Below are positions 1 through 44,210 of a stretch of DNA of 44,210 nt, piece after piece. Made by a program: the position numbers and the translations under genes. The stretch spans positions 1 through 44,210 of the forward strand of contig CAYGHU010000001.1 in NCBI GenBank assembly GCA_964349785.1. The letters run 5' to 3'. The notes beneath the pieces are model-generated. The model was not told where the DNA came from. It was given only the letters and a program-made list of their open reading frames with translations, and did no database searches. This stretch comes from an uncultured Dehalococcoidaceae bacterium (GTDB lineage: Bacteria; Chloroflexota; Dehalococcoidia; UBA2979). Each line of letters starts with the position of its first letter. The first letter of the stretch is position 1.

Positions 1-312
1 TGCCCGTCGTGCGCCTGGGAGTCACCTGACAATCCGGCCGAGATTCTGCCACCGACAGACGAGGATGGTTCGCCCGCTCCCGAGCCAGCGAAGGCAACAC
101 GACCTGCGCGGCCGGAACCGGAACCGTGCCCAGATTGCGGAGGGCGAAAGTGGCGGACGAGCGCCCGTTGCAGAAACTGCCGCATGGCGTGCCACGGGAC
201 GAGATGGCGGTACGTCAGTGGGTGCCGGTGCGCCGACTGCAAACTCGCCCACGCGGAGTACATGCGCAAATACACAGACCAGCGCAAACGGCGCAAGCAG
301 GCTGCCTCGTGA
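1..312 (+). CDS. C-terminal part of a Cys-rich zinc-finger protein (5' truncated by the window edge)
   Basis: Frame 1 is open from nt 1 to TGA 310-312. It reads CPSC...CPDCGG...CRNCRMAC...GCRCADCKLAHAEYMRKY. GC3 is coding-like. Confidence 0.55.
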   Translation, partial: CPSCAWESPDNPAEILPPTDEDGSPAPEPAKATRPARPEPEPCPDCGGRKWRTSARCRNCRMACHGTRWRYVSGCRCADCKLAHAEYMRKYTDQRKRRKQAAS

Positions 313-334
313 CCACAGTTCACGTCGAGCGTCG

Positions 335-1798
335 ATGAGCGCACTCGCAGCAACGGCACAGGGGAACGGCTGGTGGCGCTACGGGGAAGGCACGTTCGTC
401 TTCAAGGAACATCCGGTGGTGCTGCGGCTCCGGGATGTCCACACGGACGATGGGCATGTCATCGCGAACGTCCATTGCTTCGAGGACACCGGCGACGGCT
501 CCGGCGAGACCCGCTTCCTGGCACGAGCTCGAGTAAACCTTACTAGCGACCGCTCCCTTCCTGGCTTCGTGCGAGCCTGCCAGTCCGCCTATAAGTGGAT
601 GGACCCGGCGATACCGGGCAAGAAGGGCGAGCCTGCCACGCCGCCGGCAGACCGCTGGGGGCCGCTGCTCGACAAAGTCTGCGTTGTGCTCATGGAGCAG
701 ATGGACTCCAAGGGGACGCGGACTCGCCTTACGCCGATGGTCGGGGCCGAGCTGGCGCAGCCGATGGCGTTCCGAGGCTTCATCCCCGCCAACACAGTGA
801 GCGGCATCATTGCCCACGGCGGGACAGGAAAGTCCATGCTGTCCGTCCTGCTGTGTCTTGCCGTGGCTACCGGGCAGCGCATCGGCCCGTTCGAGCCGCT
901 GATTCAGGGGCCGTGTCTCTACCTCGATTGGGAGAACGACGACAAGATGCACCGTCGTCGCCTCACGCGCCTCTGCGACGGCCTGGGGCTGCCGTTCCCG
1001 AACAACATCATGCACTACGCCGCTCGCGGGAAGCTGACGAGCGCCGAGAGTGACATCGTCGAGCTGGCCTACGAAGAAGGGGCCGTGTTCTCCGTGCTCG
1101 ACTCCATCGGCTTTGCGGCCGGCGGGAACCTCAACGACTCCGAGGTTTCGACGCACGCGGTCAACGTCTTGAAGCACATTCCGGGCACGAAGGTCATGGT
1201 CGCGCACGTCACAAAGGCCGCTGCAGAGTTCGGGGACAGCACCAAGACACCGATCGGCTCGGCGTTCTTTTGGAACGGGCCGCAGGCGGTCTACGAGCTG
1301 CGCGTGAGCGAGGACCTGGACAAGGCCGAGGCCGTGTTTGCTGTCTCCCAGAACAAGGCCAACGTAGGGCCAAAGTTGAGGCGCCCGGTCGGGGTGAAGC
1401 TGGTCTTCCAAGATCCAGACGGGCCGATCTTTGCTGACGAGCACGAAGTGAAGGATGGCGAGGTGGGGGCCGAAATCTTGCCGCTGCCGCTTCGGGTTCG
1501 CGACGTGCTGGGGCGCCTGGGGGCGCTGACGACGGCTGCGATATGCGACGAGCTGGGTGTGGTCACGAAACCGGAGTCCGAAAGCGTGGGGCGCATCCTG
1601 CGGGACATGCGGATGAAGAAAATCGTGACATCCCTGGCTCCGGAGTTCGGGACGAAGCGGACAGACTACCGCTGGGCGCTCGCGGTGCAGGACGAGAACG
1701 AGCCTACGCCGCTCCTGGGGCGCTGTCGCTGCGGGAAGCCGGCCGATCGGTATCACGACATCACAGGCGTCGCGTGCTGCGAGGCTCACAGTGGCTAG
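335..1798 (+). CDS. RepA/AAA_25-type RecA-fold ATPase (replication initiator/helicase-like) with a C-terminal wHTH-like region
   Basis: Walker A IIAHGGTGKSMLSVLL, then CLYLDWEND and VMVAHVTK strands typical of RepA/KaiC-like AAA_25. ATG 335 is preferred over the Arg-rich 5' extension of ORF 65..1798. Confidence 0.8.
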   Translation: MSALAATAQGNGWWRYGEGTFVFKEHPVVLRLRDVHTDDGHVIANVHCFEDTGDGSGETRFLARARVNLTSDRSLPGFVRACQSAYKWMDPAIPGKKGEPATPPADRWGPLLDKVCVVLMEQMDSKGTRTRLTPMVGAELAQPMAFRGFIPANTVSGIIAHGGTGKSMLSVLLCLAVATGQRIGPFEPLIQGPCLYLDWENDDKMHRRRLTRLCDGLGLPFPNNIMHYAARGKLTSAESDIVELAYEEGAVFSVLDSIGFAAGGNLNDSEVSTHAVNVLKHIPGTKVMVAHVTKAAAEFGDSTKTPIGSAFFWNGPQAVYELRVSEDLDKAEAVFAVSQNKANVGPKLRRPVGVKLVFQDPDGPIFADEHEVKDGEVGAEILPLPLRVRDVLGRLGALTTAAICDELGVVTKPESESVGRILRDMRMKKIVTSLAPEFGTKRTDYRWALAVQDENEPTPLLGRCRCGKPADRYHDITGVACCEAHSG

Positions 1799-2181
1799 GC
1801 CGGAGTGAGCGTCACCCTGACGTAGGGGCCGGACTTGAGGTCGACGTCGACCTCGGCGATTTTCATGTGCTCCCAGGTGTCATTGACGAGGGCCTTTGCG
1901 TCTCTTAGTCCGTCGAGAAGTGTTTTCGCGCCGCCTACGGCGTTGTCTGCGTCGAGCGGTGCGTACAGGCCGGCAGTTCGTGCGCCTTTCAGGCACCAGA
2001 CGAGCGACACGGCGACGCGGTCCGGTGCTTGCCACTTCTTCTCCCGCACGGCGACCTCGGCGAGCAGGTGCACGTCTCCGCGGTACTCGGCAACAGCCTG
2101 CGCCTTGGCTCGCCAGTAGGCGCGGCCGTTCGGGGACAGGTGGCGCGGTGGGAGTGGGAGCTCGATGACGAGCGGGTTCAC
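1795..2181 (-). CDS. rusA: RusA-family Holliday junction resolvase
   Basis: Motifs ELPLPPRHLSPNGRAYWRAKAQAV...LDADNAVGGAKTLLDGL. GTG 2181 overlaps the stop of the upstream mini-ORF as GTGA. The stop overlaps the convergent gene stop as CTAG (1795-1798). Confidence 0.8.
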   Translation of the reverse strand: MNPLVIELPLPPRHLSPNGRAYWRAKAQAVAEYRGDVHLLAEVAVREKKWQAPDRVAVSLVWCLKGARTAGLYAPLDADNAVGGAKTLLDGLRDAKALVNDTWEHMKIAEVDVDLKSGPYVRVTLTPA

Positions 2182-2267
2182 CAGCGGCGGCGGTAGGTGT
2201 GGATGATGGCGGCGGTCGAGGCCGTGAACGCGGCTAGGCTCGCCACCAGGGAGCACACAAGGAGCAT
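2178..2267 (-). CDS. 29-aa hydrophobic peptide (MLLVCSLVASLAAFTASTAAIIHTYRRRW)
   Basis: Not in the ORF track (<60 aa). ATG lies 2 nt after the upstream stop (TGAGGATG). GC3 is about 90%, higher than the alternative RusA 5' extension frame. Its stop overlaps the RusA GTG. Confidence 0.35.
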   Translation of the reverse strand: MLLVCSLVASLAAFTASTAAIIHTYRRRW

Positions 2268-2269
2268 CC

Positions 2270-2542
2270 TCACTCTGAGAGCCGGAACGGGTTGTCCCTC
2301 TCGGGCGGCAATCCGCCTCCGAGCATCTTCTCGAACAGCTTGCGGACCGCGCGCCAGGCGGCGAGGCCGATGGCTGAGCGGATCACGATGGAGAGGGTGT
2401 TGAAGTCCGGCGTGTCCTGGTAGAGCACGCCGGAGCTGAGGACGATGAACGCGAGCACGGCCAGGGCGTCCCGCTCTGCCTTGCGTAGCGTCTCAGGCTG
2501 GCCGAAATAGAGTCGCTGGGCCTTCCGCCACAGGTCGCTCAT
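2270..2542 (-). CDS. Two-TM small membrane protein, holin-like by position
   Basis: Hydrophobic segments ALAVLAFIVLSSGVLY and LSIVIRSAIGLAAW. ATGA overlap with the upstream gene. Lies downstream of the endolysin. Confidence 0.5.
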   Translation of the reverse strand: MSDLWRKAQRLYFGQPETLRKAERDALAVLAFIVLSSGVLYQDTPDFNTLSIVIRSAIGLAAWRAVRKLFEKMLGGGLPPERDNPFRLSE

Positions 2543-2781
2543 GCGCGTGCCGGCCAGTCCCAATACACGCTCGGCTTGTTGTCCGGGTCGGGGAATTGGC
2601 TGATGTGCTGCACCGACGTCTGCCAATCGGCGACGGACGGGCGATCGTTCGAGCCGTCCCGGAGAACTTGAAGGTTTACCGTCCCGGTGGTGCCCCAGAC
2701 GCGAACGATGATCGCGGCGCGTGGGCCGTCGAGGTCGGGGTGGAAGTAGTGGACGATTCGACCTACTGACAGACCTTCCAT
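2539..2781 (-). CDS. Hypothetical 80-aa protein in the lysis cassette
   Basis: ORF starts immediately after the endolysin stop (TAAATG). Coding-like composition, no TM segment. Confidence 0.6.
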   Translation of the reverse strand: MEGLSVGRIVHYFHPDLDGPRAAIIVRVWGTTGTVNLQVLRDGSNDRPSVADWQTSVQHISQFPDPDNKPSVYWDWPARA

Positions 2782-3561
2782 TTACTTTGCCTCCTCGTAC
2801 GCTTTCTTCACGGCTGCGGACGATTGACTGACGACAGCGCCAAGCCGGTTCTGCTGGAGCGTGTAGCCGTCGAGCAGGCTATTCCCGGTGGCGAACGCTG
2901 AGCCGTTCCATGCCTGCAGGCGCTTGAGTTGTGCCGCTGGGTCAGTCAGGCCGGTGAGGGCCTGGGCGACGGCTGCTGTCAGTGGGTCGGGCATGTCTTC
3001 CTCCTCGTTGGCGTCACGGACGGCACGGACCCACGCTCGGGCGTATCGGTCGCTGGCGCAGGCGGTCGGCGCGGTGCCGTACTTCGCTGCGAGCTCCTTG
3101 TGCTGCCACAGGTTCTTGCCGGCGCCGCTCGATACCGCTGGGCCTATCAGGGGCCGGAGATCCCTAACCAGCCGGCAGAACGTGTCCTCCGCGGCTGGGG
3201 TCAGGGGCTCGCCGTAGTTCGGGGCCAGTCCGCCCTCGGCTTCGATGCTGATGGTGGTGGTGTTGGCATCAGGGCCTCCGCTCGTCCAGGTGCAGGCGAA
3301 CAGCGGGTACATCTGGATGAGCAGGCCATTCTCACGGAGCACAAAGTGCACGCTGGCGGTCGCGTTCGCGGTGTAGCGTCCATCGGGGCCGCGCGAGGTG
3401 TCGAGGAAACGGTTAGGGATGCCGTCGCTGAATTCGTCTTCGCGTCCTACGACGGAGTGCACCGCAAGTGCCCTGCATGAGTTCCTCTGCGAGTAAACTT
3501 TGTCGGGCACGCCGGGTCGGTGCTGAGCCCAATCGATCCAGCCGTCAGGTGTAATGCCCAA
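2782..3561 (-). CDS. N-acetylmuramoyl-L-alanine amidase-type endolysin (Amidase_2/PGRP-like)
   Basis: Reads LAVHSVVG...ASVHFVL...ISIEAEGG...LWQHKELAAKYGTAPTAC, matching the Zn-ligand spacing of Amidase_2. TTG start with a GGAGG 9 nt upstream. Confidence 0.7.
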   Translation of the reverse strand: MGITPDGWIDWAQHRPGVPDKVYSQRNSCRALAVHSVVGREDEFSDGIPNRFLDTSRGPDGRYTANATASVHFVLRENGLLIQMYPLFACTWTSGGPDANTTTISIEAEGGLAPNYGEPLTPAAEDTFCRLVRDLRPLIGPAVSSGAGKNLWQHKELAAKYGTAPTACASDRYARAWVRAVRDANEEEDMPDPLTAAVAQALTGLTDPAAQLKRLQAWNGSAFATGNSLLDGYTLQQNRLGAVVSQSSAAVKKAYEEAK

Positions 3562-3625
3562 ATGCTCGCGCCTCCACGATGAATCATCGTGAGTCCACGA
3601 GCATTAGGCAAGATGCGGGAAAGGG

Positions 3626-3760
3626 TTAGCCGGGGTCTTGGTCGCTCCCGTCCGGGTAGCAGATGCCGATCGAACCGTCTTCGTAGGCGCTCCAGCAGTC
3701 TCCGGTGATACCTGTCAGGGAGCGGGCGAGCAGCGCCACGAGCGCAAGCCAGAGGATCAT
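3626..3760 (-). CDS. 44-aa signal-peptide/TM-bearing peptide (MILWLALVALLARSLTG...)
   Basis: Not in the ORF track. ATGA overlap with the upstream HTH gene. Hydrophobic N-terminus, two Cys. No canonical lipobox. Confidence 0.4.
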   Translation of the reverse strand: MILWLALVALLARSLTGITGDCWSAYEDGSIGICYPDGSDQDPG

Positions 3761-3954
3761 TTCTGGTTCCTCGTCCAGCCAGCGGGGCCTGAGGCTCGCG
3801 GCTTCATCTTCTCAACGTCGGCTTCGGTGAACAGGCGCACGCGTTCGGTTGCCTGAATGCCTATGCCGCGTTCCTTGGCGCGGCGTCGGATCAGGGATGC
3901 CGAGACCCCCAGTCGCTCGGCGATGTCGGCGGCGGTGAGGTAGGACAGTGTCAC
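3757..3954 (-). CDS. Xis/MerR-like helix-turn-helix DNA-binding protein (65 aa)
   Basis: Reads YLTAADIAERLGVSASLIRRRAKERGI...RLFTEADVEKM, an excisionase-type HTH. GTG 3954 overlaps the upstream stop as GTGA. Confidence 0.55.
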   Translation of the reverse strand: MTLSYLTAADIAERLGVSASLIRRRAKERGIGIQATERVRLFTEADVEKMKPRASGPAGWTRNQK

Positions 3955-4493
3955 AGCAAGACTCCCTGATTCATGGGCACGGCTGGCGCCTTCTTCGGAG
4001 CGTCGAGCAGGCGCGCCTGGGTCGAACGATACCCGTTGTGCTCGGCCTCGGTCGCGTAGGTGTCCTCGGCGGTGCCGTCGAGCGCGACGCGCTTCACGGT
4101 GGCCTCGGGCTTTGCCCAATCGTGCCAGGGCGTCGGGTGCGTCTCCGGGCATAGGCGCGGCTGGCATTGGTGGCCTCGGGTCTTGTCGGCGTTCCAATGG
4201 ATGACCACGGGTTCGCCTTTGTACTGATGGGCGGGCGCGTTCTTCACGTGGTAGGCGGGCATTTCGCAGGTGCAGAGTCCCCATGGATCGTAGCTACCGG
4301 GCTCGGGGTTCAACTGCTCGTGCTGGATGCGGATGTCGTGGAAGGCGAACGGGCTGAGCGAGCCTAACCGCTTCCCATTCTCACCGAACAGGAACACGGC
4401 GCCGCAGCTGGGATTCTGGCACTCGCGGTATCGGGGTGGGTTGGCATCGGCCGGCCACGGTGCGAGCGCGCCGTTACACTCCGGGCAGATCAT
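3951..4493 (-). CDS. Hypothetical zinc-ribbon protein (180 aa)
   Basis: N-terminal MICPECNG...CQNPSCG. ATGA overlap with the upstream gene. Confidence 0.7.
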   Translation of the reverse strand: MICPECNGALAPWPADANPPRYRECQNPSCGAVFLFGENGKRLGSLSPFAFHDIRIQHEQLNPEPGSYDPWGLCTCEMPAYHVKNAPAHQYKGEPVVIHWNADKTRGHQCQPRLCPETHPTPWHDWAKPEATVKRVALDGTAEDTYATEAEHNGYRSTQARLLDAPKKAPAVPMNQGVLL

Positions 4494-4660
4494 TTGGGCA
4501 GTCCGTGGGCCTGGCGGGCCTCGATGGCCTTGGTTTCGAGGTAGTCGGACAGGCTGATCCGCTGCTGCTCCTGCTCGAACGGGAGGCCAGCGGCGCGCAG
4601 GTGCCGAACGGCGCGTAGCAGGATGAGTAGGTCGGGCTCGGTGAGGATGATAGTGATCAT
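4490..4660 (-). CDS. Hypothetical 56-aa protein; N-terminus paralogous to the ORF starting at 5762
   Basis: Sequence MITIILTEPDLLILLRAVRHLRAAG. GAGGA sits upstream of ATG 4660. Confidence 0.55.
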   Translation of the reverse strand: MITIILTEPDLLILLRAVRHLRAAGLPFEQEQQRISLSDYLETKAIEARQAHGLPK

Positions 4661-4743
4661 CGGTGTCCTCTCAGTTGGTCGATGATGCAGAAGGCGATGG
4701 CCCCCCAGAGGGGAGCCACCACCAGGACGAAGGCGAGAATCAC
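4657..4743 (-). CDS. 28-aa TM peptide (VILAFVLVVAPLWGAIAFCIIDQLRGHR)
   Basis: Not in the ORF track. GTGA overlap upstream and ATGA overlap downstream. Confidence 0.35.
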   Translation of the reverse strand: MILAFVLVVAPLWGAIAFCIIDQLRGHR

Positions 4744-5036
4744 GAGAGCTCTGCCAGTAGCAGCGCCTTTGCGTACTTCGCCTCTTGCCTGCCAAGGTTC
4801 CGGCCGTAGTGGCGGTCGTTCGAGCTGATGATTGCGGTGAAAATGGCGCCGCGCTCCGGGCTCCAGTCGGCTTCTTCGCCAACCATGAAACCACCCGGAA
4901 TGTAGATAGGCGGGACGGCTCCGAGCAGGTCCCACATGTGCGCTTCGCTCATTTCTACCCATGCGGTCGACTCCGCTTTGTGAGCGTCGGTGATTGCTGG
5001 GAACGGCCATGCGTCGCGGCTGTCGATGATGGTCAC
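4740..5036 (-). CDS. Hypothetical 98-aa protein
   Basis: GTG start overlapping the upstream stop as GTGA. Globular-looking sequence (MWDLLGAVPPIYIPGGFMVGEE). Confidence 0.7.
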   Translation of the reverse strand: MTIIDSRDAWPFPAITDAHKAESTAWVEMSEAHMWDLLGAVPPIYIPGGFMVGEEADWSPERGAIFTAIISSNDRHYGRNLGRQEAKYAKALLLAELS

Positions 5037-5197
5037 AGCAGGGACTCGGCGATCTGCGTGCCGTACCAGCGAGCCATATTTGAGAGCTGGCGCTGCCAGG
5101 CGCCGGCCTCGGCCTGGACCTTCACCGCTCGCGCGGCTAGTCGCTCAATTCGGGCATCTCGCCGCATCTCGAATCGGTTGGGGTTCTCCGTGCTCAT
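5033..5197 (-). CDS. Hypothetical 54-aa helical protein (MSTENPNRFEMRRDARIERLAARAV...)
   Basis: Not in the ORF track. Preceded by the conserved leader GTCTTGGAGGACACA. Confidence 0.5.
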   Translation of the reverse strand: MSTENPNRFEMRRDARIERLAARAVKVQAEAGAWQRQLSNMARWYGTQIAESLL

Positions 5198-5262
5198 TTT
5201 GATGTGTCCTCCAAGACAGTGCTAACGCCGAAGCGAAGGGCGGAAGGTAGCGGGTCCGAAAC

Positions 5263-5394
5263 CTACTTAGGGCGATTGGTTTGGCGGTCGAGCCATGCCG
5301 CGCACTCTTCGCAGACAGGCACTTCGCCGAGGATTGGATGCCTGACGGTTTTGGTTGTGGTGTTTGGGCAGAGTGCGAACCATTGGCAATTCAT
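5263..5394 (-). CDS. 43-aa Cys4 mini zinc-binding protein (MNCQWFALCPN...VCEECAAW)
   Basis: ATGA overlap with the upstream gene. CxxxxxC...CxxC pattern. Confidence 0.55.
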   Translation of the reverse strand: MNCQWFALCPNTTTKTVRHPILGEVPVCEECAAWLDRQTNRPK

Positions 5395-5621
5395 GATTCG
5401 CAGTCCTCGCCACCGCAGCGGGTCGAGAGCGAGCGGCGAACGATTTGGTACTCGGCGCCGTAGATATCGGTGTAGTCGTTGTCGGCGACGTTCGAGCGGG
5501 CCATATCCATCTCGACGCAATAACCGCAGTAGTACAGGCCCTCGCGGTGCTCCCCGTCTTCGTCGGCGAGGAGCTGGAACATTTGCTTCGTGGCGGGCTG
5601 GCGGGTGGCGGTCTTAGGCAT
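5391..5621 (-). CDS. Hypothetical 76-aa Cys-containing protein (MPKTATRQ...YYCGYC...)
   Basis: Internal ATG 5621 has AAGGAG 7 nt upstream. GC3 rises downstream of this start. Confidence 0.55.
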   Translation of the reverse strand: MPKTATRQPATKQMFQLLADEDGEHREGLYYCGYCVEMDMARSNVADNDYTDIYGAEYQIVRRSLSTRCGGEDCES

Positions 5622-5762
5622 TGACCGACTCCTTGTGGATGGTGTCGCACATGTAGGGCGGGATAACCGTTCTGCATCGGTTACCCATAGGGAAAAACGG
5701 GCGGCGCGTACGGCGGAGAGCAGGATTCGTAGCTCATCGTCTGAAACGGTGATCGTGTTCAT
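5614..5762 (-). other. Small ORF with a reading-frame discontinuity at an A5/T5 run (frameshift, sequencing error or phase-variable site)
   Basis: ATG 5762 opens MNTITVSDDELRILLSAVRAARF. After the T5 run (plus strand A5 at 5693-5697), coding-like GC3 moves to the -1 frame. That frame ends at TAA 5614-5616, overlapping the next ATG. Confidence 0.35.
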
Positions 5763-5950
5763 CCTGCGTGGCTCCATCCGCGAGGGCTGCGGGCCTGGCC
5801 CATCGTGAAACGGCGGTATTCCTCGTCTTGCTTGCGGTCTACCGGGTCTTTCGACTCGCGGTACACGGGGCAGGTCGTTTCATGGCTGCCGTATCGCAGG
5901 GTGAATTGGGCGTGCGGTGCGAGGGTCGAGACGTAGCAGTTACAGGTCAT
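5759..5950 (-). CDS. Hypothetical 63-aa Cys-rich protein (MTCNCYVS...), first gene of the leftward operon
   Basis: ATG 5950 preceded by GTCTTGGAGGACACAG. ATGA overlap with the next ORF. Confidence 0.55.
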   Translation of the reverse strand: MTCNCYVSTLAPHAQFTLRYGSHETTCPVYRESKDPVDRKQDEEYRRFTMGQARSPRGWSHAG

Positions 5951-6090
5951 CTGTGTCCTCCAAGACGTTTGGTCGTCGGTCAACGATGAACCGGCGCCAC
6001 GTCTGTTCTACCCTTGTTCGTCGTAGGGTTGCAATAGGGAACGGCAATATATGACGCATCGTCGTCGAATAACGACACATCGTCGTCACC

Positions 6091-6148
6091 AGAGGGAAAC
6101 GGATGTCTCCGGTATCAGCATCCGTTGTTATGGCTGAGGCTAACGGTA
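6091..6148 (+). repeat. 58-bp imperfect direct repeat, copy 1
   Basis: Sequence agagggaaacggatgtctccggtatcagcatccgttgttatggctgaggctaacggta. Internal inverted repeat AACGGATG/CATCCGTT. Confidence 0.8.
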
Positions 6149-6233
6149 TCCCTCGGTAATGGCGCCGAGGTGCCGGGCCTCACCATCCCTGTACTTGACA
6201 AAACGTGAGATTAACAACGCTCGGTCATACCGG

Positions 6234-6291
6234 AGAGGGAAACGGAGACATCCGCCATTGCTATCCGTTGTTATGCGTGGGGCTAACGGAA
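6234..6291 (+). repeat. 58-bp imperfect direct repeat, copy 2
   Basis: 44/58 positions identical to copy 1 by hand alignment. The flanks and the AACGGA/TCCGTT stem are conserved and the loop is divergent. Confidence 0.8.
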
Positions 6292-6590
6292 CTCGTTATC
6301 GTCAACTGCAGATTCGGTGACGACCAATCGTCGCCAGATAACGCTGTCAAGTGTATCGTCTACAGGAGCGAAGCCTCCCCAGGGCGAGAGCGGAGGTAGA
6401 CAAGTAAGGGCGGGTATTGTCTTAGACGCAGACTCGCTGCGCTGCGTTTGCTTAATACCGAATCCGGTAATTAGTCACTGACTACAGTCACCATGGACGG
6501 AGCTAAAGCTCTACTCTCCCGAGGGGCTTTGAACCTACGGTTCTAAGGACTCCCTTTCGTCCCTTCCTGGTATTCGCTACTCTCATTCCA

Positions 6591-7085
6591 ATGACTGACT
6601 CGGCGCGTTCCCTCGACCTGGTGAACCTCGATGCATCTGACATCGCCACCATTGCCGATTCCCTCCCCAGCCTCCTCGACGAAGCGTTACCCCTGCTGTG
6701 GGGTCTGCTACGGAGTCGTAATAGTCGCGAGAAAGCGGCCATTCTTGGCATGGCGAAGGGCGAAGGGCGCCGCTCCGCGGCTATTCGTCTCGGAATCAGT
6801 CCCATCGAGCTCTATAACCTGATGAACGAGGACCCGGATCTACGGGAAGCCATCGAATTCGCTGAAGCTATCGCGATTGCACAGCCGGAAGGCGAGCTGA
6901 GGCGCCGTGCGCTGGCCGGCAATGACGACAGAGGGTCAATGCGAGCGTTGGAGATCTACCTCAAGCGGCATGATCCGGCATACCGCGACGCTCCCAGCAC
7001 GCAGATAACGTTGGTCAATGAGGCCAGTAGGGCACAGGCATCCGTCCAATCACGATGGGTCCCCACAGCCTCGGATTCTGCATAA
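6591..7085 (+). CDS. terS: Terminase small subunit-like HTH protein
   Basis: Reads AAIRLGISPIELYNLMNEDPDLREAIEFAEAIA...GELRRRAL...MRALEIYLKRHDPAYRD, resembling the TerS HTH plus helical tail pattern. First gene of the rightward operon. Confidence 0.6.
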   Translation: MTDSARSLDLVNLDASDIATIADSLPSLLDEALPLLWGLLRSRNSREKAAILGMAKGEGRRSAAIRLGISPIELYNLMNEDPDLREAIEFAEAIAIAQPEGELRRRALAGNDDRGSMRALEIYLKRHDPAYRDAPSTQITLVNEASRAQASVQSRWVPTASDSA

Positions 7086-7518
7086 CAGGTATAGTGCGAA
7101 GCCCACTCACGGCAGTGCTATCGTTTCCGTAGTCACGTCACTATCGAATCAGGACGCGACATAATCCGCTGCCTCGAAGGACGGGGGGTGGGTGGGGTGA
7201 CCGGGATGCGTGGGCGCCCGTTTCCCTATCGGGGTCCCATAGCCATCCATGAGCATCGTGCAGAGAAAAATAAAAACCGGTGCGGCGGAATTTCGTCGGA
7301 TTTTATGAAACCCGTGCGGGGGTGTTCAGCGTCCCCAGGTATCGGGACTGGCGCCGGGGGTGAGGATGCCGATGAGGAGGACAACGGCGAGGCCGGCGAG
7401 GATGAGGAGGGAGTCTTTGGACACGGTGGTGGGAGTGTAGGTGGTGGGGAGGTGGAAGTGAACGTCTAGACATCGTCTGCGGCGCGATGAATAATCGTGA
7501 CCTTGGAGGATTAGGCAG

Positions 7519-7920
7519 ATGACGTTTCCCTACGAAACAACGGAACTGGACAGGGCAATAGGGGTGATGCGGGACGCCGCAGACGCGCCTGGCAGGCCGA
7601 TTTACGGCAGGACGGGAGTGTCCCTGGCCGACCTTGAGCGGGCTACTCTCCAGATGGCAGACGCGCCGCAGAAGATGTCCCCGCTGGACCAGGCGTTCGA
7701 TCGGCTTGGGCAGACGACCGAGGGATTGCGAGCGCGCATCGAGCAACTGGAGAAGCGGCTCGCACCGCTGCTGTGTCACCGGCCTCAGAACGAGGTGGTG
7801 GACAAGGTTGGTGTCCTGGCTCCTTCGTCGGATTTGGTAATGCGGCTGAACGGTGGCGAGCACCTGTTGGGCGACCTTTGCGGGCGGCTCGACTACCTGC
7901 TCGACAACCTGGACTGCTGA
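7519..7920 (+). CDS. Hypothetical 133-aa protein
   Basis: GGAGGA lies 8 nt upstream of the ATG. Coiled-coil-like centre. Confidence 0.65.
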   Translation: MTFPYETTELDRAIGVMRDAADAPGRPIYGRTGVSLADLERATLQMADAPQKMSPLDQAFDRLGQTTEGLRARIEQLEKRLAPLLCHRPQNEVVDKVGVLAPSSDLVMRLNGGEHLLGDLCGRLDYLLDNLDC

Positions 7921-7921
7921 C

Positions 7922-8149
7922 GTGCCCGGTATCGATGGAGCAACGGACCGCCCGACCTACGAATTCCGCACGACGTGTTTTAACTGCCACCACCGGGTGA
8001 CGTTCACCATCCCGAAGGGTGTGACGGCGCAGGCGTATCTGTCCGGGGCGCCGTGCCCGATGTGCGGGTGCTCTCCGGTGAAGGGGACGACTTGGGTGTT
8101 CACCGAGCCGCGGATTGACCGGAAGCCGAAGCCTTGGTGGCGGCGATGA
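7922..8149 (+). CDS. Hypothetical zinc-ribbon protein (CFNCHH...CPMCGC)
   Basis: GTG 7922 directly follows the upstream stop. Two CxxC pairs. Confidence 0.55.
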   Translation: MPGIDGATDRPTYEFRTTCFNCHHRVTFTIPKGVTAQAYLSGAPCPMCGCSPVKGTTWVFTEPRIDRKPKPWWRR

Positions 8150-8349
8150 ACCGGGATGCCATCGCGACTGCGATTGCGGAAGCCGAGCGCTTTCTGAAAG
8201 CCGCCAAGGTGTTCGAGGCGGAAGACACGAGGCGTTACGGATTGGCTTCCGGCGGCGCCTTCTCAACCGAAGCCAACGTTGAGCACGCCGCGATGAAGCG
8301 GGCGAGCATGGACCTCACTCGGGCGCTGGCACGGATGCGGCGGCGATGA
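8146..8349 (+). CDS. Hypothetical 67-aa helical protein
   Basis: ATGA overlap with the upstream gene. Confidence 0.55.
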   Translation: MNRDAIATAIAEAERFLKAAKVFEAEDTRRYGLASGGAFSTEANVEHAAMKRASMDLTRALARMRRR

Positions 8350-8531
8350 GGGGGTACGACGCCTGGAAAACGCATGACGTCGAGGCTGAGGCCGCGGAGA
8401 TGCGGGCGGAGGCGTTCGCGGAAGAGATGAGCTGGCCGGACGATGACGGGCCGGTGCGGTGCCCGGACTGCGATGCGGTGATCCCGGACGGGGCGAAGGC
8501 GCATGTGTGCTTCGAACCGGTGCTGGCGTGA
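8346..8531 (+). CDS. Hypothetical 61-aa acidic protein with a CPDC...C motif
   Basis: ATGA overlap with the upstream gene. Confidence 0.55.
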   Translation: MRGYDAWKTHDVEAEAAEMRAEAFAEEMSWPDDDGPVRCPDCDAVIPDGAKAHVCFEPVLA

Positions 8532-8737
8532 GCCGAATCACGTTCGCGTACGAGCTGTGGAAGAAGGGCTTGGTGCCGGACAGCGAGGTGTACCGGGCGC
8601 TGTTCGATGGGGACGACGCTCGGTTGGAGCGGGCTCGCGACATCACGGCGGAAGTGACCGTCGTCGAACTGGACCCGCGCGATGTGGCTGTGGAGCACGA
8701 GGGCGGTCGCATCACGAAAGCGGTGGTGCTCCGATGA
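8528..8737 (+). CDS. Hypothetical 69-aa protein
   Basis: GTGA overlap with the upstream gene. Confidence 0.5.
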   Translation: MSRITFAYELWKKGLVPDSEVYRALFDGDDARLERARDITAEVTVVELDPRDVAVEHEGGRITKAVVLR

Positions 8738-9009
8738 CCCAGCTCGCCCTATCGCATACAGCGGACCCCTCCTCCTCCCACGAGGCAGCGGTCCGGAGCA
8801 ACGCCCAAGCTCACCGCAGGGTCGTCGTTGCCAAGCTCAAAGAGGCCCCTGGAATGACCGGAGCCGAGCTGGCGTCATTGCTGCCCTTCGACGTGTACGA
8901 GACGCGCCGCCGACTAAGCGATGCTCTCCGCTTCGGGGAAGCGCGCCAGGGAGTCGTGCGCCAATGTCGCATCGCCGGTACTAGCGCCGTCGAGTGGTGG
9001 CCGGCGTGA
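8734..9009 (+). CDS. Winged-helix-like DNA-binding protein (91 aa)
   Basis: Reads VVAKLKEAPGMTGAELASLL...YETRRRLSDALRFGEA, a wHTH-like pattern. ATGA overlap. Confidence 0.5.
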   Translation: MTQLALSHTADPSSSHEAAVRSNAQAHRRVVVAKLKEAPGMTGAELASLLPFDVYETRRRLSDALRFGEARQGVVRQCRIAGTSAVEWWPA

Positions 9010-9284
9010 GGCTGCGATTCTGGCGGAAGAACGAACCGCGCCGTCCGGACGCTGAGGCGACCGCGAAGCTGACGTTCCACAACTTTGTCATCTACCTGGG
9101 CGTCGATGAGTGCGACCCAATCGAGATGGCGAACGCGTACCGGGCAATCCCAAAGCGTGACGAGCATGAACTGACCCGCGACCGACTCATTGAGATTGCA
9201 AAGCAGGTGCTGGCCGAGGAACGGTGGGCGCGCGAGGCGCTGTACGACGCGACGTTTTCGCAGGTAATCGGTGGGCGGGCCTGA
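9006..9284 (+). CDS. Hypothetical 92-aa protein
   Basis: GTGA overlap with the upstream gene. Confidence 0.5.
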   Translation: MRLRFWRKNEPRRPDAEATAKLTFHNFVIYLGVDECDPIEMANAYRAIPKRDEHELTRDRLIEIAKQVLAEERWAREALYDATFSQVIGGRA

Positions 9285-9286
9285 AT

Positions 9287-9526
9287 GTGAAAGGCGCGGG
9301 CCGTGGCAGTCCGCGTCGTCTGCCCGATGAGCTAGAGCGGCGCGGGCGTATTCCCCGGAAGAACCGGACGACGTTCGAACACACCACCTGCGAACGGAAG
9401 CGGGAGTACCGCACGGCCGCGGACGCCAACGCCGCGACGATGCTATTCAACGAAGAGGACCGCGTCGGGCTGCGCGCCTACCTCTGTCCCGACTGCCGAA
9501 TGTGGCATCTGGGCCATTCTCGCTAA
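9287..9526 (+). CDS. Small basic zinc-ribbon protein ending YLCPDCRMWHLGH
   Basis: GTG 9287. C-terminal CxxC-x-WH motif. The 3' end overlaps the convergent gene 9443..9934 by 84 nt. Confidence 0.5.
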   Translation: MKGAGRGSPRRLPDELERRGRIPRKNRTTFEHTTCERKREYRTAADANAATMLFNEEDRVGLRAYLCPDCRMWHLGHSR

Positions 9527-9934
9527 CCGCTTCCTCTCCAGGCGCCGCGCATGGGACTGCTGGTTCGAGTGTTGCCGGCACAAACCGGCCGCATGAACCG
9601 GGCGCTGGCACAGCTCCGGCGGGCCGAAGTCCTTCCTGCCCTTCGTCTGCGCCGCCATGTCTCCGGCCGCGCGCTTTGCGTCCCACGTCGCGGCCTGCTT
9701 TTCCCGCTTCACCGCCAGCCGCTCGGGCTTCGAACGGAACCACTCGATGATGTCCGCCTTGAAGAACCGGCGCATCCCGCCGCGCGTGCGGATGGTGCGT
9801 ATCTCGCCCGACCTTTCGAGCTCGGCAAGCCACGAATGGCCGATGCTACCAAGGTTCGCCCGTATCTGGGCTGGCGACGCCCACACGACCTCTTCCCACG
9901 TGATCGGCCCGTCCACGATGAACAATCGTAACAA
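9443..9934 (-). CDS. Antisense-oriented excisionase/MerR-like HTH protein with a C-terminal GLCxxH motif
   Basis: Very high GC3 in this frame. Reads ASPAQIRANLGSIGHSWLAELERSGEIRTIRTRGGMRRFFKADIIEWF, then CQRPVHAAGLCRQH. Start uncertain (TTG 9934/9925 or GTG 9916). Confidence 0.65.
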   Translation of the reverse strand: MLRLFIVDGPITWEEVVWASPAQIRANLGSIGHSWLAELERSGEIRTIRTRGGMRRFFKADIIEWFRSKPERLAVKREKQAATWDAKRAAGDMAAQTKGRKDFGPPELCQRPVHAAGLCRQHSNQQSHARRLERKRLARMAQMPHSAVGTEVGAQPDAVLFVE

Positions 9935-9955
9935 GTCGCTGTACCATCGTCGGCA

Positions 9956-11506
9956 GTGACAGCCGAACTTTCGATGTGGCCTCCCATCGACTACGTCGAG
10001 GCGATGCTCGGTGGGCACCCTGCGCCAGTCCATCCGGAGACCGGCGTGAAGCTGTGGGACCATGGTCTCCGGCTCTCCAAAGAGCAGCGGAAAATCCTCG
10101 TCTCAGGCGCCCGCTACAAACAGATTTGCGGCGGCGTGCGTGCCGGCAAGTCTTGGGTGGGCGCGGTCCACATCTACATCGACTACCTGTGGCGGCAGCG
10201 TCACGGGTTCGGCGACGACAAGTATCTCGTCGTCGCGCTCGGCTACATCCAGTGCGAAGAGGAGATGAACCACCTCCACCGGCTGCTCGAAGAGGACGGG
10301 ATTCCCCACTACTTCTCGACGCCGAAGCAGGACTCGTGGCGAATCTGGTTCCCGCACAACAACGTCGAGATCAGCACCAAGACGACGGCCGATGTGCCGA
10401 AGCTGTCCTCCAAGGCGTACCGCATGGTCGTCATGGCGGAAGCAAACCAGTCCGTGCGAGAGGCGTACCAGAACCTCAAGGAACGGACTTCGCAGACGCG
10501 CGGCGCCGTCATCCTGGAAGGCACCTTCGAAAAGGCCCTCCCTTGGTATGCCCAGATGCAGGACGAGTGGTCGAAGCCGGGAGCCGAGGGCGAGTCCTTC
10601 GAGCTGCCGACCTGGTCGAACATCGTCAACTACCCCGGCGGGCGGGATGACCCCGAAATCCTCCAGCAGGAAATTGGGATGTCCCCCGAGCGGTTCATGG
10701 AGCGCTTCGGCGGAAAGGCCGGCCGGCGGTCCGACCTTGTCATGCGCTACGCCGACGAACGCTACTGCGTCGCGCACCGCTACCCGAACTTCGCCACGAG
10801 CTTCGACCCCGAGGGGGAGGTAATCCTCTGGGGCGACCCCGGCAGCACGCACGCCTACGCCGTGGCGGCAATCCAGTTCGACCAAGACCCGATAACGAAA
10901 GCCGAGACCGCCTGGGTATTCGACAGCATCTACCGCTGGAACCTCGACGCAGAGGCCATCATCGAAGAAGCCGCCAACCGTCCTTGGGCGGCGAACGTGT
11001 CGTCCATCGTGCTCGACTTCGCTGCGCGCCAGCAGAACGCAAACGGCCCGGCGAACACGGAGCAGTGGGCGAAAGGCTGGCTGCGAAAGACCGGCCGGCA
11101 GATTTACGTGGAGACGCAGCAGGTGCCTTTGCAGGTGGGTTACGACGTCCACAAGCGGGCGCTGCTCAACGACTGGCCCGAGGACGTTGCTCGAGCGACG
11201 TTCGACCGCGAAGGAGTCATGCGGCGCGTCACGAACCCCGAGGGCAACCGCATCATGTTCGCCCCCGGCGCGTGTCCGGCTGTGTGGGGCGGACACGTCG
11301 ATGGGCAGTTCTACCAGGGCGAGTATTCGCTGCACCGCCAGAAGCGAAACCGGGAAGGCTCACAGGTGGGTGACGACCCGATTCCTGTGGATGACGACAT
11401 GATCAAGGCCATCAACTACGGCGCGTATCACCGCTGGGGAGCATCGGGCCACGCACGGCGGCTGGACTACACTCCGCGGACATGGGAACTCGTCGTCGCG
11501 TCATAA
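9956..11506 (+). CDS. terL: Terminase large subunit
   Basis: Walker A GGVRAGKSW, Walker B-like YRMVVMAEAN, and C-terminal nuclease-like acidic motifs (ILWGDPGSTHAY, IVLDFAAR). Followed by the portal. Confidence 0.85.
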   Translation: MTAELSMWPPIDYVEAMLGGHPAPVHPETGVKLWDHGLRLSKEQRKILVSGARYKQICGGVRAGKSWVGAVHIYIDYLWRQRHGFGDDKYLVVALGYIQCEEEMNHLHRLLEEDGIPHYFSTPKQDSWRIWFPHNNVEISTKTTADVPKLSSKAYRMVVMAEANQSVREAYQNLKERTSQTRGAVILEGTFEKALPWYAQMQDEWSKPGAEGESFELPTWSNIVNYPGGRDDPEILQQEIGMSPERFMERFGGKAGRRSDLVMRYADERYCVAHRYPNFATSFDPEGEVILWGDPGSTHAYAVAAIQFDQDPITKAETAWVFDSIYRWNLDAEAIIEEAANRPWAANVSSIVLDFAARQQNANGPANTEQWAKGWLRKTGRQIYVETQQVPLQVGYDVHKRALLNDWPEDVARATFDREGVMRRVTNPEGNRIMFAPGACPAVWGGHVDGQFYQGEYSLHRQKRNREGSQVGDDPIPVDDDMIKAINYGAYHRWGASGHARRLDYTPRTWELVVAS

Positions 11507-11545
11507 CCTGTTCGTGACGATGGATCATCGTGTACTCTCGACGAA

Positions 11546-13621
11546 ATGCCGGATGCGATATTTGCTGTTCCGCGCCCGAAAGGGTATAGCCCGCCGAACT
11601 TCCAGAAGGTTGAGGAGCTTCTAAAAGAGCTCAAGCGGGAGCGCCAGCCCGTCATTAACCGCATCTGGGCGATGAAGAGGGCGCGAAGGGGTGATTGGCG
11701 TTACATCATCCAGCGCATCCCGGCTCCTTACCGGACGTACATCCCTGACCCGGACCTCCCGGTGGTGCGCGACATGCTGCAACGCATCGTCGGCCTCATC
11801 ACCCGGCAAGAGCCCATCTTTCAAGTCACCCCGGCCTCCGGCCGACCGCCGGAAGTCCACGCTGCCTCCAAAGAAGAGGCGCGGCTCCACGCGCTGCGAC
11901 TGACCATCGAAGACCAGCAGGACAGGCCCGTCTACGCGATGGGCATCGATGCACAGGTGGCCTGGGGCGAATCGTGGATTGGAGTGTGGCCGGACCCGAC
12001 CCGGCTCGGTGGCGATTACGAACGGGAGAAGGGCGAGGACGCCAAGGATTACGGCCACCGCTACGAAAAGCTGATGGCGCGCGGCGGAGTCCCTATCCAG
12101 TTCGTCGACTTTGACCCGCAGGGCGTCTTCCCGAAGTACAGCCGCGAGCGGTTGGCGATGGTCATCATCGAGACCGAACACTCCCTCACGGATATCGACC
12201 TCGGACTCGGCTACAAGCCCATCGGCTCGGACGGGAAAATCGTCGCATGGCATAAGGGGACGCTCGGCGAAGCGCAGGTAGCTGACCGCGAAGAGTCCCC
12301 CGAAGGCTCAGTGAGCGCGGTGGTCGACCGCCGCACCGATGACGACCCGCAGGGCCAGTCCGCCATGTTCCCGAGCAAGGTGAAGAAGGTCATCTACTGC
12401 GACTCGTGGGTGTGCGTGACGTACATCGACGGCAAGAAGGCCGGCGAGACCTGGGAGCACAACTACGGTTTCGTGCCCATCGTCCCCGCCCTCGGCGAGC
12501 AGACGAGCGACCGCGACCCCGCGTGGCAGTCCGCCGGCCTCGCCGACGCCGTCCTCAAGGTGGCGGAACAGCTTGTCCTCCAGGCCGCGATTATGACTGC
12601 GAGCGCGATGCGGAACGGATTCCCGACAGCGTTCTTGAAGAACCCGGCGCACGGCATCACCCAGCCCCGCGGCAACGAGCCCGCGACCCGGCCGGTGGCG
12701 CTCGGGATGATGAACTTCCTCGGGCCGCAGGAGGAAATCCTCTTCCCCTACAACCAGGCCAACATGAGCCAGGACTTCTACCGGAACCTGGAATGGCTCC
12801 AAGACCAACTCGAAAACGCCACTCCCAGCAACTTCGGGAAGGCTGTCGGCAGCGACATCGCGGGCTACGCAATCGCGCAGATTCGGAACGCCCAGCTCAG
12901 CTCGCTCGCCCCGGTCTACAAGAACGCCGCGCGGCAGTGGCGGAAGATCGGCTACATCCTCCGGCACATCATCCGCACGGAATTCCCCGGCGGTATCTAC
13001 CTTCGCGGTGCCGTCGAGGAAACAGACACCGGCCAGAGCTTCCAGCCGGTCATGAAGTACGGCCCGGAGCACTGCACCGACTGCGCCATCAACGTGATGA
13101 TCGAAGAGGGCATCCCGCAGGACGAGATGTCTCAGCAGAAGATGGCGATCGAGCTCGGCCAGGCCGGCTACTGGTCGCCCCGCCGCGTCATGGAAAAGAC
13201 CGGCGTTGAAGACCCCGACGCCGAGGGCCAGGAAATCCGCGACGCCACGCTGCGGAACTCCCCCGGCTACGCGCAGCAGGTCCTCACCCTCGCGATGGCG
13301 CTCAATGCCGAGCGATACGGCATGGTCGAGGAGGAGTCGAACGACCCCTTCAAGCAGGCGCTCGCGGCGGCGAAGCAGAAGGTAATCGGTGCCCGGCCCG
13401 GTGCGGGGACGATGTCCGGCGGGCAGCCCCCGAACGAGGGCGGGCTCCCCCAGAACGCCAACCCCGGCGGGCAGCCCATTCAGCAGGCTCCTCCCCCGGC
13501 GACACCGCTCGAAGGTGGGCCGACCGCTGGGCCGGCTGCCAACCAAAGCCTGGACCTCAAAAGCGTGGCGGTCCCGCAGATGCCCGGCGGGCCAAAGATG
13601 CGGGAGACGGTGCCAGCGTGA
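11546..13621 (+). CDS. Portal protein (by position and size), with a P/G/Q-rich C-terminal tail
   Basis: 691-aa ORF immediately after terL. Low-complexity C-terminus. No motif verified. Confidence 0.7.
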   Translation: MPDAIFAVPRPKGYSPPNFQKVEELLKELKRERQPVINRIWAMKRARRGDWRYIIQRIPAPYRTYIPDPDLPVVRDMLQRIVGLITRQEPIFQVTPASGRPPEVHAASKEEARLHALRLTIEDQQDRPVYAMGIDAQVAWGESWIGVWPDPTRLGGDYEREKGEDAKDYGHRYEKLMARGGVPIQFVDFDPQGVFPKYSRERLAMVIIETEHSLTDIDLGLGYKPIGSDGKIVAWHKGTLGEAQVADREESPEGSVSAVVDRRTDDDPQGQSAMFPSKVKKVIYCDSWVCVTYIDGKKAGETWEHNYGFVPIVPALGEQTSDRDPAWQSAGLADAVLKVAEQLVLQAAIMTASAMRNGFPTAFLKNPAHGITQPRGNEPATRPVALGMMNFLGPQEEILFPYNQANMSQDFYRNLEWLQDQLENATPSNFGKAVGSDIAGYAIAQIRNAQLSSLAPVYKNAARQWRKIGYILRHIIRTEFPGGIYLRGAVEETDTGQSFQPVMKYGPEHCTDCAINVMIEEGIPQDEMSQQKMAIELGQAGYWSPRRVMEKTGVEDPDAEGQEIRDATLRNSPGYAQQVLTLAMALNAERYGMVEEESNDPFKQALAAAKQKVIGARPGAGTMSGGQPPNEGGLPQNANPGGQPIQQAPPPATPLEGGPTAGPAANQSLDLKSVAVPQMPGGPKMRETVPA

Positions 13622-14055
13622 GCGCCATCTCGGCCGACCCGATGCGGTCATCCGGGACGAAGCCCTACGGGGCGCCGCGCAAACCCGCTCCCGGTACGAA
13701 CGCGATGACGGACGACGGGAAGCGTGTCGCTGACCTCATGTGGGAAGACGCCAAGCGGCTCGCCAACGCTATCGGCGGGGAGTCTCCAGACGATGCGATG
13801 GAACTCGACGAGCACGATGCATGGCTCATCCTGGAAACGGTGGCCGGCGTGCTGCCGCCCGCTCAGTGGAACGACCCGAACGCGCTGACCGACCTGTTCG
13901 AGCTCCGGCGGAAGTTCGCCCAGCTTGAGAGTCCCGAGCTCCGTGTGCTGGCATCGCAGCAGCGGCGAATCAAGGCGCTCACGCCCGACATCTCCATCAC
14001 CCCGGCCAACCCAGCATTCGAAGCGATGCAGCGCCGACTCGCAAGGAGCGCCTAA
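13618..14055 (+). CDS. Hypothetical 145-aa protein
   Basis: GTGA overlap with the portal gene. Confidence 0.6.
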   Translation: MSAISADPMRSSGTKPYGAPRKPAPGTNAMTDDGKRVADLMWEDAKRLANAIGGESPDDAMELDEHDAWLILETVAGVLPPAQWNDPNALTDLFELRRKFAQLESPELRVLASQQRRIKALTPDISITPANPAFEAMQRRLARSA

Positions 14056-15999
14056 ATGCCGATGAAGTTTCCTCCCGCCGTCGAGCAGCACCGCGCCACT
14101 GTCGCGAAATACTTTCCGCCGGAACTGGTGGACAAGGCGCTCTACGTCATCCAGCACGAAAGCGGCGGCAACCCCGGCGCGGTGGGAGACGGTGGCGCTG
14201 CGCGCGGCCTGTTCCAGATTCAGGACAAGCGGAACTTCTCGAACCGCCCAGACGCGGCCTACCTGGACAACGCCGAGAACAACATCAAATACGCAGCCCA
14301 GCAACTCGGCGCGGCCAGGGGCGACTTCTCTGCGTGGGGCGAAGGCACCGAGAACATGGCGCCGTACGACCCAAAGACCGGCAAGGGGAAGTTCGGCGCG
14401 CTGGGGAACAACCCCTTCCCCGGTGGCGCGAGGACGCTCGAATACGTCGACGGTCGCGACAACAGCAAGCGGACCACACTGCCGGGCGACCCGAACGCCC
14501 CGGACTGGCAGCGAAACCCCCTCAACGGGCGGGCGCCTCTCGCGGATGGAGTGGAAATGACGACCCCAACCTCGAACCCGCTGGGTGACTACACCCGCCA
14601 GCGACAGATGCTCGTCGACGCCTTGGAGCGCGCCCTCCAAGTTACCCGGCAAACCCCGGACGACCAGAACGCCATCCTGAACCTGAACTACGCCATCAAG
14701 AACCTTTCGGAGTTCGATTCGGCGAAGGGCAATCAGGCCCTCCTCAAGGACAACAAGGCACAGACGGCATTCAACAACGCCGTGTCGCTGGGCGACTTCA
14801 AGCTCAGGTACGCCGCGGCCGGCTACAACCGCTACCTCGACAAGTCCAAGATGGCGCGCGACGCTGCGGCTGCCGAGCTCTCGGACATGCAGGCGCGGAA
14901 CGAAGCAGCGCAGGCCGGCCCCAGCATGGGCGAGCGGTTCGACCTCGAAAAGAAGACCGGCGTCCTCGCGGGCGGGTACACCATTCCCCCGAGTTTCGAA
15001 GACGTCCATGCGAAGTGGAAGGAGAAGTTCGGCGTCGGCGATGAGCCCGATATGCCGGACGACCCGGACATCGCTATTCCGTCTTTCTCCAGCGATGAGG
15101 AACCGGGCGGGTACAGCGGCGGCGACCAATATGACGACACAGTCGAGACCAACGTCGAGTTCCGTCCCGGCAATCCCTGGAACGACCGCAGCGTCCAGCC
15201 GGAGAAGAAGGAATCGCGCAACGGGCTCGCCACGCCCTACGGCACCATCGGCTTCGGCTCGAAGGGCCCGTTCTGGGACACCCCGCTTTTTCAGTTCGAG
15301 CCGCTGTCTCCGGGCATGGGCGGCGAAACGTTTTCCAACGGCGAGCGGTACGCGTTCCAGAACGCATGGAAGAACCGCCCCTCGGTAGGCGACATGGGCG
15401 GGACGGCCGGCGACGTGGCGAATGCCATTCGCGGCGGCGTCGGTGGCCTCGTCGGTGGCGCAAAGAAACAGGCGGGCTCCGTGGACAACTGGTGGAACGC
15501 AATCAAGAAGCCGGACAAGTGGAAGTTCGGCATCCCTCACCTGGCTGGCGGGACGGACAACCACAGGGGCGGACCCGCGATGCTGAACGACGGAGCAGGG
15601 CCGGAGACCATCATCGGCCCGGACGGGAAGCCCTTCACCCTCCCTGGCGGGCCGCAGGTAGCAGACCTTCCGGCCGGTTCGGCGGTACTCCCCGCGGGTA
15701 TCGACCCGAACGAGGCCATGTCCTACATGCAGATCCGGCAAGCCGCGCAGCAGCCGGATGAAGCGGAAGACCCGATTCAGCGGGCCGTGCGCGATGCTGA
15801 CCCGAATGCTGAGCAGGCGACGAAGCAGGCGCTCTACAAGGCGATGGTCAACTTCCTGGCGATGAATGCGCCGCAGACACCGACCTACACCGGCTCCGGG
15901 CCTGACCCGTGGGCGCACAACCGCGTCCTCAGTGGGATTCCCGCCGACCCCGCGCAAGCGGAGGAACTAGCCGCCGCGGCAGCGAAGGGGAAGCGCTAA
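14056..15999 (+). CDS. Virion-module protein with an N-terminal lytic transglycosylase (SLT) domain
   Basis: Reads YVIQHESGGNPGAVGDGGAARGLFQIQ...NIKYAAQQL, the SLT ES/GLxQ/Y signature. C-terminal GGPAMLNDGAGPETII-type motif. Confidence 0.75.
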   Translation: MPMKFPPAVEQHRATVAKYFPPELVDKALYVIQHESGGNPGAVGDGGAARGLFQIQDKRNFSNRPDAAYLDNAENNIKYAAQQLGAARGDFSAWGEGTENMAPYDPKTGKGKFGALGNNPFPGGARTLEYVDGRDNSKRTTLPGDPNAPDWQRNPLNGRAPLADGVEMTTPTSNPLGDYTRQRQMLVDALERALQVTRQTPDDQNAILNLNYAIKNLSEFDSAKGNQALLKDNKAQTAFNNAVSLGDFKLRYAAAGYNRYLDKSKMARDAAAAELSDMQARNEAAQAGPSMGERFDLEKKTGVLAGGYTIPPSFEDVHAKWKEKFGVGDEPDMPDDPDIAIPSFSSDEEPGGYSGGDQYDDTVETNVEFRPGNPWNDRSVQPEKKESRNGLATPYGTIGFGSKGPFWDTPLFQFEPLSPGMGGETFSNGERYAFQNAWKNRPSVGDMGGTAGDVANAIRGGVGGLVGGAKKQAGSVDNWWNAIKKPDKWKFGIPHLAGGTDNHRGGPAMLNDGAGPETIIGPDGKPFTLPGGPQVADLPAGSAVLPAGIDPNEAMSYMQIRQAAQQPDEAEDPIQRAVRDADPNAEQATKQALYKAMVNFLAMNAPQTPTYTGSGPDPWAHNRVLSGIPADPAQAEELAAAAAKGKR

Positions 16000-17444
16000 T
16001 GCCGAACACCACCATCACCAACCAGGGGCAGGACCCCTACACTATCTCCGAGGACTTCGAGGGCAGCTACCAGCAGTGGCTGAACGAAACCGCAACTGCG
16101 ATGGCGCAGCGGTATGCCACGGGCGATCAATCGATGCTCGATGGCCTCAGCGGCGCGACCGGCCCGGTGGGGCAGCCGCTCCGGACGGACTTCGGGAAGA
16201 ACACCGTTTCCGACCAGACGGTTAACTTCTTCAAGCGCTACCTGCAAGCCTACGGATCAAGCGACCCGTACATCGGGCAAAACTTCGGAACTCCTCCGGG
16301 ACGAAGTGCCACCTTCACCCAGAGCCCCAACTCCCCCTCGGTCCTCAAGGGACTCGACGGCAAGAATGCCATCGACCTCGGGACGCTCCAGGGGAAGAAC
16401 TCGATTGACCTCGAAACGCTCCAGGGGAAGAACGCGCGCGACCTCCAAGCGGACACCGATGCGGCCGCGATGGCACGGTCGCAGGGGCAGTGGGACAACA
16501 ACTGGAAGATCGCCTCGCTCCAGGACGCGACCTCGCGATGGAAGGCTGAGGGCGATTGGGGTGTCCAGAAATACGTTGCGGAGCTCGGGGAGAAGGGGGC
16601 GCTCGACCGGCTCATGCTCCAGCTCGGATTCGACCGGGAACGGCTCGCGCTCGATGCCAAGACGCAGCGCGACAACATGGACCTCGAATACAAGAAGCTC
16701 GCGCTCGAGATCGCGAAGTACGACGCGGAGCTCGCCGGCCAGCCGCAGAACATCTGGAAGTATGCCGCTTGGCTCCAGAAGCGCGGCCAGGTGGTCAACG
16801 GCCTGAACATTGCGATGGCGTCGTCCATCGTGCCGGCCGAATCCATCTCCGCGGCGACCGTGGCAAGCAGCGGCATCCCCGGCGCGGCTGCTATCGCCAC
16901 GACGTTCATGGACGAGACCAACCAGATGAGCCCCACTCCGGAAGTGCAGCGGTATGCCGCCGAAGCGCTCCAGCGGAGCGGGCAGCCGCGCGTCGCGCAG
17001 GAAGGCACCGGCAGCATGGCGCCAGTGAGCACCACCACGACGCCGATGAACAACCTCTCCGCGCAGGGATTGCAGCAGACGACGGATTACGCCGCGCTGA
17101 CGAACCAACTCCTCAACCGGAACCCGCTCCAAGCGGACGCGCCCTCCGTCTCGGACATGCAGGACATCACCACCGACCGGACGCGCGAGCTTGCTGGTGT
17201 CTCCGGCGGGAAGGGCGGATTCGGCTCATGGCAGGGGCCAACCACGAACGCGCTCGGCGTGAACGTGGGCGACCCTTCCGGGCAGAAGGTCGATTACCGC
17301 GCCTTCTACGACGCACCGTGGGCTCAACAGCAGATGAAGCTCGCGGACGTCGGCTCGGTGGGGAAGTTTCAAAACGACTTCCTCGGCGAGATGCAGCGCG
17401 CGCGACCGAAGGGCAACGCCACGGGCGCTGCCTCCTGGGGGTAG
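15999..17444 (+). CDS. Hypothetical 481-aa virion-module protein
   Basis: TAATG overlap with the upstream gene. Short tandem LxGKNxIDL repeats and coiled-coil-like stretches. Confidence 0.65.
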   Translation: MPNTTITNQGQDPYTISEDFEGSYQQWLNETATAMAQRYATGDQSMLDGLSGATGPVGQPLRTDFGKNTVSDQTVNFFKRYLQAYGSSDPYIGQNFGTPPGRSATFTQSPNSPSVLKGLDGKNAIDLGTLQGKNSIDLETLQGKNARDLQADTDAAAMARSQGQWDNNWKIASLQDATSRWKAEGDWGVQKYVAELGEKGALDRLMLQLGFDRERLALDAKTQRDNMDLEYKKLALEIAKYDAELAGQPQNIWKYAAWLQKRGQVVNGLNIAMASSIVPAESISAATVASSGIPGAAAIATTFMDETNQMSPTPEVQRYAAEALQRSGQPRVAQEGTGSMAPVSTTTTPMNNLSAQGLQQTTDYAALTNQLLNRNPLQADAPSVSDMQDITTDRTRELAGVSGGKGGFGSWQGPTTNALGVNVGDPSGQKVDYRAFYDAPWAQQQMKLADVGSVGKFQNDFLGEMQRARPKGNATGAASWG

Positions 17445-17447
17445 TCC

Positions 17448-20400
17448 ATGCCTTTCGATAAGCCGTGGCGCTGGGCGGACAAAGAGCTCGTCCGGAACCA
17501 GCAGCAGCGCAAGTTCGAAGAGACCGCTCTCGCCACCGATGACGAGCGGCAGCGCCGTTTCTTCGGCCAGGATGCCGCCGACCCCGGCAATCGCTTCTGG
17601 CAAGGCACGGACCCGACACCGCAGCGGCAAGGCAACGCCTTCACGGACATGGTCGGCAAGGCGATGAAGCCGCTCGGCTGGGCGAAGGAGAACATTGGCG
17701 AGCCGATTGGCGGCGATGTGCTCGGTGCGTTGACCGACGACAAGGGCCATTTTTCCATCAGCCCAAAGGGTGTGTTGAAAGCGGAGATCGCGGCGAACCC
17801 CATCTCCCGCATCGTCTCCGATGTGTGGGGCGGCGATAAGCCGTACTCCACGGGCAAGGACGAGTACCAGCGCTTCCGTGCCAGCGACGCGCCGGTAGGC
17901 GTCAAGGTGGGCGCCGATGTCGCTATCGACCCGCTGTCATGGATAGGCCCGGGTGCGCTCAAAGGCCTGGGCCTCGGCAAGGTGGCGAGCTTCCTGGAGC
18001 AGCCGGTACAGGCGACGGTTGGCGGCGCGATCGGTGCCGGCGCCGCGGCGCAGGTTGCCGAACAGGCGGACGCGCCGGATTGGGTGAAGGCTGCCGCGCC
18101 GTTCGTGGGCGGATTGGCCGGCGGGGTGGCCGGTGGCGTCGCGCGTCCCCCGACCGCTGCGGAGATTCGCGCGGCGAAGATGGGCGCCAAGGCTGGCTTC
18201 ACCTTCCCGGTGACAGGTGTCATCCACGCTGACCAACATCACGCCGAGCGGTACATGGACGTGCTGACCCGACATGAGGTGCCGTGGGAAATCGGGGACG
18301 AGGGCTTTATCGAAGCCGACCGCGAAGTCGCCGAAGCGACCGCGAAGCGCCTCAGCGCAGCTACCCGCGTCCTCGAAGGGGACAAGACGCCCGGCGGCGG
18401 CGATGCGGTGCACTGGATTCCGAAGTATGGCACCCCCGAGTACGACGATTACATGCGTCGCCTCGAAGGCGGGTACGACAACAAAGAAGGCTCCGGCCGC
18501 AGCATTGACGGACGCTCCGGGCCGAGTGGCGACCCCGACGAAATCCGCGCGGCAGTTAAGGACCTGACGGACATGCAGCGGATTTACGAAGTGCTGCAAG
18601 ACGAAATCGTGGAGCCTCACATCGAGGGCCGCCGAGTGGGCTTCAAGGGCGGCGAGACCGTCACGCCAAACGATGATCCGATGGCAGTTCTCGAAGCCAT
18701 AGGCGGCGTGACGACCGGGAAGCAGGGGGACAAAAACCTGACGACCGTTGCGGCTGCCCTATCGGAAGCGGACGCCTATGCGAACGGCCTCATAAGCGCC
18801 GAGACCTCGCCGGACGATCTCATCGTCGAGATTGCCGCGCACATCAAGTCTCGCGAGTTCAACACGCAGATTGGGAAACGCGGCGGGCGGAAGAACCTCA
18901 ACATGACGGAGCGGGCCTACCGGCAGCGCCTGATTGAAATCGGAGACGCGTTCGAGGCGAGCGGCCACGACGCGGTGTATGATCCAACCAATGCCCGGAG
19001 TGCCGTACCAGAACCTGGAACACTACCTACAGGACCCGACGGACAGGGAGTGGGCGGGGAGTCGTCGGCTGGCGGAACTGCGGCGGATAGCGGACCACTT
19101 CCAGTCGAAGGAGTCCCCGGAACCGCCCCCTGGGAGTGGACAGCCGAACACGAAGCCGTCCTCTCCCAGCTAGATCCGGAGACTCAGCAGAAGTTCGACG
19201 AACTCTTCCCCGGTCGGCGGACAGGTGCCGCGGACAGCGGCGAATCGACGTTTCAGGACAGCGCAGGGACAGGCCCGGACAGCTCCGGCCCGATACCGCC
19301 CCTCGACCGCACAAGCGCACGCTCCGCTCTCGGCCTCGACCCGAACGGCACCTACACGCCCGATGAGTTGAAGCAGGCTTGGCGCGCCGCGGCCCGTCGC
19401 TACCATCCGGACGTCAACCCTTCCGCCACGGCGACAGAGGACATGCAGGCCATCAACGCCGCATACGACGAGCTCCTTCACGGCAACAGCGGGTACGACT
19501 GGACGGACGCGTACGATAACCCCGCTGCCGGAGCCGGTGGTGGCGCGGGCACGCCGCCGCCGCCCGGTGGCTCATGGGGCGGACAGCAGTCCACTCCTGG
19601 TGGAAGCTGGGGGGCGCAGGCGACCGGTGCCGGCTGGGGCGCGAAGGCGCACGCTCCGAACCCGCCGCCTCCTCCGGCCGGTGGTCCCTCCTTCAAGCAC
19701 TTCGCTCAGGACGAGCGGTTCGACATCTTCAAGGCCAAGTCTCGCGACAAGACGATGTCCGAGGCCAGCGCGTGGATGGACTCCGCGAAGGGCAAGTTCG
19801 CGCAGACAATCCGCGAGTGGGTGAGCAAGGCCGGCGGCAGCAACTTCGACAAGAACCTCATCCTCGACGCCAAGATCACCCCGTTCATCGTGGGCGAGAA
19901 GAACCGCACGGCGAACATCATCAACTCGTGGGTGCTCTCCGTACGAGAGAAAGCGCAGCGGCAGTTCGAAGCCGCGGGCCTCATGGTCGAGCAGGACGCT
20001 GCGGGCGACTTCCGCATCAAGGGGCTCGGCATCCCGGTCGAGGACCTGGTCGACAGCCGCGGCCGTGCAAAGAATGCTGCGGCACAGGCAGCCTACGCCG
20101 CGCTCACGCCAGAGCAGCGGGCAGCCGTCGACTACCTGGAATGGGCGAACGAAGCGGTGGTGAAGACCATCCTCGCGCACAACGGGAAGCCGACGTTGGA
20201 CGGCGACCTCGTCGGGGAATACTTCCCGCGCAAGGTGGATTCCGTGGATGGGACGGCCCGCACGAGCGGCGCTTCGAATGCCAACCGCTCGCGCACGATG
20301 GAGTCCGTCGAGGAGGCGCTGAACCGGAACGTCGGCGGAAAGGTCGGCTACGGGAATCCCTGGGAAGCCTTCGAGGCCGGTCTCCGTGGGAAGCTGCTCG

Positions 20401-22487
20401 AAGCGCAGGACGCCTACATGGTGGAATCGCTCCAGCCGCTCGCGGTGAAGGGCAACGGCGGCACCATCCGGAAGGGATTCGGGTACGACACTGCGGACGC
20501 CCGCCCGTTCCGTGGACCTCATCCGATGGCGCCGGACATGCTGTTCCCGCAGGACATCGCTGACCGAATCCGCGACGCCTACAAACCGCCAAGTGACGAC
20601 ATCCTGCGGACGCTGCCGGCGGCTATCAACCGCTTCCTGACCCCGCTCCGGGCGAACGGCGACCTCTCCGCGACGCTCCAGCAGGGCATGTCCTTCTGGC
20701 TGCACAACCCGGTGAAGGCGTCGCAGGCATGGCTCGCGACTGTGCGCTCCCTCAAGGAACCGGACGCCTACTACCAGGCCATCGGGAAACTCGATGCGGC
20801 TGGGCCCGGCATGGAAGAGCACGCGAGTTGGGGCGCTCACTGGACCGGCGGATCGGACGAAGAGATGTTCCTCCCGAAGCTGGCCGAAAAGCTGACGAAG
20901 GGACAGGTGAAGGAGATCCCTGTCCTCGGCACCGTGGCTCGGAAGTCGAATGAGCACTTCTCTCGCTTTCTGAACCTCGCCAAGGCAGAGATGGGGAACG
21001 ACGCGTTCGAGCGGGCGACCGCGATGGGCCTCAAGGGTGAAGCCCTCGACGACCACATGCGCTCCGCGTGGAACGCCATCAACCGGCAGACCGGCTGGAC
21101 CGGCCGCAAGCCAACCTCCATCGAGGCCGCGTTTGTCTTTGCGCCGCGCTACACCTCGGCCACCATCGAGCAGGTCGCGGCGGCATTCACGAAGGGCGAC
21201 ATCGAAGGGGCGATGGCCCGTCGTCATCTCGGGAAGCTCCTCGCGCTCACCGCGGGCACGGCGTGGATAGTGAACACGAAGCAGGGGTACGAGACCGACT
21301 TCGACCCGCGATCGAATGACTTCCTCCGGATGCGGAACATTGCCGGCCTCGACGCCACGATGGCGGGCAGCTACGACGTCCTCGTCCGCGCCATCGCAGG
21401 CACCGTGGCCGGTAAGCCTGGCGAAGGACTCAAGCCCGACCTCGCCCGCCCAGCGCGCTTCGCGGAAGCCAAGCTCGCGCCTGTGGCGAAGACCATCGAA
21501 GAACTGATGACCGGCGAGACCTACATCGGCGAGCCCATCAGCATCACGAACGACCCCGTGAAGGCAGTCAAAGAGCAGGTGAAGTCGAGCCTCCCGTTCG
21601 GCGTCCAGAACCTCATCGAAGAAGGGCCGGCTGCAGCGCTCGTCGGCACTACCGGCCTGAGTGCCCGCATCGTGTCCCCCACCGACAAGCTGGCACGGGA
21701 ACGCGACAAGGCCGCGGGCGGCAACTACGAAGCCCTCCCCGGCGAAAAGAAGTCCGTCGTCAACGCCAACCCCAAGGTGGCAGCCGCCCAGGAGAAGGCT
21801 GACGAACAGGCCCTCCGACGCGGCGGGGAATCCGCGCTCCGCGTCCAGATCCGCCGCCAGTCCGGCGACGCAATGGCAGCCAACGCTGAATTCCTCAAGG
21901 CGGGCAAGGACGAAGCTGGTAATGCGTTTAGCGGAAATGATTACCGCGAAGCCTACCACAGCCTACAGGCGTATCTCGCGGGCCAGCGGGACACACTCAA
22001 GAAGTTCTCAGGTGGCGACAAGGAGATCGACGGCTGGTTCGCGCTGTACGACCAGGCCAAGATGGCGAACCACGAACCCGACCGGGACAAGCTCGACCGA
22101 CTCCAAGCGGCCTACGCGGCCGACCATCCCGGCATCCTCGACAAGATCGACCGGCTCACTGGCGTCCACGATGACGGCACGCTGCGGGAATACCGCCAGG
22201 CCCAGCGGCTCGCCAGGGTGTACTACGCGATGCCCGCCTACATGGGGATGTCTGCGGAGGATTCGGAGAAGGCGCAGTCCGTGCTCGGAACAGCCCGCGG
22301 CCTGGTGATTGCCGGCCGTGCGAGGAACCAAGCTCAGGCGCTCGCGATGCTCTCGAAGCAGGACCCGAAGGGTGTCTCGGCCGCGCGGCGGGCCAGTGGG
22401 CGCCCAGCGAACCCTGCGCGGGCGCAATTCAGGCAGAAGAATCCCCTGTTCGGGAAGTTCTACTCCGAGGCGATAACGCTGCAATAG
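17448..22487 (+). CDS. Giant 1679-aa virion-module protein (ejection/internal or polyvalent-type) containing a DnaJ-type J-domain
   Basis: Single uninterrupted ORF. Gly-zipper-like segment FVGGLAGGVAGGVA. J-domain with HPD at nt 19404-19412. Gly/Pro/Trp-rich linker. Confidence 0.8.
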   Translation: MPFDKPWRWADKELVRNQQQRKFEETALATDDERQRRFFGQDAADPGNRFWQGTDPTPQRQGNAFTDMVGKAMKPLGWAKENIGEPIGGDVLGALTDDKGHFSISPKGVLKAEIAANPISRIVSDVWGGDKPYSTGKDEYQRFRASDAPVGVKVGADVAIDPLSWIGPGALKGLGLGKVASFLEQPVQATVGGAIGAGAAAQVAEQADAPDWVKAAAPFVGGLAGGVAGGVARPPTAAEIRAAKMGAKAGFTFPVTGVIHADQHHAERYMDVLTRHEVPWEIGDEGFIEADREVAEATAKRLSAATRVLEGDKTPGGGDAVHWIPKYGTPEYDDYMRRLEGGYDNKEGSGRSIDGRSGPSGDPDEIRAAVKDLTDMQRIYEVLQDEIVEPHIEGRRVGFKGGETVTPNDDPMAVLEAIGGVTTGKQGDKNLTTVAAALSEADAYANGLISAETSPDDLIVEIAAHIKSREFNTQIGKRGGRKNLNMTERAYRQRLIEIGDAFEASGHDAVYDPTNARSAVPEPGTLPTGPDGQGVGGESSAGGTAADSGPLPVEGVPGTAPWEWTAEHEAVLSQLDPETQQKFDELFPGRRTGAADSGESTFQDSAGTGPDSSGPIPPLDRTSARSALGLDPNGTYTPDELKQAWRAAARRYHPDVNPSATATEDMQAINAAYDELLHGNSGYDWTDAYDNPAAGAGGGAGTPPPPGGSWGGQQSTPGGSWGAQATGAGWGAKAHAPNPPPPPAGGPSFKHFAQDERFDIFKAKSRDKTMSEASAWMDSAKGKFAQTIREWVSKAGGSNFDKNLILDAKITPFIVGEKNRTANIINSWVLSVREKAQRQFEAAGLMVEQDAAGDFRIKGLGIPVEDLVDSRGRAKNAAAQAAYAALTPEQRAAVDYLEWANEAVVKTILAHNGKPTLDGDLVGEYFPRKVDSVDGTARTSGASNANRSRTMESVEEALNRNVGGKVGYGNPWEAFEAGLRGKLLEAQDAYMVESLQPLAVKGNGGTIRKGFGYDTADARPFRGPHPMAPDMLFPQDIADRIRDAYKPPSDDILRTLPAAINRFLTPLRANGDLSATLQQGMSFWLHNPVKASQAWLATVRSLKEPDAYYQAIGKLDAAGPGMEEHASWGAHWTGGSDEEMFLPKLAEKLTKGQVKEIPVLGTVARKSNEHFSRFLNLAKAEMGNDAFERATAMGLKGEALDDHMRSAWNAINRQTGWTGRKPTSIEAAFVFAPRYTSATIEQVAAAFTKGDIEGAMARRHLGKLLALTAGTAWIVNTKQGYETDFDPRSNDFLRMRNIAGLDATMAGSYDVLVRAIAGTVAGKPGEGLKPDLARPARFAEAKLAPVAKTIEELMTGETYIGEPISITNDPVKAVKEQVKSSLPFGVQNLIEEGPAAALVGTTGLSARIVSPTDKLARERDKAAGGNYEALPGEKKSVVNANPKVAAAQEKADEQALRRGGESALRVQIRRQSGDAMAANAEFLKAGKDEAGNAFSGNDYREAYHSLQAYLAGQRDTLKKFSGGDKEIDGWFALYDQAKMANHEPDRDKLDRLQAAYAADHPGILDKIDRLTGVHDDGTLREYRQAQRLARVYYAMPAYMGMSAEDSEKAQSVLGTARGLVIAGRARNQAQALAMLSKQDPKGVSAARRASGRPANPARAQFRQKNPLFGKFYSEAITLQ

Positions 22488-22535
22488 GCGATGAACAGTA
22501 GACAGGACACGACTAAACGTCGTTAGATATCAGGG

Positions 22536-23528
22536 ATGCAACCGGATGGAGCCCCGAGCGAGACCCCTGTCCTAGAAGCCCCGGTAGACGCGGCACCCGC
22601 GCCCGCACCTGATGCGGCCCCGGAAACTCCGCCCTCCGAGACAACCTGGGAACAGGCAGCCGCCGAGGCACGAGCCGCCGTTGACGCGCAGTCCAAGGCC
22701 CCGGAGGAAACCACTCCCGCGCCCGACGCGCAAGAGACGCCCGCCGAAGAGACCCCACCGGATAGCCGCGATAAGGGCCGACGTTCACCCGAAGAGGGCG
22801 CGCTAGACCGCGCTCTGAACCTGCGTATGCAGGGCAAGGAGTCGGAGCTATCGGACAAGGCGAAGAGGCTGCTCGCCACTTACGACGAGCAGGTTTCGGC
22901 GCAGGCAATCACCAAGTACCGCGAGGAACAGACGAAGGAAGCGGAACTGCGACAGGTTTACTTGTCGTTGGAAGCCGAGCGCATGGAGAACCCTGCCGAG
23001 TTTGCGTCCAAGTTGGTCGCGAACGAAGGCATCGCGATCTTCATGAACTCCTTCAAGGCCCGCTTCCCTGATGTTTCACTCGAACGGCCGGACGCCCCAC
23101 GCCAGGAAACGGCGGAAGAGATTTCGCAGCAACTGGTCCGGGAGTTTGGCAAGGGTTTCGAGCGCGCGTTCTCCGCGATTGGCTCCGATGCAGGCCTGAG
23201 TGATGAGGCGATTAACGCTCTCCGGAGCGAGTTTGTTTTCGGCGAACACCCCGACAGCGCGAAGCTGGGTTCCTTCCTGGGCAAGGCGATGACGCAAGTC
23301 GCAGCCCAAGCCGGGAAAGAAGCGAAGGCCCGCGCAACGGCGGCCGAGACCGAGAACGACGCACTCAAGAAAGAACTCAGCGCCCTAAAGCTCAGGACTC
23401 ACCAGCCCCCCGCGCACGTTCCCAGCTCCGGCGGAAACGGTTTCTCAAGCGGTGTCACCAACGAAAGTGCCGAGGCTCGTTGGGGCTCAGCCGTCGCTCA
23501 AGCCCGTGAAGTCGTGGCTGCCGGCTAG
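22536..23528 (+). CDS. Scaffolding-like protein (acidic, Ala/Glu-rich, helical)
   Basis: Lies immediately upstream of the capsid gene. P/E/A-rich N-terminus and coiled-coil C-terminus (ENDALKKELSALKL). Confidence 0.55.
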   Translation: MQPDGAPSETPVLEAPVDAAPAPAPDAAPETPPSETTWEQAAAEARAAVDAQSKAPEETTPAPDAQETPAEETPPDSRDKGRRSPEEGALDRALNLRMQGKESELSDKAKRLLATYDEQVSAQAITKYREEQTKEAELRQVYLSLEAERMENPAEFASKLVANEGIAIFMNSFKARFPDVSLERPDAPRQETAEEISQQLVREFGKGFERAFSAIGSDAGLSDEAINALRSEFVFGEHPDSAKLGSFLGKAMTQVAAQAGKEAKARATAAETENDALKKELSALKLRTHQPPAHVPSSGGNGFSSGVTNESAEARWGSAVAQAREVVAAG

Positions 23529-23570
23529 GTTCCCGCGAATGCCTCACCAAAACGTGAGGGCTGAAACGCT

Positions 23571-24536
23571 GTGGTTGCTGGAAACGCAAACTATCTGACC
23601 ACGCTCCTTACGACCACTCTGGAGATTTACCTCTCCAAGATGCCGAAGGACACCATTTTCAATTCCATTCCCCTCCTGGATCAGCTCCAGAAGCGGGGGA
23701 AGAAAACCCAAAAGGGCGGGACCATCTGGCTCGAACCCATCATGTACGAGGGGAACGAGACGGGAGAATCCTACTCCGGCTGGGATCGCCAGGACATCTC
23801 GCCGCAGGAAGGGTTCACGAACGCTCAGTTCGGCCCGAAGTATTACCGCTGGGCGCTGGCGATTGATAACCAGCAGCTCTCGGAGAACTCGGGCGACGCG
23901 CAGGTTATCGACATCCTGTCGATCAAGTGGCGGCAGCTCGAAAAGAGCGCCAGGAACCTCATCAACGCCGACCTGTACCTCGCCGGCACCGCGAACGGGG
24001 GCAAGACGTTGACCGGCCTCGCCCTCGCGGTCGATAGCTCGGGAACGTACGGAAACATCGTACGTTCGGCGAACTCCTGGTGGAGCGCCGTGGAAACCCC
24101 GGTCGCGGGCACGCTGCAAGTCACCGGCTCGACCGGCCTGCGGCGCTTCTGGAACGACCTGTCCAACGGGCAGGGCTCCGAGAACCCCGACATGTTCCTG
24201 ACAACCTCCGCTGTCCACGAAGGCTACGAAGCACTCATGGACCCGCGGATGCAGTTCACGAACCGCGGCGCTCAGGACGTCGGCTACCCGGGTTCCGGTG
24301 GCCTCGTCTTCAAAGAGAAGCCCATCTATTGGGACGACGCGTGCCAGTCCGGCGTGCTGTACGGCCTGAACCTCGACTACCTCGCGCTCCGCGTGGTGCC
24401 GGGCGACGATTTCTCGCACGGCGCGTTCAAGGAACCGATCGACCAGCGCGGCAAGGTCGCCCCGGTCTATTGGTCCGGGAACCTCGTCGCCAGCAACTGC
24501 CGCTTCCTCGGGAAGCTCACCGGCCTCACCAACTAA
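23571..24536 (+). CDS. Major capsid protein
   Basis: 321-aa ORF after the scaffold-like gene. Sequence style typical of tailed-phage coat proteins (IWLEPIMYEGNETGESYSGWD...). Called by position and size. Confidence 0.7.
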   Translation: MVAGNANYLTTLLTTTLEIYLSKMPKDTIFNSIPLLDQLQKRGKKTQKGGTIWLEPIMYEGNETGESYSGWDRQDISPQEGFTNAQFGPKYYRWALAIDNQQLSENSGDAQVIDILSIKWRQLEKSARNLINADLYLAGTANGGKTLTGLALAVDSSGTYGNIVRSANSWWSAVETPVAGTLQVTGSTGLRRFWNDLSNGQGSENPDMFLTTSAVHEGYEALMDPRMQFTNRGAQDVGYPGSGGLVFKEKPIYWDDACQSGVLYGLNLDYLALRVVPGDDFSHGAFKEPIDQRGKVAPVYWSGNLVASNCRFLGKLTGLTN

Positions 24537-24548
24537 GGGGGATTTGAT

Positions 24549-25049
24549 ATGGCTCGCGCTAAAGCAACCGGTCCCCACGCTGGGGCAGATCTCGAACGCT
24601 GCACCGATGCGGCGCAGTTCCCGCTCGGGACGGTGGTCAAGGGCCTCACGCAAGAGGGCTATCCGGCCGAGTTCACCTACGTCAAGTTCGAAGATGCCGT
24701 CACCTACGTGCGCGGCCACTTCGTCAACGTCGGCGCGGGCGAGACGGACTTCGAAGTCACGAACGACATCTCGAACGCGATGGCTGGCTACATCGGTGTG
24801 GGCCTTGTGTTCCAGAACACGGTGCCGACTGAGGGCCAGTACGGCTGGGTCCAGAGCAAGGGCCTCGGAATCGCGCTCATGGGGTCGGCCTCCGTCATCG
24901 CCGGGGACGCTCTCAAGAACGACGGCACCACCGATGGCGCTCTCGATGAGGCGACGCGCGGCGGCACCGACGAAATCGTGGCAGTTGCTACGGCGACCAT
25001 CGCGGACACCGCGACCGGCGTCGTTCGGCTCACGATCGCGGGGGCCTAA
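24549..25049 (+). CDS. Capsid-associated (decoration/DUF2190-like?) protein
   Basis: AAGGGGG SD. 166-aa beta-rich ORF directly after the capsid gene. Confidence 0.45.
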   Translation: MARAKATGPHAGADLERCTDAAQFPLGTVVKGLTQEGYPAEFTYVKFEDAVTYVRGHFVNVGAGETDFEVTNDISNAMAGYIGVGLVFQNTVPTEGQYGWVQSKGLGIALMGSASVIAGDALKNDGTTDGALDEATRGGTDEIVAVATATIADTATGVVRLTIAGA

Positions 25050-25052
25050 CCG

Positions 25053-25859
25053 ATGGCAGGCGGCGTAGGGTTCATCTCTTCCGAGTACGAGGCGGGGACT
25101 GGCGACCTTGTCTTCTACTCGGCCAACGGCACCGAAATCGCGCGCTTTGACGAGGCCACAACCGCGTTTGTGCTCGCGGCTGGAGCGGCGCTGACCCTCG
25201 TTGCCGATGACGTGAAATTCAACCTGGGCACGGATGGCGATATCGCTGCCGTGCTCAGGTCCACCGTCCTCAACGCCAACACCACCCTTACCGGTGCGAT
25301 TGTGGGCACGCCGGTTACTCCGGCGCAGGCCGCAAACAGCTTCATCCTCGCCAACAAGACGGCGGACGGCGACATGCTGTTCGTCACTCAGACGGGCGGC
25401 AACTCGCACGCGTTCATGTGGTACGACACCTCGGCGAAGATTCTGCGCCTCTACTCCGGAGACGGGGTCGAGGTAGCGAAGTTCGATGCCGCGGCGACCA
25501 CCATCACCGGCACGCTCGCCGTCACCGGGAAGACAACGCTTACGGGCGGACTGAACCTCGGTGCTGCCGAGGCAGTCACGATCTCCGGTGGCGTTGCGGC
25601 CGTGACCAAGTCGTTCGTCTCGCTCGCGGGCGAGGGCGCGACCACGGACACGCTTGATTCCATCACCAAGTCCGGCCAGGCAGAGGGGGACATCCTCATT
25701 CTGCGTTGTGCCGGCAACTACACGATTACCGCCGACAACAGCGCGACCTTGCTCCTCGGAGCCGCGACGCGCGCACTCGCACAGGGAGCAGTCCTGATCC
25801 TCATCGCCACCTCGGCGACGATTTGGTCTGAGCTCGCATTCCTGACGGCGGCGTCCTAA
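25053..25859 (+). CDS. Structural protein, Ala/Thr/Gly-rich beta-type
   Basis: 268-aa ORF in the head module. Confidence 0.55.
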   Translation: MAGGVGFISSEYEAGTGDLVFYSANGTEIARFDEATTAFVLAAGAALTLVADDVKFNLGTDGDIAAVLRSTVLNANTTLTGAIVGTPVTPAQAANSFILANKTADGDMLFVTQTGGNSHAFMWYDTSAKILRLYSGDGVEVAKFDAAATTITGTLAVTGKTTLTGGLNLGAAEAVTISGGVAAVTKSFVSLAGEGATTDTLDSITKSGQAEGDILILRCAGNYTITADNSATLLLGAATRALAQGAVLILIATSATIWSELAFLTAAS

Positions 25860-25862
25860 CCG

Positions 25863-26252
25863 ATGCCCCACTACGAGTTCAGGTGTCCGGAGTGCGGCGG
25901 TGAGGAAACTCTCCGTCGCAGCTTCGCTGCAATGGATGAACCAGCTCCCTGCTCAGGGTGCCGGGCGCCAATGACGCGCCTGTTCTCGCTGACCAACAAC
26001 GTCCACATCCCGCTCCACTTCCGGATGCTTCGCACCGGGGGTGAGCGGGCTGGGGGACTACTGTCCTTCGAGGACATTCACGGCGTCAGTTCGGAGCGCG
26101 AGCTCGCACGGACGATGCCCGACCTCGAACCGTACGGCCGGGTGATGAGCCGTCCCGGAGTAGGGACCGCCCGCGAATACGATCGCGAGCCCCTGATAGC
26201 CGAGTCTCTGAAAGAAGCGAGGGTAATTGCTGATGCCATCCATGACCGATAA
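25863..26252 (+). CDS. FmdB-type CxxC-CxxC zinc-ribbon protein
   Basis: N-terminal MPHYEFRCPECGGEETLRRSF...PCSGC matches the FmdB-family zinc-ribbon signature. Confidence 0.6.
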   Translation: MPHYEFRCPECGGEETLRRSFAAMDEPAPCSGCRAPMTRLFSLTNNVHIPLHFRMLRTGGERAGGLLSFEDIHGVSSERELARTMPDLEPYGRVMSRPGVGTAREYDREPLIAESLKEARVIADAIHDR

Positions 26253-26874
26253 CGACGTGCGTGTCATTACCCCGGAAGGCCAGTGGACTTCCAATGACCG
26301 GCCGGGGACGTTTCAAGACAAGCTGCTCTGTCAGTTGAACCGCCACACGGAATACGGTGTCGGCTTCGACGAAGAGAAGATCTACCTCGCTGCCGGCCTC
26401 AAGCCCCCGGAGAACCCGCGCAAGTTCGAGCCGAACAAGGACATCTCGAACCGCGACCGGGCGGACGAACGAGCCTACGCGATTGAGCTCCGAGCCGCTG
26501 GCGTGCAGGCCAAGATCGCGGAGCAGGAACAGAAGGAACAGAACGCCTCACTCGCGGCCCTCGCCGAAGAGAACCGCCTCCTGCGCGAGCAGGTGAACAA
26601 GATCCTCGCAACGATGGGCGACGAACCGGCCGAGACCGCCGTTGCCATCCCACCGGTTGCCATCCCTGCGGCCGTCCCGGCCCCTGTGTTCGAAGCACTC
26701 GACGGCAGCCCTCTGCCCGACCCGACCTGGGGACGTGACCGCGTGAACCGCTGGCTGGAACACCACGGCTACGCGCTCCCTCCGCGGAAGGGTGTCGGGA
26801 TGTCCGGCATCAAGCTCGCGGACTACGCCATCGGCAAGCACCGCGAAGCCGGCCAGGTGAAAGAGCAGGAGTAA
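26233..26874 (+). CDS. Hypothetical coiled-coil protein
   Basis: ATG 26233 with GAGGG upstream (the track ORF starts at TTG 26227). Central heptad-like stretch. Confidence 0.55.
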   Translation: MPSMTDNDVRVITPEGQWTSNDRPGTFQDKLLCQLNRHTEYGVGFDEEKIYLAAGLKPPENPRKFEPNKDISNRDRADERAYAIELRAAGVQAKIAEQEQKEQNASLAALAEENRLLREQVNKILATMGDEPAETAVAIPPVAIPAAVPAPVFEALDGSPLPDPTWGRDRVNRWLEHHGYALPPRKGVGMSGIKLADYAIGKHREAGQVKEQE

Positions 26875-26877
26875 GGC

Positions 26878-27237
26878 GTGAACAACGCTATCAACTTCGT
26901 CATCGGAGCGGCTGGGACGGTCGCCTACAACGAATGCCCGCGTGGCTGGCGCATCGCCGCGTTCGAAGTGCCAGCGGACATCGATTCATCCGACCTGACC
27001 CTCGCGCTGGCGAGTGACGCAGACACCGTGGCTGATGCAAGCAAGAACTGGCTGCCGGTCTATTCGGCGAATGCCAACGTCTCCGCGGTGAACGGCGCGG
27101 CGTTTACCGCCAAGAGCTACCGGGCCGTTGCCGAACCGCTCTCTCGCGCGACGGAAGGGCAGCGGGTCCGGCTCACGGTGGCGGCGCAAACGCTCGCTAT
27201 CACGATCCGGGGCCACCTTGTAAGGAGCGACGCCTGA
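26878..27237 (+). CDS. Hypothetical structural-module protein (119 aa)
   Basis: GTG start with GGAG upstream. Confidence 0.55.
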   Translation: MNNAINFVIGAAGTVAYNECPRGWRIAAFEVPADIDSSDLTLALASDADTVADASKNWLPVYSANANVSAVNGAAFTAKSYRAVAEPLSRATEGQRVRLTVAAQTLAITIRGHLVRSDA

Positions 27238-27602
27238 TGGATGCCGAGCTCGCCGCGTTCGAAGCGGCCCGCGCTGACCGCGCCAAGCGCACGGACTACG
27301 AAGGCCACGCCCTCACCACGAACGAGAAGGGCGCCGTCATCGTCGCCCCCGAAAGCAAGCACGCCGAGCGGACGGAGCACAAGGGCACGGCTGCCGACAT
27401 GGCACGCGCCTACGTCGCGAAGAACCGCGAGCGGCTGGAGAAGCTGTACGGCTCCTTCGGCATCCCGCGGCTCGTGCAGCTCGTGGACTCAGCCCGCGAC
27501 CGCGGCGACGACGAAACCCGCATCGAAATCGAGGCATGGCTGATGTCCGAGTTCGCCCCGCAGGTCATCGGCATCGATGTCCACAAGGTGGTGCAGGGAT
27601 GA
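27237..27602 (+). CDS. Hypothetical structural-module protein (121 aa)
   Basis: TGATG overlap with the upstream gene. Confidence 0.55.
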   Translation: MDAELAAFEAARADRAKRTDYEGHALTTNEKGAVIVAPESKHAERTEHKGTAADMARAYVAKNRERLEKLYGSFGIPRLVQLVDSARDRGDDETRIEIEAWLMSEFAPQVIGIDVHKVVQG

Positions 27603-28186
27603 GCCACGCAGCAGCCCTGCCCTGGGCCCATCGCCCTCCAACTCCCAACCCCGTCGTCATTCAGGGTTTCTCGCCGCGCATCATCGCGGCGCTCGAAAAG
27701 CACTTCTACGGCCGGCGCCAGTTCCGTGCCCCTCGATGGACGCGTAACACTCACGGCCCGCTGATCCTCTTCGCGCTGGCCTTCCGCATCACGGTCCTCG
27801 TCGCCAACGCGATGCTCAACGCGCTCACCACGGCCGCGGATGCAGGCACGGCTGCGGTCATCCAGGGCTACACGGCTTCCCAGCCCGCGACGCCGGAGAC
27901 GGCGATCGGCGCACAGACACTCCTGTTCACCCTGACAATGTCCGCGTCATCCTTCGGCGCCGCCGCCTCGCACGTCATTACCGCTGCGACGATCACGGAC
28001 GACTCCAGCGCGGACAACACAGGGACGCTGGCGTGGTTCCGATTGCTCACTCAGTCCGGCGGCACGGCCATCTGTGACGGCTCAGCGGGCACCTCATCCG
28101 CAGACATGATCGCGAACACGACCGCCATCACTTCCGGCAGCACCGTTAGCTGCTCGTCCGCAACCATCGATATGCCGGTCGCCTGA
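27599..28186 (+). CDS. Hypothetical structural-module protein (195 aa)
   Basis: ATGA overlap with the upstream gene. Confidence 0.55.
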   Translation: MSHAAALPWAHRPPTPNPVVIQGFSPRIIAALEKHFYGRRQFRAPRWTRNTHGPLILFALAFRITVLVANAMLNALTTAADAGTAAVIQGYTASQPATPETAIGAQTLLFTLTMSASSFGAAASHVITAATITDDSSADNTGTLAWFRLLTQSGGTAICDGSAGTSSADMIANTTAITSGSTVSCSSATIDMPVA

Positions 28187-28187
28187 T

Positions 28188-28883
28188 ATGAACGAATTTG
28201 ACGAGGCCATCACCAGGACGGGCGTTTTCCTCAAGGGGGCGGGGCGATTCAGGGAAGCGATCGAGCGTCGATGGGAACGGGCGCAACGGAGCGCGCACCT
28301 CATCAACGAACTGGCAGAGAAGCGCATGGCAGAGCATGACCTGCGCGCCAGGCTCGCCCGAGAACGCGGTTACGACCCACGCACAGGCTTCCCCATCATC
28401 GAGGGCGGCGCGGTTGGGCTAGCGCACAGCATCTCGACCGTTGCCTTCGCGATGACGACCGGCGCAAAGACGATCCTTACTGCGATCGCGCCAGCGGGGC
28501 ACGGACTCGCACTGGTCCATTTCGACGTGTCCTTCGATGGAGTCACCAGCTCCGCAGTCCCTGCGACCGTCGACGTGGTGAACAGTACGCAGGGCGCGGC
28601 GGGCACCAGCGCGGGCTCAGCGGTAATTACGCAGGTACGCGGGAAGACCACCTCGGGGTCCGCGCCCACCGCTGGCAACAACTACACGGGCGAGCCGACC
28701 ACCCTCGTCGCCCTTCGCAAGCTCTACGTCCCTCAGCTGATGGGCACCTACACCTACGACTTCCCTCTCGGCCGCGAGTTCGAATGCGACTCCAGCGGCG
28801 GCACCATCAAGGCGCTCGGCTTGCGCGGGAACGTTTCCGCCAATGTCAACGCCCTCGCCAATCTAGAAGTCGAAGCAGTTTAA
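28188..28883 (+). CDS. Hypothetical structural-module protein (231 aa)
   Basis: Starts 1 nt after the upstream stop. Confidence 0.6.
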   Translation: MNEFDEAITRTGVFLKGAGRFREAIERRWERAQRSAHLINELAEKRMAEHDLRARLARERGYDPRTGFPIIEGGAVGLAHSISTVAFAMTTGAKTILTAIAPAGHGLALVHFDVSFDGVTSSAVPATVDVVNSTQGAAGTSAGSAVITQVRGKTTSGSAPTAGNNYTGEPTTLVALRKLYVPQLMGTYTYDFPLGREFECDSSGGTIKALGLRGNVSANVNALANLEVEAV

Positions 28884-28905
28884 GGTGGCTGGGGGTAACG
28901 CCTAG

Positions 28906-29439
28906 ATGGCGACCGCAGGGCCGACCCTGCCCGGCACCGGAGCGAACATCAGCCCTGGCTCAGGGGCAGCATGGACGTTCCCCGAACGTATTACCTCCGA
29001 CGACACCACCCCTGCCTCCTTTGTCAACACCGCCGCTGGGTCGCAGTGGTTGTGTGGCTCTGCGTTCGGATGGTCTATCACCGCTGGTTCCACGATTTCG
29101 AATATCCTCGTCGAGCTGGACGGGTCAGCGTCTAGCGACGAAAACAGCAAGTGCGACCTCTACGACGGCACAACCGAGATCGAAGCGACAACGGCGGGAC
29201 TGAAAGGTTTCACTGGCTCCACCGCATGGCGCACCGTCTACAACGCAGACCCGCCGTCTGGATTCGATAGTGCTGTTACCGGCAACACAGACGTTTACCG
29301 TTTCCGAGTTACGGGCACTGGCTTCGGGGTAAGTTGGACTGTCGACGCGATGCGGGTGACGATTACTTACACACTTCCCAGCGGCGGGCCTTCCATCAAA
29401 GTTTCCCGCACGGCTGCGATGCGGGCGGCTAACCGCTAG
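28906..29439 (+). CDS. Hypothetical structural-module protein (177 aa)
   Basis: ORF in series with the virion genes. Confidence 0.6.
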   Translation: MATAGPTLPGTGANISPGSGAAWTFPERITSDDTTPASFVNTAAGSQWLCGSAFGWSITAGSTISNILVELDGSASSDENSKCDLYDGTTEIEATTAGLKGFTGSTAWRTVYNADPPSGFDSAVTGNTDVYRFRVTGTGFGVSWTVDAMRVTITYTLPSGGPSIKVSRTAAMRAANR

Positions 29440-30155
29440 TGCCCGCACGTACAGGGCGGAGCTTCCCGACTCGGCCGCAGCCGCGCGCGAAGGTGCTCAG
29501 CCTCCCTGGGCCGACGACGACCGCCATCGCAGCCACGCTGCCGAGGCTAGGCGCCGCCTTCAACGTCACCCAGAAGCAGCCCGTCACCATAGCGGCGACC
29601 CTCAAGATCCCCGTGGCAACCTTCAACGTCACCCACCGGCTGCCGACCGGCATCGCGAGCACTCTCAAGATTCCGGTCGCCACGTTCACCGTGACGCAAT
29701 CCTCCCCGGTGACGATATCGAGCACCCTGCAAATCCCGCTCGCCAGCTTCACGGTGACGCAGCGCTACCCTCTCACGATCGCTGCAGCCCTCCACATCCC
29801 GGCAGCGTCCTTCAGCGTCACGATGCAGCCGGACGTGACGATCGCAGCGACGCTCCAGCCACTTGCCGCCGCCTTCACGGTGAAGGACAGCTTGCCCGTC
29901 ACAATCGCGGCGACGCTCCAACCGCTCACCGCCTCGTTCAACATCACGATGCTGCCGGAAGTGACGATCGCAGCCACGCTCTACCCGCTGACCGCAGCCT
30001 TTGTCCTCCAAATTGTGAACCTCTTCGGAGCCGGTCCTCGGCCTCGCCAGGGGTTCACTGAGTCTGGGCTCCCGCTGCGGGGGATTGCCATCTTCACCAA
30101 GCCACAACAGGGATTTGCGACCATCGGACGGCCGCGACAAGGGAGTTTCGAATGA
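29439..30155 (+). CDS. Structural protein built of eight tandem 21-aa repeats
   Basis: TAGTG overlap with the upstream gene. Repeats of type VTIAATL(K/Q)xPxAxF(N/T)VTxxxP. Confidence 0.65.
   Translation: MPARTGRSFPTRPQPRAKVLSLPGPTTTAIAATLPRLGAAFNVTQKQPVTIAATLKIPVATFNVTHRLPTGIASTLKIPVATFTVTQSSPVTISSTLQIPLASFTVTQRYPLTIAAALHIPAASFSVTMQPDVTIAATLQPLAAAFTVKDSLPVTIAATLQPLTASFNITMLPEVTIAATLYPLTAAFVLQIVNLFGAGPRPRQGFTESGLPLRGIAIFTKPQQGFATIGRPRQGSFE
29517..30014 (+). repeat. Eight tandem 63-nt coding repeats
   Basis: Period of 63 nt read directly from sequence, e.g. gtcaccatagcggcgaccctcaagatccccgtggcaaccttcaacgtcacccaccggctgccg. Confidence 0.8.
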
Positions 30156-31282
30156 CCGCAGTCCTCGGCTGGCAGTTCACTGCTCCGGTTCCCGATGTCG
30201 ACGATGTGATCGCGCTCGGGTTCACCCATGTCCGCTTCTACTATGCGGCGAGCGAGGCTGGTTCCTACTCGCAGGGCGGCTCGGACGTCCTCCTGGTGTC
30301 CGGCACGCTCACCTACTCCTACAACCGGACTACCGGCCTCACTACCGATTGGGTCCAGTGGTGCTACTACGGCGCGACGCCTGGCGAAAGCACGCGTACC
30401 GACCCGCAGCCGGTCGGCCCTCCCGCGCAAACCACGCGGAAGCTCATCCGACAGGGTGTCGGCAAGCGCACCGGCCTCATGGACCTCTTCACCATCGCCA
30501 GCGTCACGGACTCGGACACCTGCGTCATCAGCGAGACCATCGATACCGATTCCCTCGCGAGTAAGTACGCGCGCCGGTTCGTGCGGGTCTCTGCCGGCAC
30601 TGCCATCGGCCAGACGCGGCGGCTGAACAGCGTGTCAAACGCAGCGGCGGGATACGTCCCTGCCACCGGAACCTTCAACATCAACCGGGCGACCTCTCCT
30701 GCCTGGGTGGCCGGCGACGAGCTCGAACTGTGGGTGGCTCGGGGCGACAAGGACATGTCTGCGCTCGTGGATGCGGCGATGCAGGACGCGCGCCGGAATA
30801 TCTGGGTGCAGGGCTACTACACGTTCGTCACCGTCGCAGAGCAGAGCGAGTACGTGCTGCCCCAAGGTGTCCACCCTGACCACGTCGGCATCCCGGAGAT
30901 CATGTACGGCACCTTCCCGGACAACCCGGCCTGGACACAGGTGGGCTACTCCCGCGCGTACACCGAGGGCGGCGCGCACCGGCTGACCATCAAGCCAGCG
31001 ACGCTGGGCATCGAGGCGTACGGCGGCGGGGAGATTATTCGCGTTCCCGTCGCGCGGAACCCCGACCGGATGGACAGCGACAGCGACACGTGGCCGGTCC
31101 CGTTGGAGTGGGCCATCGCTGAGACCGGCCTCGAACTCCTCGCCGTCCTCTTCGGCCCGGGCGGCGGGCAAGAAGACGTGAGTGACATCGGACGCGCCTA
31201 TGGGCAGTGGAAGGATGTCGCGATGCAGTACCGCAGCCAGTACGGCGCGGTCGCGCAGGCCGTGGAGATTCCGCTCCGATGA
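30152..31282 (+). CDS. Tail/baseplate-region structural protein (376 aa)
   Basis: ATGA overlap with the upstream gene. Called by position. Confidence 0.55.
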   Translation: MTAVLGWQFTAPVPDVDDVIALGFTHVRFYYAASEAGSYSQGGSDVLLVSGTLTYSYNRTTGLTTDWVQWCYYGATPGESTRTDPQPVGPPAQTTRKLIRQGVGKRTGLMDLFTIASVTDSDTCVISETIDTDSLASKYARRFVRVSAGTAIGQTRRLNSVSNAAAGYVPATGTFNINRATSPAWVAGDELELWVARGDKDMSALVDAAMQDARRNIWVQGYYTFVTVAEQSEYVLPQGVHPDHVGIPEIMYGTFPDNPAWTQVGYSRAYTEGGAHRLTIKPATLGIEAYGGGEIIRVPVARNPDRMDSDSDTWPVPLEWAIAETGLELLAVLFGPGGGQEDVSDIGRAYGQWKDVAMQYRSQYGAVAQAVEIPLR

Positions 31283-33096
31283 CGATGATGCCGAGCAGCC
31301 GCGGTGCTGTGGTGCACCTCAACGGGATTCCGTTCTTCCTGGCGAAGGACAAGGCCGGTGTCCCGCAGTGGCGCTACCAGCAGGTCCAGACGCAAGAAGG
31401 CGACCCTACCGTCCCTCGGCGGCGGCGCATCAACGATTGGAGCCGTGGCCTGGGTGACTCGCGCGGCGTCTATCAGGGCGCGGTGGAGCACTGCGAGTAC
31501 GCCTTCCTCGGGCGGATGGGGCGCATCCTTCCCAGCCACAAAATCAACAGCGTCACCTCGTTCGTGGACCACTCCGCGGACATCACCAGCATCATCGAAG
31601 TGACGGCGCCCGCGAACCGCATCCTGGTCGGCGGCGGGACGAAGGTCAGCGAGATTAACCCGTCGACGCACACCCTCTCCACGTCGCATACCGTGGCCGG
31701 CGGCGCGGTCGCTTCCATGTGCCGGTACATCGACATCGTCGCTATCGCGCTCGGGGACTCGCAGGACTTCGAGTACCGGAATGCAGCCGGCACCTACGCC
31801 GTGAACAGCATCTCGAAGAAGGCGCGGGCGTTCGGCATCTCGGGAGAAGGCGACCTTGCCAGGGGCTACACCTACAAGTGGAGCAAGTGCTCCGCGGCGG
31901 ACTTCTATTCCGTGGACAACTGGTCGACGGACTACGACATCGGCGACAAGAGCCGGATGGTGACGCAGGTATTCGGGCACAACCAGTTCGACTACGTCCT
32001 CAAGGAGGAGGGTCTGTATACGTTTGTGCAGACGAACTCCAAGGAGGCGAACCAGCTCACCGACCTGATTGCCTTCGCGAGCACCGAGAACCGCGCGTAC
32101 GGCCGCTGGAACGACTGGATCATGGTCTGCACCATCGCTGGCCTCTACCGCTACATCTCACAGGGTGCGGCGCGCCCTGTGGGCGCTGAGATGCACGAGC
32201 TCTCCGAGTCCGCGCTCCAAGACACGTACCCGACCGCGTTCGTCGGCAACGGCGCCTGGGCATACGAGGCCCGGTACAACCCGACGTCCGACAAGACGTA
32301 CATCTGCATGTTGCGGCGGGCAGCGGACGGCGACGCCACCTTCGGCTCGCCCGTCGTCACGAACAGCATCATCGACGTGTTCACGGGCAAATGCCGCGCG
32401 ATGCACATCTCCTCCCTGACCGGGACGCCGGAGCTCTACTACGCGAAGGCCGCGAGCGTCGCATGGATCGCGCTCACCAGGGACGGGAAGCCGGCAGTCT
32501 TCCAGACGGCGAACACCACCAAGGTCTACATGCCGCCGACCGACCTCGGCTCCCCGATGACCACTAAATACTTCAAGCGGATCGAGGCCATCGGTCGCAA
32601 CCTCGCCGCGGGGCGGACGTGCCAGTTCAAGGCAGCGATGGATGGCGGCTCGTACAACAACGTCGGGTCCGCGCTCACAAGCCTTAGCTCGAGTTACGGG
32701 CAGTCCGCGTGGACGGTTGGAAGCAACGACAGCGGGCGAGTCATCCAACTCGAAGTCGACCTCACCAGCGACAGCACCTCCACCCCTCCGGAGATTCGCG
32801 ACCTCATCCTCGCGTACGAGGAGCGGCCCATCATGGTCGACGGCTTTGTAGCGACCTTCCGTTGCCGGGAAGGCGACAGCGAAGAAGGGATCTCGCCGAG
32901 CTACCCGACCGCGCTAGCCATGCGCCAGGCGCTCGAAGCACTGCTCGACGGGGCGCCTATCACGCTGATCGACATGGACGAAACGTCCTACGTGGTCGGC
33001 ATGTCCCGCTTCGAAGGGGAAGTCGCGTACGAACGGGTCGGCTCACCGCCGCAGCAGGACATCACCGTCCAGTTCCGGAAGCTCGACTATGCCTGA
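31279..33096 (+). CDS. Large tail structural protein (605 aa)
   Basis: ATGA overlap with the upstream gene (track ORF 31207..33096 trimmed). Confidence 0.6.
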   Translation: MTMMPSSRGAVVHLNGIPFFLAKDKAGVPQWRYQQVQTQEGDPTVPRRRRINDWSRGLGDSRGVYQGAVEHCEYAFLGRMGRILPSHKINSVTSFVDHSADITSIIEVTAPANRILVGGGTKVSEINPSTHTLSTSHTVAGGAVASMCRYIDIVAIALGDSQDFEYRNAAGTYAVNSISKKARAFGISGEGDLARGYTYKWSKCSAADFYSVDNWSTDYDIGDKSRMVTQVFGHNQFDYVLKEEGLYTFVQTNSKEANQLTDLIAFASTENRAYGRWNDWIMVCTIAGLYRYISQGAARPVGAEMHELSESALQDTYPTAFVGNGAWAYEARYNPTSDKTYICMLRRAADGDATFGSPVVTNSIIDVFTGKCRAMHISSLTGTPELYYAKAASVAWIALTRDGKPAVFQTANTTKVYMPPTDLGSPMTTKYFKRIEAIGRNLAAGRTCQFKAAMDGGSYNNVGSALTSLSSSYGQSAWTVGSNDSGRVIQLEVDLTSDSTSTPPEIRDLILAYEERPIMVDGFVATFRCREGDSEEGISPSYPTALAMRQALEALLDGAPITLIDMDETSYVVGMSRFEGEVAYERVGSPPQQDITVQFRKLDYA

Positions 33097-34711
33097 CGCA
33101 GCCATTCTCGACGCCGTACGTGAGGTACTTTCCGACAAAACGCTCCGGGCATCGCTTGGCCTCAGCGCGTTCGGCCTCGACCAGCAGGACCTCCTCGACA
33201 AGCACGAGACGCAGCTCCAAGGGATGCTGTCCGACCGCTCCCTCGGCATGTCCCAGAACGGGCCGGTCTGGATGGACGGGGTCAGCGTTATCGACGCGAC
33301 GATCACCGCGAACAAGCTTGTGGTGAACACGTTGGAATCGATCACCGCGAACACGGGCGACCTCAACGTGACGGGCACGGCAACGCTCGCGGCGAGCTTC
33401 CCAGCAACGACCGCGCGAATCGAGATGGATTCCGCCGGCATCCTCGGATACAACTCGGGCGGCATTACCAACACCTTCAAGCTGAACACGGACGGCTCCG
33501 GCTTTTTCGGCGTGGGCGCGACCGCGATGACCTGGACAACGGCTGGCGTCGTCACCATCCCGGCAGCGTCCATCGGCTCGCTCACCATCGCCAACGTCGG
33601 CGGCGGCATCCTGGGTGGCACCTACCAGACGGCCGCGACCGGGCAGCACATCAACATCTCGACCTCGGGCATCGTGGCCTATAACGCGACGTCGGAGATA
33701 AGCGCGAACGAAACCTTCCGGCTGAATGCTGCGACCGGTGCGATGACGGCGACAGGGTCCTTCACGGTGAAGTCCGCGGCGACCGGCGCGCACGTCACTA
33801 TCGACAGCGCGGGCGGAGTCGCGGGCTACAACGCCACGAGTGAAGTCGCGGGCAACCGTACCTTCCTCCTCAATGCGGCGACCGGCGCGGGGCACCTGGG
33901 CCTCTCCACGGGCTCAAACATCTCATGGGACAGCGCGGGCGCGGTGAGCATTCAGGGCAGCCTCATCGTCACCGGGACGGTCACGGCAGACCGCATCACG
34001 ACGGGCACCCTCACCAGCGGCGCCACGGTCAACCTCGGCACCGCAGACGTCGTTGTGAACTCGTCGGGGAAGCTAAAGTTCGGGTCGTCCAGCGCTGACT
34101 ACCTGGCGAATGACCTGATCCACTTCGAGGTAGGCACGGGCTCCTCCGCGAAGATCGAGTTCAAGAACAGCAGCAACACCTACAACGCCAACTTGGAAGG
34201 TTTCGGGGGTTCCACCAGTACGGGCCTCCAGATCACCGCTCTCAAGAGCACCGATGTCAAGAGCAAGCTCATCGTCACAAGCTCCGGTTCGGATTCGGGC
34301 AACTACGTCGAGGCAACGACCTACATCAACGCCTCGGGCACGACCGGCGCGACCTACCGCCTGGACGGGGCTGGGTCGCACAACTGGACGATTGGCGCCG
34401 GGAACCCCGGCATGACGTTGGTAAGTAGCAACGCAGCGCTGTCTCTCGCGGGACGCCTCTACCCCGGCACTGGCTCGGCAACGCAATCAACGCGGTACAT
34501 CTACGACAACGGCTCGCAAATCCAGGTGATGGGTGGCGATTTCGCCCTCCAGTACGCGCTCGTCATGGGCACCGGCACTTCTGGCGGGTGGGCCGGAATG
34601 AACGTGGGCGGGTCGGTCGCGAACTGGTCCTCCGGCTGGGCCGCAGGCGCCTACATGCAGGTCGCTATCAACGGCACGGTGCGACGCATCCCATATTTTG
34701 CGGACGCATGA
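33089..34711 (+). CDS. Tail fibre/spike protein
   Basis: Reads ITANKLVVNTLESITANTGDLNVTG, plus three ~35-aa repeats of type xAGIxGYNxxxxxxxxTFxLNxxTG. Gly/Thr/Ser-rich. Confidence 0.7.
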   Translation: MPDAAILDAVREVLSDKTLRASLGLSAFGLDQQDLLDKHETQLQGMLSDRSLGMSQNGPVWMDGVSVIDATITANKLVVNTLESITANTGDLNVTGTATLAASFPATTARIEMDSAGILGYNSGGITNTFKLNTDGSGFFGVGATAMTWTTAGVVTIPAASIGSLTIANVGGGILGGTYQTAATGQHINISTSGIVAYNATSEISANETFRLNAATGAMTATGSFTVKSAATGAHVTIDSAGGVAGYNATSEVAGNRTFLLNAATGAGHLGLSTGSNISWDSAGAVSIQGSLIVTGTVTADRITTGTLTSGATVNLGTADVVVNSSGKLKFGSSSADYLANDLIHFEVGTGSSAKIEFKNSSNTYNANLEGFGGSTSTGLQITALKSTDVKSKLIVTSSGSDSGNYVEATTYINASGTTGATYRLDGAGSHNWTIGAGNPGMTLVSSNAALSLAGRLYPGTGSATQSTRYIYDNGSQIQVMGGDFALQYALVMGTGTSGGWAGMNVGGSVANWSSGWAAGAYMQVAINGTVRRIPYFADA

Positions 34712-34830
34712 GAGAGCCATCTTGGCCCGGATGGCGGACCTTCCTGATGCGACGGCTTCTGTTCGGCATAGTGGTCGCGAACATTCTCGCCTGGACGCAG
34801 ATCAGCTACTTGCTTGTGGTTCCCCATTGA
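34708..34830 (+). CDS. 40-aa TM peptide (…LLFGIVVANILAWTQISYLLVV)
   Basis: ATGA overlap with the fibre gene stop. Confidence 0.4.
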   Translation: MREPSWPGWRTFLMRRLLFGIVVANILAWTQISYLLVVPH

Positions 34831-34895
34831 CGAATGAGTGCGCTATTCTGGCGATGATTTGGAGACGATTTGACGATGGATAGCCGAGGATAATT

Positions 34896-35201
34896 ATGGC
34901 AACGCTTGAGCAGCTACTCGCGCCGAAGGCGGGCGACAACGCCCTCGCCGGCCTCCGCAACTACCTCACCGAACAGATGGCGCAGGCCCAAGCCGAGGTT
35001 ATGCACCAGGAGTCGATGATCGCCTTCTGGGAGACGCTGGACGAAGAGGACGCGGAGCGACTGGTCGGCGTGACCAAGTGCAAGCGGACGCAGGCGGCGT
35101 ACCTCGCCAAGTACAACGACCTGGAACGACGCCGGGCGGCTATGCCCAAGGACGATGTCCTCCCAAAAGCCAAAGCGGGCACCAAGCCCGTAGGGTCTTA
35201 G
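34896..35201 (+). CDS. Hypothetical 101-aa helical protein
   Basis: GAGGA upstream of the ATG. Confidence 0.6.
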   Translation: MATLEQLLAPKAGDNALAGLRNYLTEQMAQAQAEVMHQESMIAFWETLDEEDAERLVGVTKCKRTQAAYLAKYNDLERRRAAMPKDDVLPKAKAGTKPVGS

Positions 35202-35205
35202 TCCG

Positions 35206-35469
35206 TTGACGCAACCGCCGCCGCTCTCCATGCCTGACCACGACATGCTGATCCGCATCGACACGAAGCTCGATGTGTTCAAGAACGGCCTGGATTCCCT
35301 CACAAACCAGCAGGCGGCGGACTCGGCCAAACTCGACTCGCGGATTACTGATATTGAACGGACGCTCGACAGGCAGGCAGGGTTCATCAGCGGCGGCAAG
35401 GCACTGTGGGCCATCCTGGGGGCGGTTCCCCCGGGTGTCGCCGCATTGGTGTTCGGCCTCACCAGGTAG
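35206..35469 (+). CDS. XhlA-like membrane protein (N-terminal coiled coil, C-terminal TM)
   Basis: Architecture IRIDTKLDVFKNGLDSL...ITDIERTLDRQ followed by the TM segment ALWAILGAVPPGVAALVFGL. Similarity is at architecture level only. Confidence 0.45.
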   Translation: MTQPPPLSMPDHDMLIRIDTKLDVFKNGLDSLTNQQAADSAKLDSRITDIERTLDRQAGFISGGKALWAILGAVPPGVAALVFGLTR

Positions 35470-35531
35470 TGATCGCGGGCCCACGGCGTCGTATGCTGAC
35501 TCCTGCTTAAGTCCTCCAAGACGAAGCCAGA

Positions 35532-35570
35532 GAAGCCGCCCGAGCGTTTCACATCGCGGGCGGCTTTTCT
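35532..35570. terminator. Bidirectional intrinsic terminator hairpin between the late operon and int
   Basis: Stem GAAGCCGCCCG, 14-nt loop, CGGGCGGCTTTTCT. GC-rich stem followed by a T-run. Confidence 0.7.
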
Positions 35571-35571
35571 G

Positions 35572-36537
35572 TCAGTAGTCATCGGGCGAGTCGTGGGTGT
35601 CGTTGGCGTAGTCCTCACCCAAGCTCGCAAGGTAGATGCCCGTCGTCTTGGCCTCCGCGTGGCCGAGTCGCTTCTGTAGGGCGAGCGGGTCCCGCGTCTT
35701 CTGGTAGAACCTCGTTGCAAACGTGTGCCGGAGCCGGTGGAGCTTCGGATTCTCGACCTTCGCCTCCTTGCAGACGGCCTTGAGCATCGCGTCGAGCGTC
35801 GAGTACCCCATCTGGGTCATGCGCTGCGTCACCCAGAGCGTTTTGAACTCCACGTTCGGGCGCACCCTGAGGTAATCCCGCACCGCCTGGGCCGCGTTCC
35901 GCCCGACGCGCACATACCGGACCTTGTCGCCCTTCCCGACGAGCCTCACGATAGTCGGCTTCTCGTCGGTGCGTTTCTTCCCTGACCACTTGAAGGACGC
36001 CTCGGTGAGCGTCACAACCTCGTCGGCGCGGGCGCCCGTTGAAAGCATCAGAAGGATGATCGCGCGGTCACGGAGACCGCCGGCCACCAGTCCCGTCCCG
36101 CAGTGGTAGAGGATGCGAGCCATCTCCTCTTCGGTGAAGGGCTCGCCCTCGGGCCGCGGGAGCTTCGGCGCCCTGACCTTCTCCATTGGGCTCGTCGGCA
36201 GCCGGTCCCGCGCCACACACCAGCCAAAGAAGCGGTTGGCGATGGCGTAGTGGTTGCGGAGCGTGCTCGCGGCGATCGGCCGGCGCTTCGATGTCTCGGT
36301 GCGCTGGTACGAGCGGTTACGTTCGTACAGCAGCCAGCCGCGAAGGTCGTCCTCCGTGACTTGGCTGAGCAACCGCCGTCCCTTTTTCAGCAGGAACGGC
36401 AGCAACACCGTCTTGAGGTGGTAGCGGTAGGAGTCCACCGTCTTCTCGGTGAGCCCCAACTCGCTGTCGTCGAGGAAGGCTTCGATCGAATCCATAAGTT
36501 CGAAAGAAGCAGGTTGCGGTTGTCGTCTTGCTGGCAT
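35572..36537 (-). CDS. int: Tyrosine recombinase/integrase
   Basis: Motifs TGARADEV (Arg I), HRLRHTFATRF (H-x-x-R) and LGHAEAKTTGIYL (His/Tyr), with an N-terminal SAM-like core-binding region. Confidence 0.9.
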   Translation of the reverse strand: MPARRQPQPASFELMDSIEAFLDDSELGLTEKTVDSYRYHLKTVLLPFLLKKGRRLLSQVTEDDLRGWLLYERNRSYQRTETSKRRPIAASTLRNHYAIANRFFGWCVARDRLPTSPMEKVRAPKLPRPEGEPFTEEEMARILYHCGTGLVAGGLRDRAIILLMLSTGARADEVVTLTEASFKWSGKKRTDEKPTIVRLVGKGDKVRYVRVGRNAAQAVRDYLRVRPNVEFKTLWVTQRMTQMGYSTLDAMLKAVCKEAKVENPKLHRLRHTFATRFYQKTRDPLALQKRLGHAEAKTTGIYLASLGEDYANDTHDSPDDY

Positions 36538-36592
36538 TCAATCCGGGCTACCGGGCCGTTTTGAATCTGGACTAGACGATAACGAGGATAGT

Positions 36593-36637
36593 TGGTCGGG
36601 GTGACAAGATTCGAACTTGTGGCCTCCAAGTTCCAAT
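36593..36637 (-). other. attP core: 3' half of a tRNA gene (variable loop, T-arm, acceptor 3' strand, ACCA)
   Basis: The minus strand reads ...cttgg aggcc ACAAG TTCGAAT CTTGT CACCCCG A CCA. No matching 5' acceptor strand or D-arm, so it is not a complete tRNA. Confidence 0.65.
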
Positions 36638-36719
36638 CATTTTGGCTGTTATCGTCAAGTCCAGATACGAATTTGAGGCCGGTGGGAGCCCCCTCCGTTG
36701 CACCTATAAGTTCGAATCC

Positions 36720-37196
36720 TTAGCCCGCTGCGGCGAACCGTCGTTCGAGACTGTTTAACCGTGTCCGGGCGGCTGCGCGGGACACTTCGAAGCCATTGGC
36801 GAGGCTGGTCGCGGTCGCGTCCTTGGGTATCCACAGGCGCGGCATCAGCACGGACGCCGCGTAGTGGTCTGCGAGGCTGCACTCGTAGCCTGGGCCAAGG
36901 TGGTCACGCCGCGGTGCAATGCCGGCGCCCGCCAGCACATGCCAGCCCTCGTGGAACAGGGTGAAGCGGCGGCGTGCCTCGCTGTCCCTGCGGTTGAGCA
37001 GGACGAGCCAGCGCGAGCCGTCGTCGGATAGCTTGGTGGCGCCCCGAACTGTCCTCGGGAGCACCACCGTCGCCACGCTAAGTTCCCGCACCGGGTCCAG
37101 GCCGTACACCAGGCCGGATGGCACAGGCGGGGAATCGAGGTCGAGAAGGAGCTGGTTGGCTAGGGTCTCAACTGTCCTGAGATCCAGCCTCGGCAC
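36720..37196 (-). CDS. ImmA/IrrE-family (COG2856) zinc metallopeptidase
   Basis: HEXXH as LFHEGWHVL. Lies immediately downstream of an XRE HTH gene. Start uncertain (GTG 37196 or ATG 37271). Confidence 0.75.
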   Translation of the reverse strand: MPRLDLRTVETLANQLLLDLDSPPVPSGLVYGLDPVRELSVATVVLPRTVRGATKLSDDGSRWLVLLNRRDSEARRRFTLFHEGWHVLAGAGIAPRRDHLGPGYECSLADHYAASVLMPRLWIPKDATATSLANGFEVSRAAARTRLNSLERRFAAAG

Positions 37197-37581
37197 GCCT
37201 CCCCCCTTCCACGCGAAGAAAATGCTGGTCGATGTCGTAGTGGAGCCTTGCCCGCTCCTCGTCCTCGCCATAGATGGCTTCCCAATCGAGCCGCGTGCGC
37301 GGTGCGCGGAGCCCGGCCGGCTCATAGTCCGGGTCGAGGAACCACTCCACCGGGTAGCCGGTCACGGTCGCGATGATCCGCAGGTCATGCGGGTCAATCG
37401 AGTTGATGCCGCGCTCGATCGCAGAGAACCAGGAGTCATCCCGCACCAAGCCCTTATCCGCCAGGGTCAGTGAGAACTCGCGCTGATTCTGCCCCAGCGC
37501 CTCCCTTGCTTTCCGGATCTGCCCGCCCGTGAACTCGAACAGGTACGCCCTTTCCGGCGTCTTCTTGCGCTGCCTCGTCAT
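37168..37581 (-). CDS. XRE-family HTH repressor (CI-like)
   Basis: Reads GGQIRKAREALGQNQREFSLTLADKGLVRDDSWFSAIERG. GAGGAAG upstream of ATG 37581. Divergent from the Cro-like gene. Confidence 0.75.
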   Translation of the reverse strand: MTRQRKKTPERAYLFEFTGGQIRKAREALGQNQREFSLTLADKGLVRDDSWFSAIERGINSIDPHDLRIIATVTGYPVEWFLDPDYEPAGLRAPRTRLDWEAIYGEDEERARLHYDIDQHFLRVEGGRRAEAGSQDS

Positions 37582-37699
37582 TACCACTTGCCACTTCCTC
37601 GGACCGTTCTTTTGTTCACCCAGCAACGGCGGGTTGCGGTGGGAAACATAACGATTATCCGACGGAAAGAGTACGCAGAGTCGCGACATGTTGACAAGC

Positions 37700-37713
37700 A
37701 TGTTTGCAAACAT
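37700..37713. promoter_or_regulatory. Perfect 14-bp palindrome ATGTTTGCAAACAT (candidate operator) next to TTGACA 37691-37696
   Basis: Read directly from sequence. Lies in the 225-bp divergent intergenic region. Confidence 0.55.
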
Positions 37714-37806
37714 CTCGTGTAACAAGGTTATTGCAAGTTGGGCCGGATTCGGTTAAAACTCGTGGGCACACGATCATCGATCGTCTAAAGCCAGGGAGTT
37801 AGCCGA

Positions 37807-38016
37807 ATGACCAACCCGCCTGTCGGGCGCGTACCTTATGCGCTTCGCAAAGAGGTTTCAATAAGCGGGCGTCAGCCACGCGACATTGTGATGGACGCCA
37901 TCCGTACATCGCCTTCGGCTACGGCGGCGGCGATGAAGCTGGGAGTCACCACTCTCACGCTGAACAAGTGGAAGCGGCTTTACAGAATAGACGCCAAATC
38001 GTCGAGCGCGTCGTGA
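37807..38016 (+). CDS. Cro-like small HTH protein
   Basis: Reads ATAAAMKLGVTTLTLNKWKRLY. Divergent from the XRE gene. Confidence 0.6.
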   Translation: MTNPPVGRVPYALRKEVSISGRQPRDIVMDAIRTSPSATAAAMKLGVTTLTLNKWKRLYRIDAKSSSAS

Positions 38017-38192
38017 TGACGTGGAGCGACCGCCAGCGGGGCGGTCTGACGACGTTAGAGCGTTACGGCGCGGGCCATCTGCGACGAATAGCAACAGGGA
38101 AACGCCGGCGAAGGCGCATAGCGAAAGTTGGAAGGGCTACCGGGCCCGTCTTCGCCGCTGATTCAAATCGCGCCGAGGTGATGCGGGTGTAG
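38016..38192 (+). CDS. 58-aa basic protein (RGGLTTLERYGAGHLRRIATGKRRRRR)
   Basis: TGATG overlap with the upstream gene. GC3 drops in the 3' half. Confidence 0.35.
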   Translation: MTWSDRQRGGLTTLERYGAGHLRRIATGKRRRRRIAKVGRATGPVFAADSNRAEVMRV

Positions 38193-38274
38193 GAGCGGAA
38201 AAGTAGGCGAGCTGCTGAGGCCGGGGAGTCCCGAGCGCAACCGGCCTCAGCCAATCTTTCAAAGGAACGTACCA

Positions 38275-38625
38275 GTGCAAGGGTTTCTCCAATTCCTCAG
38301 TGAGATCCGCGGCGGCAGGGCTGCCGACCAGGCGTTCAAGTCGCTCCAAGAAGTGCGCGACCGCGTGTCAGAGACGGGGAAACCCGGCATCTTCACGCTG
38401 ACGCTGACCATCAAGCCCGCGACGAAGGGCAACAAACTCACCCACGCAATCATCGACCGCATCACGACCAAGCTCCCCGTGGGCGAGGTCGAGGAGTCCC
38501 TGGCCTTCGTTGACGAGGCGGGGCTTTACACGCGTCGCGACCCGCGCCAGCCGGAGCTGCCTGCCATGCGCGCGGTGTCGACCGACGCCCGCACCACCAC
38601 AGAAGGAGTAGAGAACGTTGGCTAA
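38275..38625 (+). CDS. Hypothetical 116-aa early protein
   Basis: GTG start. Followed by the DUF2303-like gene with an 8-nt overlap. Confidence 0.6.
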   Translation: MQGFLQFLSEIRGGRAADQAFKSLQEVRDRVSETGKPGIFTLTLTIKPATKGNKLTHAIIDRITTKLPVGEVEESLAFVDEAGLYTRRDPRQPELPAMRAVSTDARTTTEGVENVG

Positions 38626-39487
38626 TGCGGTTGAGGATGTCGACTATGTCGACTCTGTCGACTCGGCCCTCGTCCACGGACGCGACCTGCGCGACATCGA
38701 ATCACTCATGGCCGCTGCCACCGCCCATGAGATTGACGGGGTAGCGGTCAACGTCGTCCCGCATGGCTGGGAAGCCCAAGTCGTCGATGTGGAGAAGCAC
38801 CTGCTTCATCCGTACCGCCGCAAGGGCACGGCCACGATGTCGGAAGTCGAGTCGTTCATTGCCTACGTGTCCGCTCATAAGGAGCCGGGCACGGCAGTGT
38901 GGGCGGACAGCAACGCCCACATCCTCACGGCGCGTTTGAACGGCCATTCGCCGAGCGAAATCTCGGATGACGATGGGCTGCTCGCAGGCTGGGGCGACCA
39001 CAAGGCCGTGTTTGCGATGCGGTTCTCGCCCGCATGGACGGCATGGACTGGCTTCGACAACCGGCAGATGGACCAAGTCTCATTCGCCAACTTCCTCGAA
39101 GAACGCATAAGTGAGATCGCGGACCCGCCAGGGGCCGACCTGTTCGAGGTTGTCCGAACCCTGCGCGTCCACGTGAACGCGACCTGGGAAAACATCATCA
39201 ACACGCAGCACAACGGCGTGCAGTTCCGCTGGTCGGAAGACGTGAACACAGGGGACGTCACGCTCCCGGAGAAGCTGGCACTCGTGCTCTCGCCGTTCGA
39301 CGGTGGGTCGCTCGTGCAGCTTGAAGCGAAGCTCCGGTTCACCAAGCCGGACTCCAACGGCCGCGTGAAGTTCCACTACGTCCTTGGCGAGGAGACCCGC
39401 CGCATCCTTGACGAGCTGTTCGGGGACATCTGTCAGGCCGTCCTCGCCGGCACCGGAGTCCCGGTCTACCGCGGGACGTTCGGCTAG
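38618..39487 (+). CDS. DUF2303 (YfdQ)-like protein
   Basis: TTG start with AAGGAG upstream. Length and motifs (FIAYV...WGDHKAVF...FANFLEER...PFDGG) resemble prophage YfdQ-type proteins, judged from memory. Confidence 0.5.
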   Translation: MANAVEDVDYVDSVDSALVHGRDLRDIESLMAAATAHEIDGVAVNVVPHGWEAQVVDVEKHLLHPYRRKGTATMSEVESFIAYVSAHKEPGTAVWADSNAHILTARLNGHSPSEISDDDGLLAGWGDHKAVFAMRFSPAWTAWTGFDNRQMDQVSFANFLEERISEIADPPGADLFEVVRTLRVHVNATWENIINTQHNGVQFRWSEDVNTGDVTLPEKLALVLSPFDGGSLVQLEAKLRFTKPDSNGRVKFHYVLGEETRRILDELFGDICQAVLAGTGVPVYRGTFG

Positions 39488-39489
39488 AC

Positions 39490-40071
39490 ATGGAGCTGGA
39501 ATTCGACGAGGCGGCGCACGAGTACCGCTGGGACGGGCAGATTGTCCCATCGGTGACGCAGGCCCTGAAACCGCTCGATGCCGACGATCTGGCGAAGGTG
39601 CCACCCGATGTCCTGGAATTCGCACGGCTGCGGGGAACCCTCGCGCACAAAGCCTGCGAATACTTCGACCAAGGGCGCCTCGACGAATCCAGCCTGGACC
39701 CCGAAATCGCGGGGTACGTCCAGAGCTGGATTGAGTTCCGCAGGGTGACGGGCTACACCCCCATCCTCACGGAGCACCGCTTCTATCACCCGCAGCTTGG
39801 CTACGCGGGGACGATCGACTCGGTCGGACAGTACGGCGGCTCGCTCGCGGTGCTCGACCGGAAAACATCCGCAACGCTCCTGCCGTCCGTGGGGCCGCAA
39901 CTCGCGGCCTACCAGCACGCGCCAGGGGTGAAAGCGCTCCGGCGCTACGCCATTCAACTCATGGCCGATGGGTCAATTGCGAAGGCGCACGCGTTCACCG
40001 ACGCGGACGACTGGCGATGCTTCACGGCCATGCTCGCAACCCGTTCTTGGAGGACGAAACATGGACTCTAA
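39490..40071 (+). CDS. PD-(D/E)XK (Cas4/RecB-like) exonuclease
   Basis: Reads HEYRWDGQIVPSVTQ...GTLAHK...YAGTIDSVG...AVLDRKTS (D...D-x-K). Confidence 0.7.
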   Translation: MELEFDEAAHEYRWDGQIVPSVTQALKPLDADDLAKVPPDVLEFARLRGTLAHKACEYFDQGRLDESSLDPEIAGYVQSWIEFRRVTGYTPILTEHRFYHPQLGYAGTIDSVGQYGGSLAVLDRKTSATLLPSVGPQLAAYQHAPGVKALRRYAIQLMADGSIAKAHAFTDADDWRCFTAMLATRSWRTKHGL

Positions 40072-40324
40072 CTCGATTCAAGAGAGGTTCGGCGCAGCGG
40101 CATTGGCAGAGGGGTTCCTTGTGGCGCTTGCCTCCCCGAGAACTCTCTCACCCGACCTCGTGCGTCTTGGCATGAATGCCGCGCTTCGGCACCCGGAGTG
40201 GGCGCAAGCGATGCTTCGCGACTACCGCGAAGGGCGCACCGACGCTGCCGACTTCGATTCTGTCGCAGACAGGTTTGTCACCCATGCCGCGTTGGAGGTT
40301 CTGCAAGATGCCGCTGCCAATTAA
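40061..40324 (+). CDS. Hypothetical 87-aa protein
   Basis: ATG 40061 with GGAGGA upstream. 11-nt overlap with the upstream gene. Confidence 0.5.
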   Translation: MDSNSIQERFGAAALAEGFLVALASPRTLSPDLVRLGMNAALRHPEWAQAMLRDYREGRTDAADFDSVADRFVTHAALEVLQDAAAN

Positions 40325-41009
40325 CGTCGCGGAGGACGCGGGCCTGTGGGCGGAAGTCGACGCCCTGGTCGAGCCGCACCGGAAGGCGCTCGCTGCGGCG
40401 ATCGAGTTTGCCGACCAACCCTTCCAGACGCCGCAGGACAACGACGGCCTGGTGTTCCTCAACGACCGGCTGCGCGAGCTGGCGACCGTAGGGCGAAGCA
40501 TCGAGGACGCGCGCAAGAAGGCCACAGCACCGATTGCCGGCCAGAAAACAGCGGTCGACGCCGAGTTCAAGCTCGCGCTCGATGCGGTCGGCCGGACCCG
40601 CGCCCTCATCAACAACGTCATCAGCAACTTCCAAGCTGAACAGCGGCGGAAGCGCGAAGCCGCTGAGGCCCTGGCTCAGAAGCAGGCCGAGCAGGAACGC
40701 CGCCGCAAGGAACGGCTCGCGCAGCAGGCCATGGAGAAGGGCAACACGGAGCGGGCGATGGAGCACGCGGAAGCGGCTGCGCGCGTTGCCCCAAAGCCGG
40801 TCGCGGTGCCGGAGCCAGTGAAGCTCCAAGGCAACTTCAACCGCACGACGTGGCGCGCGGAAGTGGTCGACGAAAGCCTCATTCCGCGCGAGTACCTGAT
40901 GGTCGACGAGATGAAGCTGAACCTCATCGCTGTCGCCCTCAAGGAGACGTTCAACATCCCTGGTGCCAAGGCCGTGTCGGTCTCCACCAGCGTTCAAAGG
41001 AGCATGTAG
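40308..41009 (+). CDS. Hypothetical 233-aa coiled-coil protein
   Basis: Central EQRRKREAAEALAQKQAEQERRRKE. Lies in the recombination module. Confidence 0.6.
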   Translation: MPLPINVAEDAGLWAEVDALVEPHRKALAAAIEFADQPFQTPQDNDGLVFLNDRLRELATVGRSIEDARKKATAPIAGQKTAVDAEFKLALDAVGRTRALINNVISNFQAEQRRKREAAEALAQKQAEQERRRKERLAQQAMEKGNTERAMEHAEAAARVAPKPVAVPEPVKLQGNFNRTTWRAEVVDESLIPREYLMVDEMKLNLIAVALKETFNIPGAKAVSVSTSVQRSM

Positions 41010-41273
41010 ATGACACTGACGTTTTGGAAGAAAACCACTCCCGCCCATGAGCACCAGTGGAAGGCAGTGAAGTTCGCGCCGCTGGAGGGGCACGGCCCGT
41101 TCGGCGCTGCCATCACTCGCGCCTATGGGGCCTGCGATTGCGGCGCCCGTTCCATCGCCATCGTGGCCTTGGAAGAGTCAGATGTCCGATGGCTCTACAG
41201 GGCCCAAGGGGATGAGCCGGTGCCCGTCCCCGAAGCCTTCCTCGCCGCGTTCGATGCGGGCCTGCCGCAGTGA
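41010..41273 (+). CDS. Hypothetical 87-aa protein
   Basis: ATG directly follows the upstream TAG. Confidence 0.55.
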   Translation: MTLTFWKKTTPAHEHQWKAVKFAPLEGHGPFGAAITRAYGACDCGARSIAIVALEESDVRWLYRAQGDEPVPVPEAFLAAFDAGLPQ

Positions 41274-42406
41274 CACAGGCGCTCACCGTTTCCAACGTCG
41301 GGCAGCACGTCCAGGTGTTCGACGAGTCACAACTCGAGATCCTGCAGAAGACCATCTTCAAGGGTGGCACTCCCAACCAACTCGCCCTGTTTGCGCAGGT
41401 ATGCCAGCGCACCGGCCTCGACCCCTTCGCAAAGCAGATCTACCCGGTCATTCGGAACACGAAGGTGGACGGCAAGGTCGTCCCCGTGATGACGATCCAG
41501 ACCGGCATCGACGGCTATCGCCTCATCGCACAGCGGTCCGGAGAGTGGGAAGGCACCACACAGCCGGAATGGTGCGACGAGCTGGGCACCTGGCACGACG
41601 TTTGGCTCAGCGAGGACCCTCCGGCGGCGGCGCGGATCGGCGTCTACCGGCGCGGGTTCCGCGAACCTGTCATGTTCACGGCGGTCTACCGCGAGTACGT
41701 CCAAACCGTCGCCATCTACGAGAACGGCCAACGCTCCGGCAAGAGTCGCCCAAACGAGATGTGGTTCAAGATGCCCGCGAACCAGCTTCGGAAGTGCGCT
41801 GAGGCGGGAGCGATTCGGACGGGCTTCCCGCAAGAGTGCGCCGGCATCTATGTCGACGCTGAGGACGGCGCGGGCGACCACGTTTGGGACGCCCAGGTCG
41901 AGCGCGAGACGCCGCCACCAGTCCGAACAATCGCACCGCCCCGAGCGACCGATGAGCCGTTCGAAGGCGAGTTCACAGAAGCCGGAGAGGAGGAGCAGGA
42001 GGACACCCAATCCACACCCCTGCCACCAGTAGATGAGCCTGCTCCTCCTCCACCGGCTGCAACCGAGTCGGTGGTCGCCAACGTGCGAGACGACAGCGAC
42101 GAGCAGTCCGCGGCTGAGAAGGAACCGCCTGCGACGCCTCCCCGCCGCGCCCGGAACCTCGATGCGAGCGAGCCCACGCCAATCCGTGAGGCTGCTGCCG
42201 TCGCGCCGACCTTCGCGGAATTCTCGGCCGACGTGGACAAGGTGGTGGCCGAGCTCGGCGCCGACTTCGCGGACTTGGCGATGTGCCTGAACATCGCGGC
42301 CGACGAGCTGGCCTTGAAGAAGTGGTGGGAGCGGACGGTGAACGCCGGCAAGATCAAAGACCCGGTCGAGTACATCCGCAAGAACATCCAAGCGATGCAG
42401 GGGTAG
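41270..42406 (+). CDS. recT: RecT-family single-strand annealing protein with a long acidic/Pro-rich C-terminal extension
   Basis: Reads LALFAQVCQRTGLDPFAKQIYPV...TIQTGIDGYRLIAQRSGEW...MPANQLRKCAEAGAIRTGFP. Confidence 0.8.
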   Translation: MTQALTVSNVGQHVQVFDESQLEILQKTIFKGGTPNQLALFAQVCQRTGLDPFAKQIYPVIRNTKVDGKVVPVMTIQTGIDGYRLIAQRSGEWEGTTQPEWCDELGTWHDVWLSEDPPAAARIGVYRRGFREPVMFTAVYREYVQTVAIYENGQRSGKSRPNEMWFKMPANQLRKCAEAGAIRTGFPQECAGIYVDAEDGAGDHVWDAQVERETPPPVRTIAPPRATDEPFEGEFTEAGEEEQEDTQSTPLPPVDEPAPPPPAATESVVANVRDDSDEQSAAEKEPPATPPRRARNLDASEPTPIREAAAVAPTFAEFSADVDKVVAELGADFADLAMCLNIAADELALKKWWERTVNAGKIKDPVEYIRKNIQAMQG

Positions 42407-42411
42407 GGGCG

Positions 42412-42711
42412 ATGGGAACATTTTCAGACGATGGAAAGTGGCGACCATCCTTGACGGATCGCATCGAAGACAATTTCTTTCTCTTCTTCGGCGCGATCTT
42501 GCTTGGGGTTATCGCGTTCATGGCGGTCATCGGCGTCCCGATAGTGGGAGGCGTCATCTGGTTCGAGTCGTCGCAATGTGCCCGCACCAGCCAGCGCCTG
42601 GAGGTTCCGAGCAAGTACGACTGGCTCCAGGCGACCTGCTACATCCAGGTCAACGGGCAGTGGGTTGATCAGGAGAGGTACCTCGTCAACCAGCCGGTGG
42701 AGGCACGCTGA
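42412..42711 (+). CDS. 99-aa membrane protein
   Basis: TM stretch FFLFFGAILLGVIAFMAVIGVPIVGGVIWF. Confidence 0.55.
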   Translation: MGTFSDDGKWRPSLTDRIEDNFFLFFGAILLGVIAFMAVIGVPIVGGVIWFESSQCARTSQRLEVPSKYDWLQATCYIQVNGQWVDQERYLVNQPVEAR

Positions 42712-43028
42712 TGGCAGCTTACGTTCCCCTCACCGACCTGGAGCTCGACGATTACGACTTGGAGCTTGCTAGCCTCCAATCCGAGGCGGGTTCCGCAGCC
42801 AACTACGAGATGGAACGGCGGTTGCTGCGCGAAGTCGCGTGGCTCCGGTCCAACGTCCTCAAGCTGCTCAACCAGTTCGGCGCGAAGGGCGAATGCGCCG
42901 GCTGCCACGAAGAGATGTATTGGATGCCGCGGCCCGGCAAGCGGCCCATCCCGTACATGAAGCTCGGCTTGGTGCATTTTGGCAACTGCCCGGACGCTGC
43001 GCAGTTCCGCCGTGGCGGTGAAGCGTGA
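42711..43028 (+). CDS. Hypothetical 105-aa protein with CAGC...C motifs
   Basis: TGATG overlap with the upstream gene. Confidence 0.55.
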   Translation: MAAYVPLTDLELDDYDLELASLQSEAGSAANYEMERRLLREVAWLRSNVLKLLNQFGAKGECAGCHEEMYWMPRPGKRPIPYMKLGLVHFGNCPDAAQFRRGGEA

Positions 43029-43195
43029 GCTGGAAGGACGACGACGCCCGCATCCTCTCGCGGACTATCGAGGGCACGGAGCAAGGGCCACCGACCCGCC
43101 AGCAGCTTCGCCACACTGACCGGATTGCCTACAAGCGCCGGGAACAGGCAGCGCGGGCCAAGCTGCGCGACATGCGCCGGAGCCTCCGGCGATGA
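43025..43195 (+). CDS. 56-aa basic protein
   Basis: Not in the ORF track. GTGA overlap upstream and ATGA overlap downstream. Confidence 0.4.
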   Translation: MSWKDDDARILSRTIEGTEQGPPTRQQLRHTDRIAYKRREQAARAKLRDMRRSLRR

Positions 43196-43416
43196 CGCAG
43201 CCAACACCCGCCCTCTCCACCATCACCATCGGCGCCGGCTCGAAGATCGTCCTGATGAAAATCGCGGCGGAATTCCTCCACGCAGAGCCGCATCTTTCGC
43301 TCTATCCGGAGTACAGCGCTCGGCTTCGGGCGCTGATGAGGACTCTCGAATGCCTGAACAGCAGCGCGCACGCTTGGGTGCTTGCCGAGGCCAAGCGTAG
43401 CGAGCAGGCCCGATGA
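43192..43416 (+). CDS. Hypothetical 74-aa protein
   Basis: ATGA overlaps on both sides. Confidence 0.5.
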   Translation: MTQPTPALSTITIGAGSKIVLMKIAAEFLHAEPHLSLYPEYSARLRALMRTLECLNSSAHAWVLAEAKRSEQAR

Positions 43417-43766
43417 CGACCTTGGCCCTGGAGCGCGTGGCGACCATCGTCATCGACTGGCTGGAACGGAACCCGATCGAGCTGGACACCATCCTGACCC
43501 TGGCGACCCTGCCGCTGACCGCGTCGAGCCTGGACTTCGAGGCCAAGACCGAGGCAGAGATGATCGTGGTCGGCGCGCGGAAGCGAGCGGTCGAGCGGTA
43601 CTTCGGGTCCGCTATGTTCGGTGCCTGCGCGAGTTGCTACCTGCCGGTGGTGGAGTTTAGCGATGGGCGGGCGATGAACTGGCCGGACATGGGGGAGCAC
43701 GCGCACGAGTTCCCGGCTGAGCTGCCGGCGCCGATGGCGCGCCGAGCGCGGGGGATTGCATCGTGA
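43413..43766 (+). CDS. Hypothetical 117-aa protein
   Basis: ATGA and GTGA overlaps. Confidence 0.55.
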   Translation: MTTLALERVATIVIDWLERNPIELDTILTLATLPLTASSLDFEAKTEAEMIVVGARKRAVERYFGSAMFGACASCYLPVVEFSDGRAMNWPDMGEHAHEFPAELPAPMARRARGIAS

Positions 43767-44167
43767 AGTACCAGCGCAAGACGTTCGAGGTGGAGGCCGT
43801 CCAGTACGACGGCACGCCGCACCCATTGGTGCGCACCATTGATGACTTGCCGGCCTCCCTGCTGCGGATGAACGGGACCTACGCCTACGTGGACGGGATG
43901 TCCTGCCCGCTGCCGCTGATCCGGGCTTCATGCTGCCCTTGCCGCCCTCCGCGCCCAAGCCGGGGAGGGGATGTGAGCCGAATCAGCGACATCCTCGACG
44001 CCGAAGCCTACAAGTCGGACTGCGGGACGTGCCGCAAGCCTGTTTGGTGCTTTGCCCCACGGTTTCCCGGAGCGCCGTCCGAAGAGTTCCCCGCCGCCCA
44101 GCCCGAGATTCGCCACTACAACGCGAACGGGTCCCGGCATGAGCACGCGCCGAAGGTTGCCCCATGA
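43763..44167 (+). CDS. Hypothetical 134-aa Cys-rich protein
   Basis: GTGA overlap with the upstream gene. Several Cys clusters. Confidence 0.55.
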   Translation: MKYQRKTFEVEAVQYDGTPHPLVRTIDDLPASLLRMNGTYAYVDGMSCPLPLIRASCCPCRPPRPSRGGDVSRISDILDAEAYKSDCGTCRKPVWCFAPRFPGAPSEEFPAAQPEIRHYNANGSRHEHAPKVAP

Positions 44168-44210
44168 AAGGGGCGCAGTGTCCTCGCTGCAGGAGAAGCC
44201 TTACCTGCAC
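44164..44210 (+). CDS. 5' end of a zinc-finger protein (MKGAQCPRCRRSLTC...), truncated by the window edge
   Basis: ATGA overlap with the upstream gene. CxxC at once. Confidence 0.4.
   Translation, partial: MKGAQCPRCRRSLTC

Follow-up and report, generated by a model that had tools for sequence, protein, structure and literature searches.

Clustered DNA words and conserved blocks around the terS gene of a probable Chloroflexota phage: a possible packaging recognition region

Background

In phage lambda, cosB comprises three sites for the small terminase subunit (TerS; gpNu1), R3, R2 and R1, which lie in mixed orientation and adjoin the conserved cosN (PMC4669245). Among lambda-like phages, cosN and cosQ are conserved and cosB differs (PMC4669245). 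In SPP1, TerS-binding repeats flank the cut site and span the start of terS, and in SPP1-related phages these pac repeats are only moderately conserved (PMC4737164, PMC4669245). The DNA-binding domain of SF6/SPP1 TerS has little specificity for pac repeats (PMC4737164); repeats close to the gene are therefore not necessarily bound directly. In P22, pac is one asymmetric 22-bp site lying inside the TerS gene (PMC4669245).

We describe repeats around the terS gene in a 44,210-nt stretch of DNA (the window) from a temperate, uncultivated phage whose hosts are probably Chloroflexota. A first-pass annotation had noticed six copies of a short motif bracketing a TerS-like gene, and had proposed a TerS recognition array of the pac or cosB kind, binding sites for another phage HTH protein, or a phage-specific promoter element. 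Repeats grouped around terS are to be expected at a pac or cos site, which makes such a cluster useful rather than surprising.

Results

The region contains the following features (window coordinates, strand, description).

5687-5700, plus: motif variant ATAGGGAAAAACGG, in the 137-bp gap that separates minus-strand genes 5391-5621 and 5759-5950
6028-6044, plus: conserved block GTTGCAATAGGGAAC with motif variant ATAGGGAACGG (6034-6044) and TTGCAA (6029-6034)
6091-6146, plus: 56-nt direct repeat unit 1, with AGAGGGAAACGG (6091-6102), CGGATGTCTCCG (6100-6111), ATCCGTTGTTATG and GCTAACGG
6146-6154, minus: inverted degenerate motif copy GAGGGATAC, directly 3' of repeat unit 1
6234-6289, plus: 56-nt direct repeat unit 2, with AGAGGGAAACGG (6234-6245) and CGGAGACATCCG (6243-6254)
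6295-6394, plus: conserved non-coding blocks 5' of terS, GTTATCGTCAACTGCAGATTCG (6295-6316), GATAACGCTGTCAAG, and GCGAAGCC..GGCGAGAGCGGA (6368-6394), aligned with relatives L001 and L013
6591-7085, plus: terS, for an Sf6 gp1-like small terminase subunit, from profile matches, gene order in relatives and structure comparison
7088-7128, plus: conserved post-stop block GGTATAGTGCGAAG (7088-7101), then CGTTTCC (7122-7128)
7181-7205, plus: G-rich block of 25 nt, ACGGGGGGTGGGTGGGGTGACCGGG, invariant and a candidate site for terminase cutting or anchoring
7218-7229, minus: ATAGGGAAACGG (reading CCGTTTCCCTAT on the plus strand), the best motif copy, 13 nt past the G-rich block
7311-7322, plus: CCCGTGCGGGGG after an A-rich tract, the second family-wide invariant element 3' of terS
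7467-7495, plus: sigma-70-like promoter match TAGACA-17-AATAAT (10/12 consensus positions, a consensus match only), upstream of ORF 7519-7920
7522-7533, minus: motif copy GTAGGGAAACGT, overlapping codons 2-5 of ORF 7519-7920

The motif is a short TAGGGAAACGG-like DNA word, clustered in opposed orientations around terS. On re-checking, the six copies lie at the coordinates, with the sequences and on the strands given in the first-pass annotation, and the two cores it had named elsewhere, at 38096 and 18873, are also correct. In the exhaustive pattern scan that the annotation had proposed, [AG][TG]AGGGA{2,5}CG[GT] gave six matches, all within 5687-7533 and none elsewhere in the 44 kb, compared with a mean of 0.26 and a maximum of 4 in whole-genome shuffles (n = 300). 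Shuffles of 5600-7600 alone averaged only 0.016 matches, so the lower GC of the region is not the cause of the cluster. AGGGAAACG was found five times against 0.30 expected, a count reached in none of 100 shuffles. TAGGGAA, the top enriched 7-mer of the region, occurs there four times and is absent from the other 42 kb. Eight of the 11 genomic [TG]AGGGAA words fall within 5688-7532, and the shorter AGGGAA is found eight times in the region versus seven in the remaining genome. The core at 38096 was dismissed as a chance occurrence, since it lies in a possible small ORF after a Cro-like gene and deviates at both motif ends.

The cluster is not a uniform six-site array, its copies being placed in four different sequence contexts. 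The length of the A-run varies (AA in copy 6034, AAAAA in copy 5687), so the truly common core is [TG]AGGGAA only. Copies 6091 and 6234 occupy the same position in the two 56-nt direct-repeat units and are therefore not independent. With this duplication counted once, at least four independent [TG]AGGGAA copies are present against about 0.14 expected from the rate in the rest of the genome. The annotation had overlooked several related copies, namely GAGGGATAC at 6146-6154 on the minus strand, CGTTTCC at 7122-7128, and two minus-orientation AGGGAA words at 6608 and 6659. The latter two fall within the first 75 nt of terS, so that repeats are found inside the gene as well as upstream of it. The layout that had been described, with plus-oriented copies upstream and minus-oriented copies downstream, holds for AGGGAA, for which all four words left of 6300 are on the plus strand and all four right of 6600 on the minus strand, but breaks down at the minus-strand copy 6146-6154. 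This copy pairs with 6092-6097 in a single-sequence fold.

Among relatives the motif is semi-conserved, being found at four of the six positions and recognisable at 51-65% TerS identity. Copies 5687 and 7522 have no support from relatives. Copy 5687, the weakest copy and one with a longer A-run, had no counterpart by eye in the matching spacer of L001; copy 7522 is missing where the homologous ORF of L012 starts and is possibly coincidental. At the place equivalent to copy 7218, L012 has CTGTTTCCCCAT, L013 has a weaker version and L019 has none. Copy 7218 is flanked on both sides by blocks conserved across the phage family.

The identification of ORF 6591-7085 as TerS was borne out by a profile match to phrog_4044 'terminase small subunit' (E = 7.6e-6; relatives down to 4.5e-9) and by terL and portal neighbours in relatives. 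In L003, L007, L008, L009 and L019, terS is directly upstream of terL and portal; in the window, terS and terL are separated by 2.9 kb of small ORFs. Pfam Sf6_terminase (PF20901) matched five of 39 family members (best E = 3.7e-6), the window protein itself not being among them. The AF2 model of TerS is all-helical (pLDDT 81). Its top Foldseek match was Sf6 TerS (3hef; prob 0.93, E = 0.48, TM 0.37-0.45, a weak match), with the phBC6A51 small terminase (2ao9) also among the top matches, a ranking that is consistent although the scores are weak. Against lambda Nu1, BLASTP gave E = 0.6 and there was no Phage_Nu1 Pfam match. Predicted TerS recognition helices differ among relatives (SPIELYNLMNE, SPAELKAKLNA, GVSYLDGYIAR and TYSLLAAECSR). 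The window TerL reaches no more than 22-24% identity, with Microbacterium phage terminases, so the packaging type is not inferable from it.

The terS gene lies within a 1.5-kb low-GC island of conserved non-coding DNA, which is a compositional outlier (GC 0.535 to 0.60 versus 0.643 genome-wide); GC3 of terS is 0.65 versus ~0.84 in other genes. TerS is the sole protein encoded in the island, and no conserved small ORFs were detected in its flanks by tblastx. L013 retains both non-coding flanks of terS, and its ORFs other than terS match nothing in the window. From sequence comparison, terS appears to have been inherited together with the non-coding DNA on both its sides. Blastn of 5600-7600 against INPHARED found no reference-phage relatives, and IMG/VR gave no matches for TerS, TerL or three conserved DNA patterns. 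The relatives of the window subtype number three, all partial. Nothing in the whole window reached the Rfam gathering threshold, 5900-7600 giving one chance-level match (E = 2.9). A tRNA search was negative, and a search for literature on Tepidiforma prophages found nothing.

Upstream of terS, the best-conserved element is the 12-mer CGGATGTCTCCG, ahead of the motif; it is also present in L001 and L013. Repeat unit 2, which is 77% identical to unit 1 and lies 143 bp downstream of it, carries the reverse complement of this 12-mer (CGGAGACATCCG). AACGGA occurs five times in 6020-6300 against 0.08 expected. The 15-mer of the copy 6034 block is identical in L001 and is not conserved in L013. The order of the inverted 12-mers in L001 is opposite to that in the window, and an invertible segment between them was rejected, as inversion cannot swap repeat order. 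A CRISPR-like mini-array was likewise rejected, the repeats being 56 nt long and only 77% identical, as was a conserved RNA formed by the 56-nt units: unit 1 beats shuffles on both strands, unit 2 does not, and six units from three phages have no common fold.

In the distant relatives L003, L007, L008 and L019, a lambda-O-like gene (for an N-terminal wHTH protein) lies directly upstream of terS. Within this gene lie seven palindromic iterons of 21-24 bp, with an AT-rich stretch after them. A tblastn search of the window found no homologue of this initiator (best E = 0.29). The L003-type iteron half-site GAGGGTAAC and the window's GAGGGAAAC are one base apart (8/9 match).

Downstream of terS, both invariant elements are kept across the family to 30-40% TerS identity. 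The G-rich block is matched at 25/25 positions in L019, whose TerS is 34% identical, and at 24/25 in L013, with variants present in L003, L009, L011 and L012. Each family locus with CCGTGCGGGG has it once only, on the plus strand and downstream of terS. The end of contig L006 falls within the G-rich block and contigs L001 and L002 end at its expected start in the alignment, the ends of these three independent assemblies thus falling within ~25 aligned nt. Other contigs run straight across the block, and none on record starts at it. The ends could be coverage drop-outs at the G-run, the assemblies having 2-3x coverage. The predicted RNA fold of the G-rich region is not above shuffles. A hairpin formed by the G-rich block and copy 7218 gave a tidy three-sequence plus-strand consensus, but it was rejected with single-sequence z-scores of ~0 in five of six relatives and a partner arm absent from L019 and L009. 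By eye, ORF 7188-7469 was not conserved as an ORF.

Discussion

We tentatively propose, at somewhat under an even chance, that the motif copies are part of a composite packaging recognition region of the pac/cos type organised around terS. The earlier suggestion of a TerS array at a pac or cos site is the best supported of the three, though in part and indirectly: the confinement of the motif to the island, the adjoining invariant blocks and the three contig ends point to it. The simple six-box form of that array is disfavoured, because the copies occupy four contexts, two of them are unsupported by relatives, and other elements of the island are better conserved.

In this proposal, an oligomeric Sf6-gp1-like TerS would display several HTH domains, which would grip the dispersed [TG]AGGGAA(A)CG words, facing one way upstream of terS and the opposite way downstream. 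This contact would wrap or loop the DNA and so place TerL close by for the initiating cut. The leading candidate for the position of that cut is the invariant stretch ACGGGGGGTGGGTGGGGTGACCGGG (7181-7205), which 13 nt separate from the best motif copy. Phage-specific recognition would come from the variable motif, in the manner of lambda cosB or the SPP1 boxes, whereas the better-conserved TerL or a host factor would recognise the invariant blocks, in the manner of lambda cosN and cosQ. A semi-conserved motif together with differing TerS helices is the pattern expected of specificity sites that co-vary with their reader. We infer both the cut at the candidate G-rich block and the binding of the motif by TerS.

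Several observations sit uneasily with packaging. The copies span 1.85 kb, far beyond lambda cosB (120 bp) or the SPP1 pac region. Copies 5687 and 7522 lack comparative support, copy 6146 violates the orientation rule, and the 12-mer rather than the motif is the best-conserved upstream element. A terminase cut between terS and terL would also be unusual.

Control of the expression of terS and the divergent late operons is possible, if rather unlikely. The region would then contain promoters and long leaders for the leftward operon (small genes, lysis) and for rightward terS, with the motif copies and 56-nt units serving as a regulator's operator or activator sites or as leader-RNA elements; 3' of terS, the elements would form a terminator or attenuator, and the next operon's promoter would come after it. 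The region does lie at the switch from minus-strand to plus-strand genes, and, read as CCGTTTCCCT, each copy runs with local transcription upstream of a gene start (5687 before 5621; 6034, 6091 and 6234 before 5950; 7218 before 7519). The copies have no consistent -35/-10 partner, however, and the promoter-like site at 7467-7495, which would suit such control, is one of only two sigma-70-like sites in 2.2 kb. Long conserved blocks reach the terS start codon; yet the island encodes no regulator, and L013 retains the island though its flanking ORFs are unmatched in the window. As for RNA, three relatives have a GC-rich palindrome after the G-rich block, each with a sequence of its own (GGGCGCCC, GGCCGGCC and GGGGCCCC), and the consensus fold is -24.9 kcal/mol on the plus strand versus -16.2 kcal/mol on the minus strand. 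Against this, in most sequences neither the units nor the G-rich region fold better than shuffles, one compensatory pair only was found, and no Rfam family matched. The 12-mer occurs in either orientation and the layout of the CGGAT/ATCCG words changes from relative to relative, so double-stranded DNA sites fit better than a conserved RNA fold. No candidate binder besides TerS is encoded in the island, and the other phage HTH proteins named in the first-pass annotation are neither favoured nor disfavoured.

A bolder extension of the packaging reading, which we consider improbable, is that the terS island (~5984-7518) is a self-contained, portable packaging cassette that moves as a unit between otherwise unrelated Chloroflexota phages and is cut between terS and terL. 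Such a cassette would consist of the TerS gene, its own recognition words and the two family-wide invariant terminase sites.

An origin of replication is very unlikely. The cis replication region of phage P4, ori/crr, consists of two direct repeats carrying iterons; by this likeness the low-GC upstream region would act as an iteron-type origin through its AACGGA and [TG]AGGGAA words and its two 56-nt units, the initiator being encoded elsewhere. The segment 5984-6590 takes in the lowest GC of the genome (0.534 for 6001-6500; 0.535 for 5984-6590), yet it has no clear AT-rich unwinding element. Distant relatives carry the lambda-O-like gene with its iterons at exactly this position 5' of terS, and the L003-type half-site GAGGGTAAC is one base off GAGGGAAAC; the window lacks an initiator homologue by tblastn (best E = 0.29), and its repeats, a pair of units 143 bp apart plus irregular short words, are out of helical register. 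The motif also occurs within terS and 3' of it, and L013 has kept the island together with terS while its other ORFs are unmatched in the window.

It is equally improbable that the words have no dedicated function and are a by-product of the 56-nt duplication, of ancestral iteron relics and of the atypical composition of a horizontally acquired terS cassette. One duplication accounts for two copies, two more are without comparative support, and the A-run length varies; even with the duplication counted once, at least four independent [TG]AGGGAA words stand against ~0.14 expected. The island is a compositional outlier, but composition-keeping shuffles of the region give 0.016 matches versus six observed, and the motif is recognisable at four positions in relatives with 51-65% TerS identity.

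A phage-specific promoter, as the first-pass annotation had also suggested, gained no support. No phage RNA polymerase was found among the ten largest ORFs, nor any RNA polymerase or sigma factor among the ORFs scanned, and the flanks of the copies are unlike each other. Neither by eye nor by scan did the copies show a consistent -35/-10 or ECF-type partner at a fixed distance, no CGT-type -10 was seen by eye at 16-17 nt after GAAAC, and in the orientation first assigned the downstream copies would fire antisense into terS. Stoperators of Cluster A mycobacteriophages are many asymmetric, genome-wide sites in one orientation relative to transcription, and stoperator-like repressor sites were rejected with every pattern match lying within 1.85 kb and none elsewhere. 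An attP site was rejected because the integrase is 28 kb off and the integrated prophage L008 has terS, the G-rich block and terL in one uninterrupted stretch; the Tepidiforma lysogen KatS3mg064 harbours an L008-type prophage.

If the packaging reading is true, these would be the first candidate packaging signals for a temperate phage lineage known only from metagenomes and from prophages in Tepidiformaceae/Dehalococcoidia bins. The 25-mer ACGGGGGGTGGGTGGGGTGACCGGG and CCGTGCGGGG could then help in orienting these genomes, setting their limits and predicting the termini, and the variable motif with the variable TerS helix would offer a natural series for the evolution of packaging specificity. 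Should the cassette in addition be portable, swapping it would swap packaging specificity, and the invariant 25-mer would be a universal genome-end marker for the entire uncultivated lineage.

The locus can be set beside four described systems. Like lambda O/ori, relatives L003, L007, L008 and L019 show iterons inside an initiator gene directly 5' of terS, and an iteron origin (at least three in-register repeats, an AT-rich stretch and an initiator) is recognised in these four and not in the window. The window, unlike lambda O/ori, has no initiator gene, in-phase iterons or AT-rich flank, the likeness consisting of position and the 8/9 half-site match.

With lambda cos, the window shares several copies of a ~12-bp word in mixed orientation adjoining terS, and highly conserved elements beside variable ones that may determine specificity. 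The core 7-mer CGTTTCC/GGAAACG of cosB is identical to that of the window, which may be coincidental, since the TerS is not homologous to Nu1. A lambda-type cosB would have its words confined between cosN and the terS start and a Nu1-type TerS, neither of which was found. Lambda cosB occupies 120 bp wholly between cosN and the Nu1 start codon, whereas the window copies are scattered to either side of terS across 1.85 kb, with the invariant block downstream of the gene. Nu1 is a winged-helix dimer and the window TerS is Sf6-like; the window has no known IHF site or cohesive ends.

The SPP1/SF6 pac (pacL, pacC and pacR; boxes a, b and c) is far more compact than 1.85 kb, does not bracket the whole of terS and is unrelated in sequence. 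Its direct-repeat sets extend across the promoter region into the 5' part of terS, and its TerS contacts DNA on both sides of the initial cut; the window repeats upstream of and inside terS may form a comparable arrangement. Compared with P22 pac, the window repeats are many and mostly outside coding sequence; with the headful pac of P22 and Sf6, the window has in common a TerS of the same fold class (Sf6 gp1-like) and, on the packaging reading, a recognition site linked to terS itself.

The phage and its terS gene

The window is a temperate tailed phage with a GC content of 64% (0.643 genome-wide), and its DNA matches the ENA metagenomic contig ERZ27247837 k141_814642 (44,265 bp). The following genes were identified:

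9956-11506, TerL
35572-36537, tyrosine integrase
near 37.2-38.0 kb, HTH and M78-peptidase pair with a Cro-like gene
in the window, RecT
in the window, protein with an AAA_25 domain that weakly matches DNA polymerase/primase
in the window, amidase endolysin
in the window, major head protein

No nucleotide match to the window was found in the reference phage collection, and tRNA and Rfam searches of the window returned no match. Genome bins containing TerS relatives are labelled Tepidiforma, Tepidiformaceae, Dehalococcoidia and Chloroflexota, and the host is therefore probably a member of the Chloroflexota. The virion-gene block includes an ORF of 1679 aa (17448-22487) that has a J (DnaJ) domain at residues 628-676. 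Its 2109-aa counterpart in the related locus L003 has this domain as well; a giant structural or ejection-type protein with a J domain is unusual. Within the immunity intergenic region (37690-37745) are a perfect 14-bp palindrome, ATGTTTGCAAACAT, and another site centred on TTGCAA. The genome has five TTGCAA words, three of them in the two big divergent intergenic regions; one of these three (6029-6034) is inside a conserved block at 6028-6042.

The plus-strand ORF at 6591-7085, labelled TerS-like in the first-pass annotation, is indeed terS. It matched PHROG small-terminase families, a profile search recovered 94 homologues, and a TerS homologue lies directly 5' of terL and portal in L003, L007, L008 (an integrated prophage), L009 and L019. 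Pfam Sf6_terminase was matched by 5 of 39 family members, and the TerS profile matched the Sf6 gene 1 protein weakly in the PDB. The AF2 model (pLDDT 81) was closest in structure to the small terminases of Sf6 and phBC6A51, although the scores were weak. Relatedness to lambda Nu1 was not detectable.

Two further proteins were seen in other settings. On contig L015 (5827-10700), the TerS-family homologue P0080 (248 aa) is preceded by a portal gene and by a 593-aa ORF that carries no annotation; cas3 and cas5d (PF09704 Cas_Cas5d) come directly after it. The TerS-like protein P0077 is encoded in identical form on contigs L024, L025, L026, L030, L032 and L033 from at least six unrelated samples. 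All of these contigs start 392-393 nt 5' of its gene, which points to a fixed end, or to the boundary of a repeat, in another element that is widespread.

A low-GC island between divergent genes

Minus-strand genes occupy 1795 to 5950 and plus-strand genes run from 7519 on. In the 1.5-kb stretch that separates them, terS is the only conserved coding sequence, and TerS is the only protein encoded by the island. The terS flanks (5984-7518) are the lowest-GC DNA of the genome (0.535 5' of terS and 0.594 3' of it, versus 0.643), and GC3 is 0.65 in terS versus about 0.84 in other genes. Small ORFs fill an insertion of 2.9 kb between terS and terL. The relative L013 keeps both non-coding flanks, although none of its ORFs other than terS matches anything in the window. 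The island has the look of a mosaic cassette.

The motif cluster and its partial conservation

The motif cluster is real and not compositional, because pattern counts exceed those in both genome and region shuffles. The coordinates and sequences reported for six copies in the first-pass annotation were all correct, and a scan of the whole window confined the motif to the terS region: a pattern spanning the six copies matched those six only (mean 0.26 in genome shuffles and 0.016 in shuffles of the region alone). AGGGAAACG occurred 5 times versus 0.30 expected. TAGGGAA was the top enriched 7-mer of 5600-7600, where it occurs 4 times; the other 42 kb lacks it. Eight of the 11 genomic [TG]AGGGAA words lie within 5688-7532, four on the plus strand at the left and four on the minus strand at the right. 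The proposed plus-upstream, minus-downstream orientation held for the six listed copies; it is broken by GAGGGATAC at 6146 (minus strand), which, with CGTTTCC at 7122 and two AGGGAA words within terS, extends that list. The 6091 and 6234 copies are homologous positions in a 56-nt direct repeat, and A-run length differs in the 5687 and 6034 copies.

Three close relatives were found, all partial: L001/L002 (TerS 61% identical to that of the window), L012 (3' part only; 65%) and L013/L014 (51%). Four of the six copies recur in some of them:

5687, plus strand, no counterpart in relatives
6034, plus strand, within GTTGCAATAGGGAAC, which L001 has unchanged and L013 lacks
6091 and 6234, plus strand, heads of the two 56-nt units (6091-6146 and 6234-6289); TTAGGTAAACAG and CGAGGAAATCCGG in L001, unit heads AGTGGGAACGA and AGAGGGAGGCAAAG in L013
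7218, minus strand, kept in L012 as CTGTTTCCCCAT; weak in L013, not in L019
7522, minus strand, no counterpart in relatives

More conserved than the motif is a 12-mer of the units, CGGATGTCTCCG, exact in the window, L001 and L013. The window and L001 each have it in both orientations, with the order swapped in L001, and L013 has a single copy; CGGAT/ATCCG words surround it in varying arrangement. This pattern, together with inconsistent fold statistics of the units, favours sites in double-stranded DNA over a conserved RNA. Just 5' of unit 1, GACRCATCGTCGTC occurs twice, 21 bp apart (6053-6087), and TCGTCGT is kept at the matching place in L001.

Invariant elements downstream of terS

Two non-coding elements are kept family-wide, down to 30-40% TerS identity, and far exceed the conservation of surrounding proteins:

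7181-7205, 25-mer ACGGGGGGTGGGTGGGGTGACCGGG; identical in L019 (3615-3639), whose TerS is only 34% identical, one base different in L013 (1816-1840), variants in L003, L009, L011 and L012
7311-7322, plus strand, CCGTGCGGGG (7312-7321) with an A-rich leader; L019 counterpart at 3689-3698, exactly one copy 3' of terS in each family locus carrying it

Across the family the two lie at differing distances, roughly 50 to 160 nt, so they are separate sites; since they folded no better than shuffled controls, we treated them as DNA sites. Between the two sits the best copy of the motif (7218-7229). At the 25-mer, a G-rich block roughly 100 nt past the terS stop codon, the ends of three independently assembled contigs fall within about 25 aligned nt of one another:

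L006, ends at window position 7188, inside the G-run
L001, ends at 8224, aligned just 5' of the block
L002, ends at 1546, aligned just 5' of the block

Because several other contigs read through the block, these ends could mark either a physical genome end or coverage drop-out at the G-run in low-coverage data.

Candidate functions of the island

Judged from sequence, the island is tentatively a candidate packaging recognition region of the pac or cos type. The phage-specific words would be read most simply by TerS itself, given that the island is kept with terS in L013 and encodes no other protein. The predicted TerS recognition helix differs strongly among close relatives, in parallel with motif drift. 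With dispersed, opposed TerS-specific words, a ring-shaped TerS bearing several HTH domains would be able to wrap or loop DNA and set TerL at a nearby conserved site, for which 7181-7205 is the leading candidate. The invariant words might be read by a family-shared factor, such as TerL (about 52% identical) or a host factor. Against packaging weigh the unusually large 1.85 kb spread, the two copies (5687 and 7522) without support in relatives, the atypical position that a cut between terS and terL would have, and a study of SF6 that cautions against taking pac repeats as specific TerS sites (PMC4737164). That the island forms a portable cassette for packaging, with an end marker common to the whole lineage, is unlikely.

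Control of terS and of the divergent late operons is a more doubtful function than packaging. It fits the island's location, and read as CCGTTTCCCT all copies point along local transcription, but it comes without a regulator, consistent promoter elements or RNA-structure support; the phage promoter raised in the first-pass annotation found no support.

A replication origin is highly unlikely, despite the low GC and a positional analogy to four distant relatives in which a 264-287-aa gene precedes terS:

L003, 6654-7517
L007, about 3290-4020
L008, about 4000-4810
L019, 2210-3004

The proteins are mutually homologous, with weak HTH-domain matches (PaaX, HTH_36) near the N-terminus. In the middle of each gene, seven palindromic iterons of 21-24 bp (GAGGGTAAC-N3-GTTACCCTC or GGTCAC-N4-6-GTGACC) are followed by an AT-rich stretch. 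We take this to be the lambda O/ori architecture, and the gene probably marks the replication origin of these four. No counterpart of it was found in the window, which has neither an initiator nor in-phase iterons. The half-site GAGGGTAAC of L003-type phages is one base off the window's GAGGGAAAC, which keeps an origin or origin relic as a minor rival for the upstream region. The predicted TerS helices of L003 and L019, however, are closer to each other than either is to that of the window, so that here likeness in motif does not go along with likeness in TerS. A relic or compositional by-product is very improbable, contradicted by the region-only shuffles and the partial conservation.

Comparison with known packaging sites

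In lambda, variable cosB R sites adjoin the conserved cosN and cosQ (PMC4669245), a logic paralleled by the window's variable motif and invariant blocks. The lambda R3, R2 and R1 core (L018, 1-240), CGTTTCC/GGAAACG, is the same 7-mer as the window motif, which may be coincidence given the undetectable TerS homology. In SPP1, repeats lie on both sides of the cut and extend into terS (PMC4737164, PMC4669245), a layout that parallels the repeats around terS here. Packaging-site repeats around terS are a known kind of feature; new here are sequence, lineage and layout, in which sites bracket the entire terS and invariant blocks lie between terS and the next gene.

Follow-up and report, generated by a model that had tools for sequence, protein, structure and literature searches.

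The uncultured temperate phage studied here encodes a protein of 1,679 amino acids, P0001, whose gene lies among the head genes and which carries in its interior a genuine J-domain with an intact HPD motif. In the window, that is, the whole stretch of 44,210 nucleotides that was analysed, the giant gene occupies positions 17448..22487 of the forward strand, and the unbroken 1,679-residue frame given in an earlier, sequence-only reading was borne out. The GC3 of the forward frame (0.81) is similar to that of the remaining phage genes, which identifies it as the coding frame; the long antisense open reading frames opposite the giant gene were rejected as high-GC artefacts, and searches for RNA families and tRNAs found none in the giant-gene region. 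A protein identical to P0001 was found on the ENA contig ERZ27247837 k141_814642 (44,265 bp). Our preferred reading, a plausible but tentative one, is that a class C J-domain is carried as exchangeable cargo on a capsid-packaged and ejected protein of the polyvalent type, where it would recruit host DnaK in cis.

The J module (aa 613-690; 19284..19517, forward strand) is composed of a PPLD motif (aa 617-620) and helices I-IV. Pfam DnaJ (PF00226) matched aa 628-676 with 35.4 bits against a GA of 27.8 (E 1.2e-8; profile positions 6-53 of 63; nt 19329-19475), in agreement with the J-domain first proposed by eye, and the NCBIfam DnaJ models matched the same stretch. Moreover, phmmer against PDB sequences returned 25 J-domain chains, including DNAJA1 (7e-8), T. 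thermophilus DnaJ2 and Sis1. The peptide quoted in the sequence-only reading was present in P0001, and the HPD tripeptide (aa 653-655), the only HPD in the protein, was located as had been described at 19404..19412 on the forward strand, within the helix II-III loop. The single-sequence AF2 model placed helices at aa 621-627, 638-652, 664-678 and 685-690, in the order of the J fold, with the HPD in the helix II-III loop and disordered flanks on both sides, and this helix pattern fits a J-domain; the model had a pLDDT of about 77 for helices II-III and a mean of 49, and in the Foldseek search with this low-confidence model the best E was 0.05, short of significance, with J-domains as the top three matches. 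The J-domain of the polyomavirus T antigen was among the Foldseek matches.

In the mutagenesis literature on E. coli DnaJ, Y25, K26, H33, P34 and D35 are essential positions, and the helix II surface in contact with Hsp70 comprises R22, K26 and K31 along with the aromatic Y25. The residues W645, R646, H653, P654 and D655 of P0001 are the equivalents of Y25, K26, H33, P34 and D35, and helix II retains its basic face, with K642, R646, R650 and R651, plus W645, aligned to the positions of DnaJ that contact Hsp70. The equivalent of R27 is Ala in P0001, and helix IV is degenerate, the position of E. coli F47 varying between Met, Ala and Ser among the carriers. The J-domain is predicted to be functional for host DnaK.

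The tract that follows the J-domain bears on the class of the protein. This linker (aa 691-745; 19518..19682, forward strand) is rich in Gly, Pro and Trp and appears to be a disordered spacer, with an AF2 pLDDT below 50. The tract had been noted from the letters and is real, Gly and Pro together making up 50% of aa 701-750; its likening to the G/F region of DnaJ failed, as it contains no Phe and is not kept in relatives. A charged linker rich in R, E and Q stands at the same position in P0006, P0007, P0016, P0032 and P0050, and the G/F reading was dropped because of this non-conservation. Pfam gave no match to DnaJ_C or DnaJ_CXXCXGXG in P0001, and the combination of a G/F region with client-binding C-terminal domains that defines class A and B DnaJ proteins was not found. 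Since a Phe-bearing G/F region and a DnaJ_C or zinc-finger match are both lacking, P0001 was assigned to the class C (type III) J-proteins.

The survey of giant homologues gave a stronger result than the sequence-only reading had anticipated, with the J module kept in 13 relatives but missing from the greater part of the family. At least 13 related giant proteins, including one from a prophage in a metagenome-assembled genome of Tepidiforma (Chloroflexota), carry the same module, always immediately 5' of a conserved C-terminal module of about 935 aa. Its signature in the 13 giant proteins is PPPLD...LG...A.R...YHPD.N...A(T)...IN.A, and apart from the PPPLD lead-in nothing conserved travels with the J-domain. 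The J module is 50-67% identical to that of the relatives, compared with 21-44% for the flanking linkers and 37-56% for the C-terminal module, and the HPD is invariant in all 10 aligned carriers and was also found in L015, P0153 and P0154. To judge from this pattern of conservation, the J module is evidently under selection. In an alternative view, the segment is inert, either a relic or a plain helical spacer that has lost its engagement with Hsp70; this view draws on the degenerate helix IV, on a Pfam match that spans only positions 6-53 of 63 and on the dispensability of the module in most of the family. It is very improbable when set against the invariance of the HPD and of the helix II Arg (R646) in 13 proteins whose identity over the J segment is only 34-59%, and against a conservation of the module that exceeds its flanks and is at least equal to that of the scaffold.

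A DnaJ domain was detected in 10 of 152 proteins scanned, these being the best 150 of 6,753 family representatives together with two earlier matches. Because most scanned family members lack the J-domain, its function is considered to be accessory. P0021 has no J-domain, though it lies inside the J clade and has similar linkers. In a scan of bacterial genomes with an alignment of relatives (A4), the Tepidiforma prophage was recovered and otherwise only cellular DnaJ genes, and the same scan with P0001 as single query gave no match. Megablast and tblastn searches with P0001 and with the divergent members P0005 and P0150 against 50,697 phage records also gave no match. The search of a database of 5.8 billion proteins with whole P0001 returned the protein itself and one distant match, a poor yield that probably arose because words from the J-domain and from low-complexity regions filled the candidate list; the C-terminal module alone as query gave a better yield.

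The protein that carries the J-domain has a modular architecture, which is shared by its family. The N-terminal leader (aa 1-150; 17448..17897, forward strand) is partially conserved, with BLASTP matches to P0032, P0006, P0016, P0036 and P0069 and the consensus MPxxxPWR...VR...AR.F in alignment A4. It is followed by a hydrophobic, Gly/Ala-rich, glycine-zipper-like segment (aa 150-245, DPLSWIGPG...GGLAGGVAGGVA; 17895..18182, forward strand), which holds the sole Kyte-Doolittle window above 1.2 in P0001 (at aa 213), is kept in at least 12 family members and also in P0002, and may have a role at the membrane. The next segment is a variable cassette (aa 246-520; 18183..19007, forward strand), for which Pfam and PDB searches returned nothing; it is common to P0056, P0051 and P0029 only, the rest having another cassette of about 270 aa, and across the family alternative cassettes occupy the region of aa 245-620. 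Between the cassette and the J module lies a Gly/Pro/Ser-rich disordered linker (aa 521-612; 19008..19283, forward strand) with an AF2 pLDDT below 50, an identity of 23-31% to relatives and many poorly occupied alignment columns.

The C-terminal module (aa 746-1679; 19683..22484, forward strand) is mostly alpha-helical, with an AF2 pLDDT of 74, and is the family-wide scaffold; a profile search with it recovered 6,753 representatives at E<=1e-3. It had no Pfam, PHROG or PDB match, and a PHROG scan of 18 such modules likewise gave no matches. In a Foldseek search of BFVD, the module matched giant phage proteins annotated as polyvalent, with E down to 3e-12 and a probability of 1.0. The annotations of the matches included LPD38, LPD3 and PolyVal ART (E 3e-12 to 1e-2) as well as methylase, SNF2 helicase and zeta-type kinase, and the TM-scores to polyvalent proteins were low (0.2-0.34). 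Weak matches to the 'internal virion protein' of the cyanopodoviruses S-CBP2 and S-RIP1 were also observed (E 0.012-0.025). Among the 27 family members scanned with Pfam, 10 had DnaJ, and the other modules found were ddrB-ParB, Zeta_toxin/AAA_33, FtsK_gamma and MarR, the ddrB-ParB match belonging to P0021; in P0001 the J-domain is the only module that can be named. In four relatives, the J module is accompanied by a cassette that has a GHHR motif and may be nucleic-acid-directed. For L015 and P0006, a reading of this cassette as ParB was considered and set aside, as Pfam gave no confirmation.

Iyer, Burroughs, Anand, de Souza and Aravind (2017, PMC5512222) predicted that phage polyvalent proteins are packaged in the capsid and injected. 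P0001 resembles them in being a giant, multi-module protein of a terminase-portal phage, encoded in a virion-gene setting and built of swappable effector-type domains on a common backbone, and ddrB-ParB, which is a hub domain of polyvalent proteins, occurs in its relatives. A difference lies at the sequence level, where Pfam detected no LPD, MuF or metallopeptidase domain in P0001 and no LPD, MuF or peptidase domain in P0002-P0006, and Phage_Mu_F, by which a MuF/SPP1 gp7 protein would be recognised, gave no Pfam match at E<=1 in P0001. UniRef names P0005 LPD-containing. The polyvalent protein gp47 of phi24B (2,811 aa) was abundant in purified virions by proteomics (bioRxiv 10.64898/2026.04.10.717836); homology of the C-terminal module to gp47 was rejected at the sequence level, since all HMM scores between the two were negative. 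A polyvalent-type giant protein that bears exchangeable cargo on a common scaffold is the best reading of P0001. The main text of the polyvalent-protein catalogue (PMC5512222) does not mention a J-domain, and in the literature searched there was no paper that brings a J-domain and a polyvalent protein together and no earlier description of a J-domain in such a giant phage protein.

The gene neighbourhood is conserved and places the giant gene in a head-gene block. The large terminase subunit (9974..11506; phrog_2, E 4.7e-9) is directly followed by a 691-aa open reading frame (11546..13621), a presumed portal that is 54% identical to its counterpart in the Tepidiforma prophage. Further downstream are a 647-aa protein (14056..15999) whose N-terminal part holds an SLT lytic transglycosylase domain and a conserved 481-aa partner (15999..17444) directly 5' of the giant gene; on the other side of it are a 330-aa presumed scaffold (22536..23528), directly 5' of the capsid gene, and the major capsid protein (23571..24536; phrog_9953, E 1.9e-47), all on the forward strand. 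The SLT neighbour proved to be real (PF01464, 27.1 bits against a GA of 21.3), so that the J-domain does lie, as the sequence-only reading had it, within a giant protein of the head-gene block adjoining an SLT protein. Its names for the 691-aa and 330-aa products, portal and scaffold, went unconfirmed and are labels from position only, as neither matched anything in Pfam, PHROGs, NCBIfam, PDB sequences or the Mx8 proteins. The 330-aa frame is conserved in L015, L003, L004, L098 and L100, the 481-aa product is 39% identical to its L015 counterpart, and a frame of 419-501 aa occupies its position in L098, L100, L002 and L005. The full block, in the order TerL, 691 aa, about 145 aa, SLT protein, about 480 aa, giant, about 330 aa and capsid, is kept in L015, L098 and L100, which are close relatives. 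The more distant L002 and L005 keep TerL, portal and, further on, the giant gene; other genes lie between these, and no SLT match by Pfam is on record for them. L003 and L004 keep giant, scaffold and capsid. Being the product of a late gene, P0001 would be found in the cell that makes the phage too, and its J-domain could act there just as well.

The capsid gene gave tblastn matches to those of Mx8/Mx9, of Brucella phages of the Tb/Pr type and of BUCT555. The capsid belongs to the Mx8/Brucella Tb group, whose cultured members are known as short-tailed phages. No tape-measure gene was found in the phage, and the SLT protein has tape-measure-like PHROG matches at aa 433-547. Together with a set of large proteins, one of which has a lytic transglycosylase domain, these features of the phage recall the podovirus ejection proteins T7 gp14/15/16, P22 gp7/20/16 and N4 gp50-52. 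Giant ejected proteins are considered to traverse the channel in an unfolded state and to regain their fold once inside the host (PMC13434306; PMC8954989); unfolded passage and refolding would be expected of P0001 as well, and its hydrophobic segment could enter the membrane as in podovirus ejection proteins. P0001 differs from these proteins in that neither sequence nor predicted structure significantly matched any of the solved ones (for the C-terminal module against the solved T7, P22 and N4 proteins, best PDB fold E 0.35) and in its gene block, which lies between the presumed portal and scaffold genes, unlike podovirus ejection genes, which follow the tail genes. A J-domain is not reported in known ejection proteins (PMC13434306; PMC8954989).

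Packaging, ejection and the binding of DnaK are inferred here, as is the moment at which the J-domain acts. For packaging, ejection and action after injection, the support is circumstantial and comes from gene position, the capsid lineage with its short-tailed cultured members, the resemblance in fold to polyvalent proteins and the types of module that relatives carry. In our preferred reading, P0001, with its leader, Gly/Ala-rich hydrophobic segment, variable cassette, J-domain between disordered linkers and helical scaffold of about 935 aa, would be made with the head genes and packaged in the capsid with the SLT and 481-aa proteins. On infection, it would be expelled, largely unfolded, via the narrow portal and tail channel. 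The small J-domain might refold quickly in the cytoplasm, and its HPD and basic helix II face would dock ATP-bound host DnaK and trigger ATP hydrolysis, so that DnaK would clamp adjacent unfolded stretches of the same chain. Such recruitment in cis would prevent aggregation and drive refolding of the C-terminal module and the cargo cassette; in addition, it may favour inward movement of the chain.

J-domains act locally on adjacent unfolded substrate, which is an established mechanism of Hsp70 and its J-domain partners. This background agrees with an alternative in which the J-domain acts in the producer cell, recruiting DnaK for folding, for solubility or for keeping P0001 in a loose, procapsid-competent state. 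The location of the giant gene in the late head-gene block, the very large size of the protein, the disordered segments on either side of the J-domain and several hundred residues of disordered linker are all consistent with this alternative, and the sequence gives no indication of timing. However, most equally large family members have no J-domain, including P0021 with similar linkers, and the ddrB-ParB, Zeta toxin and FtsK-gamma modules of relatives are of host- or DNA-directed effector types and not assembly aids. A role in the producer cell is possible but on the unlikely side.

The J-proteins of deposited phages are small and non-structural, in line with the sequence-only reading. J-like matches were found in 31 of 50,697 deposited phage records; two that were inspected have 232 and 280 aa and lie in early regions, and Rki is small as well. 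Rki (gene 057w) of the T4-like phage RB43 was the first functional phage-encoded J-domain protein and stabilises sigma-32 in trans (PMC3486835). P0001 is likewise a phage type III J-protein, with a likeness to DnaJ that is confined to the J-domain with its HPD and with presumed recruitment of host DnaK. Unlike Rki, which is small, stand-alone and encoded outside the structural genes, P0001 has its J-domain in the interior (aa 613-690) and belongs to the head-gene block, and the two share no homology outside the J-domain. Because Rki alters host physiology through DnaK (PMC3486835), it lends some weight to the idea that the J-domain of P0001 is a trans-acting takeover effector, by which, once delivered or synthesised, DnaK would be redirected to or away from host clients, or brought to the incoming genome or to replication proteins. 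The account of polyvalent proteins in PMC5512222, in which they carry effectors aimed at the host, and the possibly nucleic-acid-directed GHHR cassette that accompanies the J module in four relatives point in the same direction. This idea is nevertheless improbable: no client-binding domain could be assigned beside the J-domain, only the PPPLD lead-in accompanies it as conserved, and Pfam does not see ParB in the GHHR cassette. Furthermore, the few copies injected per virion would be unlikely to titrate an abundant chaperone, which argues for a local role in cis. A DnaJ domain ascribed to a roseophage DNA polymerase (PMC6918029) was rejected as a parallel, being a zinc-finger region and not a J-domain.

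The large and small T antigens of polyomaviruses recruit host Hsp70 locally, to the complexes in which they take part, through an N-terminal J-domain, and like P0001 they are viral multi-domain proteins with a J-domain of their own; they differ in that they belong to eukaryotic viruses, are non-structural, have the J-domain at the N-terminus and act on unrelated clients. In Sec63 with BiP and in Pam18/Tim14 with mtHsp70, a J-domain at the exit of a narrow channel leads to Hsp70 binding of the emerging unfolded chain, which gives directionality and folding. By analogy, the J-domain of P0001 would reside in the translocating chain, whereas that of Sec63 or Pam18/Tim14 is fixed to the channel, and homology is confined to the J-domain. 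A bolder and quite doubtful version of our reading is that the J-domain is a self-loading Hsp70 ratchet, by which DnaK would pull the C-terminal module of about 935 aa, and possibly the genome end, into the cytoplasm. The J-domain would fold on leaving the channel and load DnaK onto the next segments, with entropic pulling by the ATP-driven Hsp70. If true, this would be a chaperone-powered entry of phage protein or DNA, like the import motors of mitochondria and the ER.

In a study of the N4 vRNAP (2026, PMC13434306), the ejection and refolding of giant proteins was presented as an open question and chaperones were not mentioned; the phage channel through which very large proteins are expelled is about 35 Å wide. 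A conserved J-domain in an ejected giant protein would, if true, be the first sequence-level hint of a phage-borne adaptor for host Hsp70. It would add a chaperone-recruiting module to a polyvalent repertoire that has so far consisted mainly of nucleic-acid- and host-modifying enzymes, and phage J-proteins now extend beyond small early proteins. These findings also highlight a very large and uncharacterised family of giant phage proteins, with 6,753 cluster representatives built on a scaffold of about 935 aa that has no counterpart in Pfam, PHROG or PDB.

The open reading frame at 17448..22487 on the forward strand is unbroken over 1,679 codons, and its translation contains the peptide quoted in the sequence-only reading. 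Its GC3 (0.81) resembles that of the other genes of the window (0.84-0.86), so the forward frame is the coding frame. An antisense ORF of 795 aa over this gene (19572-21959, reverse strand) was rejected as a real gene, since its GC1 of 0.84 and GC3 of 0.65 form the mirror pattern of a high-GC artefact; a second one, of 769 aa over the SLT gene (13648-15957, reverse strand), is presumably an artefact likewise. No tRNA or Rfam family was found in the window.

The tripeptide HPD occurs only once in the giant protein, at aa 653-655 (nt 19404-19412). Residues 628-676 scored 35.4 bits with the Pfam DnaJ family (PF00226), whose gathering score is 27.8 (E 1.2e-8), NCBIfam DnaJ models matched the same stretch, and phmmer against PDB sequences retrieved 25 J-domain chains, headed by human DNAJA1 (7e-8), T. 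thermophilus DnaJ2 and yeast Sis1, which bore out the J-domain proposed from the sequence. The AlphaFold2 single-sequence model of this region, of low overall confidence (mean pLDDT 49), nonetheless predicted four helices (aa 621-627, 638-652, 664-678 and 685-690), with HPD in the loop between helices II and III (pLDDT about 77 for these two) and disordered flanks on both sides. A fold search with this low-confidence model returned nothing significant (best E 0.05); its top three matches were J-domains, and those of T-antigen, ERdj5 and HscB were among the lower-ranked matches of the same non-significant search. The J-domain is bona fide and maintained by selection; we consider it almost certainly genuine and very probably functional.

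The carriers of this module share the signature PPPLD(R/T)...LG...Y...A.R...YHPD.N...A(T)...IN.A. L628/G629, A644, R646, H653/P654/D655, N657, N670 and A672 are invariant across ten aligned carriers, and Y636, Y652 and the PPLD motif, constant in an alignment of seven J-carrying members, vary in more divergent carriers. The residues that we take to be essential in E. coli DnaJ (Y25, K26, H33, P34, D35 and F47) correspond to W645, R646, H653, P654, D655 and M666 of the giant protein. The position of W645 is Tyr in most relatives, and among these six positions only the counterpart of F47 is variable in the carrier alignment (Met, Ala or Ser). The usual motif is absent from helix IV; in view of the invariant residues, it is most improbable that the domain is an inert relic. 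Directly N-terminal to helix I lies IPPLDR (19293-19310, aa 616-621). This PPPLD(R/T) motif directly precedes helix I in most carriers and was found only alongside a J-domain among the approximately 150 family proteins scanned; it may serve for processing or as an additional contact surface.

The J module (aa 613-690), which starts with the PPLD motif, is one of several segments of the giant protein. A partly conserved leader (aa 1-150) is followed by a Gly/Ala-rich hydrophobic segment (DPLSWIGPG...GGLAGGVAGGVA; aa 150-245, nt 17895-18182) that is kept in many relatives; this glycine-zipper-like segment is the sole hydrophobic peak of the protein and a candidate membrane-inserting element. A cassette shared only with the family proteins P0056, P0051 and P0029 (aa 246-520) and a disordered linker (aa 521-612) precede the J module. 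Behind it, a Gly/Pro/Trp-rich linker (aa 691-745; Gly+Pro 50% across aa 701-750) leads to the conserved C-terminal module, or C-module (aa 746-1679, nt 19683-22484). The likeness of this linker to the G/F linker of DnaJ was not upheld, because the tract has Trp instead of Phe and because five relatives have strongly charged sequence, rich in R/E/Q, in its place in the alignment (P0006, P0007, P0016, P0032 and P0050). The tract is a disordered spacer. Since neither a zinc finger nor a DnaJ C-terminal domain was matched by Pfam in the giant protein, its domain content assigns it to the class C (type III) J-proteins.

Neither DNA search nor tblastn found a relative of the whole giant protein in the 50,697 deposited phages; all its relatives are metagenomic, and none is a cultured phage. 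An exhaustive search of the C-module profile against 1.84 billion cluster representatives returned 6,753 proteins at E<=1e-3, of which 1,331 reached E<=1e-30. Nearly all of the best 150 matches are 1,000-2,400 aa long and end in the C-module, which is preceded by an N-terminal region that differs in length between members, and the members' contigs range from 40 to 69% GC. By profile similarity, the giant phage proteins with this C-module make up a very large family. The C-module had no match in Pfam, PHROG or PDB sequences. Its AlphaFold2 model (18 sequences, pLDDT 74, pTM 0.50) is mainly helical and matched no solved structure (best E 0.35), and it matched giant proteins of uncultured phages, as well as of a few in culture (Cellulophaga phi19:3, Escherichia PTXU04, Microbacterium Shocker and Celeribacter P12053L), with a Foldseek probability of 1.0 and E values down to 3e-12. 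The TM-scores of these matches are low (0.2-0.34), a level to be expected of helical proteins that are long and flexible. The names of many matches are 'Large polyvalent protein associated domain' (LPD38, LPD3), PolyVal ADP-ribosyltransferase, DNA methylase, SNF2-type helicase or zeta-type kinase, and cyanopodovirus 'internal virion proteins' matched weakly (E 0.012-0.025). The tie between the modelled C-module and 'large polyvalent protein' is one of fold-level similarity only. In a Pfam scan of 27 members, DnaJ was present in 10, and ddrB-ParB, Zeta_toxin/AAA_33, FtsK_gamma and MarR in one each. Moreover, about a dozen members, including the Tepidiforma prophage orthologue, P0006, P0015, P0016 and approximately nine J-less proteins, carry in place of the window's cassette an alternative one of about 270 aa with a GHHR motif, which Pfam did not recognise as ParB.

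The J-domain HMM, phmmer and Pfam agreed on a J module in 10 of 152 proteins scanned (the best 150 of the 6,753 family representatives and two earlier matches), namely P0001 (the window's copy), P0006, P0007, P0009, P0015, P0016, P0019, P0031, P0032 and P0050. Later searches added P0153, P0154 and a 2,109-aa orthologue (L015:7028-13357) in a prophage on a 1.0-Mb contig of the Tepidiforma sp. KatS3mg064 MAG (Chloroflexota; BPIG01000001.1), so that the module is present in 13 giant homologues; the host assignment is based on this one MAG prophage. In every carrier the J module lies directly upstream of the C-module, with a low-complexity linker between them. Identity to the window's copy is 50-67% in the J module; the flanking linkers reach 21-44% and the C-module 37-56%. 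The J module is, at the sequence level, a conservation island. A neighbour-joining tree of the C-module placed the window, P0015, P0016, the Tepidiforma prophage, P0006 and P0007 in a core clade and further carriers as five scattered singletons. P0021 (L100:8393-13843) falls within the core clade without a J module and has a Pfam ddrB-ParB domain instead. The WWPAW...PPPPGGGP linker found behind the J-domain of its relatives is still present in P0021, which suggests that the module was lost or replaced through recombination. From this tree we read one origin of the J module, then mosaic spread and loss.

The window is nearly all of a 44,265-bp metagenomic contig (ENA ERZ27247837; GC 64%) and is a temperate phage, with a tyrosine integrase (35572-36537, reverse), an IrrE/M78-type peptidase regulator (36720-37325, reverse), DUF2303 (38618-39487), RecT (41270-42406), an AAA_25-domain protein (65-1798) and an Amidase_2 endolysin candidate (2782-3561, reverse). 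The virion block runs from TerL (phrog_2) through a 691-aa ORF, a 145-aa ORF, the SLT protein, a 481-aa ORF, the giant ORF and a 330-aa ORF to the major capsid protein (phrog_9953, 1.9e-47). The neighbouring SLT-domain protein was confirmed: it is 647 aa long (14056-15999), with an N-terminal SLT lytic transglycosylase domain at aa 28-86 (27.1 bits against 21.3). Its residues 433-547 match tape-measure PHROG families as well. The placement of the giant ORF between portal and scaffold held as a position, and the two identities were not confirmed, since neither the 691-aa nor the 330-aa ORF matched Pfam, PHROGs, NCBIfam, PDB sequences or Mx8 proteins; 'portal' and 'scaffold' are labels by position only. 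The nearest cultured capsid relatives (23-29% identity) are Myxococcus Mx8/Mx9, Brucella Tb/Pr-type and Stenotrophomonas BUCT555 phages, which we take to be short-tailed, and no tape-measure-sized gene lies downstream of the capsid gene in the window. In Mx8 (NC_003085.1 20399-24946) the order is portal, p46, p47, capsid; because the giant gene is absent there, the SLT, 481-aa and giant trio looks like an extra block that was inserted in the lineage of the window. The TerL-to-capsid block is kept in the Tepidiforma prophage (33-54% identity per protein) and in contigs L098 and L100; in the more distant L002 and L005, TerL, portal and giant genes are kept and the intervening genes differ. Also in the structural block, a 268-aa ORF (25053-25859) has a weak NlpC/P60 match below cut-off (E 9e-4) and is a candidate second wall hydrolase; it is followed by an ORF (25863-26252) with a zinc-ribbon domain (32.9 bits, cut-off 34.4), and L098 has a zinc-ribbon ORF as well.

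J-domains dock ATP-bound Hsp70 via HPD and helix II and trigger hydrolysis, and Hsp70 clamps nearby unfolded segments. The SLT protein, the 481-aa protein and the giant protein would be packaged together, and the giant protein would be ejected upon infection; its J-domain would then recruit host DnaK in cis, and DnaK would refold the C-module and cargo and possibly bias inward movement. We propose this full chain tentatively. Phage polyvalent proteins combine exchangeable effector-type domains with a common backbone; their genes lie among virion genes, and the proteins are predicted to enter the capsid and to be injected (PMC5512222). The variable domains of the present family follow the same pattern. 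Furthermore, purified virions of phi24B contain large amounts of a 2,811-aa polyvalent protein, which has been proposed as an ejection protein (bioRxiv 10.64898/2026.04.10.717836). In the models put forward for giant ejected proteins such as N4 vRNAP and T7 gp16, the chain passes a channel of about 35 Å in an unfolded or beads-on-a-string state and regains its fold in the cell; how it does so is called an open question, with chaperones unmentioned (PMC8954989, PMC13434306). By sequence, the giant protein belongs neither with MuF or the Pfam LPD families nor with the solved ejection proteins or phi24B gp47; we therefore describe it as working like a polyvalent or ejection protein, and do not assign it to any named Pfam family as an established member. 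The main rival is that the J-domain acts in the producing cell, folding or holding the giant protein for procapsid incorporation; we rate it as rather unlikely.

J-like sequences occur in 31 of the 50,697 deposited phage records, mostly large Aeromonas myoviruses, the group of Aeromonas phage 65, in which a J-domain relative was noted (PMC3486835). That described phage J-proteins are small and early was upheld by two inspected records of about 41-47 kb, with J-proteins of 232 and 280 aa in early regions, and by Rki, which is small and stand-alone (PMC3486835), whereas the window's J-domain lies inside a 1,679-aa protein of the head-gene block. A trans-acting, Rki-like takeover factor is improbable here; a few injected copies could not, we infer, titrate DnaK, which favours a local role in cis. 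DnaJ, J-domain, Hsp70 and DnaK are absent from the main text of the polyvalent-protein catalogue (PMC5512222), and literature searches returned no paper with both 'J-domain' and 'polyvalent protein' and nothing relevant for J-domain combined with ejection or virion terms. The literature searched held no earlier description of a virion-block protein of polyvalent type that carries a class C J-domain as a cargo module, and this arrangement is conserved in a phage clade, one copy of which is a prophage in a Chloroflexota genome.
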